The notes below the pieces were generated by a model. The model saw nothing but the letters and a program-made list of their open reading frames with translations, made no database searches and was not told where the DNA came from. From assembly GCA_036172245.1 (NCBI GenBank), contig JAYWIR010000005.1, forward strand, positions 124,001 through 188,000: a stretch of DNA of 64,000 nt, given 5' to 3'. This DNA comes from Raillietiella orientalis. Lineage: Eukaryota. Below are positions 1-64,000 of the stretch, in pieces (the stretch's first letter is position 1; each line of letters starts with the position of its first letter). A program made the translations under genes and the position numbers.

Positions 1-17
1 CCAAATTTACTCTTAAG

Positions 18-3000
18 AATTCATATGGCAGAGGTCATATAAACAATAATTATGAAAGAGGCAAGCCTTCAAACAGAGCTCGGAGAGTTTATAATCGTAC
101 CACTCATTTCGAACATGAAAAGGATTCTTCAAGCAGGCATCAAAAAGGAGTACAAGATTGGTCTCAAGTACTTGAAATTTTGTTGTAACAATTGTAATTA
201 AAGATCCATAGGCTGTGCATGAAATGAATTGTGAGGAGGAAACTATGGACATCAAAGGAAGCAGTTTTCCTAGAACCAAAACAGTAGATAACTGGCGATT
301 AAGAAAACAGGGCAAACAAGAGGATGACATGTGGAGACCATCACCATATAAAAAAGATCTTGAGAAGGACAAGGGATATTTTTGTAAGTGACAGCTTCAC
401 GTGTAAGCATATTGTAGTTACTTTTAGTCAAGGCATCTAAAAGTTTCAACTGGAGGGACAAATCCCAAAAATATGAAAAAGAAAATAGAAATGATCATGA
501 AAAGTAAGTCATAATCTTTGAAATATGTTAGGAGTAAGGTTAAAACATTTTTGGATGGAATAATTGCATTTTTGTTCATGCCACAATTTCACTCGTTTAT
601 GACATTTTCATTTCTATTCCAGACTAGGGAACCGTCACAGAACGAAAAGTATGGGATCTGAGATTTCCGGTGGTTATACAAACTTTCTAAATGATACTAA
701 GATCCAGAGTGCATTTTCAGATTTGAAGAGGTATTTTGAAAAAGAGATCATGTAAAAGTATAAAAATGAAAACTAATGCACTTTTATTGTGCAGAAGCAA
801 TTCGTTTTGATATTGATTTAGTAAAAATGAGAATCCCAAACATTATCAGCTATACTTTAAAATGTTTTAAGTTTGATATAAGGTGTCTGCTTTCAGTTGT
901 ATTTTTGTTTGCATTTTAAGTGTGCATGTACACATGCACATGCTTTTTTTTGCTTTTGTAATATCAATATTAAGCAGTTGCTATGTTTACTCCTAAATTG
1001 AACTTAAATTCGAATTTGTTTGTCCTCTATTTAACTACATTGATGTCATCCATTTGTGTTAATATTTAGGTGTATTTTTGCTATTATTTATTGAATAGAC
1101 ATTGCTTTGCATCATATGCTGGTATAATGGACAGGGATGAGTTTGATACTATCTGTGAAGAAAACAAAACACCTTTATTATTTCGGCATTTATTATTTGC
1201 TGAAATGATTATGAAGTAAAATGTGCTGTTGTAGTGGACTAAATCAGATGTATTGCAACTACATTATAGGAACTTGTTACTAACTAAAGAATTACTTTAT
1301 TAATATCCTCCCACATCTGTAGTGTATTTATTCTGTTGTTATTTAGTTACAGGTATGATGATTTGCCAGAGTGGTCAGACACAAATTCTGATCATTTTGT
1401 TGGGACTTTTGATCATACTGGAACTTTTCAAGGATCAGACTTCAAATACAAGAAACAGGTGAAATGCTTAAGACATAATATTTTAATTTCTGTTTGATTA
1501 GAGTGATGATGTGCTATGTTTTCAAGTTGAGAAGCAAAGTTTTCACACAAATGAAAATGAAAAACGTGATTCTAGTCATATTTTGCAATCCACATTAGAT
1601 TGTTCAGAACAGAATGCATCAAAAATTAACTCTCCTGTTCTTTCAAAAAATGTACATGGTGCTATGTCTCTACACAATACTTTGGACAGTAAATGTGATC
1701 ATATACCCGCAAAAAAGAATACAAGCATTCAAAATAAAGAAAATTCTCCAATTAATGTCTTTGTTGAGAGTCCAACTGTTAACAGTTCTTGTGCAGTGAC
1801 TGATGCAGTTCCCATAGAAGCCTCAGATTATCTGTCAAGTGCTAAAGCAGATTACAAACTTGATGGTAACATTGTTAATGCAAAGCATATAGCAGTTGCA
1901 GCTGATATGGTGATGAAGAAGTTTGTGGATGATTTTGAAGTGCACAAATCAAATAAATTTGATAAGCAAAATGAAGGATCCAAATGGTATTATCAGGATC
2001 CACAAGGTGATATACAAGGTACGGAATTTTTTCTAACAAATAACTAGAAAATAGTTGTGAAGTGTAAATTTTTTTGCAATGGTAGGTCCCTTTAGTTCTT
2101 CAGAAATGTTATCTTGGTATGTTGCTGGATATTTTTCGCTGAACTTGCCCATAAAACGAGATAATGATCACCAGTTTGTCCCACTCGGAGAAATGATAAA
2201 GCAGTGTAATAAAATTCCTTTCATTGGATCACCCTCTGTAGATGTTGACTCTGATAATGCTTTACTTTTACTAAAGCAACACTTAATTCAGCAGCAGCAA
2301 ATTTTAGAGCAAGTTAAAGAACAAATGTTAATAAGGTATGTGATTATAAAATGCCCTATTTCTTATAAATCATCTGAAAATGAATGTAATGTGTCTTTGT
2401 TTAGACTAAGGAAATTTTTTAAATTTTATTTCGATTTTGGGATGCAAATTTCCGTACGTACTTAATATTACTTATGAATGATTAGCAATTTCTGTAGAAA
2501 ACAGTGTTGGAATATTTGAGCATATCATTGTGTTTTTGGAAGTGAAATTTTTCTATCTTGTCATAATAAATAAGAATCTTGAAAAACAAACATGGTCTCA
2601 CTTGCTTTGCTAATTTCATAAAAGAAGTAATGAATCCATTCTTTTAAACACCCTATTTAAGGTAGCGAAGTTTCAAAATTTGAGAATAGTCATTTTACAA
2701 TATAATATGAATTTGTTCAATCTGGTTTACTGATCCCTGCTTTGCCAATTCATGTGTATGTGTTTTTTAAATGTACTGATTGTAAAAAAAAGTGTCTGTT
2801 TTTTACAAACTTTTTCGATAACTTTTAATTAAAAATTTTTCATCTTAACATGCACTAGTATTGTTTAAGAAATCGTCTACATTTTGTATTTTATGTCTAA
2901 CTAAGTGTAGCATGTTGTAGAATGAACACTATGTTACACCATCATAGTGATGAGTTTTTAAAATCAGTGGTTTTTATTCAGTAAAGATACATCAGACACT

Positions 3001-6000
3001 TTAGAATTCTGTGGATCCACCTAGTTTGTTTTATAACAGCAGAATATTGTGTTGGGTTTTGTAAAAATTAGTTAGAATTACACAGGTGCCCACATTTAGA
3101 TTGCCTACTACAACCAGTTTGTTTTCAAAAGTATATTGGCAACCTAGTGGTTTTGGAAAAATACTCAATCTAATTTGCATGGAAAATGATACTGAAATTA
3201 GTGATAATAATAATCATAAAAAGCGTGGTATTTAACTTAGGGGTAATGTTTAATTTCGAGAAGCTTAAATAACAACTGAATTAGTGAAGTGAGGCAATTA
3301 GTTGGTCTCCCCAAATATTCCAAGTCCATTTTCAACATTCACACTGTTTTTTAATTAATACCTCATTATATTACACACTTTTCCAGGAATGTAGGGAACA
3401 TTCCGAATACTTGGAAACAGCTTGAATTATTTGCGTTATTTCAAAGCCTACAAAGTGTATTCCTTTATTGTGTTCTTCTTTTCACCTGTAGTTTTTGTAG
3501 TTTTATAATATTAGAAGTGCATGACTTCTATCAAGTTTGCAATGACTTTATTTTGCAATGATCTGTTAGAAAAACATTGCTTGTCCTGCATATGTATCCA
3601 AAATAATGGTGTTTTGTGAATCATTCGACTTTTAGTGCATAAAATGATTTTTGGTTATAGGCAACAGCTTCTGCTTCAAGATGTGATTCATCATTTGCAG
3701 ATGAGTGATGGTTGGGTGTGCTTGTTCCCATCAGAACAACAGAAAGTAAGTCATTTGAATTCGCATATCAATTCTATCAAAACTATTTTATCTTCATTGT
3801 TTACTGTTTTTATTTGTATTTTTCTTTTCTTTTCTTTTTTTTTTTTACGGAGTATGATAAGTTTGTTCTGTATATTAATTAGGTTATTGCAGAACACCTA
3901 AAGTCACTCCAAGCAAATGATGTAATTTTTATTAAACTTGAAAGGGAATTGAGGTTCCGCTTGAAAAACATATTGTCATTCCCAATGTCATCTGTTCCTG
4001 CTGAAGTCCAGACTCTTTATGAACAGTTGCAGCAGCTGTATGACAATGCTAATAATTCCATCAATGGCTTGTTCCTTCCAACATGTACTCTTGATTCAAA
4101 GTCACCTTTACCAGTAACTAATGTTGCTGATTCTGGAGTATTGGTAATTTTGCTTGATTCATTTCAATTGGTAAAATGATGGTCATTATATTCGTAAAAA
4201 TCAGTGTTATTGATCCATCTTAAAGTTATCATATTTGTATTTCATTGTAGTTTTCAAAGATATTGACCATAGAAAGATATGACTGTACTCCAAATCATCA
4301 GAAAATGTTTTAAAAAAAAAAGGAAAAAAAAGCAATGTACTTGTTTTTTATTAGAAAACCCTTTTTTTTTCTTTCCAATAACTGATACATCTGAAAATTT
4401 ACTTTTCTATTAATTGGTTAATAATAATCTTTTCTAGCTTAAAACATCTCCAGAAAACAAAATAGCTGAAGAGAAAACTTCATCATCCATTTTGGGTTCT
4501 GTGATAACACCAACAACAGTTCAGTCTCCAATCCAACAGGTTACTTGTAACTTCTTTGTTTTCATCTTGATTAAATGAAAATTAGAGTAGTAATGTAGGA
4601 ACTGCATTCAGAATGACGTGGTACCATTTATGTGCTCAGTGATGCTTATTTGTTCTTCTGATTTTCATTGTTCCATTTCTCATGGAAGACCCTATTTAAA
4701 AAAGTCTTCACAGTTTCCTTTTTAATGCCAAAACCATGAAGATTTAGGGTACTTGGACGTTTGTTTCATGGATTTTGCAGCGTTCACTTATGGCTTTAGA
4801 CTTTTCCTTGTGATGCTAGTGGTTTTTAGTGATACTGTATTTTGTGTTTTTGATGCTTTGCTTAGTAATACATGCAAACATTTTTTTTGAATGTTCTAAC
4901 ACGAAGACTGGCTGGATGCAAGTTACCTGGAACGTAATAATCTTATAAAACGTTGTTGTTAATTCTTCTGTGACTTTTTCTCTTTTGGATAACAGTGAGT
5001 AAGGTGTTTGGCGTGAACACATAAAATGCCTTGGAAATTACAAGGAACTTTTCTTCGATAAAAAAGCAAAAAATGAAGTGCTTTAGAGTATTTCTGCACC
5101 TACTCCTGCTTCCCCCTCTAAAAAAACTAAAAGCTAGTAAGAATGGGTGAATGATTAAATTAGATAGAAATAAGCATAACGTTGCAACAGTCACACTAAT
5201 GGTTCCTAACCCGTTCATTTCAGAATCATTTGAGGATATGAAATGATTTTTTCAATGGTATTGTTTCTGATAAGAAAAAAAAAATTCCTTGACTGTTAAA
5301 AACAATTTTTGATGTATTTGTCTCAGCATTTTCCGGTATCCTCATGGCCAGTGTCCTCTAAGTTACCGAGATTTATCGAATCCACAATTGAGAATCCTCA
5401 GGAAGTGAATGATCCTCTGCAGAAATCGACCGAGTGCCAAAGTGTACAGACTATGATGCAAAAAGATGTCTTGCAAGTGTGGGATAAACAGTGGTAAGTA
5501 TTTAAGAACATTATTAACCATCATCAGCACCTTTCTCATTTAGTGATGTGGCAAACGCCAGATCCGAAGAAAAAGTATTTGAAAAAGGCATTTCTACAGA
5601 AAACTCGACAAATTGTGGCGAAAATGAGCTTGTTGGGACTTCAGTGGGAAACTTGGGTGATAGAAGTGAATTGGAGAATAAATCCGAAATCCAAGAAAGT
5701 GAAAAGGAAAGCAGCAGCAATAACTGCCTATATCATAGAAAGAAACAGAAAATAAAAGACCTCTCTCACCAAGAATCAGCAGCAAAGCCGAATCCAGATC
5801 ACAAGGAGATGCGAGAAGAACCGAGTATGAAGCAAGAAAAAAGTCAGAAACCATCTGAGAAAATTGAGAAGGAAGAAAATGGGGGAGAAAAAAGGCTTGA
5901 AGCTCATGCAATCGACAAAGCAGAGCAATCATCAAAGTCAGAAGAACAAAGAAAAAAGGAAGAAGAAGCAAAGGAAAAGGGTAGCAGAGGCAAACTGGAA

Positions 6001-9000
6001 GAAGAGAAGTCAAACAAGGAAGTAAAAAGGAAGAAAAACGACGAAGAAATGCAACCAAAGGACGAGACAAAGAAAAAAGACGAAGCTGAAAAAAGAAAAG
6101 AAACAAAGAAAAAAGAAGATAAGGAAGCAGAACTGAAAAAATGCTCTAGGGAAAAAAGTAAAAAGAAACACGAAGAAAGTCAGAAAAAGCCCGAACAGAC
6201 TGCAGAAATTTCAGAAGTACAGATTGAGCATGCTCATGATGAGAAGAAGCAAAATGAAGAACTTGAAAGAATACTGGAATTAAAACTGAAAGAAAAACGA
6301 GAAGAAGAAATGCGAATGCTGGAAGAGGAAAAGAGAAATTTAGAAAATGAAAGAAAGCACTTGAAAGAGCAGCAGCAGAAGCTGTTGGAAGACAAACTAA
6401 AGTATGAGCAGGAAATCAGGAACAGAATCTCCAAGACCATGCAACAGGTATTTTTTTTCTTCTGATGTTTAATGCTTAAGGGGGACAGAAACCTTGGTCA
6501 GCATTTGGTTCAAACTGAAGTTAGTGTTCTATTGGTCGTTATGAAACTGTTGACACGAAACATAATGAAAAAGGGGGCATTGGGAGCAAGAATTTCCATT
6601 AGCATTGTCAATACTCTGCCAGTGGAACATCCCTAAATCTCGTGTTGTGCATTTCGGATTCTTCAACACACACGTACAGATTCAAAAGCATTCTGGATTT
6701 CCAATTGCCATCACCATTCGCATTAGACATGTTTTATTGGAAAGGCACTTGCCTTGTGAATGGTTCTTGCGGTTTTTAACAATGTATCTTGCAAAGCGAT
6801 TTTGAATGCTGCATCTGTCGTGGTCTCATAACCATTTTCTTATTCTCCCAATGGCATGTTGTGCCTTCACTCACGAGTGAAGCTAACTGGTCCATGTGTT
6901 CTTCCGAGGTTACAAACATGTAGGTGGTAGCAGATTCTCCAGGACTGAGGAAAATTTCCGTGGCGAGTGACGCCCAGCGTAATAACACATAGGCTAAGGG
7001 ATTACTTGGGTGAAAAGTAACTGTCAGGTTACCTGGCATCTCATCATGAACGTAACGGTCGCCTTCAGACATTAAGCCCAGTCTTACGATTCTTCTCATG
7101 CAGCTGTTTTTTCCCATCAGTCCGCCCCCGTGAATCCTGGCATCGTATTTTTTAGTTGAGTTAGTGGGAGACTCTACAGGTCTTTGCTCTGGCTTTCAGC
7201 TTATACGGAACTGTGTACGCCTTTTGTGCAGCCCGAATGTTCCAAAACGGAAGAGGGTGAAATACGGAATCTGTTAAAATTCGCTGTCATTTACGCGTTT
7301 CGTTCATTCGCAATTTCAGAACTGTTGGTTCAACTCTTAGCAGTGATGCTTTAATTGCGATTTAAATCTCATTAAGTTGGCAGCGACCTCGGACGTTTTC
7401 TGGGATCTCATGTCAATTGTGATCAAATTGGATGAATTGCCTTTACATGTTTGGGGAAAAACTAATAAAAATGTTTATTTTGCAAGCAGATAGTGGAAAA
7501 AGAGGTTGAGAAGAAACAGGACGCTTCCAAGAAACTGTGTGATGAAAATGAAGAAATCATCAAGAATTTGAGGCATGAGATAGAAAACAAAAAACTCGAG
7601 ATCTTGGCCAAGCAAGGAAAGTCCCCAAGCACCAGTGATCATCAAAATGACAGGTTTTTGAATTGGCACATTGAGAAACGGAGGATTTTTCGATTTTTTA
7701 GAGCTGCAAATGGCACCAAGCAGTTGAAAGAAACAGACCAGAACCTGGAAAAGAACAGCATAAAGAAGCACGTTCCAGTTTGGGGTAATCCAGCCAACAT
7801 AAACAATCCGCCCAATTTACTTGAAATTCAACAGATGCAAGAAAAAAGGGAAAAATCGAAAGAGGTATTTTCAAATTGATACTCTACAACTTTTTGATCT
7901 GTGATAGCACACTGCTTCCATGAAATCAACTGTTGAACACAGCAATAGTGGCAGTGCTTTAAATAGCAAACCATGCAAGACTCCCTTTTGTTGGGCAAAT
8001 CTGACGAGAGCAGCCTATGAGCCTGTCCTCTCCTTGACTGAAATACAGGCTGAGGAAGCAACCAAATTGAACAAGGTAAAGCAGCTTTCTGTTAATGAAT
8101 TAACTGCTAATTACTGTGTCCGTACTAATTTTCTCTTGCAAGAAGGCTATGTTTGGGTCCTGTCGATCCGATCTGGCCAAGAGGTTGTTTTCTGCAACAT
8201 CCTCTTTGTATCTGTTTTGTGCTGTCTGATAATTTCGAGCATATTAAGGTTGACCTAGTCATTTCAATGTGCTGACCGAATGTTCAGCTTTCTCCTAAAC
8301 TCAAGCAAATGATCCTCTTTCACTACCAGTTGTGTGCATTGCTATCAAAGACCTTCCTATTCTTTCGTAACCAAGTGTTGACCTGTTACTGTGTTCTCTT
8401 AGAGTCTCCTGGATCTGCAGACTCATCAGAGCTATAATTCATTTTCACGTGTTTGTTCCACCCGTTAAAGTCTGTAGTCGTTTTCATCGAATTGGGAGCG
8501 TTTTTTGAAGTGGTTGCATTTGTGATCACAGTGCTCTTGATTGATGGCCATGATTTTCGCATGCCCGTGTTTGTCACCGCAAGTCGTAACTTCATCGTTT
8601 CAGTCTTTTTTAACCATCGTGGCGTAAAGACAATTAACCGCAGTCACTTCCTACCGAAGAAATTATTCTTCCTTGGACCAATGTTTCCAGAAATTGAAAA
8701 AAAAATCGAATGGTTGGAACCGAAGCTCAAGTTCCGCCTGCCTATTCATGTTTTGAAAAAAAAAAAAGAAAGAAAGAAAAAAAAAATGCGAACATTGAGT
8801 TTTTTTTTTCCTTTTTTTTTTTTTTTTTTTTTGCGTTTGCTGATTTTGTGTACGTGTCAAGAGGCGACGGGTTTTCCACGGGCTGATTTTCCCATGGTAG
8901 CGTATGAGGCAGGCCGTCCAAAGGCTGCAAACGACAAGGCAGCTGAGCAGCCTTCAGTTTCGATGTTGCAAAACACGTGAGCCGGCGGCATGCATGTGAC

Positions 9001-12000
9001 TGAGCGGCAGTCTCGACAGCCGATCGTGGTGGACCTCCGCAGCTGTGTTCGTTTCATTGCCGTCCAGGGTGGAGGCTTTTCCGAATCGTCATGAATCTTT
9101 GGATCCTTTAAAACATTGGTTTGGATCTGCTTTATTTATGAATCACACTCTAGAAATTTCGTGCTTTCAAGGCAGATCCTCTCAGCGTTTGCGGTTATCG
9201 GTTGTTCCAAGAACCGAATCGAAAGTGTCGAACTTTAACTTGCCTGAAACGCTCGTCTTTGCCAGGGTCTCCATTCCCATAAGGTTTGCATTCCCGAGGA
9301 AACATTTTTTTCTCGAACACCTTTTGATGAAATTGCGTGCGGGAGCTTTGAAAAGAGGGAGACAAGCAATCGGGGATTTGGCGAAAATACTGACCCTTCT
9401 TACAAATTTCCGTAGGAGAGGAAGGAGAACATTCCGGATCCCTTAGCTTCTTCGGGAACGTGGAGTTCCGTGTTTCATTCCTCAAGGTCCGCCCCGAAGA
9501 ACAGCAGTGCGTTCCACGCAAGTCTGCACAGCGTCCCAGGTATGCGTACGGGTGACTCCCGGGCACGTGGGTGAAATGTCTTTGACGCTTACGCATCCCT
9601 CGTTTCAGAAACCAATTTGAAGAAGGAGACGGTCAGGGGGAAGCAGAAGAAGGAACAAGATACTGTCCTCAAGCTGTTCGAGAGCGAGCTGCAGAAGAAT
9701 CTAGACGATTTTACCAACTGGTGCGTCAATGAGCTGTCCAACATCAACGTGTGCTTGGATGGTAAGCACGGTTTGTTCCACGATTCTCCAGTGCAGCCGG
9801 CTGCTTTGCCCTCGCCTACGCTCCGTCCACTTTCAATTGCCGTGTCGGAGAATCCACGCCTGCGCCACTATCCGTTCATGCCCAGGGTGCAGCTGTGGGA
9901 GCGCAGGGCGTATGGTGGGCTTGATCACGAGATCGGGCCGGAGCGCTCTCTCTCCTCTTCCCACGAATCTTCAACGCCCGGGAACCGCGGCCCATCGCGC
10001 GAACCCGAAGTTTCCCAGGAGTGACCGGTGCTCTCCGCCCACGAAAGTCCCGCCGGATCACCAGAAACCGGGAGAATGGTGATTTCTGGAAAGCCGAATT
10101 CCCGTCTTTCTTCTTTTCTTTCTCCGCCGTCGCTTCCACCCCTTCTCGAGGCGTGCCCAGAGCTTGAAGGTCTCACGTGTTTGCGTCAGCGTGCGTTTCG
10201 ACGTGATCTGGTTTCTCGGTTTGTCCGCTTGCCTGTTTGCTTTCCATTCCGAACCGGTTGCATGTAGAGCCGGTTGCATCTTCCACATCCGTACCGGTTG
10301 GCATAGTTTTCTGACGTCAGCGGTTGCCGGTCCGTGAAAATAAAAGCAAACGAACCGCCTTAAAAAGAAGAGAAAAAAAAAGCCGTGTGCGAATCACGTA
10401 AGCGGTCTGGTTTACCCGCTTGCTTTGGAGTTCCCTTCTCCCTTCCTCATGCCCCATCCGCCCCCTCTTTCTCTCTGTGTGTGTATGTGTTGCTGGCTGC
10501 TGATGCATTCCGTGTGTCCCATCCCTTTTACCAACGGTTCCGTAGACAAGCACGATTTTTTTCTGCTTTCAGTCCCCACCTTTGTTAGCTTCCTGAAAGA
10601 CATTGAATCCCCCGCGGATGTAGCTGACTATGTGTACACGTATCTGGGAGAAGGAAAGGAAGCAAGGGATTTTTCAAGGCAGTTCTTGGAAATGCGTGCC
10701 AAATGGTCCACGGTGCAAAAGGTTCGCGACAGGCAGAAGGATCACGTCAGCCAGCCCGATCATGCAAGCGACCTCGCCCATGTGGAGCTCAAGGAAACGA
10801 AGGTACGGGGCGTCCCTCTCCCATCCCGTTTCATGCCATCGGAAAGGGATGCGGGGTCAGCGTGACGTGTGGGGTAGGGACGTGCTGATGCCAGTTGTGG
10901 GGAAGGGGATGCGGCTGATCCAGGCGGAGGGCGAGCGGCTCCGGGGCACGCACCTCTGATAGGTAAACACAAAAGAACCGAGTGAGCGAGGCGGAGGCGG
11001 AGGGAGTGACAGCAGGTAGCGCCTCCCAGAAAGCAGGTCTTCGCCGGGTGATGGGGAGGCTTACCTGCCCCTTGGACAGCTCCGCAACTGGGGCTAATGC
11101 TTGCCCAACATTTGGTGACGGCGCGGACCCCAGTCGGTTTGGGGGGGGTCTCGTGCTAGAGGATCTACATGGCCACTGTTGAGGTTCGCGCTTGGCTGGG
11201 TCACGTGGAGGTCCGGAGCCAGGGGGTGCGAGAGGAGAGGCTGATCGCCTGCCGGATGTTTTTCTTGGTTCCCCACCGAGTTGCAACGCGGGGAGTTTAA
11301 TAATCGAACCGTGGCCGTTCTCCACCGTGGTCTCCTTTGCGCCTTCATCTTTGAAACGGAGCTTGAGCGGTATCAGACGACGGACCAAACAGCGACGTCA
11401 TGGAAACGAGAGGTGGCCTATCGATCGTACGCGCACCGATCCGTGTTTTGCGATCATCGAAGGATACTTCCTGGTTGCGGAATCCCTTGGGAAAATTTTG
11501 CGGGGAAATTGTCCTTTCCCACTCCAAAGGTCCTCACAGCGTGGCGGTTGCCGTTTTTATTAATTCTCGCGCTAGTCCACGAGTGGCGAACGGAAGGACG
11601 TGCCCGTGCGCGTAACGTTTTCTGTGCCATTGGATTTTAACAACGTGCTTAGCGTTGCCTCCTTTGGAAGATCCCCGAGGCTTTTCGAGTCTTCCCCGTG
11701 CGTTTCCAGATTCCTAGGTCGTGGGTGGGCGGCAGTCCGAGCTCGCAGCTTCTGCGTAGGGCACACCCCTGGCGCAAGTTACCATCGTTTCTTGTTGCGG
11801 TGCTGCATCATCTCGGGGAGGCAGCTTCCCTTGCAGGAAAGCAACCGTCACGGCACCTCTTACTCGTTTCTGGCACTCGCACGTCTTTGGGAGAATCTGT
11901 CGGAACTCAAGCTGGAGGAAGGGCGCTTCGGGAAAAACGTGACCAAGTGCCCTCTGTTCGTGGTGTACTCATGCCCTTCTCTTGCAGGTGAAAAGCAAAG

Positions 12001-12110
12001 GAAAAAAGAAACACAAAATGCAAAAAATCGATTACGATATCTTCAGCTTCAATGTTACGTCTCCGGACAGGATCAACGTTGGAGAAAGGGATTGCGTCGA
12101 AAATCTGTAA
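18..12110 (+). CDS. GIGYF: GRB10-interacting GYF protein (GIGYF1/2 / Drosophila Gyf family), multi-exon, N-terminus upstream of window
   Basis: GT-AG exon chain with consistent phases: 18-167, 212-383, 428-503, 623-730 (probable), 1353-1458, 1502-2018, 2086-2335, 3661-3745, 3883-4143, 4438-4539, 5327-5493, 5544-6447, 7490-7864 (possible 48-nt intron 7654-7701), 7908-8075, [unresolved exon(s) 8.1-9.0 kb], 9447-9539, 9609-9761, 10573-10802, 11988-12110 (TAA). Family motifs: LPEW...GTFDHTGTF (DDX6/Me31B-binding-like motif), GYF domain WYYQDPQGDIQ/GPFSSSEMLSWYVAGYF, E/K coiled coil, LSLTEIQAEE, FTNWC...LD/VPTFVSFLKDIESP..VADYVYTYLG, and C-terminal KKKHKMQKID..IFSFNV..PDRINVGE. Confidence 0.93.
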
Positions 12111-12537
12111 TATCAATTGTATAATTTTTTTTTTTTCCAAAGTTCCGGGATTATATTTTTTAATACTTTATGTGAAGTTGTTTGGTTGTCACGGCTAGAC
12201 ACCCCAGACATCTAATTAAACTGTATTCAGCGGCCCGTTTGAAAACTGCCATGTTATGTTAGTTCGTTGGTTAATTTCTGGACTGCCAAAACCACCAAGG
12301 TTTTTTTCCCTAACAACATTGTGTTCTAACGTGTTTGCAAACTGAACAAGAAGTGCCTTCATATGCTGATTTCGCCCTTGTATTATTATTATTATTGTTC
12401 CTTGAGAATATATTTGAAATATTTGAATGTCATTTTTACTCGAGAACGATGCTCCTTGGATGGCCGTGGTCCTTCCGTGATGTGGGCGCACCCGTTGATA
12501 CCGAGCCAGGCATAGGCTCAGGATACAGGCTGGGTCA

Positions 12538-12586
12538 AATAAAAAACGCCAGAGCTCTGCTGAGTACAGAAAAGTGGACTTTTATT
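12538..12586. terminator. Closely spaced convergent polyadenylation signals (AATAAA on + at 12538-12543; AATAAA on - at 12586-12581)
   Basis: Both hexamers are seen in the 777-bp gap between the GIGYF stop (12110) and the GTPBP2 stop (12888). Each is on the correct strand for its gene. Usage is inferred. Confidence 0.5.
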
Positions 12587-12887
12587 GAGAGCTGTTTCGT
12601 CACCACACTTGAAACAGCAAAAACTGCGGCAAGCCACTGTAATCTGCCCATTATCACAGGAAAGATGTCAGACACCTGTGCCTTCAAACTGAATGCACAG
12701 TGCCTCGTCCTGGCGCAAGCTGGCCGCCGCCGTTGGTCAACTCCGGGGCACAGTGCACACACAACTGCACAGAACCATGTTAAGGAGGGGGGGGGGGGGG
12801 CACACTTTGTGAGGAAAGCACCGCCAGCTCAAGTGTGCAAGCAGGGTAAATCTTTGGCATAGGAGAAGAAGCACCGCGTTCTGAGGT

Positions 12888-15800
12888 TTACTTCGCGTTC
12901 CTGTCGATCGCGAATGTCTGGACCACCCTTCCGAACCCCTGGGATCTCCCCTGTCGGAACAGGATCCTGGATTTCGGCTTCACATACTCTGGCTGCTTCA
13001 AGAACTTAAACAGCACAGAGGACTTCTGATTGCTTTGCAGCTCGTGGCACATAATTGCAATGATCACAGCGGTTTGGCATATGTTGTTTATGTGAATGGT
13101 GGCCTGAAATCCGGGTCGGATGATGTGGGGATGGTACACCACATATATGGATGCCTGCAAAGGGAGGCCGGCATCAGGCAGGGGATTGCAGCTGTGCGAG
13201 CATCAATGCGTAGCGACAAGTGGGAGGATGCTAGCAGAGAAGCTGCTCAGTCTCAAGGTACTTACTTGGAAACATATGCAGGCGTCCATGTTGTGATTTT
13301 CACTGATCAGCACCATTCCCTTTCTGAACTTGAAGGTAGCATCGCTTTTGAGTTTCAAGTTGAGGGTTGCACTGTGACCGGCATTTACACTTTGGCACGG
13401 CACCTTATTGCAGTGGATGGAAACCACCTCCACCAACTCGAACTCTCCGTTGTTTTTTGGTCCTGCGTAAAGAACGATGCTTTCTATGATTACACCTTGG
13501 GCCAGGAAGCCTCCAACGATGATTCCAGTGCCAGACATATGGAAAGTTTCGTCAATTTGAAACTCGATTGGTTCCTAAAGATTAAGAGTATATATTTTTT
13601 CAACTATGCAAAACAATCAACAGACTTTGCTGTTAAGTGCTGAACCAACACCCTGTTCCCAAATGAACTTTCTGAATTTTCTACAGAAAGAAATGTGCTT
13701 GCAGACTGGTGGTCCTTTTATGTACATGGTCAGACATGTGCATTGTGGCTCCCTTGGGCAGTGTTTCTCCAAACTATGCTCCCGTCAAAAACTATGAAAA
13801 TTTTACATGACTAAAATCTGGGAATAAATGTTTCTTTTGTTTTCTTCTAAACTCTTATGTTTACTTGCTCAATTTCTTCATTGTTATTATCCCAAGGTAT
13901 ACGGTTAAGGTCTCAGGATTTGCAAAGTGTTCCATCATGGGAAAAGTTTTGGAAACACTGCCCCAAGGAATCGTGTATTGCATAAGTAATCCCCAAGGAC
14001 TCGTTTCATGGCGATCAGGCGCAATGACCGTAACGGAAACAAAGTTGATCCTAAGATTTCGACAACATTCCATGTGTGGGTGTCCTTTCATAATCAAACG
14101 ACAAGAGTCGTTCTGGGTGGAGGAAGGAGGAGGAGACTCAAGCAAGCCTGCACAACATACCAATGGACCACTTTCTTGCAAAGAGATTGCCTTGTAATCA
14201 AGGGAACACTCCTCTGTCTTGTACCATGCATACCTGCACAAATGGAATGGCACAAGATATGTGTGTATCTATGCTTACATACTTGCTTGTGTACCTTGAT
14301 GTTCTATTAATCTGCCTGACTCTGCCTCAAAAGAAGAGTTCAGAGCAAACCATAACATGCAACTGCAAATTATATAGACAGCTGTAGAAATTAAAACTCC
14401 GAAGTAGGCATTTTATATTCCTCAAAGGACTAATGCATACAACGAGTACATCATGACAAAAACAAAGTATACACGTGCACTTCATAGTTTAACACGAACT
14501 GGTGCTATTCTGCATCTTCCCCCACCCCCTCAGGTGTCAAACAACAAACACCAGATAAACAACGACTTTCAACTGAAGACAATACATGCTAACGACGAGA
14601 TCTGCAGGAGAGATTTAAAGAATAAGAATCTGTGCCCATTTGTCTAATTTTTGTTTTTGTTCATAGCACCTGCCAGTTAGGTGTTAATGCAACAACCGCA
14701 TTTAGCAGTGCTGCTACAGAAATGAAATCAAGGATCTACCTGTTCTAACTTCTCCTTCTCCTTCAGGCTAATTCCTGGAGGCAACACATTCAAAAATTTG
14801 TTGAGTAATTCTAATCCTTTTCCTGAAACATTTGACACTAACATCACTGGAACCACATTTTCTCTAATGTTTCTAAAACTGTGTGTGACATCATCTTCTG
14901 TCTGGATCACAAATGGTTCTTTCTGGTATCTGGGTGATTTCAAAAGGAGTTTGATCTGCTTTATTACTTGCTTCAAAAACTCAGGTGGCACTGTATCTAT
15001 TTTTGTAACCACAAGGAAAACAGGGACTTCTATGGCAGTAATTAAATCCAAATGTTCAGCATTAGCATCCAGTGAAGCTGACACACTTACTACCAACATA
15101 ACATAATGGGGAGGGTACCCAGTCAGTCCAGCAACTGTTGTTCTCAAGTATTTTCTGTGACCAGCCAAATCAATGAATGTAATCAACTTGTCAGATTCTT
15201 CCACAATCTGTTCTGCATTCTGGCATGTCTCATAAGTAACTATACGACCCTAGAAAATCAGTGAAATTTACAATACAACACATACTTACTTTTCAAATTT
15301 ACAGTGTATCTTAAATTGGAACAACAAACATAAATACGTTTTTATTACACTACACAAACGTAAGAATAGGAGTCATTAAGAGCAGTGACACACTACACAC
15401 CCAAGATCAGAAGCCCTTACCAAAAATACAAAAAACATTACAGTGACTAGAAATAAAAAAAGTGCATTGTGTATTGTACAAGGGAAATGCACAGAACTTA
15501 TTCCACATAATGGAAAGTAGCAAATAAAAACGAGAGAGAGACAAAAAAATTCTTTTTTTCCGCCCATTTTACTTTATATCTGATAATTTGGGTGATGAGG
15601 TTAAAACACCTTTACAATCCAAAGCTTTACAAATAAAGTGACAAGAATGTTTTCCCCAGTTCCACATATCTAAATGTAGCTACTATAAGCAAACGGATTA
15701 GGAAATAGGAATCTATATCTTGTTTGAATTAGCTTGTTTTTGCAAATGCTAAATGGAAAACTATGTTGAATAACAGCAAAAAATTATATGAAAACCATGG

Positions 15801-17095
15801 ATGCATAGGTTCCAGAGATTTAGGCATAGGCAAAAATTTAATATGCCACTGCATTAAATAGCATAACAAACTTTAAGCCTATTAATCTCATTGGTAGATC
15901 ATTCCTTTAATGAATTACTCATTAGAAGTTGGAAAACCTGGGGCATTGTTTACAAGCATTTATACACAAAAAATACAAAATGCAAATTTTTTTTTTCTAA
16001 TTTTTTATGATCTCTATAACTATGAGCTTTAACAATTAATCATTGAAAAGACCGTCCCAGATTTCAAGAATTCAGTCATTACTTGTGCTTATATGCTAAC
16101 TCATGCACTGAGATGCAAACACATGGGCCATTTACCAATTTATTGAATCCCAGCATTTCATGACTTACAGAGCTTGTTCTTCCAGTCTGAAATTCGTGTT
16201 TATGACGAAACATATTCATTCTTGCTTTGCCTTTACCATTATCTAATTCACCTTGGGTCAAAACACCCAGCAATGTTGATTTCCCTGCATCAACATGTCC
16301 CAAGACAGCTATACGAAGATCAATACTTGATCTATTCTCTGGAATCTGGAGACAAATTTTGTAAGGAGTAAGCTGCCTCGACTCATAAAATCAATTGAAA
16401 TTCGATGACTTTCTCAAAATTGCAACATATTACCAATACAAACTCATATAAGAGAAAAACAAATACTTTGCGAATAAGAACTTCTGCAGTCTTGACAGGA
16501 TCCAAACTATTTTCGTCCACAATTCTTTCTTTTAAAACAGTTAACGTGGCTCCAAGCTTGGCTGCCATGATGTACAAAGTATTCATGCTAGCTTCCATTT
16601 CAGATTTATTTAATCCAATGAAAGCTCCATCATCACTAACACCTATTTCATAAATTGCTTCACCGTGTCCTTCTCGGAGACGCCATTTCATCTAAAATAC
16701 ACCGCAATAATTCATGGGCAAAATTTTACATCACACACTGTAGGCATCCACATATTTGTCAGTTGTACTGTTAATAAGTCACCATACTTCAATTTATCAA
16801 GATGAAATCTCTTAACGTGTATTAAGTATTTGTACGTTTTTTTTACTGCAAAAAATGCCCGTCAACACTTCGTATTCCCATTTTCGTGCTGTTTAACATA
16901 TCTCGTTAAAGTAAGCGCCTATGGAGAACACTGCACACAAAAACTCACTATAAATGACTATCCACTCACCTGGGTCACTAAATGTTCCAAGCGTTGTTTA
17001 GTAGGACTTATGAGCTTTAGCTTGTACTCAACGTTTCCGGACTCCGATTCTGCAGGGAAGTTGAGAGGCGTGATATTTTCCTTGTTGGCCCCCAT
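12888..17095 (-). CDS. GTPBP2: GTP-binding protein 2 (translational GTPase, ribosome rescue), 6 exons, ~548 aa
   Basis: Exons 17095-16970, 16691-16467, 16345-16136, 15249-14740, 13574-13266, 13154-12888, all phase 0 GT-AG. Motifs: GNVEYKLKL...[26 protein letters not shown]-loop [41 protein letters not shown]-Tu-like domains II/III. Confidence 0.95.
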
Positions 17096-17473
17096 GAGTG
17101 GTGAGTCCTACATCTGACGAAATCCCAATTTATTTTCAAACATACATCAATGACGTTTCATAATTTCGCGTTGCCAATTGCTTTCATGCAATGCTTTTCA
17201 AAATGATCCTTTAGTAAATTGACAATACTTGGAAATCCTGGATAAAGTTAAAAATATTAGTGACGTTTTAAAATTTGAATAAATATATTGAGAAATAAGG
17301 AAGATTCTTTAAGAAAGAGCAACTTATTTTCCATGTATGGACATCCATGAAAATATCAAGCCGATTAGACTTTAATGGTAAGTTTTCTGCAAATCTGTTT
17401 CTTTCAATCAGTTTCTTTTAATCTTTCAATCTACAGAACCCAAAAGCGTTAAAACGCGCGCACTCTTTAAAAA

Positions 17474-17773
17474 ATGGCAAATAATGTGGTTGCTAAGAAG
17501 AATCACTTTGAGCAATCATATGAAACTATGGGTCAAAGTAAAAACAAAATTAAAATAAAAGAAAGGGTGCGAAAACCAAAGCAGAATAAGAACCAGCATG
17601 CTCAAAGGGAAAAAGGTTGGAAGCCACTGTTGTTGTTTGTTTTCATTATGATCATGACTCTGATTATAATATATATATTGTGTAAATTCATTCGTGAAAT
17701 GCATTATGGAAGGAAGAAACTCAAAAAAAAGAAAAGAGCAGTAAGTTCATTTGGAAGGGAAAAAACTTCATAG
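17474..17773 (+). CDS. Small basic ORF with one hydrophobic segment (candidate single-pass membrane protein), divergent from GTPBP2
   Basis: 99-aa ORF with a K-rich N-terminus, then LLLFVFIMIMTLIIIYILC. A GT-AG intron-like segment lies just upstream (~17378-17436). A possible donor after the TM segment means the true C-terminus may differ. No family recognised. Confidence 0.35.
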   Translation: MANNVVAKKNHFEQSYETMGQSKNKIKIKERVRKPKQNKNQHAQREKGWKPLLLFVFIMIMTLIIIYILCKFIREMHYGRKKLKKKKRAVSSFGREKTS

Positions 17774-20700
17774 GGTGAATTAAAAATTGCATAAACTTTG
17801 ATATGTGTGTATCTATGTTTACGTGCTTGCTATGCATTCATACATATATGTAACCCTATATCTGTATCGATTCAATCATGAGAAATCAGTGAGTTCACAA
17901 AGATGCGAGGAAAGAGTCATCTTTTTTTTTTTTTGGTTGCTGTGAATGATTCCGTTGGAAATTCTTATCTGCTTTGTCTCCAAAGATTCTGTCCTTATTT
18001 ATCTAAATATCTCTATCCTTTCGATGGGACACTAAATTGGGAAAACTGTGAGTTTATAAATAGAGAAATCAAATTCCAGGATTTATCAGGAAAAGGAAAG
18101 CATCTTCACGCTACTGGAATTCTTGGAAGAATGCGCAGTCTACGAAGTTACATTCGACACATGGGGAAAATATGCCTCCATTAGGATGTTGGACATATTG
18201 TGTTGCTCGATCACTACACGGGAAATCCGTAGGTCCCGTATGACATATCCACGCATTAGTGTTTCTGACATATCAGATCCTATTGTTTTAATAGTCACTA
18301 GTTGCAAGACGATTTTTTTTTCATCCTCCCAACGGAGAGTGCCTCATTTCCGGTATGTCCAGGTTGCACTTGTCCTCGCCAAACTTCCACCGTCCTGGAA
18401 ATAACAACTCCATGAAGTCGTATTTTGGTGTTACAGCTCATCAATATGGGAATCCATCACGGAAATGCCAACTCAAAAGGAGCAGCCGATCTATTAGGAA
18501 AGATAGAAATGAATTTATGTATCAGGAGGCTAAGGAGCTAGAATACTTTTGGTCCGCTGCACTTCCTCAGTTTAAAATCCCCCGAATGCATGAATGAAAG
18601 TATGAAAAACCTTTAAAATCGAAATGGGGAATATCTTTGTATTTCTCTCTTTTTAGTTTTTTTTTTTCTTTTTCTTTGATTAGTTGGAATCTTCAACTAC
18701 TATTCATGATCATTATCGTTCGAAATTGCCTATTTCGTCACATTGGGAAAAACAGCAAGATCTCCAGAATGTTTTTCATTTGGTTCACGAATTGCAATTT
18801 TTGCCAAAAATGTCTCAAGACATCAAAATGCTTGGAAAACAAATAGAATTTTTTAAAAAAAATCTGAAAAGAATTCCTGTAAAGAGGAGATATAGAAGGG
18901 ATGTTGGGAACTTAGAAAAACTAGAGGAACTAATCTGCTATCGCTAAACTGAGGCACCACAGAAACCAGTGGACGAGTTTGGTTTATCAAGAAATCGGAT
19001 ACGAGAGCGAGCATCCATTAGTCCAGGGACGGAATTCGAATGCAGCTGCAGCGTTCTGACATCTCTCCGGTTGGGGAACAGCAATCCAAACTTTTGGTAA
19101 ACTGTGCAGATGGAAATTTTGGAAACCGTCGAAAAGATCGAGGAGAGGAGTCAAGTTGCGTGTGAACCGATGAGACCATGCTCTACCCTGGCCCACAATG
19201 CCTCCAGTGGCTGCGCATACTCTGCGAAGGTAATCTGTGTAAAGACGAAAGATTGCTGCCGGCAACGTGGAGACAGCACCTGCTGTCCATTTTCAGACAA
19301 CCGTGGCATTTGGATTTGTGGAATGTGCGGGAAAGCCAAGCAAAAAACTCGCAACAAAGTTGTCAGTGTTGTTTCACGGAAATTCCGGGGCAGAGGTTCT
19401 GCTAAGAGATGCACGTAGGATCTGCAAGTCGGGGAAACTGAGTGAGCGCGGCCAGCCTTGTGTCGCCAAGTGCTCGCAGAATGGAGGAGAAGATGATGCA
19501 CAGAGTGAGGAGTCGGGAAGTCTGGAGCGCGATCAGAATGAGCAAACTTACCCTTCACTCTCAAACGGGGGGGGGGGGATAATGTGAACTCGAGAAACTT
19601 AGGGGATGGTGTCCCATTTCAAAATTGCCGTTGTTTTGAACGCGATCGTCGATGGCTACGAGTGCCATCGGTGGACTCAGCAAGAGTGGGAGGGCAGATT
19701 TGTTTTGCGAAGCAGATTCGGATCATGAGTCACCAGGAGCAACATTGACAGGAGCACGGGTGAACTGCTTCCGTTAGGGTGGACTCCGAGGCAGAATTCA
19801 GATTCAGACGCTGGAGCCGGACGAGCCCGATCCCTATGGGCAGTTGCATTCGAGAGTCTTCCATCTTGTCCTCCATGCCTTCTTTGGCAACATGCTTTCT
19901 CTTCGCAGAACCTTCAGCTTTGTCGACGATGTGTTGTCGCGCCTCTAGCAGGAGGCGTAGCCACTCGGGAAGCAAGATGAGGAGTCGGGATTCTGGATCG
20001 AGGAGGTGGACGCACAGCTGGGAGAAATGCACGGGCACGTGCGACCTCCGCGAGCAGACGAGGCTCGGATGCTACTTGAACAAGATGGAACCAGAACGAA
20101 CCGCTGAAGATTCGGGAACATGCTCTGGGAACCTGTTCCAGGGAAAAACTTGCTTGCGTCTAGCTTCACTGCCTCACAACGGAGAGCAGCTGCTGACTGC
20201 CTGGCAGTGCGCAAGCGCAGGCATCTTCCTTTTGAGATGAATGCATCTTCAATGACAAGCGCATCTTCGGAAGAATCTTCAGAACACGAGGTGCTTGGTC
20301 CACCGGGTTCTTCTCGGATGAATGCTGCAGCGCCGTTGCTGATCGCACGTGACGCAGGTTCCACGTCCTGGGACGCCAAGCTTCTTGAATCTGGTGAGAA
20401 GCTCACCGCTTGCTCCTGTGTCTCACGAGACCGTTCGATTCGTCTGGTATAAGAGCGGTGGTCGATCCTTCTTGATCTACCGAGTCGACTTCGAGGAGAA
20501 TAATTTCCCTAAGGCGAAGTCACGACCAAACCCCTGTGAGGCTCTCTCGGCGAGTTAGCAGAGCCGACGAGACCCTGGACGGCGGGGAGGTCCTAAAGAC
20601 ACTCTAAGCGAACCCTCCCACACTGATGAGAGCTCCAGCGAATTGGCTACCTGATGACCCAGGACTTCCTGCCTGGTTTCCTTGACACAGGCATCGCGAT

Positions 20701-20915
20701 TGCGCTCGCGCTCTCTCCGGTCACATCGGTAAACAACTGTCCTCGAAGATGCCTGCGGGCAGAGCGTCCGGCAGGATGGTTCGCATTCGAATCGGCCAGT
20801 GTCTCTTGCCGGGCGCTCCGCCCCGTAGGCATTTTCGAGGATCCGGTGGAGCCCGCAACCATCTAGCGTGGGCGGGGAGTTAAGGGGGTCACTCAGCTGT
20901 GGGTTCGTCTTCCAG

Positions 20916-21183
20916 AAAATCGAAGAGGACCCCGTGGACTGCAGCGACCTGAAGGAGCAGATCAGACACCTGAACAGGTTTCTCAAGACAATCAAGTCAT
21001 CCATCTCGTACACAGACGAGAAGGTACAGTCACTCTTCCCACGACGCGGTGGCCGTGAATTGTATTCAGATAGATGAAATTTTGCGAAAAGTACATGAAC
21101 AGGGGTTAGACGAAGACGCCCATGCGGTCCAGGAGCGGAGGAGGATCGCGGACGTGATCAAGCACACCGCATTATGTAAATAA
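20916..21183 (+). CDS. Terminal exons of an unidentified gene (helical/coiled-coil-like peptide)
   Basis: Acceptor ttccag|20916, exon KIEEDPVDCSDLKEQIRHLNRFLKTIKSSISYTDEK, 46-nt GT-AG intron 21024-21069, in-frame exon IDEILRKVHEQGLDEDAHAVQERRRIADVIKHTALCK* with an overlapping AATAAA. GC3-biased codons. Upstream exons (18.7-20.9 kb) not resolved. Confidence 0.5.
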
Positions 21184-21466
21184 AGGCTGTGATGTACAGA
21201 GAGCTGCCCCCCTTTCGTCCCGGTGTACGGGAAGCGTTCTCGTCCGTGCCAGAAGCGCCCAGGACGGACGGATCGAACCTGCTCCGGGAGGTGAACCTCC
21301 CCTCCGCGCGAGAGAGCGGGGTGCCCTAGGCCAAGACGCGCAGAGCTCGGTCTTGGACCGCGGCCAGGATCTCTGCCGGTCGCCAGACAGCGAGTGTGCT
21401 CAGGGGTTCGGATGGGAAACGGGAGGGAGAAAGGGAGGGGGAGAGTATCCATCTCCCGTCACACGG

Positions 21467-22549
21467 ATGTCGGGTAATCGGAAGAAATGGATCCGCTGGC
21501 TGCAGTGCGCGTACTGGGCCATCAGGAAGGCGCCGCTGCGAGACTACCCCGAAACTTCTAGATCCAAGCGAGGGCGAATTCCGCCTCCGGCACTTTCCGC
21601 ATGATCTTCCTCCCATTTCGAACAGTCCGCCTGACCTGCGGCAACGTGCCCTCGGTCGCGGCCATACAGCCCAAGGTGTTCCTGGACTCCGACGACTTCC
21701 TGTGAGTGTGTCGGGCAGAGGGAGGTTCGGTTCCTCACCTGCTTTTCGGCTCCAGGAACTCCGAAATGCCCTGCGAAGACCCCATGCTGAAGTTCGTGGA
21801 CCTGCAAGCGTGGAAGATCTCCTCTCCCAACTTCCTCCCCACGGACGTCCTGCAGGACTCCTTCGAGAGGGCGAAAAGGGACGCCGGCGCGATGGCGACC
21901 GCGACTCACAGGCGCTTCGCCACAGGTGGGACCGCGAGAAAATTGGGGGTTCCCTTCCTCCTCAACCTCGCACCTACCCTGCTCTTCAGCTTTTCTGAGC
22001 TTCCCGTTCCCGTTTCTGCGAGGCCGTCGTCTCGGGGCCAGAGAGCGCTCTCGGCTGTCTCGGAGAAGGGGTTCGGCTGAACTCGGCGAAGCCGCGGGGA
22101 AAGCGGACCTCTTTCCCCGCGGGCGTGTTCTGGAAAGAGGTGCGCGCGATTCTGAGGAGTCCAGGAAGTCCACCGGAGGGACCGCTCAGGCGGCCGAGCA
22201 CAGCGAATTCCCCCGGCACCCTCCGCGCGACCCCTCCCCGACGCTGATTTCGCGCAGCTTCCGGTTGCCACGGCGGAGCAGAAAACTCATCGACCGCCCT
22301 TCCTGCCCGGCTGCTCCGCCTCCGGATGGAGCGTCCCCCGTCAAATGCAAGTGCAGGAAGCAGACGCATGTGCGACCTCCCTCGCCACTCGTGGCGCGGA
22401 GGTCACGGAAGTCTCGGGTCCATCCGTCGAGTTGCCGCGTTGCGATGCCTTGGAGAAATCCGGGAAAGCCTCGGGCTGTTCCCGCCACGGACGCGAGCGA
22501 GCGGCAGGGATCCGATAGAAAGGACCTCCCTGTTCGTCAGGCCGGCTGA
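21467..22549 (+). CDS. Unidentified multi-exon orphan gene, R/P/S-rich C-terminus
   Basis: Phase-consistent exons 21626-21701 (RLTCGNVPSVAAIQPKVFLDSDDF), 21756-21925 (NSEMPCEDPMLKFVDLQAWKISSPNFLPTDVLQDSFERAKR...) and 21990-22549, separated by 54- and 64-nt GT-AG introns. Strong GC3 bias; AATAAA at ~22762. First exon and start (ATG 21467) uncertain. Confidence 0.5.
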
Positions 22550-22863
22550 GATGCAGCGGGACCGCCAACCCCCTCGGGGTGCTGCTTCGCCGCCTGAGGC
22601 GGTAAGCGAGACCAGGGGAGGCATTAGCGTTGTGGGTTCCACTCCACCCGTGGAGCGTCGACGCCGGGAATAGGGTGTGTGGAGTGTGTGGTCGTTTTCG
22701 CGTGCCCTCGCAGTACGACGCTGCTTGGCCGGACCACTGTCATCAAAGACTATCTGCTTTAAATAAAGAAAAAAAAAAAGACTATCAGTTCATTCCTGAG
22801 ATGCTTTGCACTGGCATTTACATGAAGATCCTCACATATTTGGACAATTTTGCATTAACAGAT

Positions 22864-23110
22864 CTATAAAGCAGCGCGGATTTCTGGACAAGCGTCGTTG
22901 TCTTCTATTGAACGCTCCATCGGATGCTTTTCTGGAATAGCACTTGCCATCCAAGCAGTCTCAGGATTTCTTATGCTTATGCTATCAGTCGAATCGTTGA
23001 GCCAATTCTTGAGGTGCGGGAAGACGTGGTGGTCAGTGGACGCGAGGTCAGGACAGGGTGATCGAAAAGTTCCCATTTGAATTTCTGATCGTGGTACTGT
23101 TTTGTTTGGG
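22864..23110 (-). mobile_element. Decayed mariner (Tc1/mariner, DD34D) transposase C-terminal fragment
   Basis: Minus strand reads FKWELFDHP-(frameshift/deletion)-PDLASTDHHVFPHLKNWL, matching the mariner signature W(E)xxxHPPYSPDLAPSDYHLFxxLKNWL. No intact ORF or TIRs seen. Confidence 0.75.
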
Positions 23111-25194
23111 CCTTCCGGATAAGAAGCGGTACTTACGAGTTTTTGTTAGCCGTCCGTATTTCGCGCCGATGGCAAGCTGACTCCATCCTTAGAAACTTTG
23201 GCTCGTTGTCGATTAGGGCCTTTCAAAGAAAGAGTCTAACGGCTGGAGTAGCGTCCCACCAGAAGCGTAAGTTCACTCAGCATCAAAGACGCTTAGTAGA
23301 AAAAAATCCTTTGAAATCTGTAGCACAAATGTAGCAAGCCCACCATTCTACAACAAGATGGCTCAGCGTGCTGTCTTGCTCCATGCTGCTTTAGAAATAC
23401 GGACGGTGAACAAAAAATCTGGAAATACCAATTCTAATGGGGACAGAGAGTGAGCGACTATCCTTGTATCTTTTCACCCATCCTGCTGAATCACTGAATT
23501 GAGGAACTCCAAGAGTGGTGGCTGTTTTGAATTAGCTTGACTCTGGTTGCTCATTGCCTCCCGAGAGCATCTGATTCATCCAATCTCCTTCGCCTCTGAC
23601 CGAGGGTCATGGTCGCGTTGCCATCCCTTCATTCCACTTAACAGTATTCTGATCCTCACGAGAGTGCCCGGTCAAGCCAATGATTTGAGTTGACCTTTCG
23701 CATTAGACGATTACCTGATGGGAAAGTCGGACCAAATCCAGTCCAAGCAGTCAAGAGAGACACGTAGACGTGCGAGGAAAAGCAGCGCATTTGATTTTTT
23801 GTCGTGCACTTACGAAAAGAGGAGGGAAATTCGCAAGTTGCTTCCTAGGGGCCTAAAGCTGATCTCGTCATCGATAGGTGGGACACTCGGTACTCCGCTG
23901 CACCTTCCCACCGTAAAATTTGGGACAGCAGGAAGAATCCCTCCTTTCTTTCATTTCATCGATCTGCCTACAAGAACACGATGAGTGACGATGATGGTTT
24001 GCTTTTATGGACACCGATCACTTTTGTTGACGCTTCGTTTTCTTGATTCAATTTGTTATTCAAGTACAAAGTATAGAAGCCAATGTTTGGTCAGCTACAA
24101 GCTTAATGTTTTAGTATTTAGACACGGCGTCATCTTTTGATCCGGAGTGTTCTCTGGAGGAGCTACTAATTAATTGCGGTTCGGTGCTGCTGTTCACGTA
24201 CACAGCCATGGACTTACTATCCTTACATTACATGGACACATTCATAATCCCAACAGATTGTCAATCAACTCTTCTTATTCTAAACATGCTTATCCCGAAG
24301 GGCTTTTATCTTTAAGATTTCAAACGAAGTGCTGGACCATGGTCTAATCTCGGGAATGTCAACAGCTCTCTAAGGACATGTATTTTTTAGAAAATTTCAC
24401 AGCTATGTGTCAATGGACTTCAGAAACAGCAATTCTATTTATCACGCACACACCTATATAGAACTGTGTGTGCTTAGAGTATAATCATATGAATTTTTTC
24501 AAACCCAGTAAGATAAATAACAAACACTATTTCCAAGAAATTGAGAGAAATCTTGTGGATACTAGTGTACCCGAATGTAGATGTAAATTGCTGCGAGACA
24601 GAACGAGCAAACGTGCTCATTTTATTTCTTCAGTATGAGACAAGCTCATAGAGCAAGGATTTCACAGATCAAAGATGCACTAATCAAAGATGATGCACGA
24701 GTAAAGGGTTTTCTCAAAACATCGATTAGTGGTGGGAGAAATTCAGATCCCCGAACTGCACACATCATCATACACTGGGATTTTTCTCCAGCTTCTTCAC
24801 GATCTGGATGTAACATTGGATCTATGGATATAATGGCCTGTGCTCATACAGGGGACTGCTATGTGAAATATAGATACTCAGTTCACAAGGAATTTATCAT
24901 TATTGGAACCACATTAGTACATTAAAATGTCGTTCGGGAACAGGGTCTTGACAGCGAGAAAGTGCCAGAACTTTCGCGGTTCAAAACATCACATTGAGCT
25001 TGGCTCATACTAAGAAATCAAATCGAGCCGTTTCCTGCAACCTTTCATTCGAAGCACAGCATTATTTCTGCACTCTCCGTGGTCTGAAGGAGCAACATTA
25101 TGTATGAAACGCACGTAGCATTTCCAATTCATGCGGAAGTAATACGTCAAAGCAGGTAATCCGTATAACAAATCTTGCTAAAGCGTGGCATTTT

Positions 25195-26410
25195 ACACAT
25201 CTGGGCAAACAAAACACTTGGGATACAGCTCGTGGTCATCCTCTGTTTCGATATGCCATGCAGTTGCGTGAAAATTGATGGAGTGACAAATGACCGATCT
25301 TGAGAGTGCGATCTGAATAGCGCCCGCGGACCTTACATAAGCCAGGAACAAATTCATCCTCGAAGGTATTGTAGATTGCACTTTGTTTTTGTTTGAAGTC
25401 TCCTTCGGCAGCTACATGCGTACGGATATCCAATACTTTGAATCCTACTCGGCTAAAAATCAAGGGAGAAACTAGTGAAAAGAAAGCTCCGAAACCTATG
25501 GGCAGCCAGGAAGACCAAGCGACCAGCTCTTGCGGGAAGGAGGACACGATGCTGAGAGACCAACAGCACGGGGGGCAACAAGCGCTCCAGATAGATAGCT
25601 GAGGAAGCTCGGAAGGATATGGAGAGCCCCTCCTGCAATGCATTATTAAATTGTAAATTTAAACAACAAAAAGTTCTCCCACGAAATCTCACAACCGGGA
25701 TGGGAAGCAGAGTACCTGATGTTTGCAGCTGGTGACATTGATGTGTCACGACCCATCAGGGAGCTCATTATTAGTGACAATTCCGATTCGCTAGGAGACC
25801 AGCTAGCTCGCTGCTTAAATGCGTCTTTCATGAAATCTGCCCTTCGGAAGAAAAATCTTGCAATCTCACATCCTTTCCCCCTTACGAGCTCGACAAGCGC
25901 GGAGAGTGCAGTCGTTTCCGAGTCGGGAGAGACCTTGAGGGAGCATCCTCGGAAACAATCCGGTTTAGCGACGATCCTGTTCCAAATGCTGGAGGCGATG
26001 AGGCAAACACAGAGCTGGTTGCACGCCGAAACAAGGATGGTCGTGAGAAGCAGTACCTGATTCGTTTGCTTTGGTGGTGACCGATGACCAACGTGCAGAA
26101 CGACAGGAGCGACCGAGAGCGGGCAGACTGCGAATTCCGTTTCTCGATGACCCCAGTATGCTTCCATTTCCCCTATCCGAAGACCGGCACCAATCTCCGG
26201 TACACGAAATCGGGTTGGAGCGAAAATGCGCCTCATTCCGAATTGACGATCTGGATGCTGGAGCAGATCTTGAGGAGATTTCGCGCTCTTGGACAGCCTT
26301 TGGTCTCGAGTGGATAGCAGAAAAGGAGACAAGCCTTCTGTTCGTTTAGACGTTCCTTCTGTCGTTAGAGTGGGACAGAACGAATAAGAGCGTCGAATAA
26401 AGTTCCGCAT
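25195..26410 (-). CDS. Part of an unidentified multi-exon Ser-rich gene downstream of kanadaptin (may extend ~27.4-23 kb)
   Basis: Short GT-AG introns at 26056-26015 (42 nt) and 25885-25842 (44 nt) join SSVFASSPPAFGTGSSLNRIVSEDAPSRSLPTRKRLHSPRLSS to ADFMKDAFKQRASWSPSESELSLIMSSLMGR in frame. A further exon-like segment reads RVGFKVLDIRTHVAAEGDFKQKQSAIYNTFEDEFVPGL. Gene ends not resolved; no homology recognised. Confidence 0.4.
25747..26349 (+). repeat. Left arm of 603-bp inverted repeat (probable donor copy)
   Basis: Reverse complement of 33750-34352. ORF translations in several frames are identical between copies (92-, 77- and 69-aa ORFs and the shared ~200-aa core), and spot-checked nucleotides match. 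Confidence 0.97.
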
Positions 26411-27618
26411 ATCATATGATTGTCTTGAAGACCTGCCGTTCCAAGCTGAATGATGTGGCAGAAACAGAAAGCAAAATGCAGAAACTCAAGTCCTTTGCCG
26501 ATTATGGATATTCCGTGTCCCTGAATTCTATGAACCGAATCCCAGTGGCTCCATTTTAATCCAAGTTGACTCCTACGCTGAAGCACCGTCACATTACAAC
26601 AGTTCATTTTCTGGATGAGATTTGCCTTCCTGATTTGCGTTAGTCGAAAATTACGCAGCATCGAATTTACGAGTTATGCAAAGCTGCCTATTATGATCCA
26701 CTGCATCCAATACATTTTGACAATTTTGCTTGAGCTTTTTAGACAACGTTATCTTAACATAAGGTTATCTTCTCTTTTGGTTATGAGTTCTCACGCCCGA
26801 ATTACGCTGACGGTTCATCACATGTTGGTCTTCCCTGGACGAGGAGAGTTTGGCAAGAACCAAACGACTTTCGAGATTTCCTTATTTCTGCAACCTCCTG
26901 AGGTTTTCACAAATATTTCCCGTATCTGCGATAAACTCGCTTCCTAGAGAACATGGGGGGTTAGGGAAAGGCACAGACGGAGAGATGGTAAAGGATGCTG
27001 AAAGGTTTGAATTCATTACTGGATTCCACTTTCATGTTACTGTGTCCCAAGTTTTTCGAAATTTTATTTGGGTGTTTCAGAGGATGGTAAGATGTGTTGA
27101 GCCTTTCCTACAAGTTGACGAGCTCTGAAGTTTTCAGCATGCCATGATTTGCGATCACAAATAATCTGAAAAGTTCTTGGGTTGGTATGAGGTAGCCAAA
27201 ACGTTTGGACAAACAGCTAGCTGAATGAGGAAACAAAACCTGTGTTTCAACAGAGAACCATGAAATGAAGATATGAATTAAGACGTGCTATTGAAATACG
27301 GGTTTTGCATTTTCCACTGCACCAAATAACACCTCTGCCGCAGATCTTCTTCAATTCTTTTTCGTCGTTGTATTTCAGAATTTTCTAGCACCTGTGCATC
27401 AACGCATATATACAAACACAGGCAGGTCAAGTATTAAAATACTTTAAAACGTAAGAGCCAATAAACTTATATTAGAGCATTATACAAAAACTTTCTTACA
27501 CTGTATTGTACAAAACATAATCTACAATATTCTTTTTCGGTGGAAAAGTGCACATTAACGGCAGTAAAAGAGAAGTATCTTCAACCACAGGATGCTGGAC
27601 CTCATTTAACCCCGACTT

Positions 27619-30600
27619 TTAGTATCCGTAGATTGCGTTGAGTTTTGTCTTCCCATCTCCCTTTTGATCTGCTGGAGGTAGCCATAAATCGTACTTCGAA
27701 TCCACTTCATACGAATTGCTGTCACTGGATTCGTTCTGAAATGACCACGATGAAGAGCACTGAATACGAAAATTAACATCTGTACTGAACAGTTGCGAAC
27801 CAACAAGAACAAAATGCATTACCTGGGTCGGACTGTCAATTTTTCGCTTCTTTGCCATTTTATTGGCAGAAATTCTACTGCCAGCTTCCGTAGAATCACA
27901 TGGATTACAATCAATGGTACATGCATTTGACGATACTTCAGGATCTTGAATTAAATGGTCTTCTCTGGAATTTATCTCGTCTGTAGATGAGACCACATTA
28001 TTTACTGGCGAGCACCGTTCTTGTTCATCCATCTCCTCAACGCCCTTACTGACTTTTTGTTTCTTTTTCTAACAGCAATATTATTTCGCAAATAGTTTTT
28101 ATAACTTACTTGTTTGGATGTCCCTTCCTGTGCTTTCTTCAGTGCATGCTGAGAGGCGAATGATGTTTGAAAAGATGGCATCTCAGCTGGCTTGGTAATG
28201 GCTATCAATTTTTCGAAATATTCTCTCTGGGCTTCCAATTTATTTAACTGTATCTAAAGAATAGGCCAAATATTTGAAGCAATTTGGACGAAGGCATTCG
28301 AAAATGATAGAAAACAAGGAATTCATTTCAAGTAGAAAATGACACTTCAAAAGCAATCTGAGTGAATATGAACATCTACTAAATGCGCGTATGTGTTTTA
28401 CAAAGAATGATCAATCAAATAATAAAGTACTGAGAAACAGCACAGAATTCAACAAAGGATATTTAACAGATTCAGTTTGTTATAAAAAATGAACTGTGGC
28501 TCTGGAGGAAAAAAAAAAAAAAAAAAAGACAAATGCTTCACAAACACCTAAGGTACAAAATGCGAGATGCACAAACTGCTGCCTGAAAAACTCTTCAAAG
28601 GAAGAAACACTTAAGTCAATAAAAACCCGAAACAAACACATGCAGTTTTCAACTTCATGTGAAGCACAAAAGCAAACTGGAATCATACGATTATCTTTGA
28701 TTTAACTTAAATAGCTGCAATGGAGCTCTAATTAGTATGCTAGTTTTGCAAAAAGCACTTTGTATTAATGTATGTTTAGCTTACATCAGCATATCCAAAA
28801 GCTTTACCCATGAAGAACAGATGAGAAAAAAAAACGAGAAACAATTTTTTTTTTTTTACGTACTTTGAGATTGGCAGAAGAATTTGAACTGCATTTACTT
28901 GAGTGTTTCAAAGATGACATGTAAGCATCTAAACTATCCATGGTACTTGGATCATCTGGGATAACTACAGAGAAAAACATTTTTCTTAACATGACTTTTT
29001 CTGTTAAAAATCCAGGTGACTTCAATGCATGACTTGAAACATCATTTTCGTTTTAAACATCACGTGAATAACTACATTTTTCGATTTCTTATGCATACTT
29101 TTAGACTTACCGGGCAAATTTTGTTTTTCTTTGAGAGCATGCTGCACTTCTTCTATTTTCAGCAAAACATCTTTATGCTTCACCAGCTGAAAGAAATTTG
29201 GAAAATCAAAGCAAGCCACTTATATTGAAACAATAATTAGGAAAAAAGGTTTTCCTTTATAAGAATAATAAAAGTTTTGAAATAGCAAATCACTTTTTAG
29301 AATGAGAATTTCATTTCAATGATATTACCAGGTCTTCATAAGTATCAATCTCATCAAGAATTTTTCCGGCAGTTTTCATTCTCTGTTCCCGTTTTTTAGC
29401 TATGGTACCAGTTCTGTCTAAAAACTCATCTTCATCACTATCATAATAATCATTTTCTTCCCATTGCTTGAGCATTTTCGCTTTTGTCTCTAGAACATTT
29501 TGCAAGACATTTCACAATAATTATTAGTGTTTCAAATATATATGTTACTTGTACACATATACTAATATAAGGCATGCTCATAAGAATAAGCGCATTTTTG
29601 ATGCACTTAAATCACGTTAAACATAGGAAATATTACGAAAATTATGTTACGTATTGGTGCAAGCATATTTTCATTTTGTTTCAGAGAAGACAAGGAATGA
29701 AGAGCAAAAATAATACTCATGCTAGTTCCAAACAGAACATGTGGAAAATTGAAAAGCTGCAAATTAAAAATGAAAATTTCAGACATCCAGAAAAAAAATT
29801 ATGAGAAATACAAGTCACACCATTACTCATGCAACCACATTGCTCCAGTTTCCTTCCAATTGCTATTTATTACAACTTTATTACAACTGTATCAACATTA
29901 CCTGTAATCGGAGTTTCTTTCTCTACAGAACAGTAATATTTTTTCAGCAAATTAAAAAGTACATGGAAACGGTACAATGTGGAAGTACAATCCGAGAAAT
30001 TAAACATTTCCACATGATAATAAACAATAAACATTATATTTTCTTACTACTACATTACTTTACACTATGTTACAGATTAAGTCATTCTCAAGTATTCAAG
30101 AGCGTTGATCAACAAGAAACAGAATTACAATGTTGGGTGATACCAAACACTAATGGCATACGGTAAATTCCGACATATCATGAAAATATCATGAATTCAT
30201 TTCACACAGCAGCTTAGAAAATCTTAAAGCCTCATGCTACTATAACATGATCACAATACGTTGCATTTATACAGATCTTCCAAGTGCTAATTTTTGTAGC
30301 CCTGGTACAAAAGTTTAGTTGTAGAAATTTAATATCATGAAAATAAATTTTAACTAAAAGAATGGGAAATTATGAACTTGCAAACAAATTAAATTAAAAA
30401 GAATTACATTCAAACAAAATCAATACAAAAACATCTTGTTTAGCATCACACATCACATGCCTTTGAGATCAAGATAACATTCAAGAAGGCAACTTTCAGT
30501 TGCTGTATCTTCATATCCCACTTTCATCAGGACAACATGATTCAATAGAACTGTGAACAAATAATGAGTCAAAGAATTCACTTTAGAGGGAAAACTAAAT

Positions 30601-33006
30601 GTCAGTAGTTTTGACTAAAAACAAACAAAAAAAAAAAAGATTTGATGTCCCTAAATGTGAGATTACAAGGTGATGAAAGAAAATAAGTGAGATGAACTTG
30701 ACAATCAAATGCTTCATGTAAAATCAAATGCAAGTATGCACTCACAGATTCTATCTTACTGAGTTTAAAATGAATACAAAAACGTAATTTCAATGAACTA
30801 ACCATTTCTTGATGGTTGTAGCAAACCAAGCTGATCAAGGGTTTCACATGCATTAAATGCACATTGAAATATAGCTTCCTTTTTTTTCCCTATTACTGTT
30901 GCCTCTACAATAGTAGGCTTTCCAGAAGAGTTATTTACAGGAAGTCTAAAATAAGTTCAGTCACAAAAGGGTTTTTATTTCCCTTCACATTTATTAAATT
31001 TTCTTTTTGATTTCATCAAAATATTTCAGGAGCAATCAGTCAGGGAAAATTCTTAAACTTTTATTTCCTGCTTTTCATTTTATTTATGTATATGTATTAA
31101 AGAAATCAAATCACACAAGGAATTATACAGTGCAACAAAAGTACCCATAAAATGCAATATGATAATGGCAAATAAAAATGAATAATAAAAACGGGTAATA
31201 AAAATCACAATTCTAGCATGAAGTTGTTAATGAAAGTTCATAGGATCTTACATTCAGGAGCACTACAGTATTATATGGACAGACTTATAGATTGGAACAG
31301 TAAGAGACTGAAGTGAACACCTGAAAAATCTGAAACTTCATATGAAGCACAAAAGCAATCTGAAGTACCCACCAATCAATTCAAGTAACAGAACACAAAA
31401 AATTCATCAAAGATGCAACGAACATGAAATGGCCAATCAACCAGGGAGTAAAAATACGGTTTTAAATGATATGGCAGTAATTATAAGATGTGCGCACATA
31501 GATAGATAAATTTACATATGAATTGGCTTAGAAAATGATGGAAAATGCTTAAAATTAGTAAAATACATAATGAACATCTACTATTTAAGTGTTTCATTTT
31601 GTCAAAAAACAAACAGCATTTAATGAAGAATATTTTTACATTACAGCATCTGAAATTTACATAAAACTTGAAGTACTGATTCATTTGTCAAGAATACCAA
31701 ATAAAAACAAAAATTGCTTATATCAACATAATACACTCAAAATATAATTAATACTTTGACATTTAAAAAAAGGATTAAAAACGATTTTTTTAAGCTATTA
31801 ATTTCTAATTGTGAAAACAGTAAATCCTTACTCCACTCTACAGGTAAATTTTCTCATTCCATCTTCTCTACAATCATATTCTAATTCATAGCCTTCTCTT
31901 TCAAACCATAATCGCAAACACTTTTTTGGATCATTTGCATACAACCTTGGATGAAGTTCATGCACTTCTGCAAATGGGTTTTCAGAATTATCATTGCCTT
32001 CATCGGTGTCAAACTCTTAAATATACACCAGCTATAATTATAGATCCGCTGAATACACATTTAATTACCTAATCCCCAATTAATGCCATCCCCAGATGCT
32101 TCCACTACACTGTCATCATTGGAAGATAGCATTTCCTCTTGTTTTAATTCACGGCAACTCTCTGAAGGCTGCTCATCTTCCAGTTCTTTACCCTAAATAA
32201 CATTTTTTTATCAAGAATAAAATCTGCACTTTAGAGCTGAGCATAGGCTCTACAATTTATTAGATTCCATAGAAATGTACCTGAAGAACAATAAGGCGTG
32301 TACTTCCTCCAAACTTCAAACAAAAACCAACATGCAATCTATAATACATTTGAGGATGAATTTGTGTTTTATTTAAGTAAGTTCCATGGGTGCTATTCAA
32401 ATCATATACATAAAATCCGGCATTTGCCACCTCATCACTTTTTCCACGATGCTGTATAACTGCATGGCATCTTGAAACAGAAGGATGATCAAAGACTACA
32501 TCACAAGTGCTTTGCCGGCCAATTATATAAAATGGCTTTTTAGTAAGATCTACTATCTGGACTATCTGTCCTGATTTAATAATCTCTAAATTATATTCAG
32601 TTTTACAAATTTCACTCCATTCAGGTTCCTTATATATGGCAAGAGTTGAAGAAATACTTTCAGACTGGTTGTCACTTTTGGGTATATCAGCTTGTGCACT
32701 AGTCGCATCAGCTAAACCTTTTACATTGTATTTCGACGAATTCTCGGTTTCTTCATCATGTTCATGGACTTCACCTTCCTCAGCCAAGGTAGAAGTAGTC
32801 AACACATTATCACATTTATTTTCACAGGTCCTCTTTTTAGAGATATTTACACAAACAGAGAAGGATGGTTTTTTGAACAATTCATCATCGTTCAATGTAG
32901 AAGACACCAAATGATCAGTCTTTTTAATGCCTTCAACTTTTTCTGATGCAATACTACAACTCTCGTTAACTTTTTCCTTCATGATCGATTCAAATCGGCA
33001 AAACAT
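27619..33006 (-). CDS. SLC4A1AP: Kanadaptin (FHA domain + dsRBD-like region, nuclear)
   Basis: Exons 33006-32281, 32192-32069, 32015-31832, 30945-30803, 29489-29329, 29186-29111, 28964-28864, 28253-28110, 28068-27823, 27759-27619. FHA motifs YKEPEWS...IGRQSTCDVVFDHPSVSRCHAVIQH...DLNSTHGTYLN...KFGGSTR; GINWG; ENPFA...DPKKCLRLWFEREG; KKKEAIFQCAFNACETLD; WEENDYYDSDEDEFLDRTG; DSLDAYM; C-terminal WLPPADQKGDGKTKLNAIYGY*. Start could be ATG 33006 or 32982. Confidence 0.93.
28651..31362 (+). repeat. 29-bp motif repeated in two kanadaptin introns (28651-28679 and 31334-31362)
   Basis: aacttcatgtgaagcacaaaagcaaactg vs aacttcatatgaagcacaaaagcaatctg (2 mismatches). Partial third copy caaaagcaatctga near 28348. 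Confidence 0.75.
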
Positions 33007-33749
33007 TCGTAGGCGACATCTTTAAATCACAAAAAACCTACAATAAAAATAAAAATGGGTATGGGCTTAATGAAAATCCCCAGTGGAAGGAAACATGCTT
33101 TTAACATGGTGAAATCAGTTTTATAAACAATTATGCGCTGTTTCCTATTATTGTTAAAGAAAACATTTGCAACACACGATAAAAGAGCTGACCACGTTAC
33201 CTAATTACACATCCGTTTTATAAAAAGCACAAAACTTTTCATATTCGCTACTCATTAAAAAATTAATCACTTTCAACATTTCAGAATCACAACTTTCCTT
33301 CATTTGTATGCACAATAATAAGGGTTGCCACGATTAGTTTCGTATACATGATCTCGATTTTCGATTATATCAAACATTCCATATTTAAAGATCCTAAAGA
33401 AAATTCGTGTTTTCTAAAAAAATCATGAAGCAGATCTACAATTATAGAATAGAAATAACATCTGGAGATAAACAACATCAATCAATGTCTGTGTATGCAT
33501 TTTTGAGTGTTAGCTATTGCATAAGCTAAGTGAAAATTATATTGAAAGGAGCAATTTTGGTACTATGCCATCTTGAAGAAGTTTCAGTTGATAAACAAAT
33601 AGCATTAAGTACATTAAGCATTCATTCTTGCATGAGAATTTCCTCTGTGATACTTATTCATAATTTTTTATGTTGAGGAATATATCAATTTAAGAAAATG
33701 TCCTACACTACATTGCATTTTTCAATATTAACCTGCAATTTTCATCGAC

Positions 33750-34352
33750 CTAAACGAACAGAAGGCTTGTCTCCTTTTCTGCTATCCACTCGAGACCAAA
33801 GGCTGTCCAAGAGCGCGAAATCTCCTCAAGATCTGCTCCAGCATCCAGATCGTCAATTCGGAATGAGGCGCATTTTCGCTCCAACCCGATTTCGTGTACC
33901 GGAGATTGGTGCCGGTCTTCGGATAGGGGAAATGGAAGCATACTGGGGTCATCGAGAAACGGAATTCGCAGTCTGCCCGCTCTCGGTCGCTCCTGTCGTT
34001 CTGCACGTTGGTCATCGGTCACCACCAAAGCAAACGAATCAGGTACTGCTTCTCACGACCATCCTTGTTTCGGCGTGCAACCAGCTCTGTGTTTGCCTCA
34101 TCGCCTCCAGCATTTGGAACAGGATCGTCGCTAAACCGGATTGTTTCCGAGGATGCTCCCTCAAGGTCTCTCCCGACTCGGAAACGACTGCACTCTCCGC
34201 GCTTGTCGAGCTCGTAAGGGGGAAAGGATGTGAGATTGCAAGATTTTTCTTCCGAAGGGCAGATTTCATGAAAGACGCATTTAAGCAGCGAGCTAGCTGG
34301 TCTCCTAGCGAATCGGAATTGTCACTAATAATGAGCTCCCTGATGGGTCGTG
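33750..34352 (-). repeat. Right arm of 603-bp inverted repeat (probable recent insertion upstream of kanadaptin)
   Basis: Appears to be an exact reverse complement of 25747-26349. It is a ~50% GC island with sharp edges inside AT-rich flanks. Confidence 0.97.
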
Positions 34353-35244
34353 GCACATTAAGTTCATACGCATAATCACATTAAAACATATGTATTAATT
34401 AGGTGATTCCCATGATATTTGAATAAATGCATTTTCTGAGTCGAGGGAGACAAGGATTTTCCCTTTTCCATAGATATGGAGGCATTTCGGGAAGTTCGGA
34501 AACAATTTAACTGTAAAATTATTGGAAATACACTTTACTGATATGAGTGACAACTCATCTGAATGTACTTCTGATGGAAAAAATCGCACTTTTTCGTACA
34601 CTATTTTTTTTTCAATTAGATTCGAGCAGATGAAGGTATTCGCCTAATTTGTTAATACCTTGTTTTTTGTTATTCTTCACGTACTTGTGATTTTTATTCC
34701 TCTTTGGTTTCGATTTTAGTGAGAATGAATGTGAGAACTGATGTGTGTGACTGAAATTTGAGTAATGAGATGAATGTGAGCAGAAAGCATCTTTCTCTTC
34801 TTTCTCGATTGCCTTCGAGTAATGCTTCGAATCAAGTACTTCAAGTGAATTTTATCTAAAAGCAGGATGAAGATTTAGAAGCGAATCTTTCGCCTAAAGA
34901 AATACTCTGAATTCTCTGTGTATTCTTCTTCTACGAAGATGAAAAATAATGTGCCTCTTATAGTCTTACTAAGAGCTTCTCAGTCGCATTTCTCTGCTTA
35001 ATGAAATTATCGAGCTGTCTGCCTTTGAGGTAATTCTCTGGAATTGGTAATATGGTCAATAATGTATCTTCCATGTACCACTATTATTCGGAAGAAGCAG
35101 AAGAAAAAAAATAAAATTGCATTTTATATATTGCCTAGTAACTGCAATTATTAAGAGTTTTTCTTTCCCGAAATTACAAAATTACAGTCTCCAAGAAAGA
35201 TGTCTGATGGGATTCGCGTGTTTCAAATTTTGTTCTTCTAAAAC

Positions 35245-36399
35245 ATGCAGGAGAAGGGGATCATGAATTCGACAAATGCAGACGCCAATTTCACGAAAAA
35301 TTGCCCGTACTGCAACAGCCTGTACAAGCCTAATAACTGTCTGATGAAGAAAACCGGTGGGATGAGCAGCCTGGATGTCAACATTAATCTTGCGAAAGCG
35401 ATTCCCAACGATCCGAAAGTCCGGAATAGGGGCAGCGCATGTGAGCCAAGGAAAGTCGAACATGCCATCCCCTCTCCACAGAATCCACATTTTCCCAATA
35501 AAGCCGAGTATCAGATCCTAACGAATCTACCTCACTACTCACAGCATCGAGATCTGAACCCGTCCGTCACCTACACGCATCCCGTCAAATTCTTTTGCCC
35601 TCGGAACAGCCAGCAAAGCAGTGGCCCAGTGTACGGTTGTTACAACGCCGAAGCCTTAAGATGCCCTCACTCTGGTCCAGTTTCCAACTTCTCTTACATG
35701 TGTGGCCAAGGAGAAGGGATGAAAGGCGTGAGAGGGATGTACTCACAAATCCCGCAGAACTGCGTGCAGTACCGACCTGGCTGTACTTTCAATGAAATTT
35801 TCGAGCCCATGAATGCGGTATCGTATTTTCCTTCCTCCTACCATTATGCCCCCCATTGCATGCCTTGTTGCTGCCAGTTCTCGCTGAACGGACAGTTCCC
35901 TTCTCTGGACAATTCCAGACCTTACGTTCTCCCAGGGCCAACTCACCCTGCACACTCCATGCTCGACGCTGGAGGAGCAGCTTACAACTCTTCTGGTTTT
36001 CCTTGTCGACCATTTTCGCAAAAAAGCACATCTTCGAAACATGTGCCACCGAAATTTCAGTTTGGTGATCTACCGACAGTGAAAGGAGGCTGCTCCCACG
36101 TTTTTCAACGGGACGGGAAGCAAGACAGCTTGACAAGCGGACCAGAGAAGCTAGAGCGCTGTGGCGACCCAGAAGAAGAGGACGTGGACGAAAGCACAGG
36201 TTCTCCCTATGGTTCTTTGAGGAACTACTGCAACAAGAACGAAAAACTCGTGACTACGAAGGAACCGTTTGAAATAACGCGATCGAAAGAAGAATCTGAT
36301 GACGCTATTCACAAGAATAAAAACTGCAGCTTCAAAAAACGATACTGTGATTCTGGATACTGCAACAACAGCAACAAGATGGCCGAACTGAAGCTATAG
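35245..36399 (+). CDS. Uninterrupted 384-aa orphan ORF (P/S/C/Y-rich low-complexity N-terminal half, acidic/charged C-terminus)
   Basis: Long ATG-TAG ORF with higher GC than the AT-rich upstream flank. No recognised domain. May be an internal exon (acceptor-like sequence just upstream). Confidence 0.6.
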   Translation: MQEKGIMNSTNADANFTKNCPYCNSLYKPNNCLMKKTGGMSSLDVNINLAKAIPNDPKVRNRGSACEPRKVEHAIPSPQNPHFPNKAEYQILTNLPHYSQHRDLNPSVTYTHPVKFFCPRNSQQSSGPVYGCYNAEALRCPHSGPVSNFSYMCGQGEGMKGVRGMYSQIPQNCVQYRPGCTFNEIFEPMNAVSYFPSSYHYAPHCMPCCCQFSLNGQFPSLDNSRPYVLPGPTHPAHSMLDAGGAAYNSSGFPCRPFSQKSTSSKHVPPKFQFGDLPTVKGGCSHVFQRDGKQDSLTSGPEKLERCGDPEEEDVDESTGSPYGSLRNYCNKNEKLVTTKEPFEITRSKEESDDAIHKNKNCSFKKRYCDSGYCNNSNKMAELKL

Positions 36400-39300
36400 T
36401 CTATTAATGATGTTAGAAAAAACAGACTTAATCTACTGAGGAAAAGTAACTATCCTTTGTCGAGGAAACAGTCGAAATCGAAAGTGTTTGGAATGGTAAA
36501 CTCTCGAACTTCTTCTATCTACTCGTGGGACTCTTTTCGAACGATGTGACGATATGAGAAAACAATAAAGAAATGTGGCCTATTTTGACCTAACTTTGTT
36601 TCTGAACCTAGTGCTTTCAGAGAACTTATCAGAAAGACTGAAAGCTATGGGGATGCTGTGGAGAGTGAAACACGACACATGAGATTTGATGGTGAAATCT
36701 CCCAATCGTCCTTCCCGAACATGGCTGCAATGACTGAAAACATCCACAGTGAGGGGCAAAAAAAAAAAAAAAAGGGTAAAAAATTTACGCCTCGTCTCAT
36801 CCGAAGACTTTGTGCAACGTGAGAGAAGTCGGAACACTTTTCCATCAAGGAGGGAAGCCTACGGGCTTTCGGAAGGAGAACCAGAACTGCCTTCCTATGA
36901 GCACAGAAAAAGAGCGACGTTGCATCCTGTAGAACTTTGAAAGGAAATTCCAGCAGGTCAGAGACACTTTCCTGCATGTTCTATATATTAGTTGCACAAC
37001 GCAATTCATTTTCCGAGTGGAGCTGGCTCTTGGAGCAATTACGAAAGGTCACTGCAATGGAAATCAATAAAATAAATACTTACGAGAATTCAATTGGGAA
37101 TGATGAGTCCACCCTCGCAGGACATAATTTTCAACGGAAGATACTGAAAAATTCTGTTTCTTTCGAGCATTTTTGTTCTTGGCTCTTGATTAATCGGCAA
37201 CAGGAAAATGACCAGTGGGGGAACACCTCGTTTGGCCCGAATCGGTTCTCCTGAGCTGCATCCTGTTGTTGTTTTTAATTGAACTGCTTTTCTGATCTGA
37301 GAATGCCTGAGTACCTCATGAGACGTCTCAGGTGGCCACTGCCCATTTTTCTGTCTTCTGCTGCAACATTGCACACAATGAGCACGCCTAAGTCAAGCTG
37401 GCACTGTTTGTATTCTATGAAATTCATCCGACATGTTGTGATTTACACGGCACGAATTCAACAGTTCGCTCTTCATTCCACCAGGTCATGCCCTTTTCAA
37501 TAAGAGCAAACATCTCGCATCTGATCCTCCTTCAGTATCCGAAATGAATCTTTAAGCAATGAATACATGATTTGGAATGCTTTCAAAAATCAGATTTTTA
37601 TAAACGATAGGAAAAAAAGAAACACTCAGGTCTGATATTCCAAAATTGAGTTCCCTTTTTTTGATCGGAATAATGGAAACTTTCATGATGGAAAAGTCAT
37701 CTCCGTCAAACTTAGCAAAGATTCCTCTTGGTAACCTCTCTTGTTAAGATGAAAAATACCTGACAGTCTCAAACTGTTTCATCCGTCACGAACACTTACG
37801 AGATTGATGCGACGATATGCGATCGTGGTCACGATGAGTTTCTGCTCATTAGAATGCATGTTATCCTGAGAGCAGTGAGGAAAAAACAGTTTGCGTGGAT
37901 TTGCGTGGACAAGGAGTTTCGTTATCCGATACTAAAAAGAACCAAAGAAAAGGTTCCCTTTTGAAAATTCACAGCAATGCCGAAATTTCATAATCAGTCA
38001 AAATACACCAGCATGACTAGAATACATAATCTGGAATCAGCTCATAGGCATCTGTCAGCACAATAAATCTTGCGCTACATCCCGCTGTTCTTTTTGTAAT
38101 CCTATTAATCAGGGAGACTGTTGTTTCTGTGATTTGAGTTCTTTCTTCAGCTGTCACAGAAACACATACTATGAATAGTCTCCCAACCTAAAAGTTATGC
38201 TTCCGAGTAACCCGCATTTGGGGTTATCGTGGAGGTCAGTCCCGTCGGCGTGCAATGACCAGGCCTCGCGCCGGAGGAATTGCCGTCTTGATCACAATGC
38301 AAACCTCGAAGCCAGGTAAATGTGAACTATGAACAGTTCACGGTAATGAAAAGGCACAGATCATCGAGGATACTCTGAATAAAAATAAAAGTCTAAAATT
38401 AAAAAATGATCCTTTATCTCTAAATGGTTCCCCACAAACCAGCCTATGTTTCTCAGACTACTCCTAGCATGCTTATGAAATATAAAATCAGGATCTGTTG
38501 CTTACGGAATGCTGTTCCCTTACTCCTAACACAAGAAGGAGAGATATTGCATCTTCAAAAATTTCAATGCATTATTATTCACTGAATTCATTCACTTTGT
38601 CCCTCTTTTTGCCTCCATGGGACTATATGGCTAGAGTTCTTCATTTATATTTTGAGAGCTATTTAAGACTTTAGCTGCTAGTTTCTTGCTGTCTTTTGCG
38701 TTTGCAATACGTAATCTTCAATCAGTAATCTGGGTCTTTTATTTTGGGAAACAGTTCATCCGCTGTAGAGTTTATAAATGGGGAACATTCGCCAGCATTT
38801 CAAAAAGAATTGTTCTTCGCCCACGAAACAAGTAACAGCCATGTTTTGTCCTAAGCCCACAGCTCAGTGTACAAGGAAATGTTCATCCTTCATCAAAATT
38901 ATTAACTGACTGTGATGGCAACGTGCTAATCGAATCGCCTAAAATCGAGTCGTTTAAAAAAGTTATAGATCGAACTTGCTCCCAATCCTCTGAAAATTTT
39001 AGGGTATTGGTTGATAACTTGGTTTCTGTCAGTTTGGATGAAGTGCGTATCACGTTTTTCTAGAAGACATTCCCTCTTAGTGGATGCCTTTTAAGGATCA
39101 TGAGCAATGCACCTTCTGAAACTTTTCTTCAAGCACCGCATTTCAGGCTGCTAATGAAGCATTCAAGTAAATTTTATTTTCCCTGAGGTCTTTTAGAGAT
39201 AATGCGTGCTTTGGAATCTTAGGACAGTGCTTCATGTCCATTATATAAGAAATCTGAACCATAGTCATCGAAACTTATGATGTTGATTCATGATGTCGAA

Positions 39301-39638
39301 AATTAAAGGAAGAGAATTTAGGTGAAAGTGGCTGCCCCCCCCCCCCCCTCCAGTCAGTGAAACTAACTGTTTTGGCTATTGGTGCCCTTTTTTTTTTCCA
39401 GGTGACGTAGAAGGCCTGTTCGATGGTTCGGCAACCTGCGTTGAGTGGTGAACACCTCGGGCCTAGCAGAAGTGCACGGCGCGATCCTGAAATTTGCATA
39501 TTGGTAGTTGTGCAACAGTTGCCCAAGAACATGATCAATTAACGTGTTCCCATCGAAGTGCCTGCTTTTCAAAAGCTTCCTGTAAGCTGAAGACAAGATA
39601 CTCTTCGAGAATCACGGTTCGATGTTGGTGGTACAGCA

Positions 39639-42600
39639 ATGACGTTCCTGTTGAATGTGCTGCATTCCTCACTGAAACTTAGGAGGGTGTCGCCAGATTT
39701 TTGGTGTGGTTGCTTATTTGCCATTCGCGAAAGATCGTTGATAAAGGATGTTCGTCGAACGTTCTTAACACGTCAAAATTCAAATCAGTTCTTCCGCCAT
39801 TTGAGTCAACTTGCCGTACCCAAAAAAGACCATCCGGGTGTGTTCTGGCCGTTTGGCAAGGCAATCAAATTGTTGGTTTTGTTGATTGGATGCGGTAGTG
39901 TCCATTATATAGTGCTGAATAATAATAAGAAAGAAAGTGCTTTAAAATGTTATTGTAAAACCGCGGATACTGTAGCAGTGTCTGGAGGCAATGATCATAG
40001 GAAACATTTCAATTTCATAGCTGATGTTGTAGAGAAAACGGCACCTGCTGTAGTTTATATCGAAATAAAAGATGTGTACAGGTGAGAAAATGGTTGTGTG
40101 GTGCTGTTTATGTTTTTTGCTATAAGGTATTCACATACTGGCCAACCTGTAACTGTTTCAAATGGATCTGGATTTATTATAGAGTCAGATGGCTTGATTT
40201 TGACCAATGCCCATGTCGTTAATTCCCGAAGGAGTAATCTTATTATAGTGAAGTTACATAATGGTACTGAATATTATGGAAAAATCGAAGACATTGATGT
40301 TGGAAGGGATTTAGCCACAGTTAGGATTCAAGCAGTGAGTTCCAAATTTTGTTTAGAGTATTATGCAGTGAACATGTATATTATGTAAGATGTTTTTATC
40401 AACTAGCCTTACTAATTTGCACATTTTCCTAAAGAAAAATCTTCCAACATTGAAATTAGGAACTTCTAGAAATTTAAGGCCTGGGGAGTGGGTTGCTGCA
40501 ATTGGTTCACCATTGTCTTTATCAAACACAATTACCACTGGCGTCGTTAGCTCTGTTGCGAGAGGCAGTAAAGAATTAGGCCTTCCTTTCAAGGATATGG
40601 ATTATATTCAAACAGATGCTGCAATCACTGTAAGTATGGTTTGAAAAATCGAATTGTGTTCTGAGATTCATTTTCATTTAAGTGTATGTTCATTGGTAAA
40701 TATTAAATGTGAATATCTTCTAAAACGCTTATGAGTAACTTTAGGGTTTTAATTTCTGAAATCGTATTTTATGGAGGTATCTCAGTGTATTCTTAATAGT
40801 TTGGAAATTCTGGTGGACCCTTGGTAAATTTAGATGGAGAGGCTGTAGGCATAAACTCAATGAAGGTTACTGCAGGAATCTCATTTGCAATACCTGCTGA
40901 TAATGCAAAAGCATTCCTGGAAAGCACCAAAGAAAAACACAAAGGTAGCTCCTTATTTAGTTTGCATATTGCACACCACCATATTTATCTGTGAATTTTT
41001 GAATGCTACAACAAGCTTTATAAATACTGGGGCATTTCTTTGGATTTTTTCCTCTGTTGAGGTGTTTGTTTTGCTTTTGGATTTTTGCAATTTTCCATTT
41101 TGTAAATGTTAGCAAATTGTGAAGTTTAAAGAATTCCAGCTGGTGAAACAACAACCTTATGTTCAAATTTTTGTCCACAATGACATTGACAACAAGTAAA
41201 AGAAATTATGAAACATTTCAGTGAATGAACAAATTATTTTTAAAAAGCTTTTAGATGAAAGTATCCAAAAATTACACAGAATTTTTGGATAGATTCAAAC
41301 ATGCAGTTGTGTTTTGTTTTTATTTTTATCAACGTTTCTGCATGTAAGTATATATTTGGACCATAAAAGCTATCAGTTTTTTCTCATGGTCATGTATAAC
41401 CTTTTTGATAAAGCTATTTTCTCATTGCCAACTCACTATAAATCAAAAAACGTACATAGTCCTGAGTACTCAGACATCATAAATGCAGCATGTTAAGCTA
41501 CAGTGAATGCTTGGTGTCCTTTACAATACTATCATTCATAGTATCTTTGAAATGTGTTCAAAATCAAGATCCTTTGTGCTCAGCTTTTATGCTTTGGAAT
41601 TTGTACTATCTTCATGAATAGGTATTTCATTTGTTTGACTTGCAAACCAGTCATCTTTACCATCAAGTATTGTAATATTCTTTCTTCATATGTTGTGAAG
41701 TTCAACCCCTGATGTGCTAGTCACAAAGCATTGAAGATGTTTGATGCTTAGAATGTGGCCCTTGTTTTTGGTGGTACATTTATTTGTCCATATTCTTTAT
41801 GGCAGTCCAATTTATGCATGTATTAATTCCAAAGGTGTTATTTGATCTGCTTCAAAATGTTCTTATTCAGAGATCAGTTGGATTATCGATAGTGATTTCC
41901 TTTCCATATAGGATTTGAAACTGGTATCTGAAAGCTTCTCAGAATCTGGAAACGGAAATCTTACTGGATTTCGCAAGTCATGAACTTCATTGAAAATTAG
42001 TTCAAGTCACCTGATTTTTTTGTCTTTGGTTGTGTGTTTCTGAAGCATTTTGGTTTATTAATTATCTTTGACTCCTGGTAAACAAATTTCTAAGCCTTCA
42101 AATGAAGATTTGTTTGCAATCTGCCATAATTACATGCTTCTTGCAAGTCTTCATATTTTGTTTGAGCTTAGTGTTCAGTTTCTGTAGTTAGTTTTTTTCT
42201 TGTTACCCTGAAGTGTAATGAAAACCTTCTAAGGAATAACAGGGAAACTTGCAGGTTTAATGTCTCTGTATATTGTTTCATGTAGCCATAATTGCATCAG
42301 AACTGCATTGCAAGCACAGATCATCTCCAACAAATTCATGTATCAGGAACATTATTGGAAATTTTTAATTAAAATTTTCAAGATCAAAATCATTTTGATG
42401 GTACATTAGTGTGCTTTATCTGGAATGTGTTCCCATGCAAAAATAGCTTTATTGCGAGAAGCATTATTTTGTAGGATGCAGTGAGCAAATTGTTTCATTA
42501 AATACAGCAAATTTGTTCATTTCTTCTTGTTTCATATGCATGTGCCCTACAGATACATGTAAAAAATTTGCATTTGTCTTTAGGAAGTACAAAAACCAAA

Positions 42601-43070
42601 GCTCCCAAAAGATGTTACATGGGCATAACAATGTTAACTCTTTCACCAGAAGTTATCTTAGAGTTGCAACAAAGAAATCTTGTGATCCCCTCATTTGTTA
42701 CTCATGGGGTGCTTGTGTGGAAAGTTGTGGCTGGAAGTCCTGCAGAAAAGTAAGTTTTTTTTCGCGTTAATTGAAAACTGAATCTGTTGTCCCGAAACAG
42801 TACATTCAACATATGTATAAAGCACAAATGTGCTTGCTGCCTGCATGTGTGTGTGGTTGTTTAGGCAGAGTGAGTTCATAAGGATCAATTCTGATTGTAC
42901 TGTGTTTCAGTGGTGGCTTGCTAGTAGGAGATGTTGTCACTCATGTGAATTCAAAGCCAGTTTATTCAGCAAAAGATATTTATGATGCTCTGGAATGCTC
43001 AAAACATTTGGAAATGCATGTTGTTAGAAAACATAACAGTTTGAAGTTGACTGTAATTCCTGAAGAATAA
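39639..43070 (+). CDS. HTRA2: Mitochondrial serine protease HtrA2/Omi (trypsin-like protease + PDZ)
   Basis: Exons 39639-40081, 40127-40334, 40435-40629, 40800-40944, 42584-42749, 42911-43070 (TAA). Basic N-terminal presequence and TM segment; [28 protein letters not shown]; catalytic triad [38 protein letters not shown]...[23 protein letters not shown]. Confidence 0.95.
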
Positions 43071-45819
43071 AAGTGCTTGAAATGCAAAACAGTCCTCATG
43101 AAACTCTAATGATTTAAACTGTTGATGCAATCATGTGTTTATGATTAAGTTTTCAGATGCCAGAAGTTAAGTTTCCCAAGTCTTCGTTGCCTTCGTTACT
43201 GATAAATAATTGTGTAAAACAGTGGCGCATTCATTGGAGGTCTGAATTCCTGAATTATATGTGCTTTAAGACTTCTAGAAATGTAGCGTTTCTAAAAGAA
43301 AAAAAAAAGAAAAGCTGCATCCATAAGATAAACCAAATTTAAGTAAACACACTTCATTTATTACATGGGGAAAAAGATGTACTTTTCGTACTTAACAGAT
43401 GCTTAATCTCTGCTTAGTCTAATCAAAGCTGAAACTCTGTGTATTCTGTGATGATACAGCAATGGAGAAATTATGTAGCACTTTATTTTCCAGTCATTGC
43501 TCTCAGGGACGACCACATTTTTCATGCTGAACAATTCATATACATTAGTGTATTCAGCATGCAGTGTTCTTCTGTATGTGTATTTGATACTTCATGTTAC
43601 TTGCCTGGCTTCGAGGTGTGCAATTGCGATCGTGTTTAATGTTGATGAGTTTCTATTTCCAGGCTACGATGGATGTGGATGCATCAATACTGTACTCTGT
43701 AGAAATGTTTCTGTTGTGTACAACATCCACATATCTCCCTGGTTTCTGTTTTACATCCAACACAACTGCCTTTGTGCTTTCTGCTTTTCAAAAGTTTTTG
43801 ACTCTGGAATCTTGAATCAGCATCTGCTTCTAGTGCCCACAGGTCATCATGGCAGGTGCAACTAGAGGTGTTCAGCATAGGTGTATTGCTCCTCCTCCTG
43901 CAGTAGCACATTCTCCACCTCTTATTCATCATCGCTGTAATGCTGGAGGATGTTTCTGGGTAGCATCTACCGGCTGGTGGATTTCAGCTTATCAGATGGT
44001 CCAGACTAACGGTAGCAGAGGGTTTTTCATGTGAGCAAGGCACTTGTGTGTGGCTAAGTTTGGTCACCGCCAACGGCAAGTGTGTAGAGTGGAGCTCCTC
44101 GTTTCGATAAACCAGGGAGGCTTACGTTTCATAATAAAGTCAGCTTTTAGTCGAACTGTCTCCGGAATCGGCTTGAAACGGGGTTCATGTCGGGCATGTG
44201 AACCATAAATAGAACGAGGGAAATACAATGTGTGAAGACGTGGAAAACTCAGTGAAGGAGTGGAGAGGACGACCGAAACCACGACTCCAACAAAGGGAGG
44301 AGACCGACCTACTATGTACAAGCTTCCATATTTTTTTCTCAGGGAACGATGTATTCGTACGTACCTCGTTTCCTGATCCGCTTATGTTTTTTGGGCCACA
44401 ACTCTTGGGACAAACGGGTTTCTAGAAAGGCAGTCTGCATTACTGGAGACCATCCGGGCAAGAACACTACTCGTGATTTACCGCCTCTGCTGAATATTAA
44501 CACTACTATAAAGAATACTCTGCTGTACGAAATTTGACACGCTCTTTGACTCGAGAAACCCGCGCTTTAGATGGCGCGTGCAATTTGCTGTTGGAGTGCT
44601 GCTGGACTCGGCACCGTCCTGTGAAGCCCGTCTGACACCTGCGTTCCCGAGCCATTGTCCTGGGAATGCAGATATCTGCACTGGCAAGAGATCACACAAA
44701 GTGACTCTGCTTATTGGCGGCTGGACCCCTATCCAACAATCTAAAAGTCGGGCTGCTAGCTAGGTTTTCAGGTTCGAACTTGTTTCCAAAATGGCGAAGA
44801 AAGGAAATGCCATCAAGGAGGACAAAGGCATCGAAGCTGTCCTGGAAAACAAGACAACTGTTAGTGAGCCCTCCCCTAGTGTACAGTGGCTCCTCTCGTT
44901 GCAGATCAGTGACCACCCATCGGAAACACCAGTGAATTGTACACGTATAACATGGGTTCATGTATCTGTGTGCGGTGGGATCTGATGAGATTATCAAATT
45001 TCCTCACATCCAGTGACCAGAAGCCTTGGGTATTGACCCAAGGCTTCTGGTTGGCTGGGCTGCGTTTTTTTCTCCCCATGCATCCCAAAGAGTATTTCTT
45101 TTCGTATTTCTTCTCCATCTGAGCGGTCTTATTTGTTTGTGTAGGAGGAGCGTCTTGAAATTGGCACTTTATATTTCCAAAGGCTGCTAAAAGGCAACTA
45201 AATGAAGAATCTGATCTGCTTCTCACTAAGAGAAACGACAGTGCTCTTTTGCATATTGGTTAATCAAATGGCTGCTAGAGGCAACATTGGGCTCCTGTAG
45301 TTGCTTTCTGCTCCCGTCTGTTATCTTTTTCGATTTGATGCTTCAGCAAGTACCAAAGTAAGACAGCTACTGAGGCAGCTGGAGGGAGATTTGCAGAGGT
45401 GCAAATTGCCCTTGCGCGTGTCCTGTGCTCAATTCCTCGATGAAATTTTCTCCTCAAGGGCTTTCCTGAAAAGTGCTGCGGGTCTTCTGCAACCGCAGTC
45501 CTGAAACAGGTCTGCCAAGCGGATGACTTCCCTTAAAGGAAGACGAGAATCGGGAAGGTGTAACAAAAAAAGCTCCCATTTTCGAATCCGATTTACTCTT
45601 TGGTTTTCGAGAAGCACTATTGGAAGACTTTGCCGAACGGGAGAGTGGTGCTAGGAGGCGTGGGCGGCGCAAGAATTGACGATGGCAGCGCTTGGGATGG
45701 AAGGGACAGGGGAGCACGAAGTAGGAACTTACAAGTGATCAATAATAGTTCCTTCCTGCAGAACTCCTTCCATCCTGTTTACTTGCAGCTATTACTTGGT
45801 TTATCACCCGGTCATGCAG

Positions 45820-48270
45820 GGACGTTTATTATAAAAAGTAAACATACATGTGTAGGGTCATCGGCCCTACATTATCCGAAACTGCTCGGAACCTGCCGAG
45901 TAACCGGCACGCAGACCGGCGAGGTGCGCCTCGGCAACGGAGGGGGGAGGAGGCAAACACAAAAAATTGGGAGGGTTAGGGAAGGGATCCCTGTCCGCTG
46001 GGGGGCGTCCTCTGCATGCTTTCCAGGATATCGGCAAGTTGCACCCGAGTGTGTCCCCGGTGGGACCATCTTGCTACCATCCGCAGGAAGTTCAGGACGG
46101 AGCAGATGGCATCTCTATCGTGCCGTCCTTCTCTCGCGTAGCTCCAGGCCTCCACAATCCCGCGTAGGCGGCAGAGCTGCTGGTGATGCGGTAGACTAAA
46201 GGGCGTGGGGATGGAAAGAGGAAGGGAGGAGGAAAAGGAGGAAGAGAAAGCAGGAAGAAGAGGAAGGGAGGAGGGGGAGGAAGGAAAGCGAAGGGACTAA
46301 GGGAACAGGAGGGAGATGAGAACGGAGGAGGATGAGGAAGAGAAGGTGGAGGATGTTCCTTTCGTGGAGGAGACTCCATGGAGCTCCAGAGGGGGGATCA
46401 ACCAGCTCCATGGAACGCAATGGAGTTATCCCTGAGGAGGATGACAGTTCCCTTTTCAACAACCGGAGGGAAACTCCTAAGAGAACCGACTCTCCGATCC
46501 CTGGAAGGATCTCCAGAGAGTCGGCTTCCAAATCTCGGTGCCGCACCGGAAGCCTGTAAGCCAACCAACGCCATCCTGCGGGGGGACTCGAAAACTCACG
46601 ACGAACCGCCCGTTCTCGGCGTCAGTCATTTCCCGGGGGGGATTCGAATCCGCGACGCCCAGTGCCAGGCGCAGGGACTGCAGCCATGCGGTCCGCCGCC
46701 AACGCCGGAGAGGTCGTCGTAGAACGGGGAGGCCTTCGAGGCGGAGCAGAATGTGGGGAAGAAAAAGGGATGGGAAACCGGGCTAGCGACCGTGCCCAAC
46801 CCTCCTTCCACTTTCACACCTGGATGTGCAGCGCAAAACGCGACGAGGGGATCCCAGATGGACGACCTGTCAGGCAGAAACGGCCTACGCGCGGAAGAGG
46901 GGAGGAGGTGGAGATGGGAGCGCGGGCGCGACTCAATGCCGCTTGTTGCCGCACGATTTCGGAGAGCTCCTGAGCATCTTCCTGCTCTCGAGGGGTCAGC
47001 CAGACGAGTTCGAGTAGTCACGAACGGAGGATACACAGGGCAGACAGAGAGATGCCGGCGACAGGCAGCGGGAAAAAGAATGCCGCTGAGAATTCCTCAC
47101 TGGAGCGTCACTCAAGACCTCGACGGAAAAGCGGGATTCCTCTTCCCCTCCCCCTTCCCTGTAGGGACTCCGTCCTGACAAGGGGCGGGAGCCACTTTGG
47201 CCGCCGCGTACGAAGAGCTCGGAAGACCCGCAGTTGCACGCCTGACACCGCTGATGCGGCGAGGACTCCCGAGCGTCTTTCACAGGTCGCATTCCTCCCG
47301 TCCCCTGTGGGAAGGCGGGCCTGCAGGGATGCGGTTCGCGCGGCAGGATGATGGAAATCCTTTTCTGTCTTCGCTGTTTTCGCAGCTCTTTGACGCTGTT
47401 CCACGCCACCCGAGGGTGCGTGTAATTCTTCAAGATAAGGGGCAGGGGAGGGGTCCGCCCTATGAATCCAGGAAGGGCTCCCCGTTGGAGGGAGTCCGTT
47501 CCTCTCACACCTGGAGAGGATTCCCCGGAAATGGAGATCACCTCCATCCGGGTTGTCTCCGAAAGGAACCCCGAAGGGAATTTCCTTCCTTAGGCTCTCC
47601 GAAGGGACACTGGGGGAATCTGCTCATTTTTTCTTCTCCGGAGGGATCTCGCAAGGGAACCGCTCCCTGTTTCCTTCACTGAAGAGAACCCCGAAGGGAC
47701 ATTTCCAAAATTTCTCTGAAGGGCGCTGCCCGAAGGGATCGGCACATTTCTCTGTACTCTCTGGAGAGGTGGCGACACACCTACTCCGTGGAGGGTCTCT
47801 CCGGAATGGGGTATGCTCCTTTGCGCAACTGGAGGGAAACTCCCCTTCATTCTGCTTCCTGGAAGGACCCCGGAGGGTCAACTTCGATTGTCCCGGCCCT
47901 CCTCGTCGGGGGCCTCCGGTTCGAACAGCTACTGGTGCCGCACCCGAATGAATGGAGGCCAAGCAGCGTCATCTCGCGGGATGAACTCGAACCGTGACGC
48001 ACTGCGTCGATTCATTTTGGAGTATTCGAACCCGCGGCGCTTGGTGGTGCCACGCGCGGGGACCTCAGCAGCCGCACGGCTTCCGAAGCGACCCCGGGGA
48101 TTCCCGGAGGAAGAGATGCTGCTTCGAGATGTTCCAGAGGAGCCACGCAGCGTCTTGTTCATCCCTGGAGCCATCACTCGCGCTGCAGTCACCTTGAAGA
48201 AAACTGCTGAATCACCAAGAATGCCAAGCACTTTGAGAGACGACGCACGGGAAGCGCGTCTTCGTGGGTT
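45820..48270 (+). repeat. Copy A of a diverged GC-rich dispersed unit (best-conserved core 47348-48050)
   Basis: Collinear matches to 54710-57290: atggaaatcctt, gtgtaattcttca.gata.ggggc, gggtccgccctatgaatccaggaagggctc, cgaagggaat, ttcttctccggaggga.tcgcaagggaaccgctcc, ctgaagagaacc, gtattcgaacccgcg. Outer boundaries are approximate. Confidence 0.75.
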
Positions 48271-51200
48271 GCATAAGATCTGCAGCGGCCGTAACACCCT
48301 CGTGTGATTCACTGCAAGACCTCCTCGTCCAAGAGTACGAGGCCATCCCGTATCCTTGGACCAAGGATACATGCCTCCATACCCCCCCCCCCCTCCTCCC
48401 GTAAAAAAAAAGGTGAGACTCTCCCCGGAGTGTCGCCTGCACCTTGGACACCTTCCACGCTGGATCTGGGAACGTCACGACGGCGGCAGCAGCCAGTCGT
48501 CCCGGAAGAACCTTTCCGTCCCGAAGATCCTGGATTCCTCCCCCTCCGCGGACGCAGATTCCGCTCCAAGCTTCCCCTTCAGAGCCGCGCGCCGCGCTCG
48601 AAGTGACAGAGAGAGCAGCCAATCCCGCGAGGGCGCCTTCGCACGTGCCAGGGCGGACATGGAGGAAGACGGGCGGCCGCTTTTGTTCCTGCGGCTCCGT
48701 TGGGGACTTCCTGTTTCCGTTGTGGGCGAAAAACTTCCGCAGCAGCAGCATGAGACTGTGGGGATGGATGGACGGCCCACTGGGGGTCCGCCGGGCTGAC
48801 TGCCCACCACGGGGAGCGGAAGGAGGGCTGCGGCATGAACGCATCCCTCGCCTCTGCTGCGTTCCACGTACGATCAGTTCCCGCGTATTCCCTTCTGGAT
48901 GCAAGCTAGGATTTCTTGAGTGAATTCAGGAATCCAGAAAGGGTGGCCACCGCCTTCCTGATGTGTGCCGTCGGAAGAAGAGAAGCCGCGCGGAAAGAAT
49001 CCTTCGTTTTCTAGCGCGCAGGAAACAGAAGACTCAAGCGAAGGTTCCACGCTCCGTTCAGAGATGTCACGGCTCTCTTTCCCCTTCCCCCTCTGCGCGA
49101 AAAAAAAAACGCGCAGCCGTTAGCGCAAAAGATAAAGGAACATCTTCAAAGATGGCGAGCGTCGAGTTGGGTGGCAATCGAAGGAGAAGGGTTCTGGGCG
49201 CGAGATGATCAGGACGCAATGGGGGTCGGGGCACAGAATTCGCAGCCAGGTCGCATAGAGCCGCTCGTGAGAGGTCAGGAGACTCCTCGGGCTCAAGCTT
49301 TCCAAGAGGGAAAAAAGTGGGTATGGTCTGACTGTGGTATGGTCCGCCGAAGGAAAGAAAATCTCAGCGGATAGTGCGGACGGAAAGCAGAATGCAAACT
49401 GAAACTTGGAAGATGATCGTGGTCACGTGGCCAGTGAAACCTCCCCCACTGCCTGTGTGCGTGTGGCTGGAAAGGCGGTTTGTTTGTTCGGTCTCCAGAA
49501 CTGGTCCAGGGAAGAGATCGAATGTGGCAAGCTGGCAAGCCGCTTCCAGCTGATCGTCGGTCGTTTCACCACGCTCCAGCTTTGGCGTCCCGGGTTCGTT
49601 TAGCGTTCCTGTTGCATCCCATTTCTCATCTCAGCTGGATCCTTAAACTGGAGATGATCTCCATTAGGAAAAATGGCGTGACCCCTGAATGTCTCCATGG
49701 AGACGGCTATATGCATGTATATCTATTGGCATCTTTCCATTGGAGACGCGGTGCGTAGTTGGTGGCCGAAGGAGAGAAGGGTGACGGAACGAGGAGCCGA
49801 CCAGCACGACGGGGAAGGGCACGAACCACCACATCTGGCACGTCACCCCTAGAAACGTCTGCCACAATGGATCCGGAGCGGATCTCCTTGCCCTGCGAGC
49901 CATGGCCGCCGAGGTGCTCTGCAGCTGCAAGCGCTCCTCCTTTCTCTTCCGCAAGATGGACGCGAACCGACGGGTGGTTCGGAGATCTCCTCTCGACCAA
50001 AGGATCTCTGACGGCCAGTGATTTCCCAGAATGTGGTCCAGATCTGAGAACCTGCCGCCTCCGACCTCGGCATCCCAGGCAACAGGGAAAGAAGGTGCAA
50101 GTGAAATCTTCGCTTCCTTTCGCAGCGTCGGAGGCTGTGGGAAGGGTCAGACGACCCGCCTGACCCTTTCCGCAGTCTTCTCCGATCGACGATCTTCCGG
50201 TCAGCGTGGTGCAGAGTCCGTCTGGGGAGCGCCTCCGGTCTGGAGAGATGAAGGAAGTTGCCGAGGCACTCGGGAGGACCCTGGACCAAACGAACCTTCT
50301 CGACGGGGACCGTCCGCAGATCGAAGGCAACTGACCTCGGGGCCACCCATCCTAGCGAGCAGCACCTTCCGGGAAGGGTCGTCTGCCCCGTGCGGAGCCT
50401 CATGCTCGGCACCCCTGCCAACGAGAAGCGGCGACACCAAAAAGCACGCGGTTTCCCTCGACCCCGGGGGGTCCAGGCCCACAGAGACACCCACTCCTCG
50501 GTGATACCTCTCCCGAGAGGACGGAGGGAGGGACCTCTCCTGCTGCCCGGGTACACTCGCGAATCCCTCGAGAAAGAGACTTCTTCGTCCGTCTTGCGGC
50601 AACGGGAGCGTCAGGTACCACACCGGTCCATTCCGCAGCGCGCATATCTCCGTGCCAGTCGGTGCGCTCCACCTATTTTTAGTCTGTACGCTACTCTAAA
50701 TTTAGAGGTCTTCCCCGTATGCTGGATCGTCTTCAGCGTTGATTCAGGCTCGCGGGCCGAGCCCCTGGCACGTCCCGCACGCATCCACCGCGTCCAGCAG
50801 CTGCATCTTCCGGATCTGCAGGTTTCTCCCCCCCCCCTCCGCATTCTTGGCGTACCCGAGTTTTCTCTCGGCACGCGCTGAATTGGCGGCCAACTCGGCA
50901 GAGGAAGAGAGAGAAAGAGAGAGGGGGGGGGGGCACCTTCCGGAGTCACGTGACCTCATTATTTTCTTGCCAGTGTCTCTGCCGCCACTGCACTGGCGGC
51001 CAGAAGATTCCATCGCGTGGTTTCTCTCTCTCTCTCTCCCCTTCCCTCCCTCTCTTTTTCTTTTGGTCGGCGTCTCCGTGCTTCTTCAGCCTCCTTGCGT
51101 CGGGCAAAGGCCCGCCCGGAGTCCTCGATGCGGAAGTCGAAGACATGGATTGGAAATGGCGGTAGCCGAATAGGCCGCTCGGGGGAAGCGGATGGAGAGA

Positions 51201-53271
51201 AAGAAGGCAGAGGAGATGAAGGGCCAAGCCGAGCTCTCAAGAGCAGGCGGTGCCAAAAAAAGGAAACGGGGGAAGCAGTCAAGTGTGAGGACTGCGAAGA
51301 ATAATCTCCAAGCGGAGAGCTTTCGAGAAACATATGCCTTTGCCGTGCTCTCTATGTTCCCTTGCCGTGTTCCTTTCGTGGTCTTGACGCGCCCTCCCCT
51401 TGTTATTGCCATGTTCCTTTCGTGCCCTTTTCATCTGTCTTCGTGTTCTTTCCGTTCTCTTTCCATGTCCTTGCCTTGCTGTTTCCGTGCCTTTGCTGTT
51501 CTCTTTCCGTACCTTTGTGTGCTCTTGTCGTTCCCTTGTCGTTCCGTTTCCGTGTTCCTTGTGTGCTCTCACACCACCTCCCCTCAAAAAAAGAAAAGAA
51601 AAGAAAAAGAAAAAAAAGGAGCGAATAGGAAAACCTCGATTTGCCGCATCTCCGCTTCGTGGGATACGCTTTCCTGGAGGAGCTCCGAAGAGCAGCGCTC
51701 TTCTGTCTGAGGTCTTCCTTGTTGCGATCGTCCTCCCAGCCACGCCGGGCATGCGCGATGTGCGCCTTCACGCCCTCCCCGACCGCTGCTCGAACTCCGT
51801 GGCGATGGCCCACGGGAGCCCACGGTTCCGAGGAGGCGGAGATCGCCCGTCCGCTGGAAGCGAGACGAAATGGTGCTGCTGATGCTGAGAGGCATCGGCG
51901 AAAAATCGCTCCCGGCTTCTCCTTCCGGTCATCCATCGGGCGAACGCCCCGCGGAGCGCTGCTGTGCCCGGGTCCTGCACCCCGAGCGCTCCCGTCTTTC
52001 CGGCCCAAAAGAGGAACCTCAAAGTCGTCGGCGTGGCGCTGTCAGCGGCTCTCAGAGGAGAGGGTGCACGCAGGAGGGGAAGGAAGAGGAAAGAGGAAGA
52101 TCCTTGGGAGCAGGTGAAGTGCAGCGCGCTTCCTCGGGCGGTGCCGCGACCCTCGCGACGCGTCGTCGTCTGAGGATGCTGCAGGGTCGCTCAAGAGATC
52201 TCGGGCAAATCGGCACGCCGACCTCCCACGCTCCCGCCCTCTGCCATCTGCGGGGTGGGGAGGGCGGGGGAAACAGCCTGAAAGAGGGAGATCGGGGCCA
52301 CGGGGGAACTAGCGTCTGAAGCAGCAGCGCCGCTCGATCTCGAGCGCGTTCGGAGGGCTTCCAAGGTCATCCCGCCCGCAGCGAAACTTTCTCGGAGGAA
52401 CGGGAGCGACCACGCTCGGTGCCGGAAGCTGGGAGTGCGTCCGTGGCGATGGCGGCTCTGGCACCGGACAGCTACCCTAGGCGGGGAAGGTAGCCAGAGA
52501 CCATGGTCTCTGAATGAGGGAGGAGACGCTCCCAGGCAGCAGCCTCAGGGAAACCTGCGGGGCTCCAGCGGAACGGAAACGGAAGCAAAGCGGTCAGCTG
52601 CTACAAGGTCGCGCGTGCCTGCGCGGAGAAATCCATGGGAAAAGGGAGGGGGAGCGAGATGGGAATCCGTAGCGGGGTGGAGGAAGAGCCAGACTGCCTC
52701 GGGGAGGATTTTCCATCTTCGGCTGTGTGTGTAGACCCCGTCTTTTCCCGTCTCCGCCTCAGCGGGCAGGCGGGGAGGAGGGCGTGCCGGAATTCCGAGG
52801 CTCGCGCGCTCCAGAGGGCCGAGAAAAAGTCAGGCGGCCCTCTCTGCCTGCTCCGGCCCGATCTGAACACCAACCTCTTGGCGGGTCCCTGGCCAGGGCC
52901 TCCGCTCTGCCACAGGGCGCAGCCCAGAGACGACCTTTCCTTCCGCCTGCTGGCCGATCGGGCGGGCGTCCCTCTCACCAATTTGGCGCCGGAAGCAAGG
53001 GGCCGGCTGGCGGCGGCCTGGACCACCCCAATGCTGCGGCATCAGGGGAGCCAGCTTTGTCATCGGGATGCAGGTCTCGGTGACGCAGCGAGCGGACTTG
53101 GTTCCCATGGAGTCGAGGAGAGCCGGAAGTCACCCACGGGCACGGGACGAGGTCTTGTTCCAAGTCTTCCTGAGTCTTCCTGCCCCAGCCGTCTCGTTCT
53201 CTTGACCATGGAATCGTTTCCAAGTATCCTCCGTCCGCATCCGCATCCGTTGGCACCAGTTCTTCTGGTGC

Positions 53272-53702
53272 GTAGACCTCCCGGGCGTTCCCTCCATCAA
53301 GAGGACGCCCCACCCTATCGGTTCAATCTGTGGATAGCGCAGCAACATGTTGGATGTCGGCTTCAACCACATGACGTCTCATTTTGTCATTATCTCCACA
53401 GTCACCATCTTCACCATCATCTTCACCAGTTATTCTGGAGTGTAGATCTCCCGAACGTTCCCTCCATCGAGAGAAGTTCCCTCCCTTTTTCTTCCTTTCT
53501 TCTCCTCCTCTTCCCATTTTCTTCCATCTCTCCTTTCTTTCCTTCTCTTCTTCCTTCCTTATTCTTCCACCCCTTCTTTCTTTCGTTCTCCTCCTTCCAT
53601 CTTCTTTCTTTCGTCCATCGAGAGGACGCCTCATCCTATCGGTTCAATCTGTGGATGCCGCGGCCATGTTGGATGTCGACGACAACTACATGGAGCCTCA
53701 TT
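53272..53702 (+). repeat. Degenerate tandem/direct repeat (~165-170 bp period; ~90-bp copies at 53293-53383 and 53614-53702)
   Basis: tccatc(a/g)agaggacgcc(c/t)ca(c/t)cctatcggttcaatctgtggat...catgttggatgtcg...acatg...ctcatt occurs twice. A partial middle unit gtagatctcccgaacgttccctccatcgagag lies at ~53440. Confidence 0.85.
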
Positions 53703-54709
53703 CTGTAGAGGTCGTGGTTTCGAGGTCTCCAGCTCTCGCATCACCTCCTCGTTTTGGGGTTTCGGGAGCCCCCAAAGGGTCACCGTCACCCAGTCTGGAG
53801 GTCATCCCTTGTTGAAGGGGAGGCAGCGACGCGGTCTTTCTCGAGCATCCTTGAGAAGGCGTCAGAGCGCATCCCTCAGAGGGGCAGGCTCAGTGCAGGA
53901 TGGCTGACTCCCGGCCTTCTCATCCTGAGCGGCGGCAGGTCCTTGGGAGTCCACTCTAGGAGTGCACTTCTTGCAGGGGACCATGTTAGCGGCTCTCTTC
54001 AGCTGCCATCCTCGAACCGCCGAAGGGCAGTGCAGTTTTTAGGGAGCAGAGCTGACGTTCTCAGTCCGCCCTCCCTTTGCCCGGCAGAGGAACGGAACGG
54101 TCATTCCGCGAGCCGACGCATCCTTCTGCGGTGGCGCATTGCCGGCCTGCCCGCTCCCAGGTAAGCAGTGCCATCTCGTGTTGACGAGGGAAAGCTTCTC
54201 CACGCGACTGAAGCCTTCAGGGGATGCATCGAGGAAGGGCAGCCGTGGGCGCCGCTGCAAACTGCGGAGATCGCTGGATCCGCTCAATCTTCCGAAAGTG
54301 TGACGAGGGCGGCGTTCGGAAGGGGCGATCCCCGGCTGTTCCTCTTCCAGCACCTTCCCTCTCTCCGGAGGAGCACGCGCTGCCGCGGCACCACCTTCCG
54401 AGAGGAGCCTGGAGACCTTCCGACTTCGATGAGGGTTGGGAAGCTCCGGCTGCCACGGGAGCGAGAGTGGAAGCCTCCCTTGATGATGAACTTGGGAAAA
54501 CCCTCAATTCACCCCCGGGTAAGGAGGAGAGCATTCGCTTCGGGACTGAAGGCTGCTCCCCAGATAACTGATCGCTTCTTCGGCTCCGGGAAAGGGATAT
54601 TCCGCTCCAGGAGCTCGGAGCGAATCCTGGGAACGCAGGAGTAAATCGGGCGTGGGGTGATCGATCGCGCGAAGAACGGAAACTCTGCTGAAGAGGAGCA
54701 AAGGTGCCG

Positions 54710-57290
54710 ATCATTTATTTACCGGAAGCTCTCCGAGAGGTAAACACGGATCCCTGAGCCTCCGTCAGTGGCCTGGAAAATTCGTACTGCCCGAAGATTG
54801 AAAACTGCTCCAGAGTACCGCGGGGAGCACCACATTTAAGAGGAGGGGGATTGCAAGACGAACGAAAAAACGAGGAGGAGGAAGACGAGGAGGAGGAGGA
54901 GGAGGAGAGTGCGTCGACCCTAAAGGAACCGATGTTACGATGCAGAGCACCATCCTTCTCCTCCTCCTCTTCATTCCTCTTTCCACTTCATCTCCACTTC
55001 TTCCTCCTCCCTTGTTCCTCTTCCTCCTCCATTCCTCTTGAGTAGCTGAGGTGAGAGCCTTCATCTAGACGAGATGTTCCGATGATCCCTCGAGGGACTT
55101 CCTTAGCAGCGGACCACGGATCCAGGTGGTCCAGTGAGACGAACGCAGATCGTGCCGTTCTTCCCGTCTTTTGCTTATCCCGGGGAGTAGCTTCTCCGCA
55201 CCTCCTTTCGGGTCACCGCTGCTCCTGAGGAAACGCGGGATTGAGGAGGGGAAAGGCCCCGAAGAGGGAATGAACGGAGGAAGGGAGGAAAGGAAAAGTA
55301 GAAAGGGAAGCAAATCAAGGGAATATGGAAGGAAGGGAGGAAGGATCCCCCGTCAGCCTCGGAAGTGATCCGCTGGTTTCCAGAAGCGGGAGAGAATTCT
55401 CTACTAGCTCGCAAGCTGCGTTTCCCGGGAAGCCCTGCTTCGGCGGGAAGACTCCTCGGTTCATGAGTTCTGCGCGTCTGCACCTCGCCTTCCTGCTCGG
55501 GCATAAAGGAAATTCTCCGAGGGCAGCTTCCAGCTGATAGTCTCGTCGCCATGGAGCTACCTCTCTTTTTATGCCGCGGAGGGTGGCGTAGAATGAGATT
55601 TTTCCAGCGGGGTGCTTCCGTTTCCACGACAGCGGCAACTCCACGAGAGTGCCAAGAGGCTTGGCAGGAAATTCCTCATGTTAGCATCACCCAGAATGCG
55701 GTTTCCCAGGAGAAAGTAGGGGATGGGTGAAGCGACGGTGCTGGTGTACAGCCTCTCCCTGCGCCGGAGCATGCGGGGTCGTTGAGGCGTGCGATCCGTC
55801 GCCGCTCCCTTTCGGCTCGCATCTCGATGGCAAGGATCCGGGAACCCTTCCCGGAAGCTGGCATCCCTGTACTGGAAACACGGAGATGGGGCGGTATCCT
55901 GAAGAGCGCGGGATCTCCAGTATTGGCTCTCCTCCGCGGATGAGCGTCCTTCCGGAAGGAGCCGCCGTCGCCTCTGCCCGGCGCTGACAATGCCGGAGGC
56001 GTTCGAGCGAGCTCGTGTCCTGACCCCGACATGGAAGGGGTCATAGACGGTTGACTGGACACCGCTTCCCTGTCAGCTCTTCCCGGCCGCAGCAGCGAGG
56101 CCGCCGCAGCTTCTGCAGAAGCGGCCCGCCTGCACAAGGGACTCTAAGGGGTTTATCAACCCTGAACTCTTCGACCTCCTTCGGCCGTCGGTTTTCTCCG
56201 CGCCGGTCAGACAGCGGGCAAGCGCGTAATCCCGTCCGGTGGGGACCCGACAATGGAAATCCTTGGGTTTTTCTTTTTCTTCTGTCTTAGCTGTTTTCCT
56301 TCCAGCTTTTTTTTTTTTTTAAGAGTTTTCTTTTTTTTGGTTCGCTGAGTACCTCAGAGCCGGTCGCGTGCCTCACGGCGCACGTGGCTCTTTTTAAACA
56401 TTAAACACACTGTTTTGTTTCCACGCCCCTCCGTCCGCGGCAACCCGCAGGGGGGCGTGTAATTCTTGAGTGTAATTCTTCAGGATAGGGGGCACCCCGG
56501 GATGGGGGTCCGCCCTATGAATCCAGGAAGGGCTCGGAGTTCGTTCCTCCCACGCTTGGGGAGGGATCCTCCCCGGACGGGGGGGATCGCACCTCCCACC
56601 TTGGTTGCCTCCGAAGGGGAACCGCGAAGGGAATCTCCTTCCTCATTCTCTCCGGAGGGACACCCCCCATTAGGGGGGTGGTCCTCTCCATTTCAACTTC
56701 TCCGAAGGAAACACGCAAAGGATCCGCTTGTAGGAATTTCTTCTCCGGAGGGAATTCGCAAGGGAACCGCTCCTGCTCACTCCTCTGAAGAGAACCATGA
56801 AGGGACGCTTCGGAAACTCAGAAGGGGCGCTGCAGCTTCCCGCAGGGATCGCTCTCGCTTGCTTCCTTGTGCACTCTGTGAAGAGGCGACGACTCGGAGG
56901 GTCCCCCCCGCAACGGGGAGAGTCCGCTCCTTTAAACAACCGGAGAGGTGCCTGTGAAGGCTCCTGATCCATCTTGAAACAGGAGGCGGTCCCCCGGTGA
57001 CGGGGGTCCGCTCTCCGTTGCACGACAGGAGGGGGAACTCCCACGCCTTTATTCCTGGGAGGACCCGAAGGTCGACTCCTATTGTTCTGGCCTTCATCGG
57101 GGGGTCTCCTGCTTTATCCACCACTAGGGCCACTCCCCAATGTCTCGGTCAACCAGCGCCATTGCAGTAGAAACTCGGAACCCAACAACGCAGTGGCGTC
57201 AGTTTCTGCCGCAGTATTCGAACCCGCGACCCATGGCGCAGAAGCCTTAACCACAAAGTCCCCGACGCGCGAAGCGTCTCTTCGACCCTC
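54710..57290 (+). repeat. Copy B of the GC-rich dispersed unit (core 56253-57230)
   Basis: Same ordered motifs as copy A, ~9 kb downstream and in the same orientation. Boundaries approximate. Confidence 0.75.
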
Positions 57291-59309
57291 GAGGACGCAT
57301 CGCTCCGCCGGTCGGGGCGAAAGGGCGGACCCGTCCTCTGGAAATCATCGAGCCGCGCGCGCTCCTTGGACGCGGTGCTCACCGGGATGAGGCGAAGAGC
57401 TGTCAGTTGTCGTCCGGGAGCGCTCGTCAGGAACATCTGGCTGCTCCCTCCTTCCAACCTCTCGTGGAAGTTGTCAGCCGCAGATCAGGGAGACTAGGTC
57501 GACTTCAGCCTATCCCGTCTCGGGCTACAAGTTCGGATGAGGCGGAGAAGAGGGAGAGGAGAACAGGACGAGGTGGGTTGTCGGAAGAGTCCAGAGGAAG
57601 GGAGGAAGGGGTGTTTCCTCCGTACGAGCGTCGGCGAAACCCACGAAATTTACCAGCAGCGTCCGGTGGTCGTCTATTCGCGAAGGACTTCCAAAGTCTC
57701 AGGGGGCCTCGCAGAATGGGCAGCTGCTCCGCCAAGTCCAAGGTGCGATCAAGGTGTTGACCTTGATCTTCCGTGAGTCGTCTGCGGACCATCTGACACC
57801 TCCACACTCGCCACAAGGACTGCTCGTCGCAGACTTCCGGGAGGTCAGGGAAACGCGTGGCGTCCGCGGGCCGGATCGCCCCGCGCCGCGCCCGAAGGCT
57901 CGAGGCTTTTGCTTGTCCCGAAGCTTGACGGAGGTGGCAGGGCCCGTCTCTGGAGGGAGGAAGGAAGGTCCCAGCACTCCCACCTGACCTGTCCACTCGA
58001 CGCCGGAGGAGTAGCGACGACGCCGTCGCTCCAGGACCACCACAACGAGTTTCGTTGCGGCATGATCCGACAGATGACAGCTTCACTCCGCTGGCCGCTA
58101 TAGACCAAGGACCCGTACCGAATGCCCGAACCTGAGGTTCCTCTCGTCCTGAGCAGCGTTTCCATCGCGACGACCATTCATCAGAGGAATGAATCCGATC
58201 TTTCCCTCGACGTTCGGCTTTCAGCTGGGCGAACATCCGGATGGAAAGACTCGAAAATATCCTGGTGATGGCGGAATCTTCATTACTCAGCCAGATGCTG
58301 TTTGTCGGCTTTTTCTGGTACTTCACGCTCCCCGGGAAACACCTGAAAAACCATCGTGCTCACAATCTCTGTTCGCTACCACCAAAGGGAACGAGAAATC
58401 CAGGAGGACCTTTTTTCATGCGGGAGCAGCCCTGGAGGCTTCCGCGTCTGTGGTGCGGCGCGCAGCTTTCGTCGAGTGCGCGGAACGGTAAACAACGCTC
58501 CTTTATCATCGGTGATGGAGCACGGCAGAGCTGAAATCCGGTCGTGGGGTTGCGCGTTTGGATGTGGTCCGTTAGTCTCGCTACGCGGGAATAAGAGCGA
58601 GCTGTAACACCCTGTCTTCTCGGCGATACTTCTGCAGCTGACCGAAAGCTCCCGAGGAGCTGAGGAGTCAAGGAAGTCTTCCGTGCAAGGTCCGAGGAAC
58701 AAAGAACACGCGGCTTTTTTTTCTTCTCGTGCGTGGCAGGCCACTTTAGTACGGTTCTCGCAATGCAGATGGCACCAGCGTCTCCTCCGCTTGCCTTCTC
58801 CGTTTTCGAGAGCAAAGTATCAAGTGTCATCCAGGATCTGCGAGGAATTTCTAGACACTCCTGATAGATAGAGGATTTTGCTGCTGGCTCTCGACATCTT
58901 CACCTCATCGGCGCGTGTCTCTTACGTTCCAATGAACTGTGGGTGCCGCGTGCTTATCGAAAGTGAAAGTCGTGTGCACAGCTGAATGGCAAGACGAGCA
59001 AAGAAACGAAGCTCGGAGGCGGTGGCCATTCGATTTCGTTTCCTTCTTTCCAGAGTGGCACGAGCGTGTCCCCAAGAGGAGGCCGCCGCTGGATGCGCTG
59101 GACTTTTCTGCAGGAGGCTTTGTTCCTGATCAGCGCTCGGGGAGGGCGTGGCTGGGGTACCCGTTCAGGGACGGTCGGCTCTCGTTGTCGCAAAGTTTGA
59201 GCTCCAGATCGATCCCTGGGTGTCTGCTACCGAGGCTCCTGCTCTCCGAGTCGCTTCCCGCTTCCTCTCGAGCGCGCTCGCCGGCGAACGACCTTACCCG
59301 CGCCGTTCC

Positions 59310-60080
59310 AGACACCCTAGGGTCCCCAGGGAGACCGTGCGGAGGAGCGCCATTCCTCTCTTTCCCCTTCTGGCTTTCTCCCGCGTGCCTGGGGAAGCCA
59401 CAAACACATGGATCAGGAAGGATGGATCCCCACCAGCCTTCCACCACTCCCCAAGGGAAGTGAGGAGCAGCGACAACATGGCAGAGGTCGGGGGTGTCCT
59501 GCTGCCGGTCGCGAAGTCGCAACCGGCAGCAGGACAGAAGTCAGGAGGTCGGGACGCTGCGAACCCCGAGAGTCTCACCCGGAGGACTTCTGCGCTGGGA
59601 CGAGCAGCTCCCTGTCCCTCCGGAGGATGAGGTGCCCCTCCGGAGTGCGAGAAGCGTGCTGCTCCCTTTGGGGAGAAATCGGGAAGCATCCCTTCGGAGT
59701 TCTCTTCAGAGGAGGAGGAAACCAGGAACGGCTTCACTGAGGGTTCCCTCCGGAAAAGAGATAATGGAGTGATCCCCTCTGGGAGGTCCACCCAGAGAGA
59801 ATAAGGACGAGGTGGTTCCCTTCGGGTTTCCCTCCCAAGCATAGGAAGAGCGGACTCCTTCCTTTGTAGCCTGGATTCATAGAATGGTCCCTCCTGGTGG
59901 TTGCCCCCTGACCTGAAGAGTCACACGCACGCACCCTCGGGTGGCTTCGAACCGGGTCAAGGAGCCTCGTGAGACTCCTTAAGGGGGCAGGCGGCTCTTG
60001 AGCACCCCTTGAGAACCAAAAAAAGAAAAAGCCGAAAGGGAAGCAGCAACAACAGAAGAACCCAAAAGAATTTTCCATCG
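59310..60080 (-). repeat. Copy C (inverted) of the GC-rich dispersed unit
   Basis: Minus strand reads atggaaaattcttttggg..., tttcttttttttggtt-like tract, gccacccgagggtgcgtg (identical to 47405-47422), ctatgaatccagg, cgaagggaa, tcctctgaagagaac in the same order as copies A/B. Confidence 0.75.
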
Positions 60081-60807
60081 TCCTCGGCCATAGTAATGAA
60101 GTGGCCCGCAGTGTGCTGGGACGTGGCGTCTCCCTCCCCACCTCCCTCCATTGCGTGGAAGGAGTGGGCGTTGCTGATCTTGCATTGATGCGCGCCTTCA
60201 CCATCGGACCCGGGGGAGGTGCGGTTTTTGAGTGGTACAGGAGCGGGGACCCTCCCTCACCTGTCTCTAGGCTGTACTGCCCCCTCCGACCCCTTTGGGA
60301 TCGCCAAGAGACGATCCTTGGGATCCCGGTGGGTGGCCCTGGGGGCTTTTTTGAAACGACTCTTCCTGCGTGCCGTCACCCCCCGGTCCCTCGTAGCTCT
60401 CCGCTGTCCCGTTTGCAGGACGGTGGCGGCGGCTCGGGGTTCAGGGTAGAAGAGGCTGGAATGGAAGGGATGCCGTCCAATGGATGGGATTCTTCTCGAG
60501 GACTATCACGAGATTGTCTCACTTGGGGACAGCATCCAGAACGCGAACCTTCCAGTATCCCGGACAGGATGCAAGGGACTCTTGGCAGCGAACTGCGACC
60601 CCCTTCCCCAATCCCCCTCCCTCTCTTCCTAGGTAAAATTCCCCGACCTCCCCCCCCCTTTTTTCGCCTGTCTGTTTCTTTTTCGTTTTCGGTCTTCCTT
60701 TCCCTTTCGCTGCCGAAGTGGACCTTGCCGGTCTGCGTACCGGGAATCGGCAGGCTCCACGTGATCTCTTTCCGCACGTGGAGCTGCGTGTTCTACCACA
60801 AAAGTGC

Positions 60808-60965
60808 ATTATCATTGTTATTGCTGTTGTTGTTATCGTAAATATGGTTAACGTTATTGTTGTTGTTGCTATTATTATTATTGTTAAAATCATTGTTGTC
60901 GTTGTTATTGTTATTGCTATTGTTGCTATTATTATTATTGTTGTCATTACCATTACTGTCATTTT
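60808..60965. repeat. Imperfect trinucleotide microsatellite (TTG/TTA)n = (AAC/AAT)n
   Basis: ~160 bp of ttgttg/ttatta/ttgcta units, a sharp AT-rich island in GC-rich DNA. Produces poly-N/poly-L/poly-V artefact ORFs. Confidence 0.95.
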
Positions 60966-61668
60966 GTAATAGGCGTCCCAGGCAAAACCGGGTGGAAAAC
61001 GTGCCTTCCGTTTTCGTCTGTCTCCGTGGAGGGGAGACGGACAGCGGGTGAGGGTCAGAAGATGCCATTCTTTTCCACTCGCGATCCGGAAGTCCCCACG
61101 AGCGTCCAGGGAGATTTGAAGGGATCATCCGCGAGGAAAGGTGCCGTCTCGGAAGCAGTGCTACGGCAGTTCGACAGGGCGCCATGGCGATTAGCGGTTG
61201 GGGCGCAAAATTACGCCTCTCCACCCCCGCCTCTCCGCACCCCCTTCCCCTGGGGAATGCACCTTCGTCCCTGGTCACGCGCGCTGCAACGGCTCCAGCA
61301 CCTTCCAGAGGGACGTCATGGTTCGTTGTGTCGCGGACTGCCCTCAGTCCGCTCTGGTCGGTGGGAGTTGCTACCCCGCCGGAAACTCCCCGAGAGGCAA
61401 AGGTAGATCGGCGTCTCGCGCGGCGTTCCGGACGTAGAGGAAGCTGCGGTCACCATGGTGTTGGTCTGGGACCCCAGAACCGCAGCTGACCACTCAGTGC
61501 GTCGGAGCGTGCGCAGTCCCCCTCGAGGGGACACGGCGGGCCGCTCCGGGTCGCAGGGATTTCGCCGCGGGGCGACGACGCGGACACCACCCTGCTCAGC
61601 CGTCGCGCGCCTCCCCTCGGTGCGTCCCGCGCTTTAAACCTCTCCGCTCCCTGCCGCCGCCATCCGCT

Positions 61669-62646
61669 CGGTCCGCCTTCCGTTCCTCGTTTCGCCACCA
61701 CCCAGAGTGGCAGGAGGGCAGCCATGGCAACAGTTCCCGGGTGTGAGTACCAATGCCCTCTCCGGGTGCCCGAGCCTCGAGCCTTGTGCCGTCGGGTGTC
61801 CGCCTCGGGGGTTGGACAAGGGTGCTCCCCTGGGAGAAGGGACCAGTGGGGATGAAGAGGGAAGCTTAGGAAAGGAGGAGGAGGTGGATCCCTGCATCTT
61901 CTTCATCTCCGGAAGGCCGGTGAGCAACGGAGCCCACCGCAGAGCGAATGGCCAGAACGTCGGGAACATCCGCGAGGCGTCTTCGGGGGTTGAGACATTG
62001 ACTCGCTCACTCTTTTCGCGGGATTCTCCGGGAGGCATGGCAGCATCGATTGGCAGCGCTACCTCCTCTCGCTCTCTCGACCCTCCACCCGAGGCGAGGC
62101 GGGGACGTGAGCGCATCTTCCCGCGTAGCTGAGCGGGGCGACGATGGGGAGTGACCACGTGGACCCGTGGAGGTTCGTTAGCCACGTGGCGGATCTCCCT
62201 CCCTCGCGCCCGAGGTTGACCGCTCTTCCCTCTGGTCTCCGCCCTCGCGCGGTCAGCGCGCCCTTCGGCCCTCCGCGGGAGATGGAGGGACCGGTCCACC
62301 ACTCCGGGCGCCGTAGAAGGGATCGAAGATTCCGTCCCTGCGCGGCGACGTGGGGCAGGGGTCTTCTACCCAGTCCCTCGGAAAAGACTCCTTCTCATCG
62401 CAGAGAGGAGCTCATGCAGCGTTTCTCTCTGCGGTGCTATTCGTGCGTCCTCCGAGTTGCCCTCGGGTCTTTGCTCCGCCTCGTGTCCTCGGGAAGGCCC
62501 TCCTTTTCTCCCAGGAGACCACTCCCGCCACGAGCACAAGAAACGCTCGCCCGGTGAGGGCGTTGGTCCGCACGCCCGGAAACCGTTGCCATGGCCACTC
62601 TCCTTCCCCCTGGACGGTGGCGATACGAGGAACGGAGAGCGGACCG
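61669..62646. repeat. Diverged ~100-bp inverted repeat (61669-61766 / 62550-62646) enclosing ~780 bp
   Basis: cggtccgccttccgttcctcgtttcgccacc...ccatggcaacagttcccgggtgtgagtaccaatgccctctccggg vs the reverse complement cggtccgctctccgttcctcgtatcgccacc...ccatggcaacggtttccgggcgtgcggaccaacgccctcaccggg. Confidence 0.85.
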
Positions 62647-64000
62647 GGTGGACGGGAGGACTCCTCCCCTCCTCCTCCTCCACGCTTTCCGCTGCAGCAG
62701 TAGGACGGCATCGGACCTTTCCCGGCCTCGAAATGGGGACTCACCCTGCATGGAACCACCGGCGCCTCGCGGACACGCGTGACCTTGAGCGAAGGCACCT
62801 CCCCGCACGCAGCTGCTGCGAAACTACCGCAGGAGGAGGTACGCAGGGGCGGGGATTCGATCTTCAGAAGGTCCGAAGGGAGTCGAGCGGTCGAGGGGTC
62901 GACTCGAGCGGCCGAGTTGTCCAAGGAAAGCCGACGGGGAGGGGGGGAGGTGGCAGCTAGCCACGACGACTGGAGCTGACTCCTGAGGTAACCCGAGCCC
63001 CCGCCCGCTGTATTAATCGCCACCTTGCAGTTCGCAACGCCCCTTCTTGCGCCATCGCTAACGCCTCGTCGCAGGTGCCTGCCGAACAGACGGGCGGGTG
63101 AGCCCCGTCGACTTCCGCCACCACCAGCAGCGGCAGCGCCCCTGCCGCCGGCGAGGAGCCCGCGCGCGCGCACTCTCCCGGGGAGGGTGCAGGGTTCCCG
63201 GAGCAGCAGCGGGGGGAAGTCGCAAGCGCCTCAGGGCAGGTCGGAAGACCAGAGGCAGTTGGACGCTGCACTCCCGTCGCCGCGATTACGAGGCAACCCC
63301 GCCCCCGTCCCTCCTTTCCTCCCTCCTGAAGTCGTCTCAGGACGGGCAGGGAACGCGACCATCCCGGAAGGGTCGCCGCCGCCGCCGCCGGAAGCGGGAA
63401 TCCGCCGCGGGCGGCAGAGGGACCGCGGCGAGCGGTTCCCGAGCGCTCCGCTATCTGGAGGGACGCCCTGTACGCGCGCCGGGGGGTCATATCGGAGGGT
63501 CCGGGGGATGCTGCCACCTCCTCCTCCTCCCACCCGGGATGCGGCGGACGGGTGGACCGGAGACCGGAGACCTCGTAACGCGCGGGAGGGGAATCTGCGC
63601 GCGCGGGCCGCTCAAAGCTCGTTAGCAGGAGATGCGCGTTCCCTGGAAGGACACGGGTGTGCATCTCCAGAGCGCAAGTCGAGAGCGGCAGGGCCGCCTG
63701 CGCGCCCGTTGGCTCTCACTGTCAGGCGGGCGGATCGACGGATACAGCCGCATGCCAGTTGCCGTGGGAAACGCCCTTTCTCCGCTTTCGACCCGAAGAC
63801 AGAAAGACCCAGCGAGAACGCCGGATGTTTCGAGTAGGAGCACGCGTGCGACACCGGACTGCGTCCTGAACGCACGCACGATCCTTGAGCGTCGCCGCCC
63901 TATTCTGAGGGGATCGGCCGCCCTGCCTGGAGCAGCGCGCCGGAGCGAACAGTCCCCGATGGGAAGGCCGCTGCCGGGCAACGGGATGCTGGAACCGCGC

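Follow-up and report, generated by a model that had tools for sequence, protein, structure and literature searches.

The window analyzed here, a stretch of 64,000 bp of Raillietiella orientalis DNA (positions 124001–188000 of the 6.24 Mb contig C5, in an assembly of 210 Mb and 491 contigs), contains a gene whose best homologs are named kanadaptin (SLC4A1AP), bracketed by two inverted copies, or arms, of a 603-bp sequence (Table 1). The FHA exon of the gene was recognized by Pfam (E = 1.9e-20) and has one intact match in the genome. In tblastn the exons ran on the minus strand from 32886 to 27622, up to the last residue of the homologs, with all detected exons located between the arms, so that the coding region is enclosed by the spacer as an earlier note on this DNA had claimed. 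The promoter may sit in 33022–33449, a stretch in which CpG is undepleted (10 CpG vs. 9.1 expected), and by our reading of the sequence a possible 17-nt splice-flanked exon adjoins the inner end of the right arm. For the ORF of 385 residues beyond the right arm there was no Pfam match, and the homolog search was empty.

Table 1. Coordinates (window positions) of the features at the kanadaptin locus.
Feature	Position	Strand	Remarks
Small element-like segment, MITE-like candidate	24606..25036		43-bp inverted ends, 86%
Old frameshifted inverted copy of kanadaptin 32656-32204 (old FHA copy)	25063..25485	+	~66-70% identical
Interspersed-element 3' end, non-LTR retroelement remnant	25489..25683	+	Longer relatives end in R2-like endonuclease region
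Outer-junction microhomeology, donor side	25738..25746	+	7/9 bases match 34361-34353
Left arm (X)	25747..26349	+	603 bp, 52% GC; probable donor
Imperfect near-tandem repeat across left inner junction	26334..26368	+	Possible repair filler or old slippage repeat
AATAAA, candidate kanadaptin poly(A) signal	27063..27068	-	~700 bp short of left arm
Kanadaptin (SLC4A1AP) coding exons	27619..33021	-	FHA exon 32260-33021; stop 27619-27621; ATG at 33006 or 32982
Right arm (X')	33750..34352	-	Exact inverted copy; probable recent insertion; flanks 29% and 33% GC
Outer-junction microhomeology, recipient side	34353..34361	-	
385-aa ORF	35242..36399	+	Diverges from kanadaptin, beyond right arm; candidate gene

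When aligned, the left arm and the reverse complement of the right arm were identical at 603 of 603 positions, and the exact match cannot be lengthened at either end. The BLAST alignment of the arms reaches slightly farther (25738–26349 with 33750–34361, 99.67% identity) by way of a short stretch of homeology on the outer side, and both mismatches in its 612 columns are found there, at columns 3 and 9. The spacer between the arms is 7,400 bp. A search of the assembled genome for the arm matched two places (2/2 candidates, the counts being lower bounds), indicating that it is not part of a dispersed family. The absence of differences in 603 bases places the divergence of the arms below 0.5% at 95%. 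The inverted repeat is real in the assembly and recent, and the earlier note is borne out in having described it as apparently perfect and as the product of a very recent event; the genome search for extra copies that the note had envisaged returned the two known places.

The arm is apparently non-coding DNA, with 52% GC and no depletion of CpG. It had no protein-domain match in Pfam or RNA-family match in Rfam, and a single arm folds no better than its shuffles (z = 0.78). Several candidate identities were rejected. Similarity to a decayed kanadaptin exon 3 was weak under one scoring scheme (17/500 shuffles) and was ruled out under HOXD70, for which 1,639 of 2,000 genomic controls were equally good. 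An Atlas lead (0.89, with low recognition) to an EMG1/SPOUT remnant in the arm ORF was met by a blank from Pfam, the genome's own EMG1 (on contig C22) gave no match, and 166/2,000 controls were equally good. Nor is the arm part of the neighboring retroelement, as homology of that family stops at 25672–25683. There was no older homology beneath the arms, the similarity between the outer flanks being matched by 171/200 shuffles and that between the inner flanks by 157/200. Separately, we observed a 36-bp similarity of 25701–25736 to 26044–26081 (0/200 shuffles were as good) that does not continue to 26350.

At the outer junction, seven of the nine bases past the exact repeat are homeologous, a match equalled by 338 of 200,000 random pairs: outside the outer ends one base differs, the homeology follows, and there is no direct repeat. 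Where the right copy meets its inner flank there were 0/12 matches, and any homology would be hidden inside the arm. The score of the near-tandem repeat spanning the left inner junction was equalled at 297/20,000 random points. Target-site duplications of 2–10 bp are absent at both copies, and no terminal inverted repeat was found inside the arm. Pfam identified no transposase or recombinase in 66 flank and arm ORFs, 27 spacer ORFs of at least 55 residues and the two kanadaptin ORFs, and there was no dedicated recombinase among the selected ORFs scanned between window positions 1 and 46,000. These results agree with the earlier note, which had reported near-microhomology at the outer ends, no target-site duplication and no transposase inside. 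By the tests of target-site duplication, ends shared with a family and transposase, the repeat fails as a TIR transposon, a MITE or a gene-carrying element.

The left outer flank carries the remains of other events. The old FHA copy was identical to the gene at 191 of 272 positions (BLAST; 0/100 shuffles reach its score) and consists of FHA exon plus the start of the next intron, continuing past the splice donor. Since the working kanadaptin gene retains both neighbors of the piece that was copied, we suggest from these sequences that the old FHA copy arose by copying and insertion at the DNA level and is not the scar of an inversion. This copy, which was absent from the earlier note, is a local precedent for inverted copying. 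The retroelement remnant next to it had five other matches at 77–85% identity, and its longer relatives matched an R2 protein with E = 0.0077; they carry what we take to be zinc-knuckle and endonuclease motifs, and a homolog search with the retroelement C-terminus returned nothing. The earlier note had described coding-like sequence on either side of the left copy. This description did not hold: the ORFs concerned are without a Pfam match, and the outer flank is composed of the 3' remnant of the retroelement and the decayed kanadaptin fragment.

To describe the possible histories of the arm pair we use letters: X is the arm, A and C are the outer and inner flanks of the left copy, and B and D are the inner and outer flanks of the right copy. 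In 300-bp windows their GC contents are 49% (A), 52–53% (X), 43% (C), 29% (B) and 33% (D). When four single-event histories were scored by GC adjacency, calibrated on the GC of adjacent windows in the surveyed DNA (see below), insertion of a copy from a left donor received a weight of 0.92 with 150-bp windows and 0.99 with 300-bp windows. An autoregressive GC model with longer context favored this insertion over the best-placed staggered inversion (A-X-B and C-D ancestral) by 93, 95, and 30 to 1. Abrupt GC edges also occur naturally: the survey contained 35 more, including one at window position 18,925. No homology spanning the arm-flank junctions was found in comparisons with the organism's own genome and between flanks.

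We consider that the arm pair is probably a recent germ-line templated insertion, made by local copy-and-insert repair of the SDSA/MMBIR type. GC-rich DNA from the kanadaptin 3' flank would have been copied, inverted, into the AT-rich 5' flank: a broken end would prime on the imperfect match at the outer junction, 603 bases would be copied off the opposite strand, and the inner end would be rejoined without visible homology. The left copy would then be the donor, with both of its original neighbors, the right copy would be new, and the kanadaptin gene itself would not have been inverted. The arms would be a neutral by-product, and possibly a substrate for rare ectopic recombination flipping the gene as a block. 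The features found are those of such an insertion, namely a low-copy, near-identical donor 7.4 kb away, homeology at one junction and the lack of a target-site duplication. The homeology is one-sided (7/9 at the outer junction vs. 0/12 at the inner), in keeping with priming by a broken end at a partly matching site. The direction of this insertion, its mechanism, its germ-line reality and its neutrality are what we infer, and the direction of copying in particular would follow from base composition alone.

Near-identical pairs are present elsewhere in this genome. We surveyed 858 kb all against all, comprising positions 1–458 kb of C5, taken because the window lies there, plus a 200-kb block each, chosen arbitrarily, from contigs C1 and C9. 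Within single contigs this gave 29 alignments with a length of at least 200 bp and an identity of at least 90%, 11 of which represent a tandem array where the contig begins. The pairs of at least 600 bp and 99% numbered four: the 603-bp pair, a 10.8-kb inverted pair on C5 with copies 278 kb apart, an 833-bp direct pair on C5 with copies 56 kb apart, and a 902-bp direct pair on C9. The 10.8-kb pair has a third, partial copy at 99% among the best 38 of 5,682 repeat-search candidates, and the third match of the 902-bp pair is partial. The 833-bp pair has mismatches confined to its first eight bases, leaving an exact core of 825 bp which exceeds the 603-bp arm and has homeology at one end only; other members of its repeat family are at most 82% alike among the matches listed. 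The window itself contains a further pair of two copies (1,111 bp, 97%). The direct pairs (825-bp core, 902 bp and 1,111 bp) support copy-and-insert events because no inversion makes direct orientation. Two further inverted pairs (four rows) were among the same best 38 of 5,682 candidates, and these are chance finds as opposed to an unbiased count: one on C12 with arms of at least 1,757 bp (99.83%) and a spacer of 6,448 bp, and one on C24 with arms of 2,445 bp (99.88%) and a spacer of 3,584 bp. We read the 603-bp pair as most likely a neutral product of DNA repair, and pairs of its kind are common in this genome.

A different history, which we regard as rather unlikely, is that the pair is the scar of a recent 8-kb micro-inversion, brought about by a staggered break or else by two switches of template. 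In the original state kanadaptin would have been on the plus strand just past the arm, and the 603 bp between the cuts would have been duplicated at both ends, giving an inverted duplicate of non-repetitive DNA in the size range reported in the excerpted text of PMC1885836. The near-tandem repeat at the X|C junction resembles SD-MMEJ junction repeats as they appear in an excerpt of PMC2943611, and would mark X|C as new. If the inversion were undone, the old FHA copy and the gene would also point the same way. Moreover, on C24 repeat-family alignments pass from the right arm to its outer flank (two hits) and from the left arm to its inner flank (one hit), with none across the remaining two junctions, which is the pattern of a staggered inversion because each arm continues into one flank only. 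However, the other inner flank on C24 is itself homeologous, so that this precedent is not clean, and at kanadaptin the inversion needs an ancestral step from 53% to 29% GC at the inner end of the arm, as was found in 11/5,303 comparable windows, with a likelihood 30–95 times below that of insertion. The earlier note had preferred a templated insertion in inverted orientation, and the GC models favor this too, with the donor on the left; the note's dismissal of a staggered-break inversion was too quick given the near-tandem repeat at the left inner junction and the pattern on C24. Our relative weighting of insertion and inversion is a judgement and not a computed posterior. The other single-event histories, in which the right copy was the donor or a staggered inversion broke at the right end, are very improbable: the microhomeology is symmetrical and gives no direction, but together they received 5% (150-bp windows) and <1% (300-bp windows) of the GC-adjacency weight. 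A technical origin, in which one of the arms stems from a mis-join, from a whole-genome-amplification chimera or from homogenization of a copy during polishing, is improbable as well. The perfect identity of the arms would suit it, as would their geometry, since amplification chimeras are mostly inverted, <10 kb apart and joined at overlaps of 5–8 nt (PMC9984789, in excerpt). Against this, an artifact would require two switches returning to the right place; long reads, if they were used, should span a 603-bp repeat on a 6.24 Mb contig; other near-identical pairs retain internal differences (24 in 8,498 columns, and a single one in each of the pairs on C12 and C24 once mismatches at the ends are set aside), so homogenization of repeats is not complete; and the locus also carries an older copy event that is clearly biological. 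Read-derived contigs from run X1 (6% of words) comprised 26 short or partial contigs on 26350–36700, with no joints and zero depth at 33616–34307, a result that speaks neither for nor against an artifact.

Recombination between perfect inverted copies of 603 bp is possible in principle, and the arms could be functional, kept identical by gene conversion and serving to flip a kanadaptin cassette or to yield fold-back dsRNA or endo-siRNA; we find this most improbable, and a functional invertible kanadaptin cassette unlikely. In its favor are the 17-nt candidate exon at the right arm, which would place the arm within a kanadaptin intron, and the recurrence of inversions between inverted repeats in humans (11/16 analyzed, in excerpts of PMC3961182). 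Yet the flanks are without the older homology expected from gene conversion, the ORFs scanned (selected, from positions 1–46,000) contained no recombinase, a flip would turn the coding region in its entirety, a single arm has no exceptional fold, and similar pairs bracket unrelated sequence elsewhere. Fold-back dsRNA would also require read-through past the candidate poly(A) signal, which precedes the left arm. If the promoter is within 33022–33449 it would turn with the gene, so that a flip would change little; if the 17-nt exon is real, the transcription start would lie within the arm or farther out, and a flip could then have consequences. The invertible-cassette and dsRNA readings of the earlier note are no more than possibilities: the ORFs scanned held no recombinase, and this genome has many near-identical local pairs of a comparable kind. 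A broader and quite doubtful proposal is that this genome produces kilobase-scale segments bracketed by near-perfect inverted repeats, which flip or segregate both ways, the ends of kanadaptin having undergone a double inverted exchange. Three segments bracketed in this manner were found, with spacers of 3.6, 6.4, and 7.4 kb and arms at least 99.8% identical. In that reading the ends of kanadaptin exchanged sequence in inverted orientation twice, the FHA-exon piece first and then the 603-bp arm. Were it true, the choice of template in repair could be steered by a 5'–3' gene loop, and through the arms a housekeeping gene may now be polymorphic in orientation or give rise to dsRNA.

As a single locus, a fresh repair scar adjoining a conserved gene is of little weight, and what the 603-bp pair offers is a clean example that can be dated, along with a check on the assembly. 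Confirmation of a genome-wide class, or of both kanadaptin orientations, would show the origin of micro-inversions and of recombination substrates in a compact animal genome, and would make the idea of templating through a gene loop testable. In literature searched by gene, and not by organism, for kanadaptin or SLC4A1AP with inversion, duplication or inverted repeat, the locus was unreported among the matches listed.

Bacterial and phage invertible segments, the basis of phase variation, have short sites and a site-specific recombinase, and their inversion changes a promoter-gene or gene-gene junction. The kanadaptin locus resembles them in that inverted repeats flank a segment that could be flipped, but no short sites, recombinase or junction change were seen here. 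It is also like the recurrent inversions of humans, described in excerpts of PMC3961182, in having near-identical inverted repeats around a few kilobases with a gene; in humans, however, both orientations were validated by genotyping and recurrence was tied to large repeats, whereas here one orientation is known and the arms are 0.6 kb. In Drosophila, staggered breaks leave inversion-associated inverted duplications (PMC1885836 and PMC4965816, both in excerpt), and in 17 of 29 inversions unique DNA was duplicated in this way, over lengths from 46 bp to 1.9 kb (PMC1885836). Our pair likewise comprises two inverted, non-repetitive copies of the same size range bracketing a segment, but the Drosophila model leaves one ancestral neighbor with each copy and base composition suggests that our left copy keeps both. 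Templated insertions and local non-tandem duplications have been attributed to SDSA or FoSTeS/MMBIR-type repair (excerpts of PMC5120786, PMC7407515, and PMC3420103), including insertions of hundreds of bases with junction microhomology (PMC5120786). The kanadaptin case differs from these in that its direction comes from composition and not from an empty allele and that its donor lies 7–8 kb off, across a gene; it is like them in having hundreds of bases taken from nearby, with short homology at one junction, a blunt join at the other, and neither target-site duplication nor terminal repeats.

The window alternates between AT-rich, CpG-poor gene bodies, among them that of kanadaptin, and stretches of 55-70% GC, a pattern consistent with gene-body methylation. 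Head to head with kanadaptin lies an ORF of 385 residues that is without a Pfam family and for which a homologue was not found within the length range searched.

Features of the window and of other contigs of the assembly (L-numbers denote stretches of contigs, with stretch-internal coordinates)
Feature	Location	Strand	Details
GYF-domain gene	window near 1.5-2.5 kb		AT-rich, CpG-poor body
Translation GTPase gene	window near 14.7-16.4 kb		AT-rich, CpG-poor body
Direct duplication, two copies	window 21627-22737; C5:56563-57672		1,111 bp, 97%
MITE-like element	window 22989-23438		
385-aa ORF	window 35242-36399	+	
U1 snRNA gene	window 38157-38323	-	Rfam, 83.9 bits
Trypsin-like protease gene	window near 40 kb		AT-rich, CpG-poor body
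Tandem array	L046 1-3409 (start of C5, contig end)		~294-bp units, 94-98%
C5 inverted duplication	C5:9753-20607; C5:298898-309758 (L046-L048, L070-L071)		10.8 kb, about 99.7%
C24 inverted repeat	L133 (C24:2030801-2040800), arms 735-3179 and 6764-9207		2,445 bp, 99.9%, spacer 3.6 kb
C12 inverted repeat	L132 (C12:1748801-1758800), arms 1-1757 and 8206-9962		at least 1,757 bp, 99.8%, spacer 6.4 kb

Near the left arm of the 603-bp inverted repeat, at 25063-25485 on the plus strand, the FHA exon of kanadaptin and the beginning of the following intron recur as an old pseudo-copy in inverted orientation (66-70% identity), its substitutions skewed to G/C relative to the gene. The flank just outside this arm (25701-25736) also resembles a mid-arm segment (26044-26081) over 36 bp (0 of 200 shuffles).

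The ends (~100 bp) of the MITE-like element match many paired sites genome-wide, 250-450 bp apart. The U1 snRNA gene is multicopy, with copies on C13 and C189 surrounded by inverted duplications (94-96%). Mismatches in the direct duplication cluster at one end, and the tandem array has a Ser/Thr-rich look. The C5 inverted duplication encloses 278 kb, including the entire window, and has a third, partial copy (99%) at C5:1034091-1036480.

Two further inverted repeats have kilobase-scale spacers. Both arms of that on C12 contain a tRNA-Ala(AGC) gene. In the C24 repeat, homology to repeat families runs on from each arm into one flank only, which would be the pattern of an inversion scar, the inverted duplication left by a staggered-break inversion, in which each arm keeps one ancestral neighbour.
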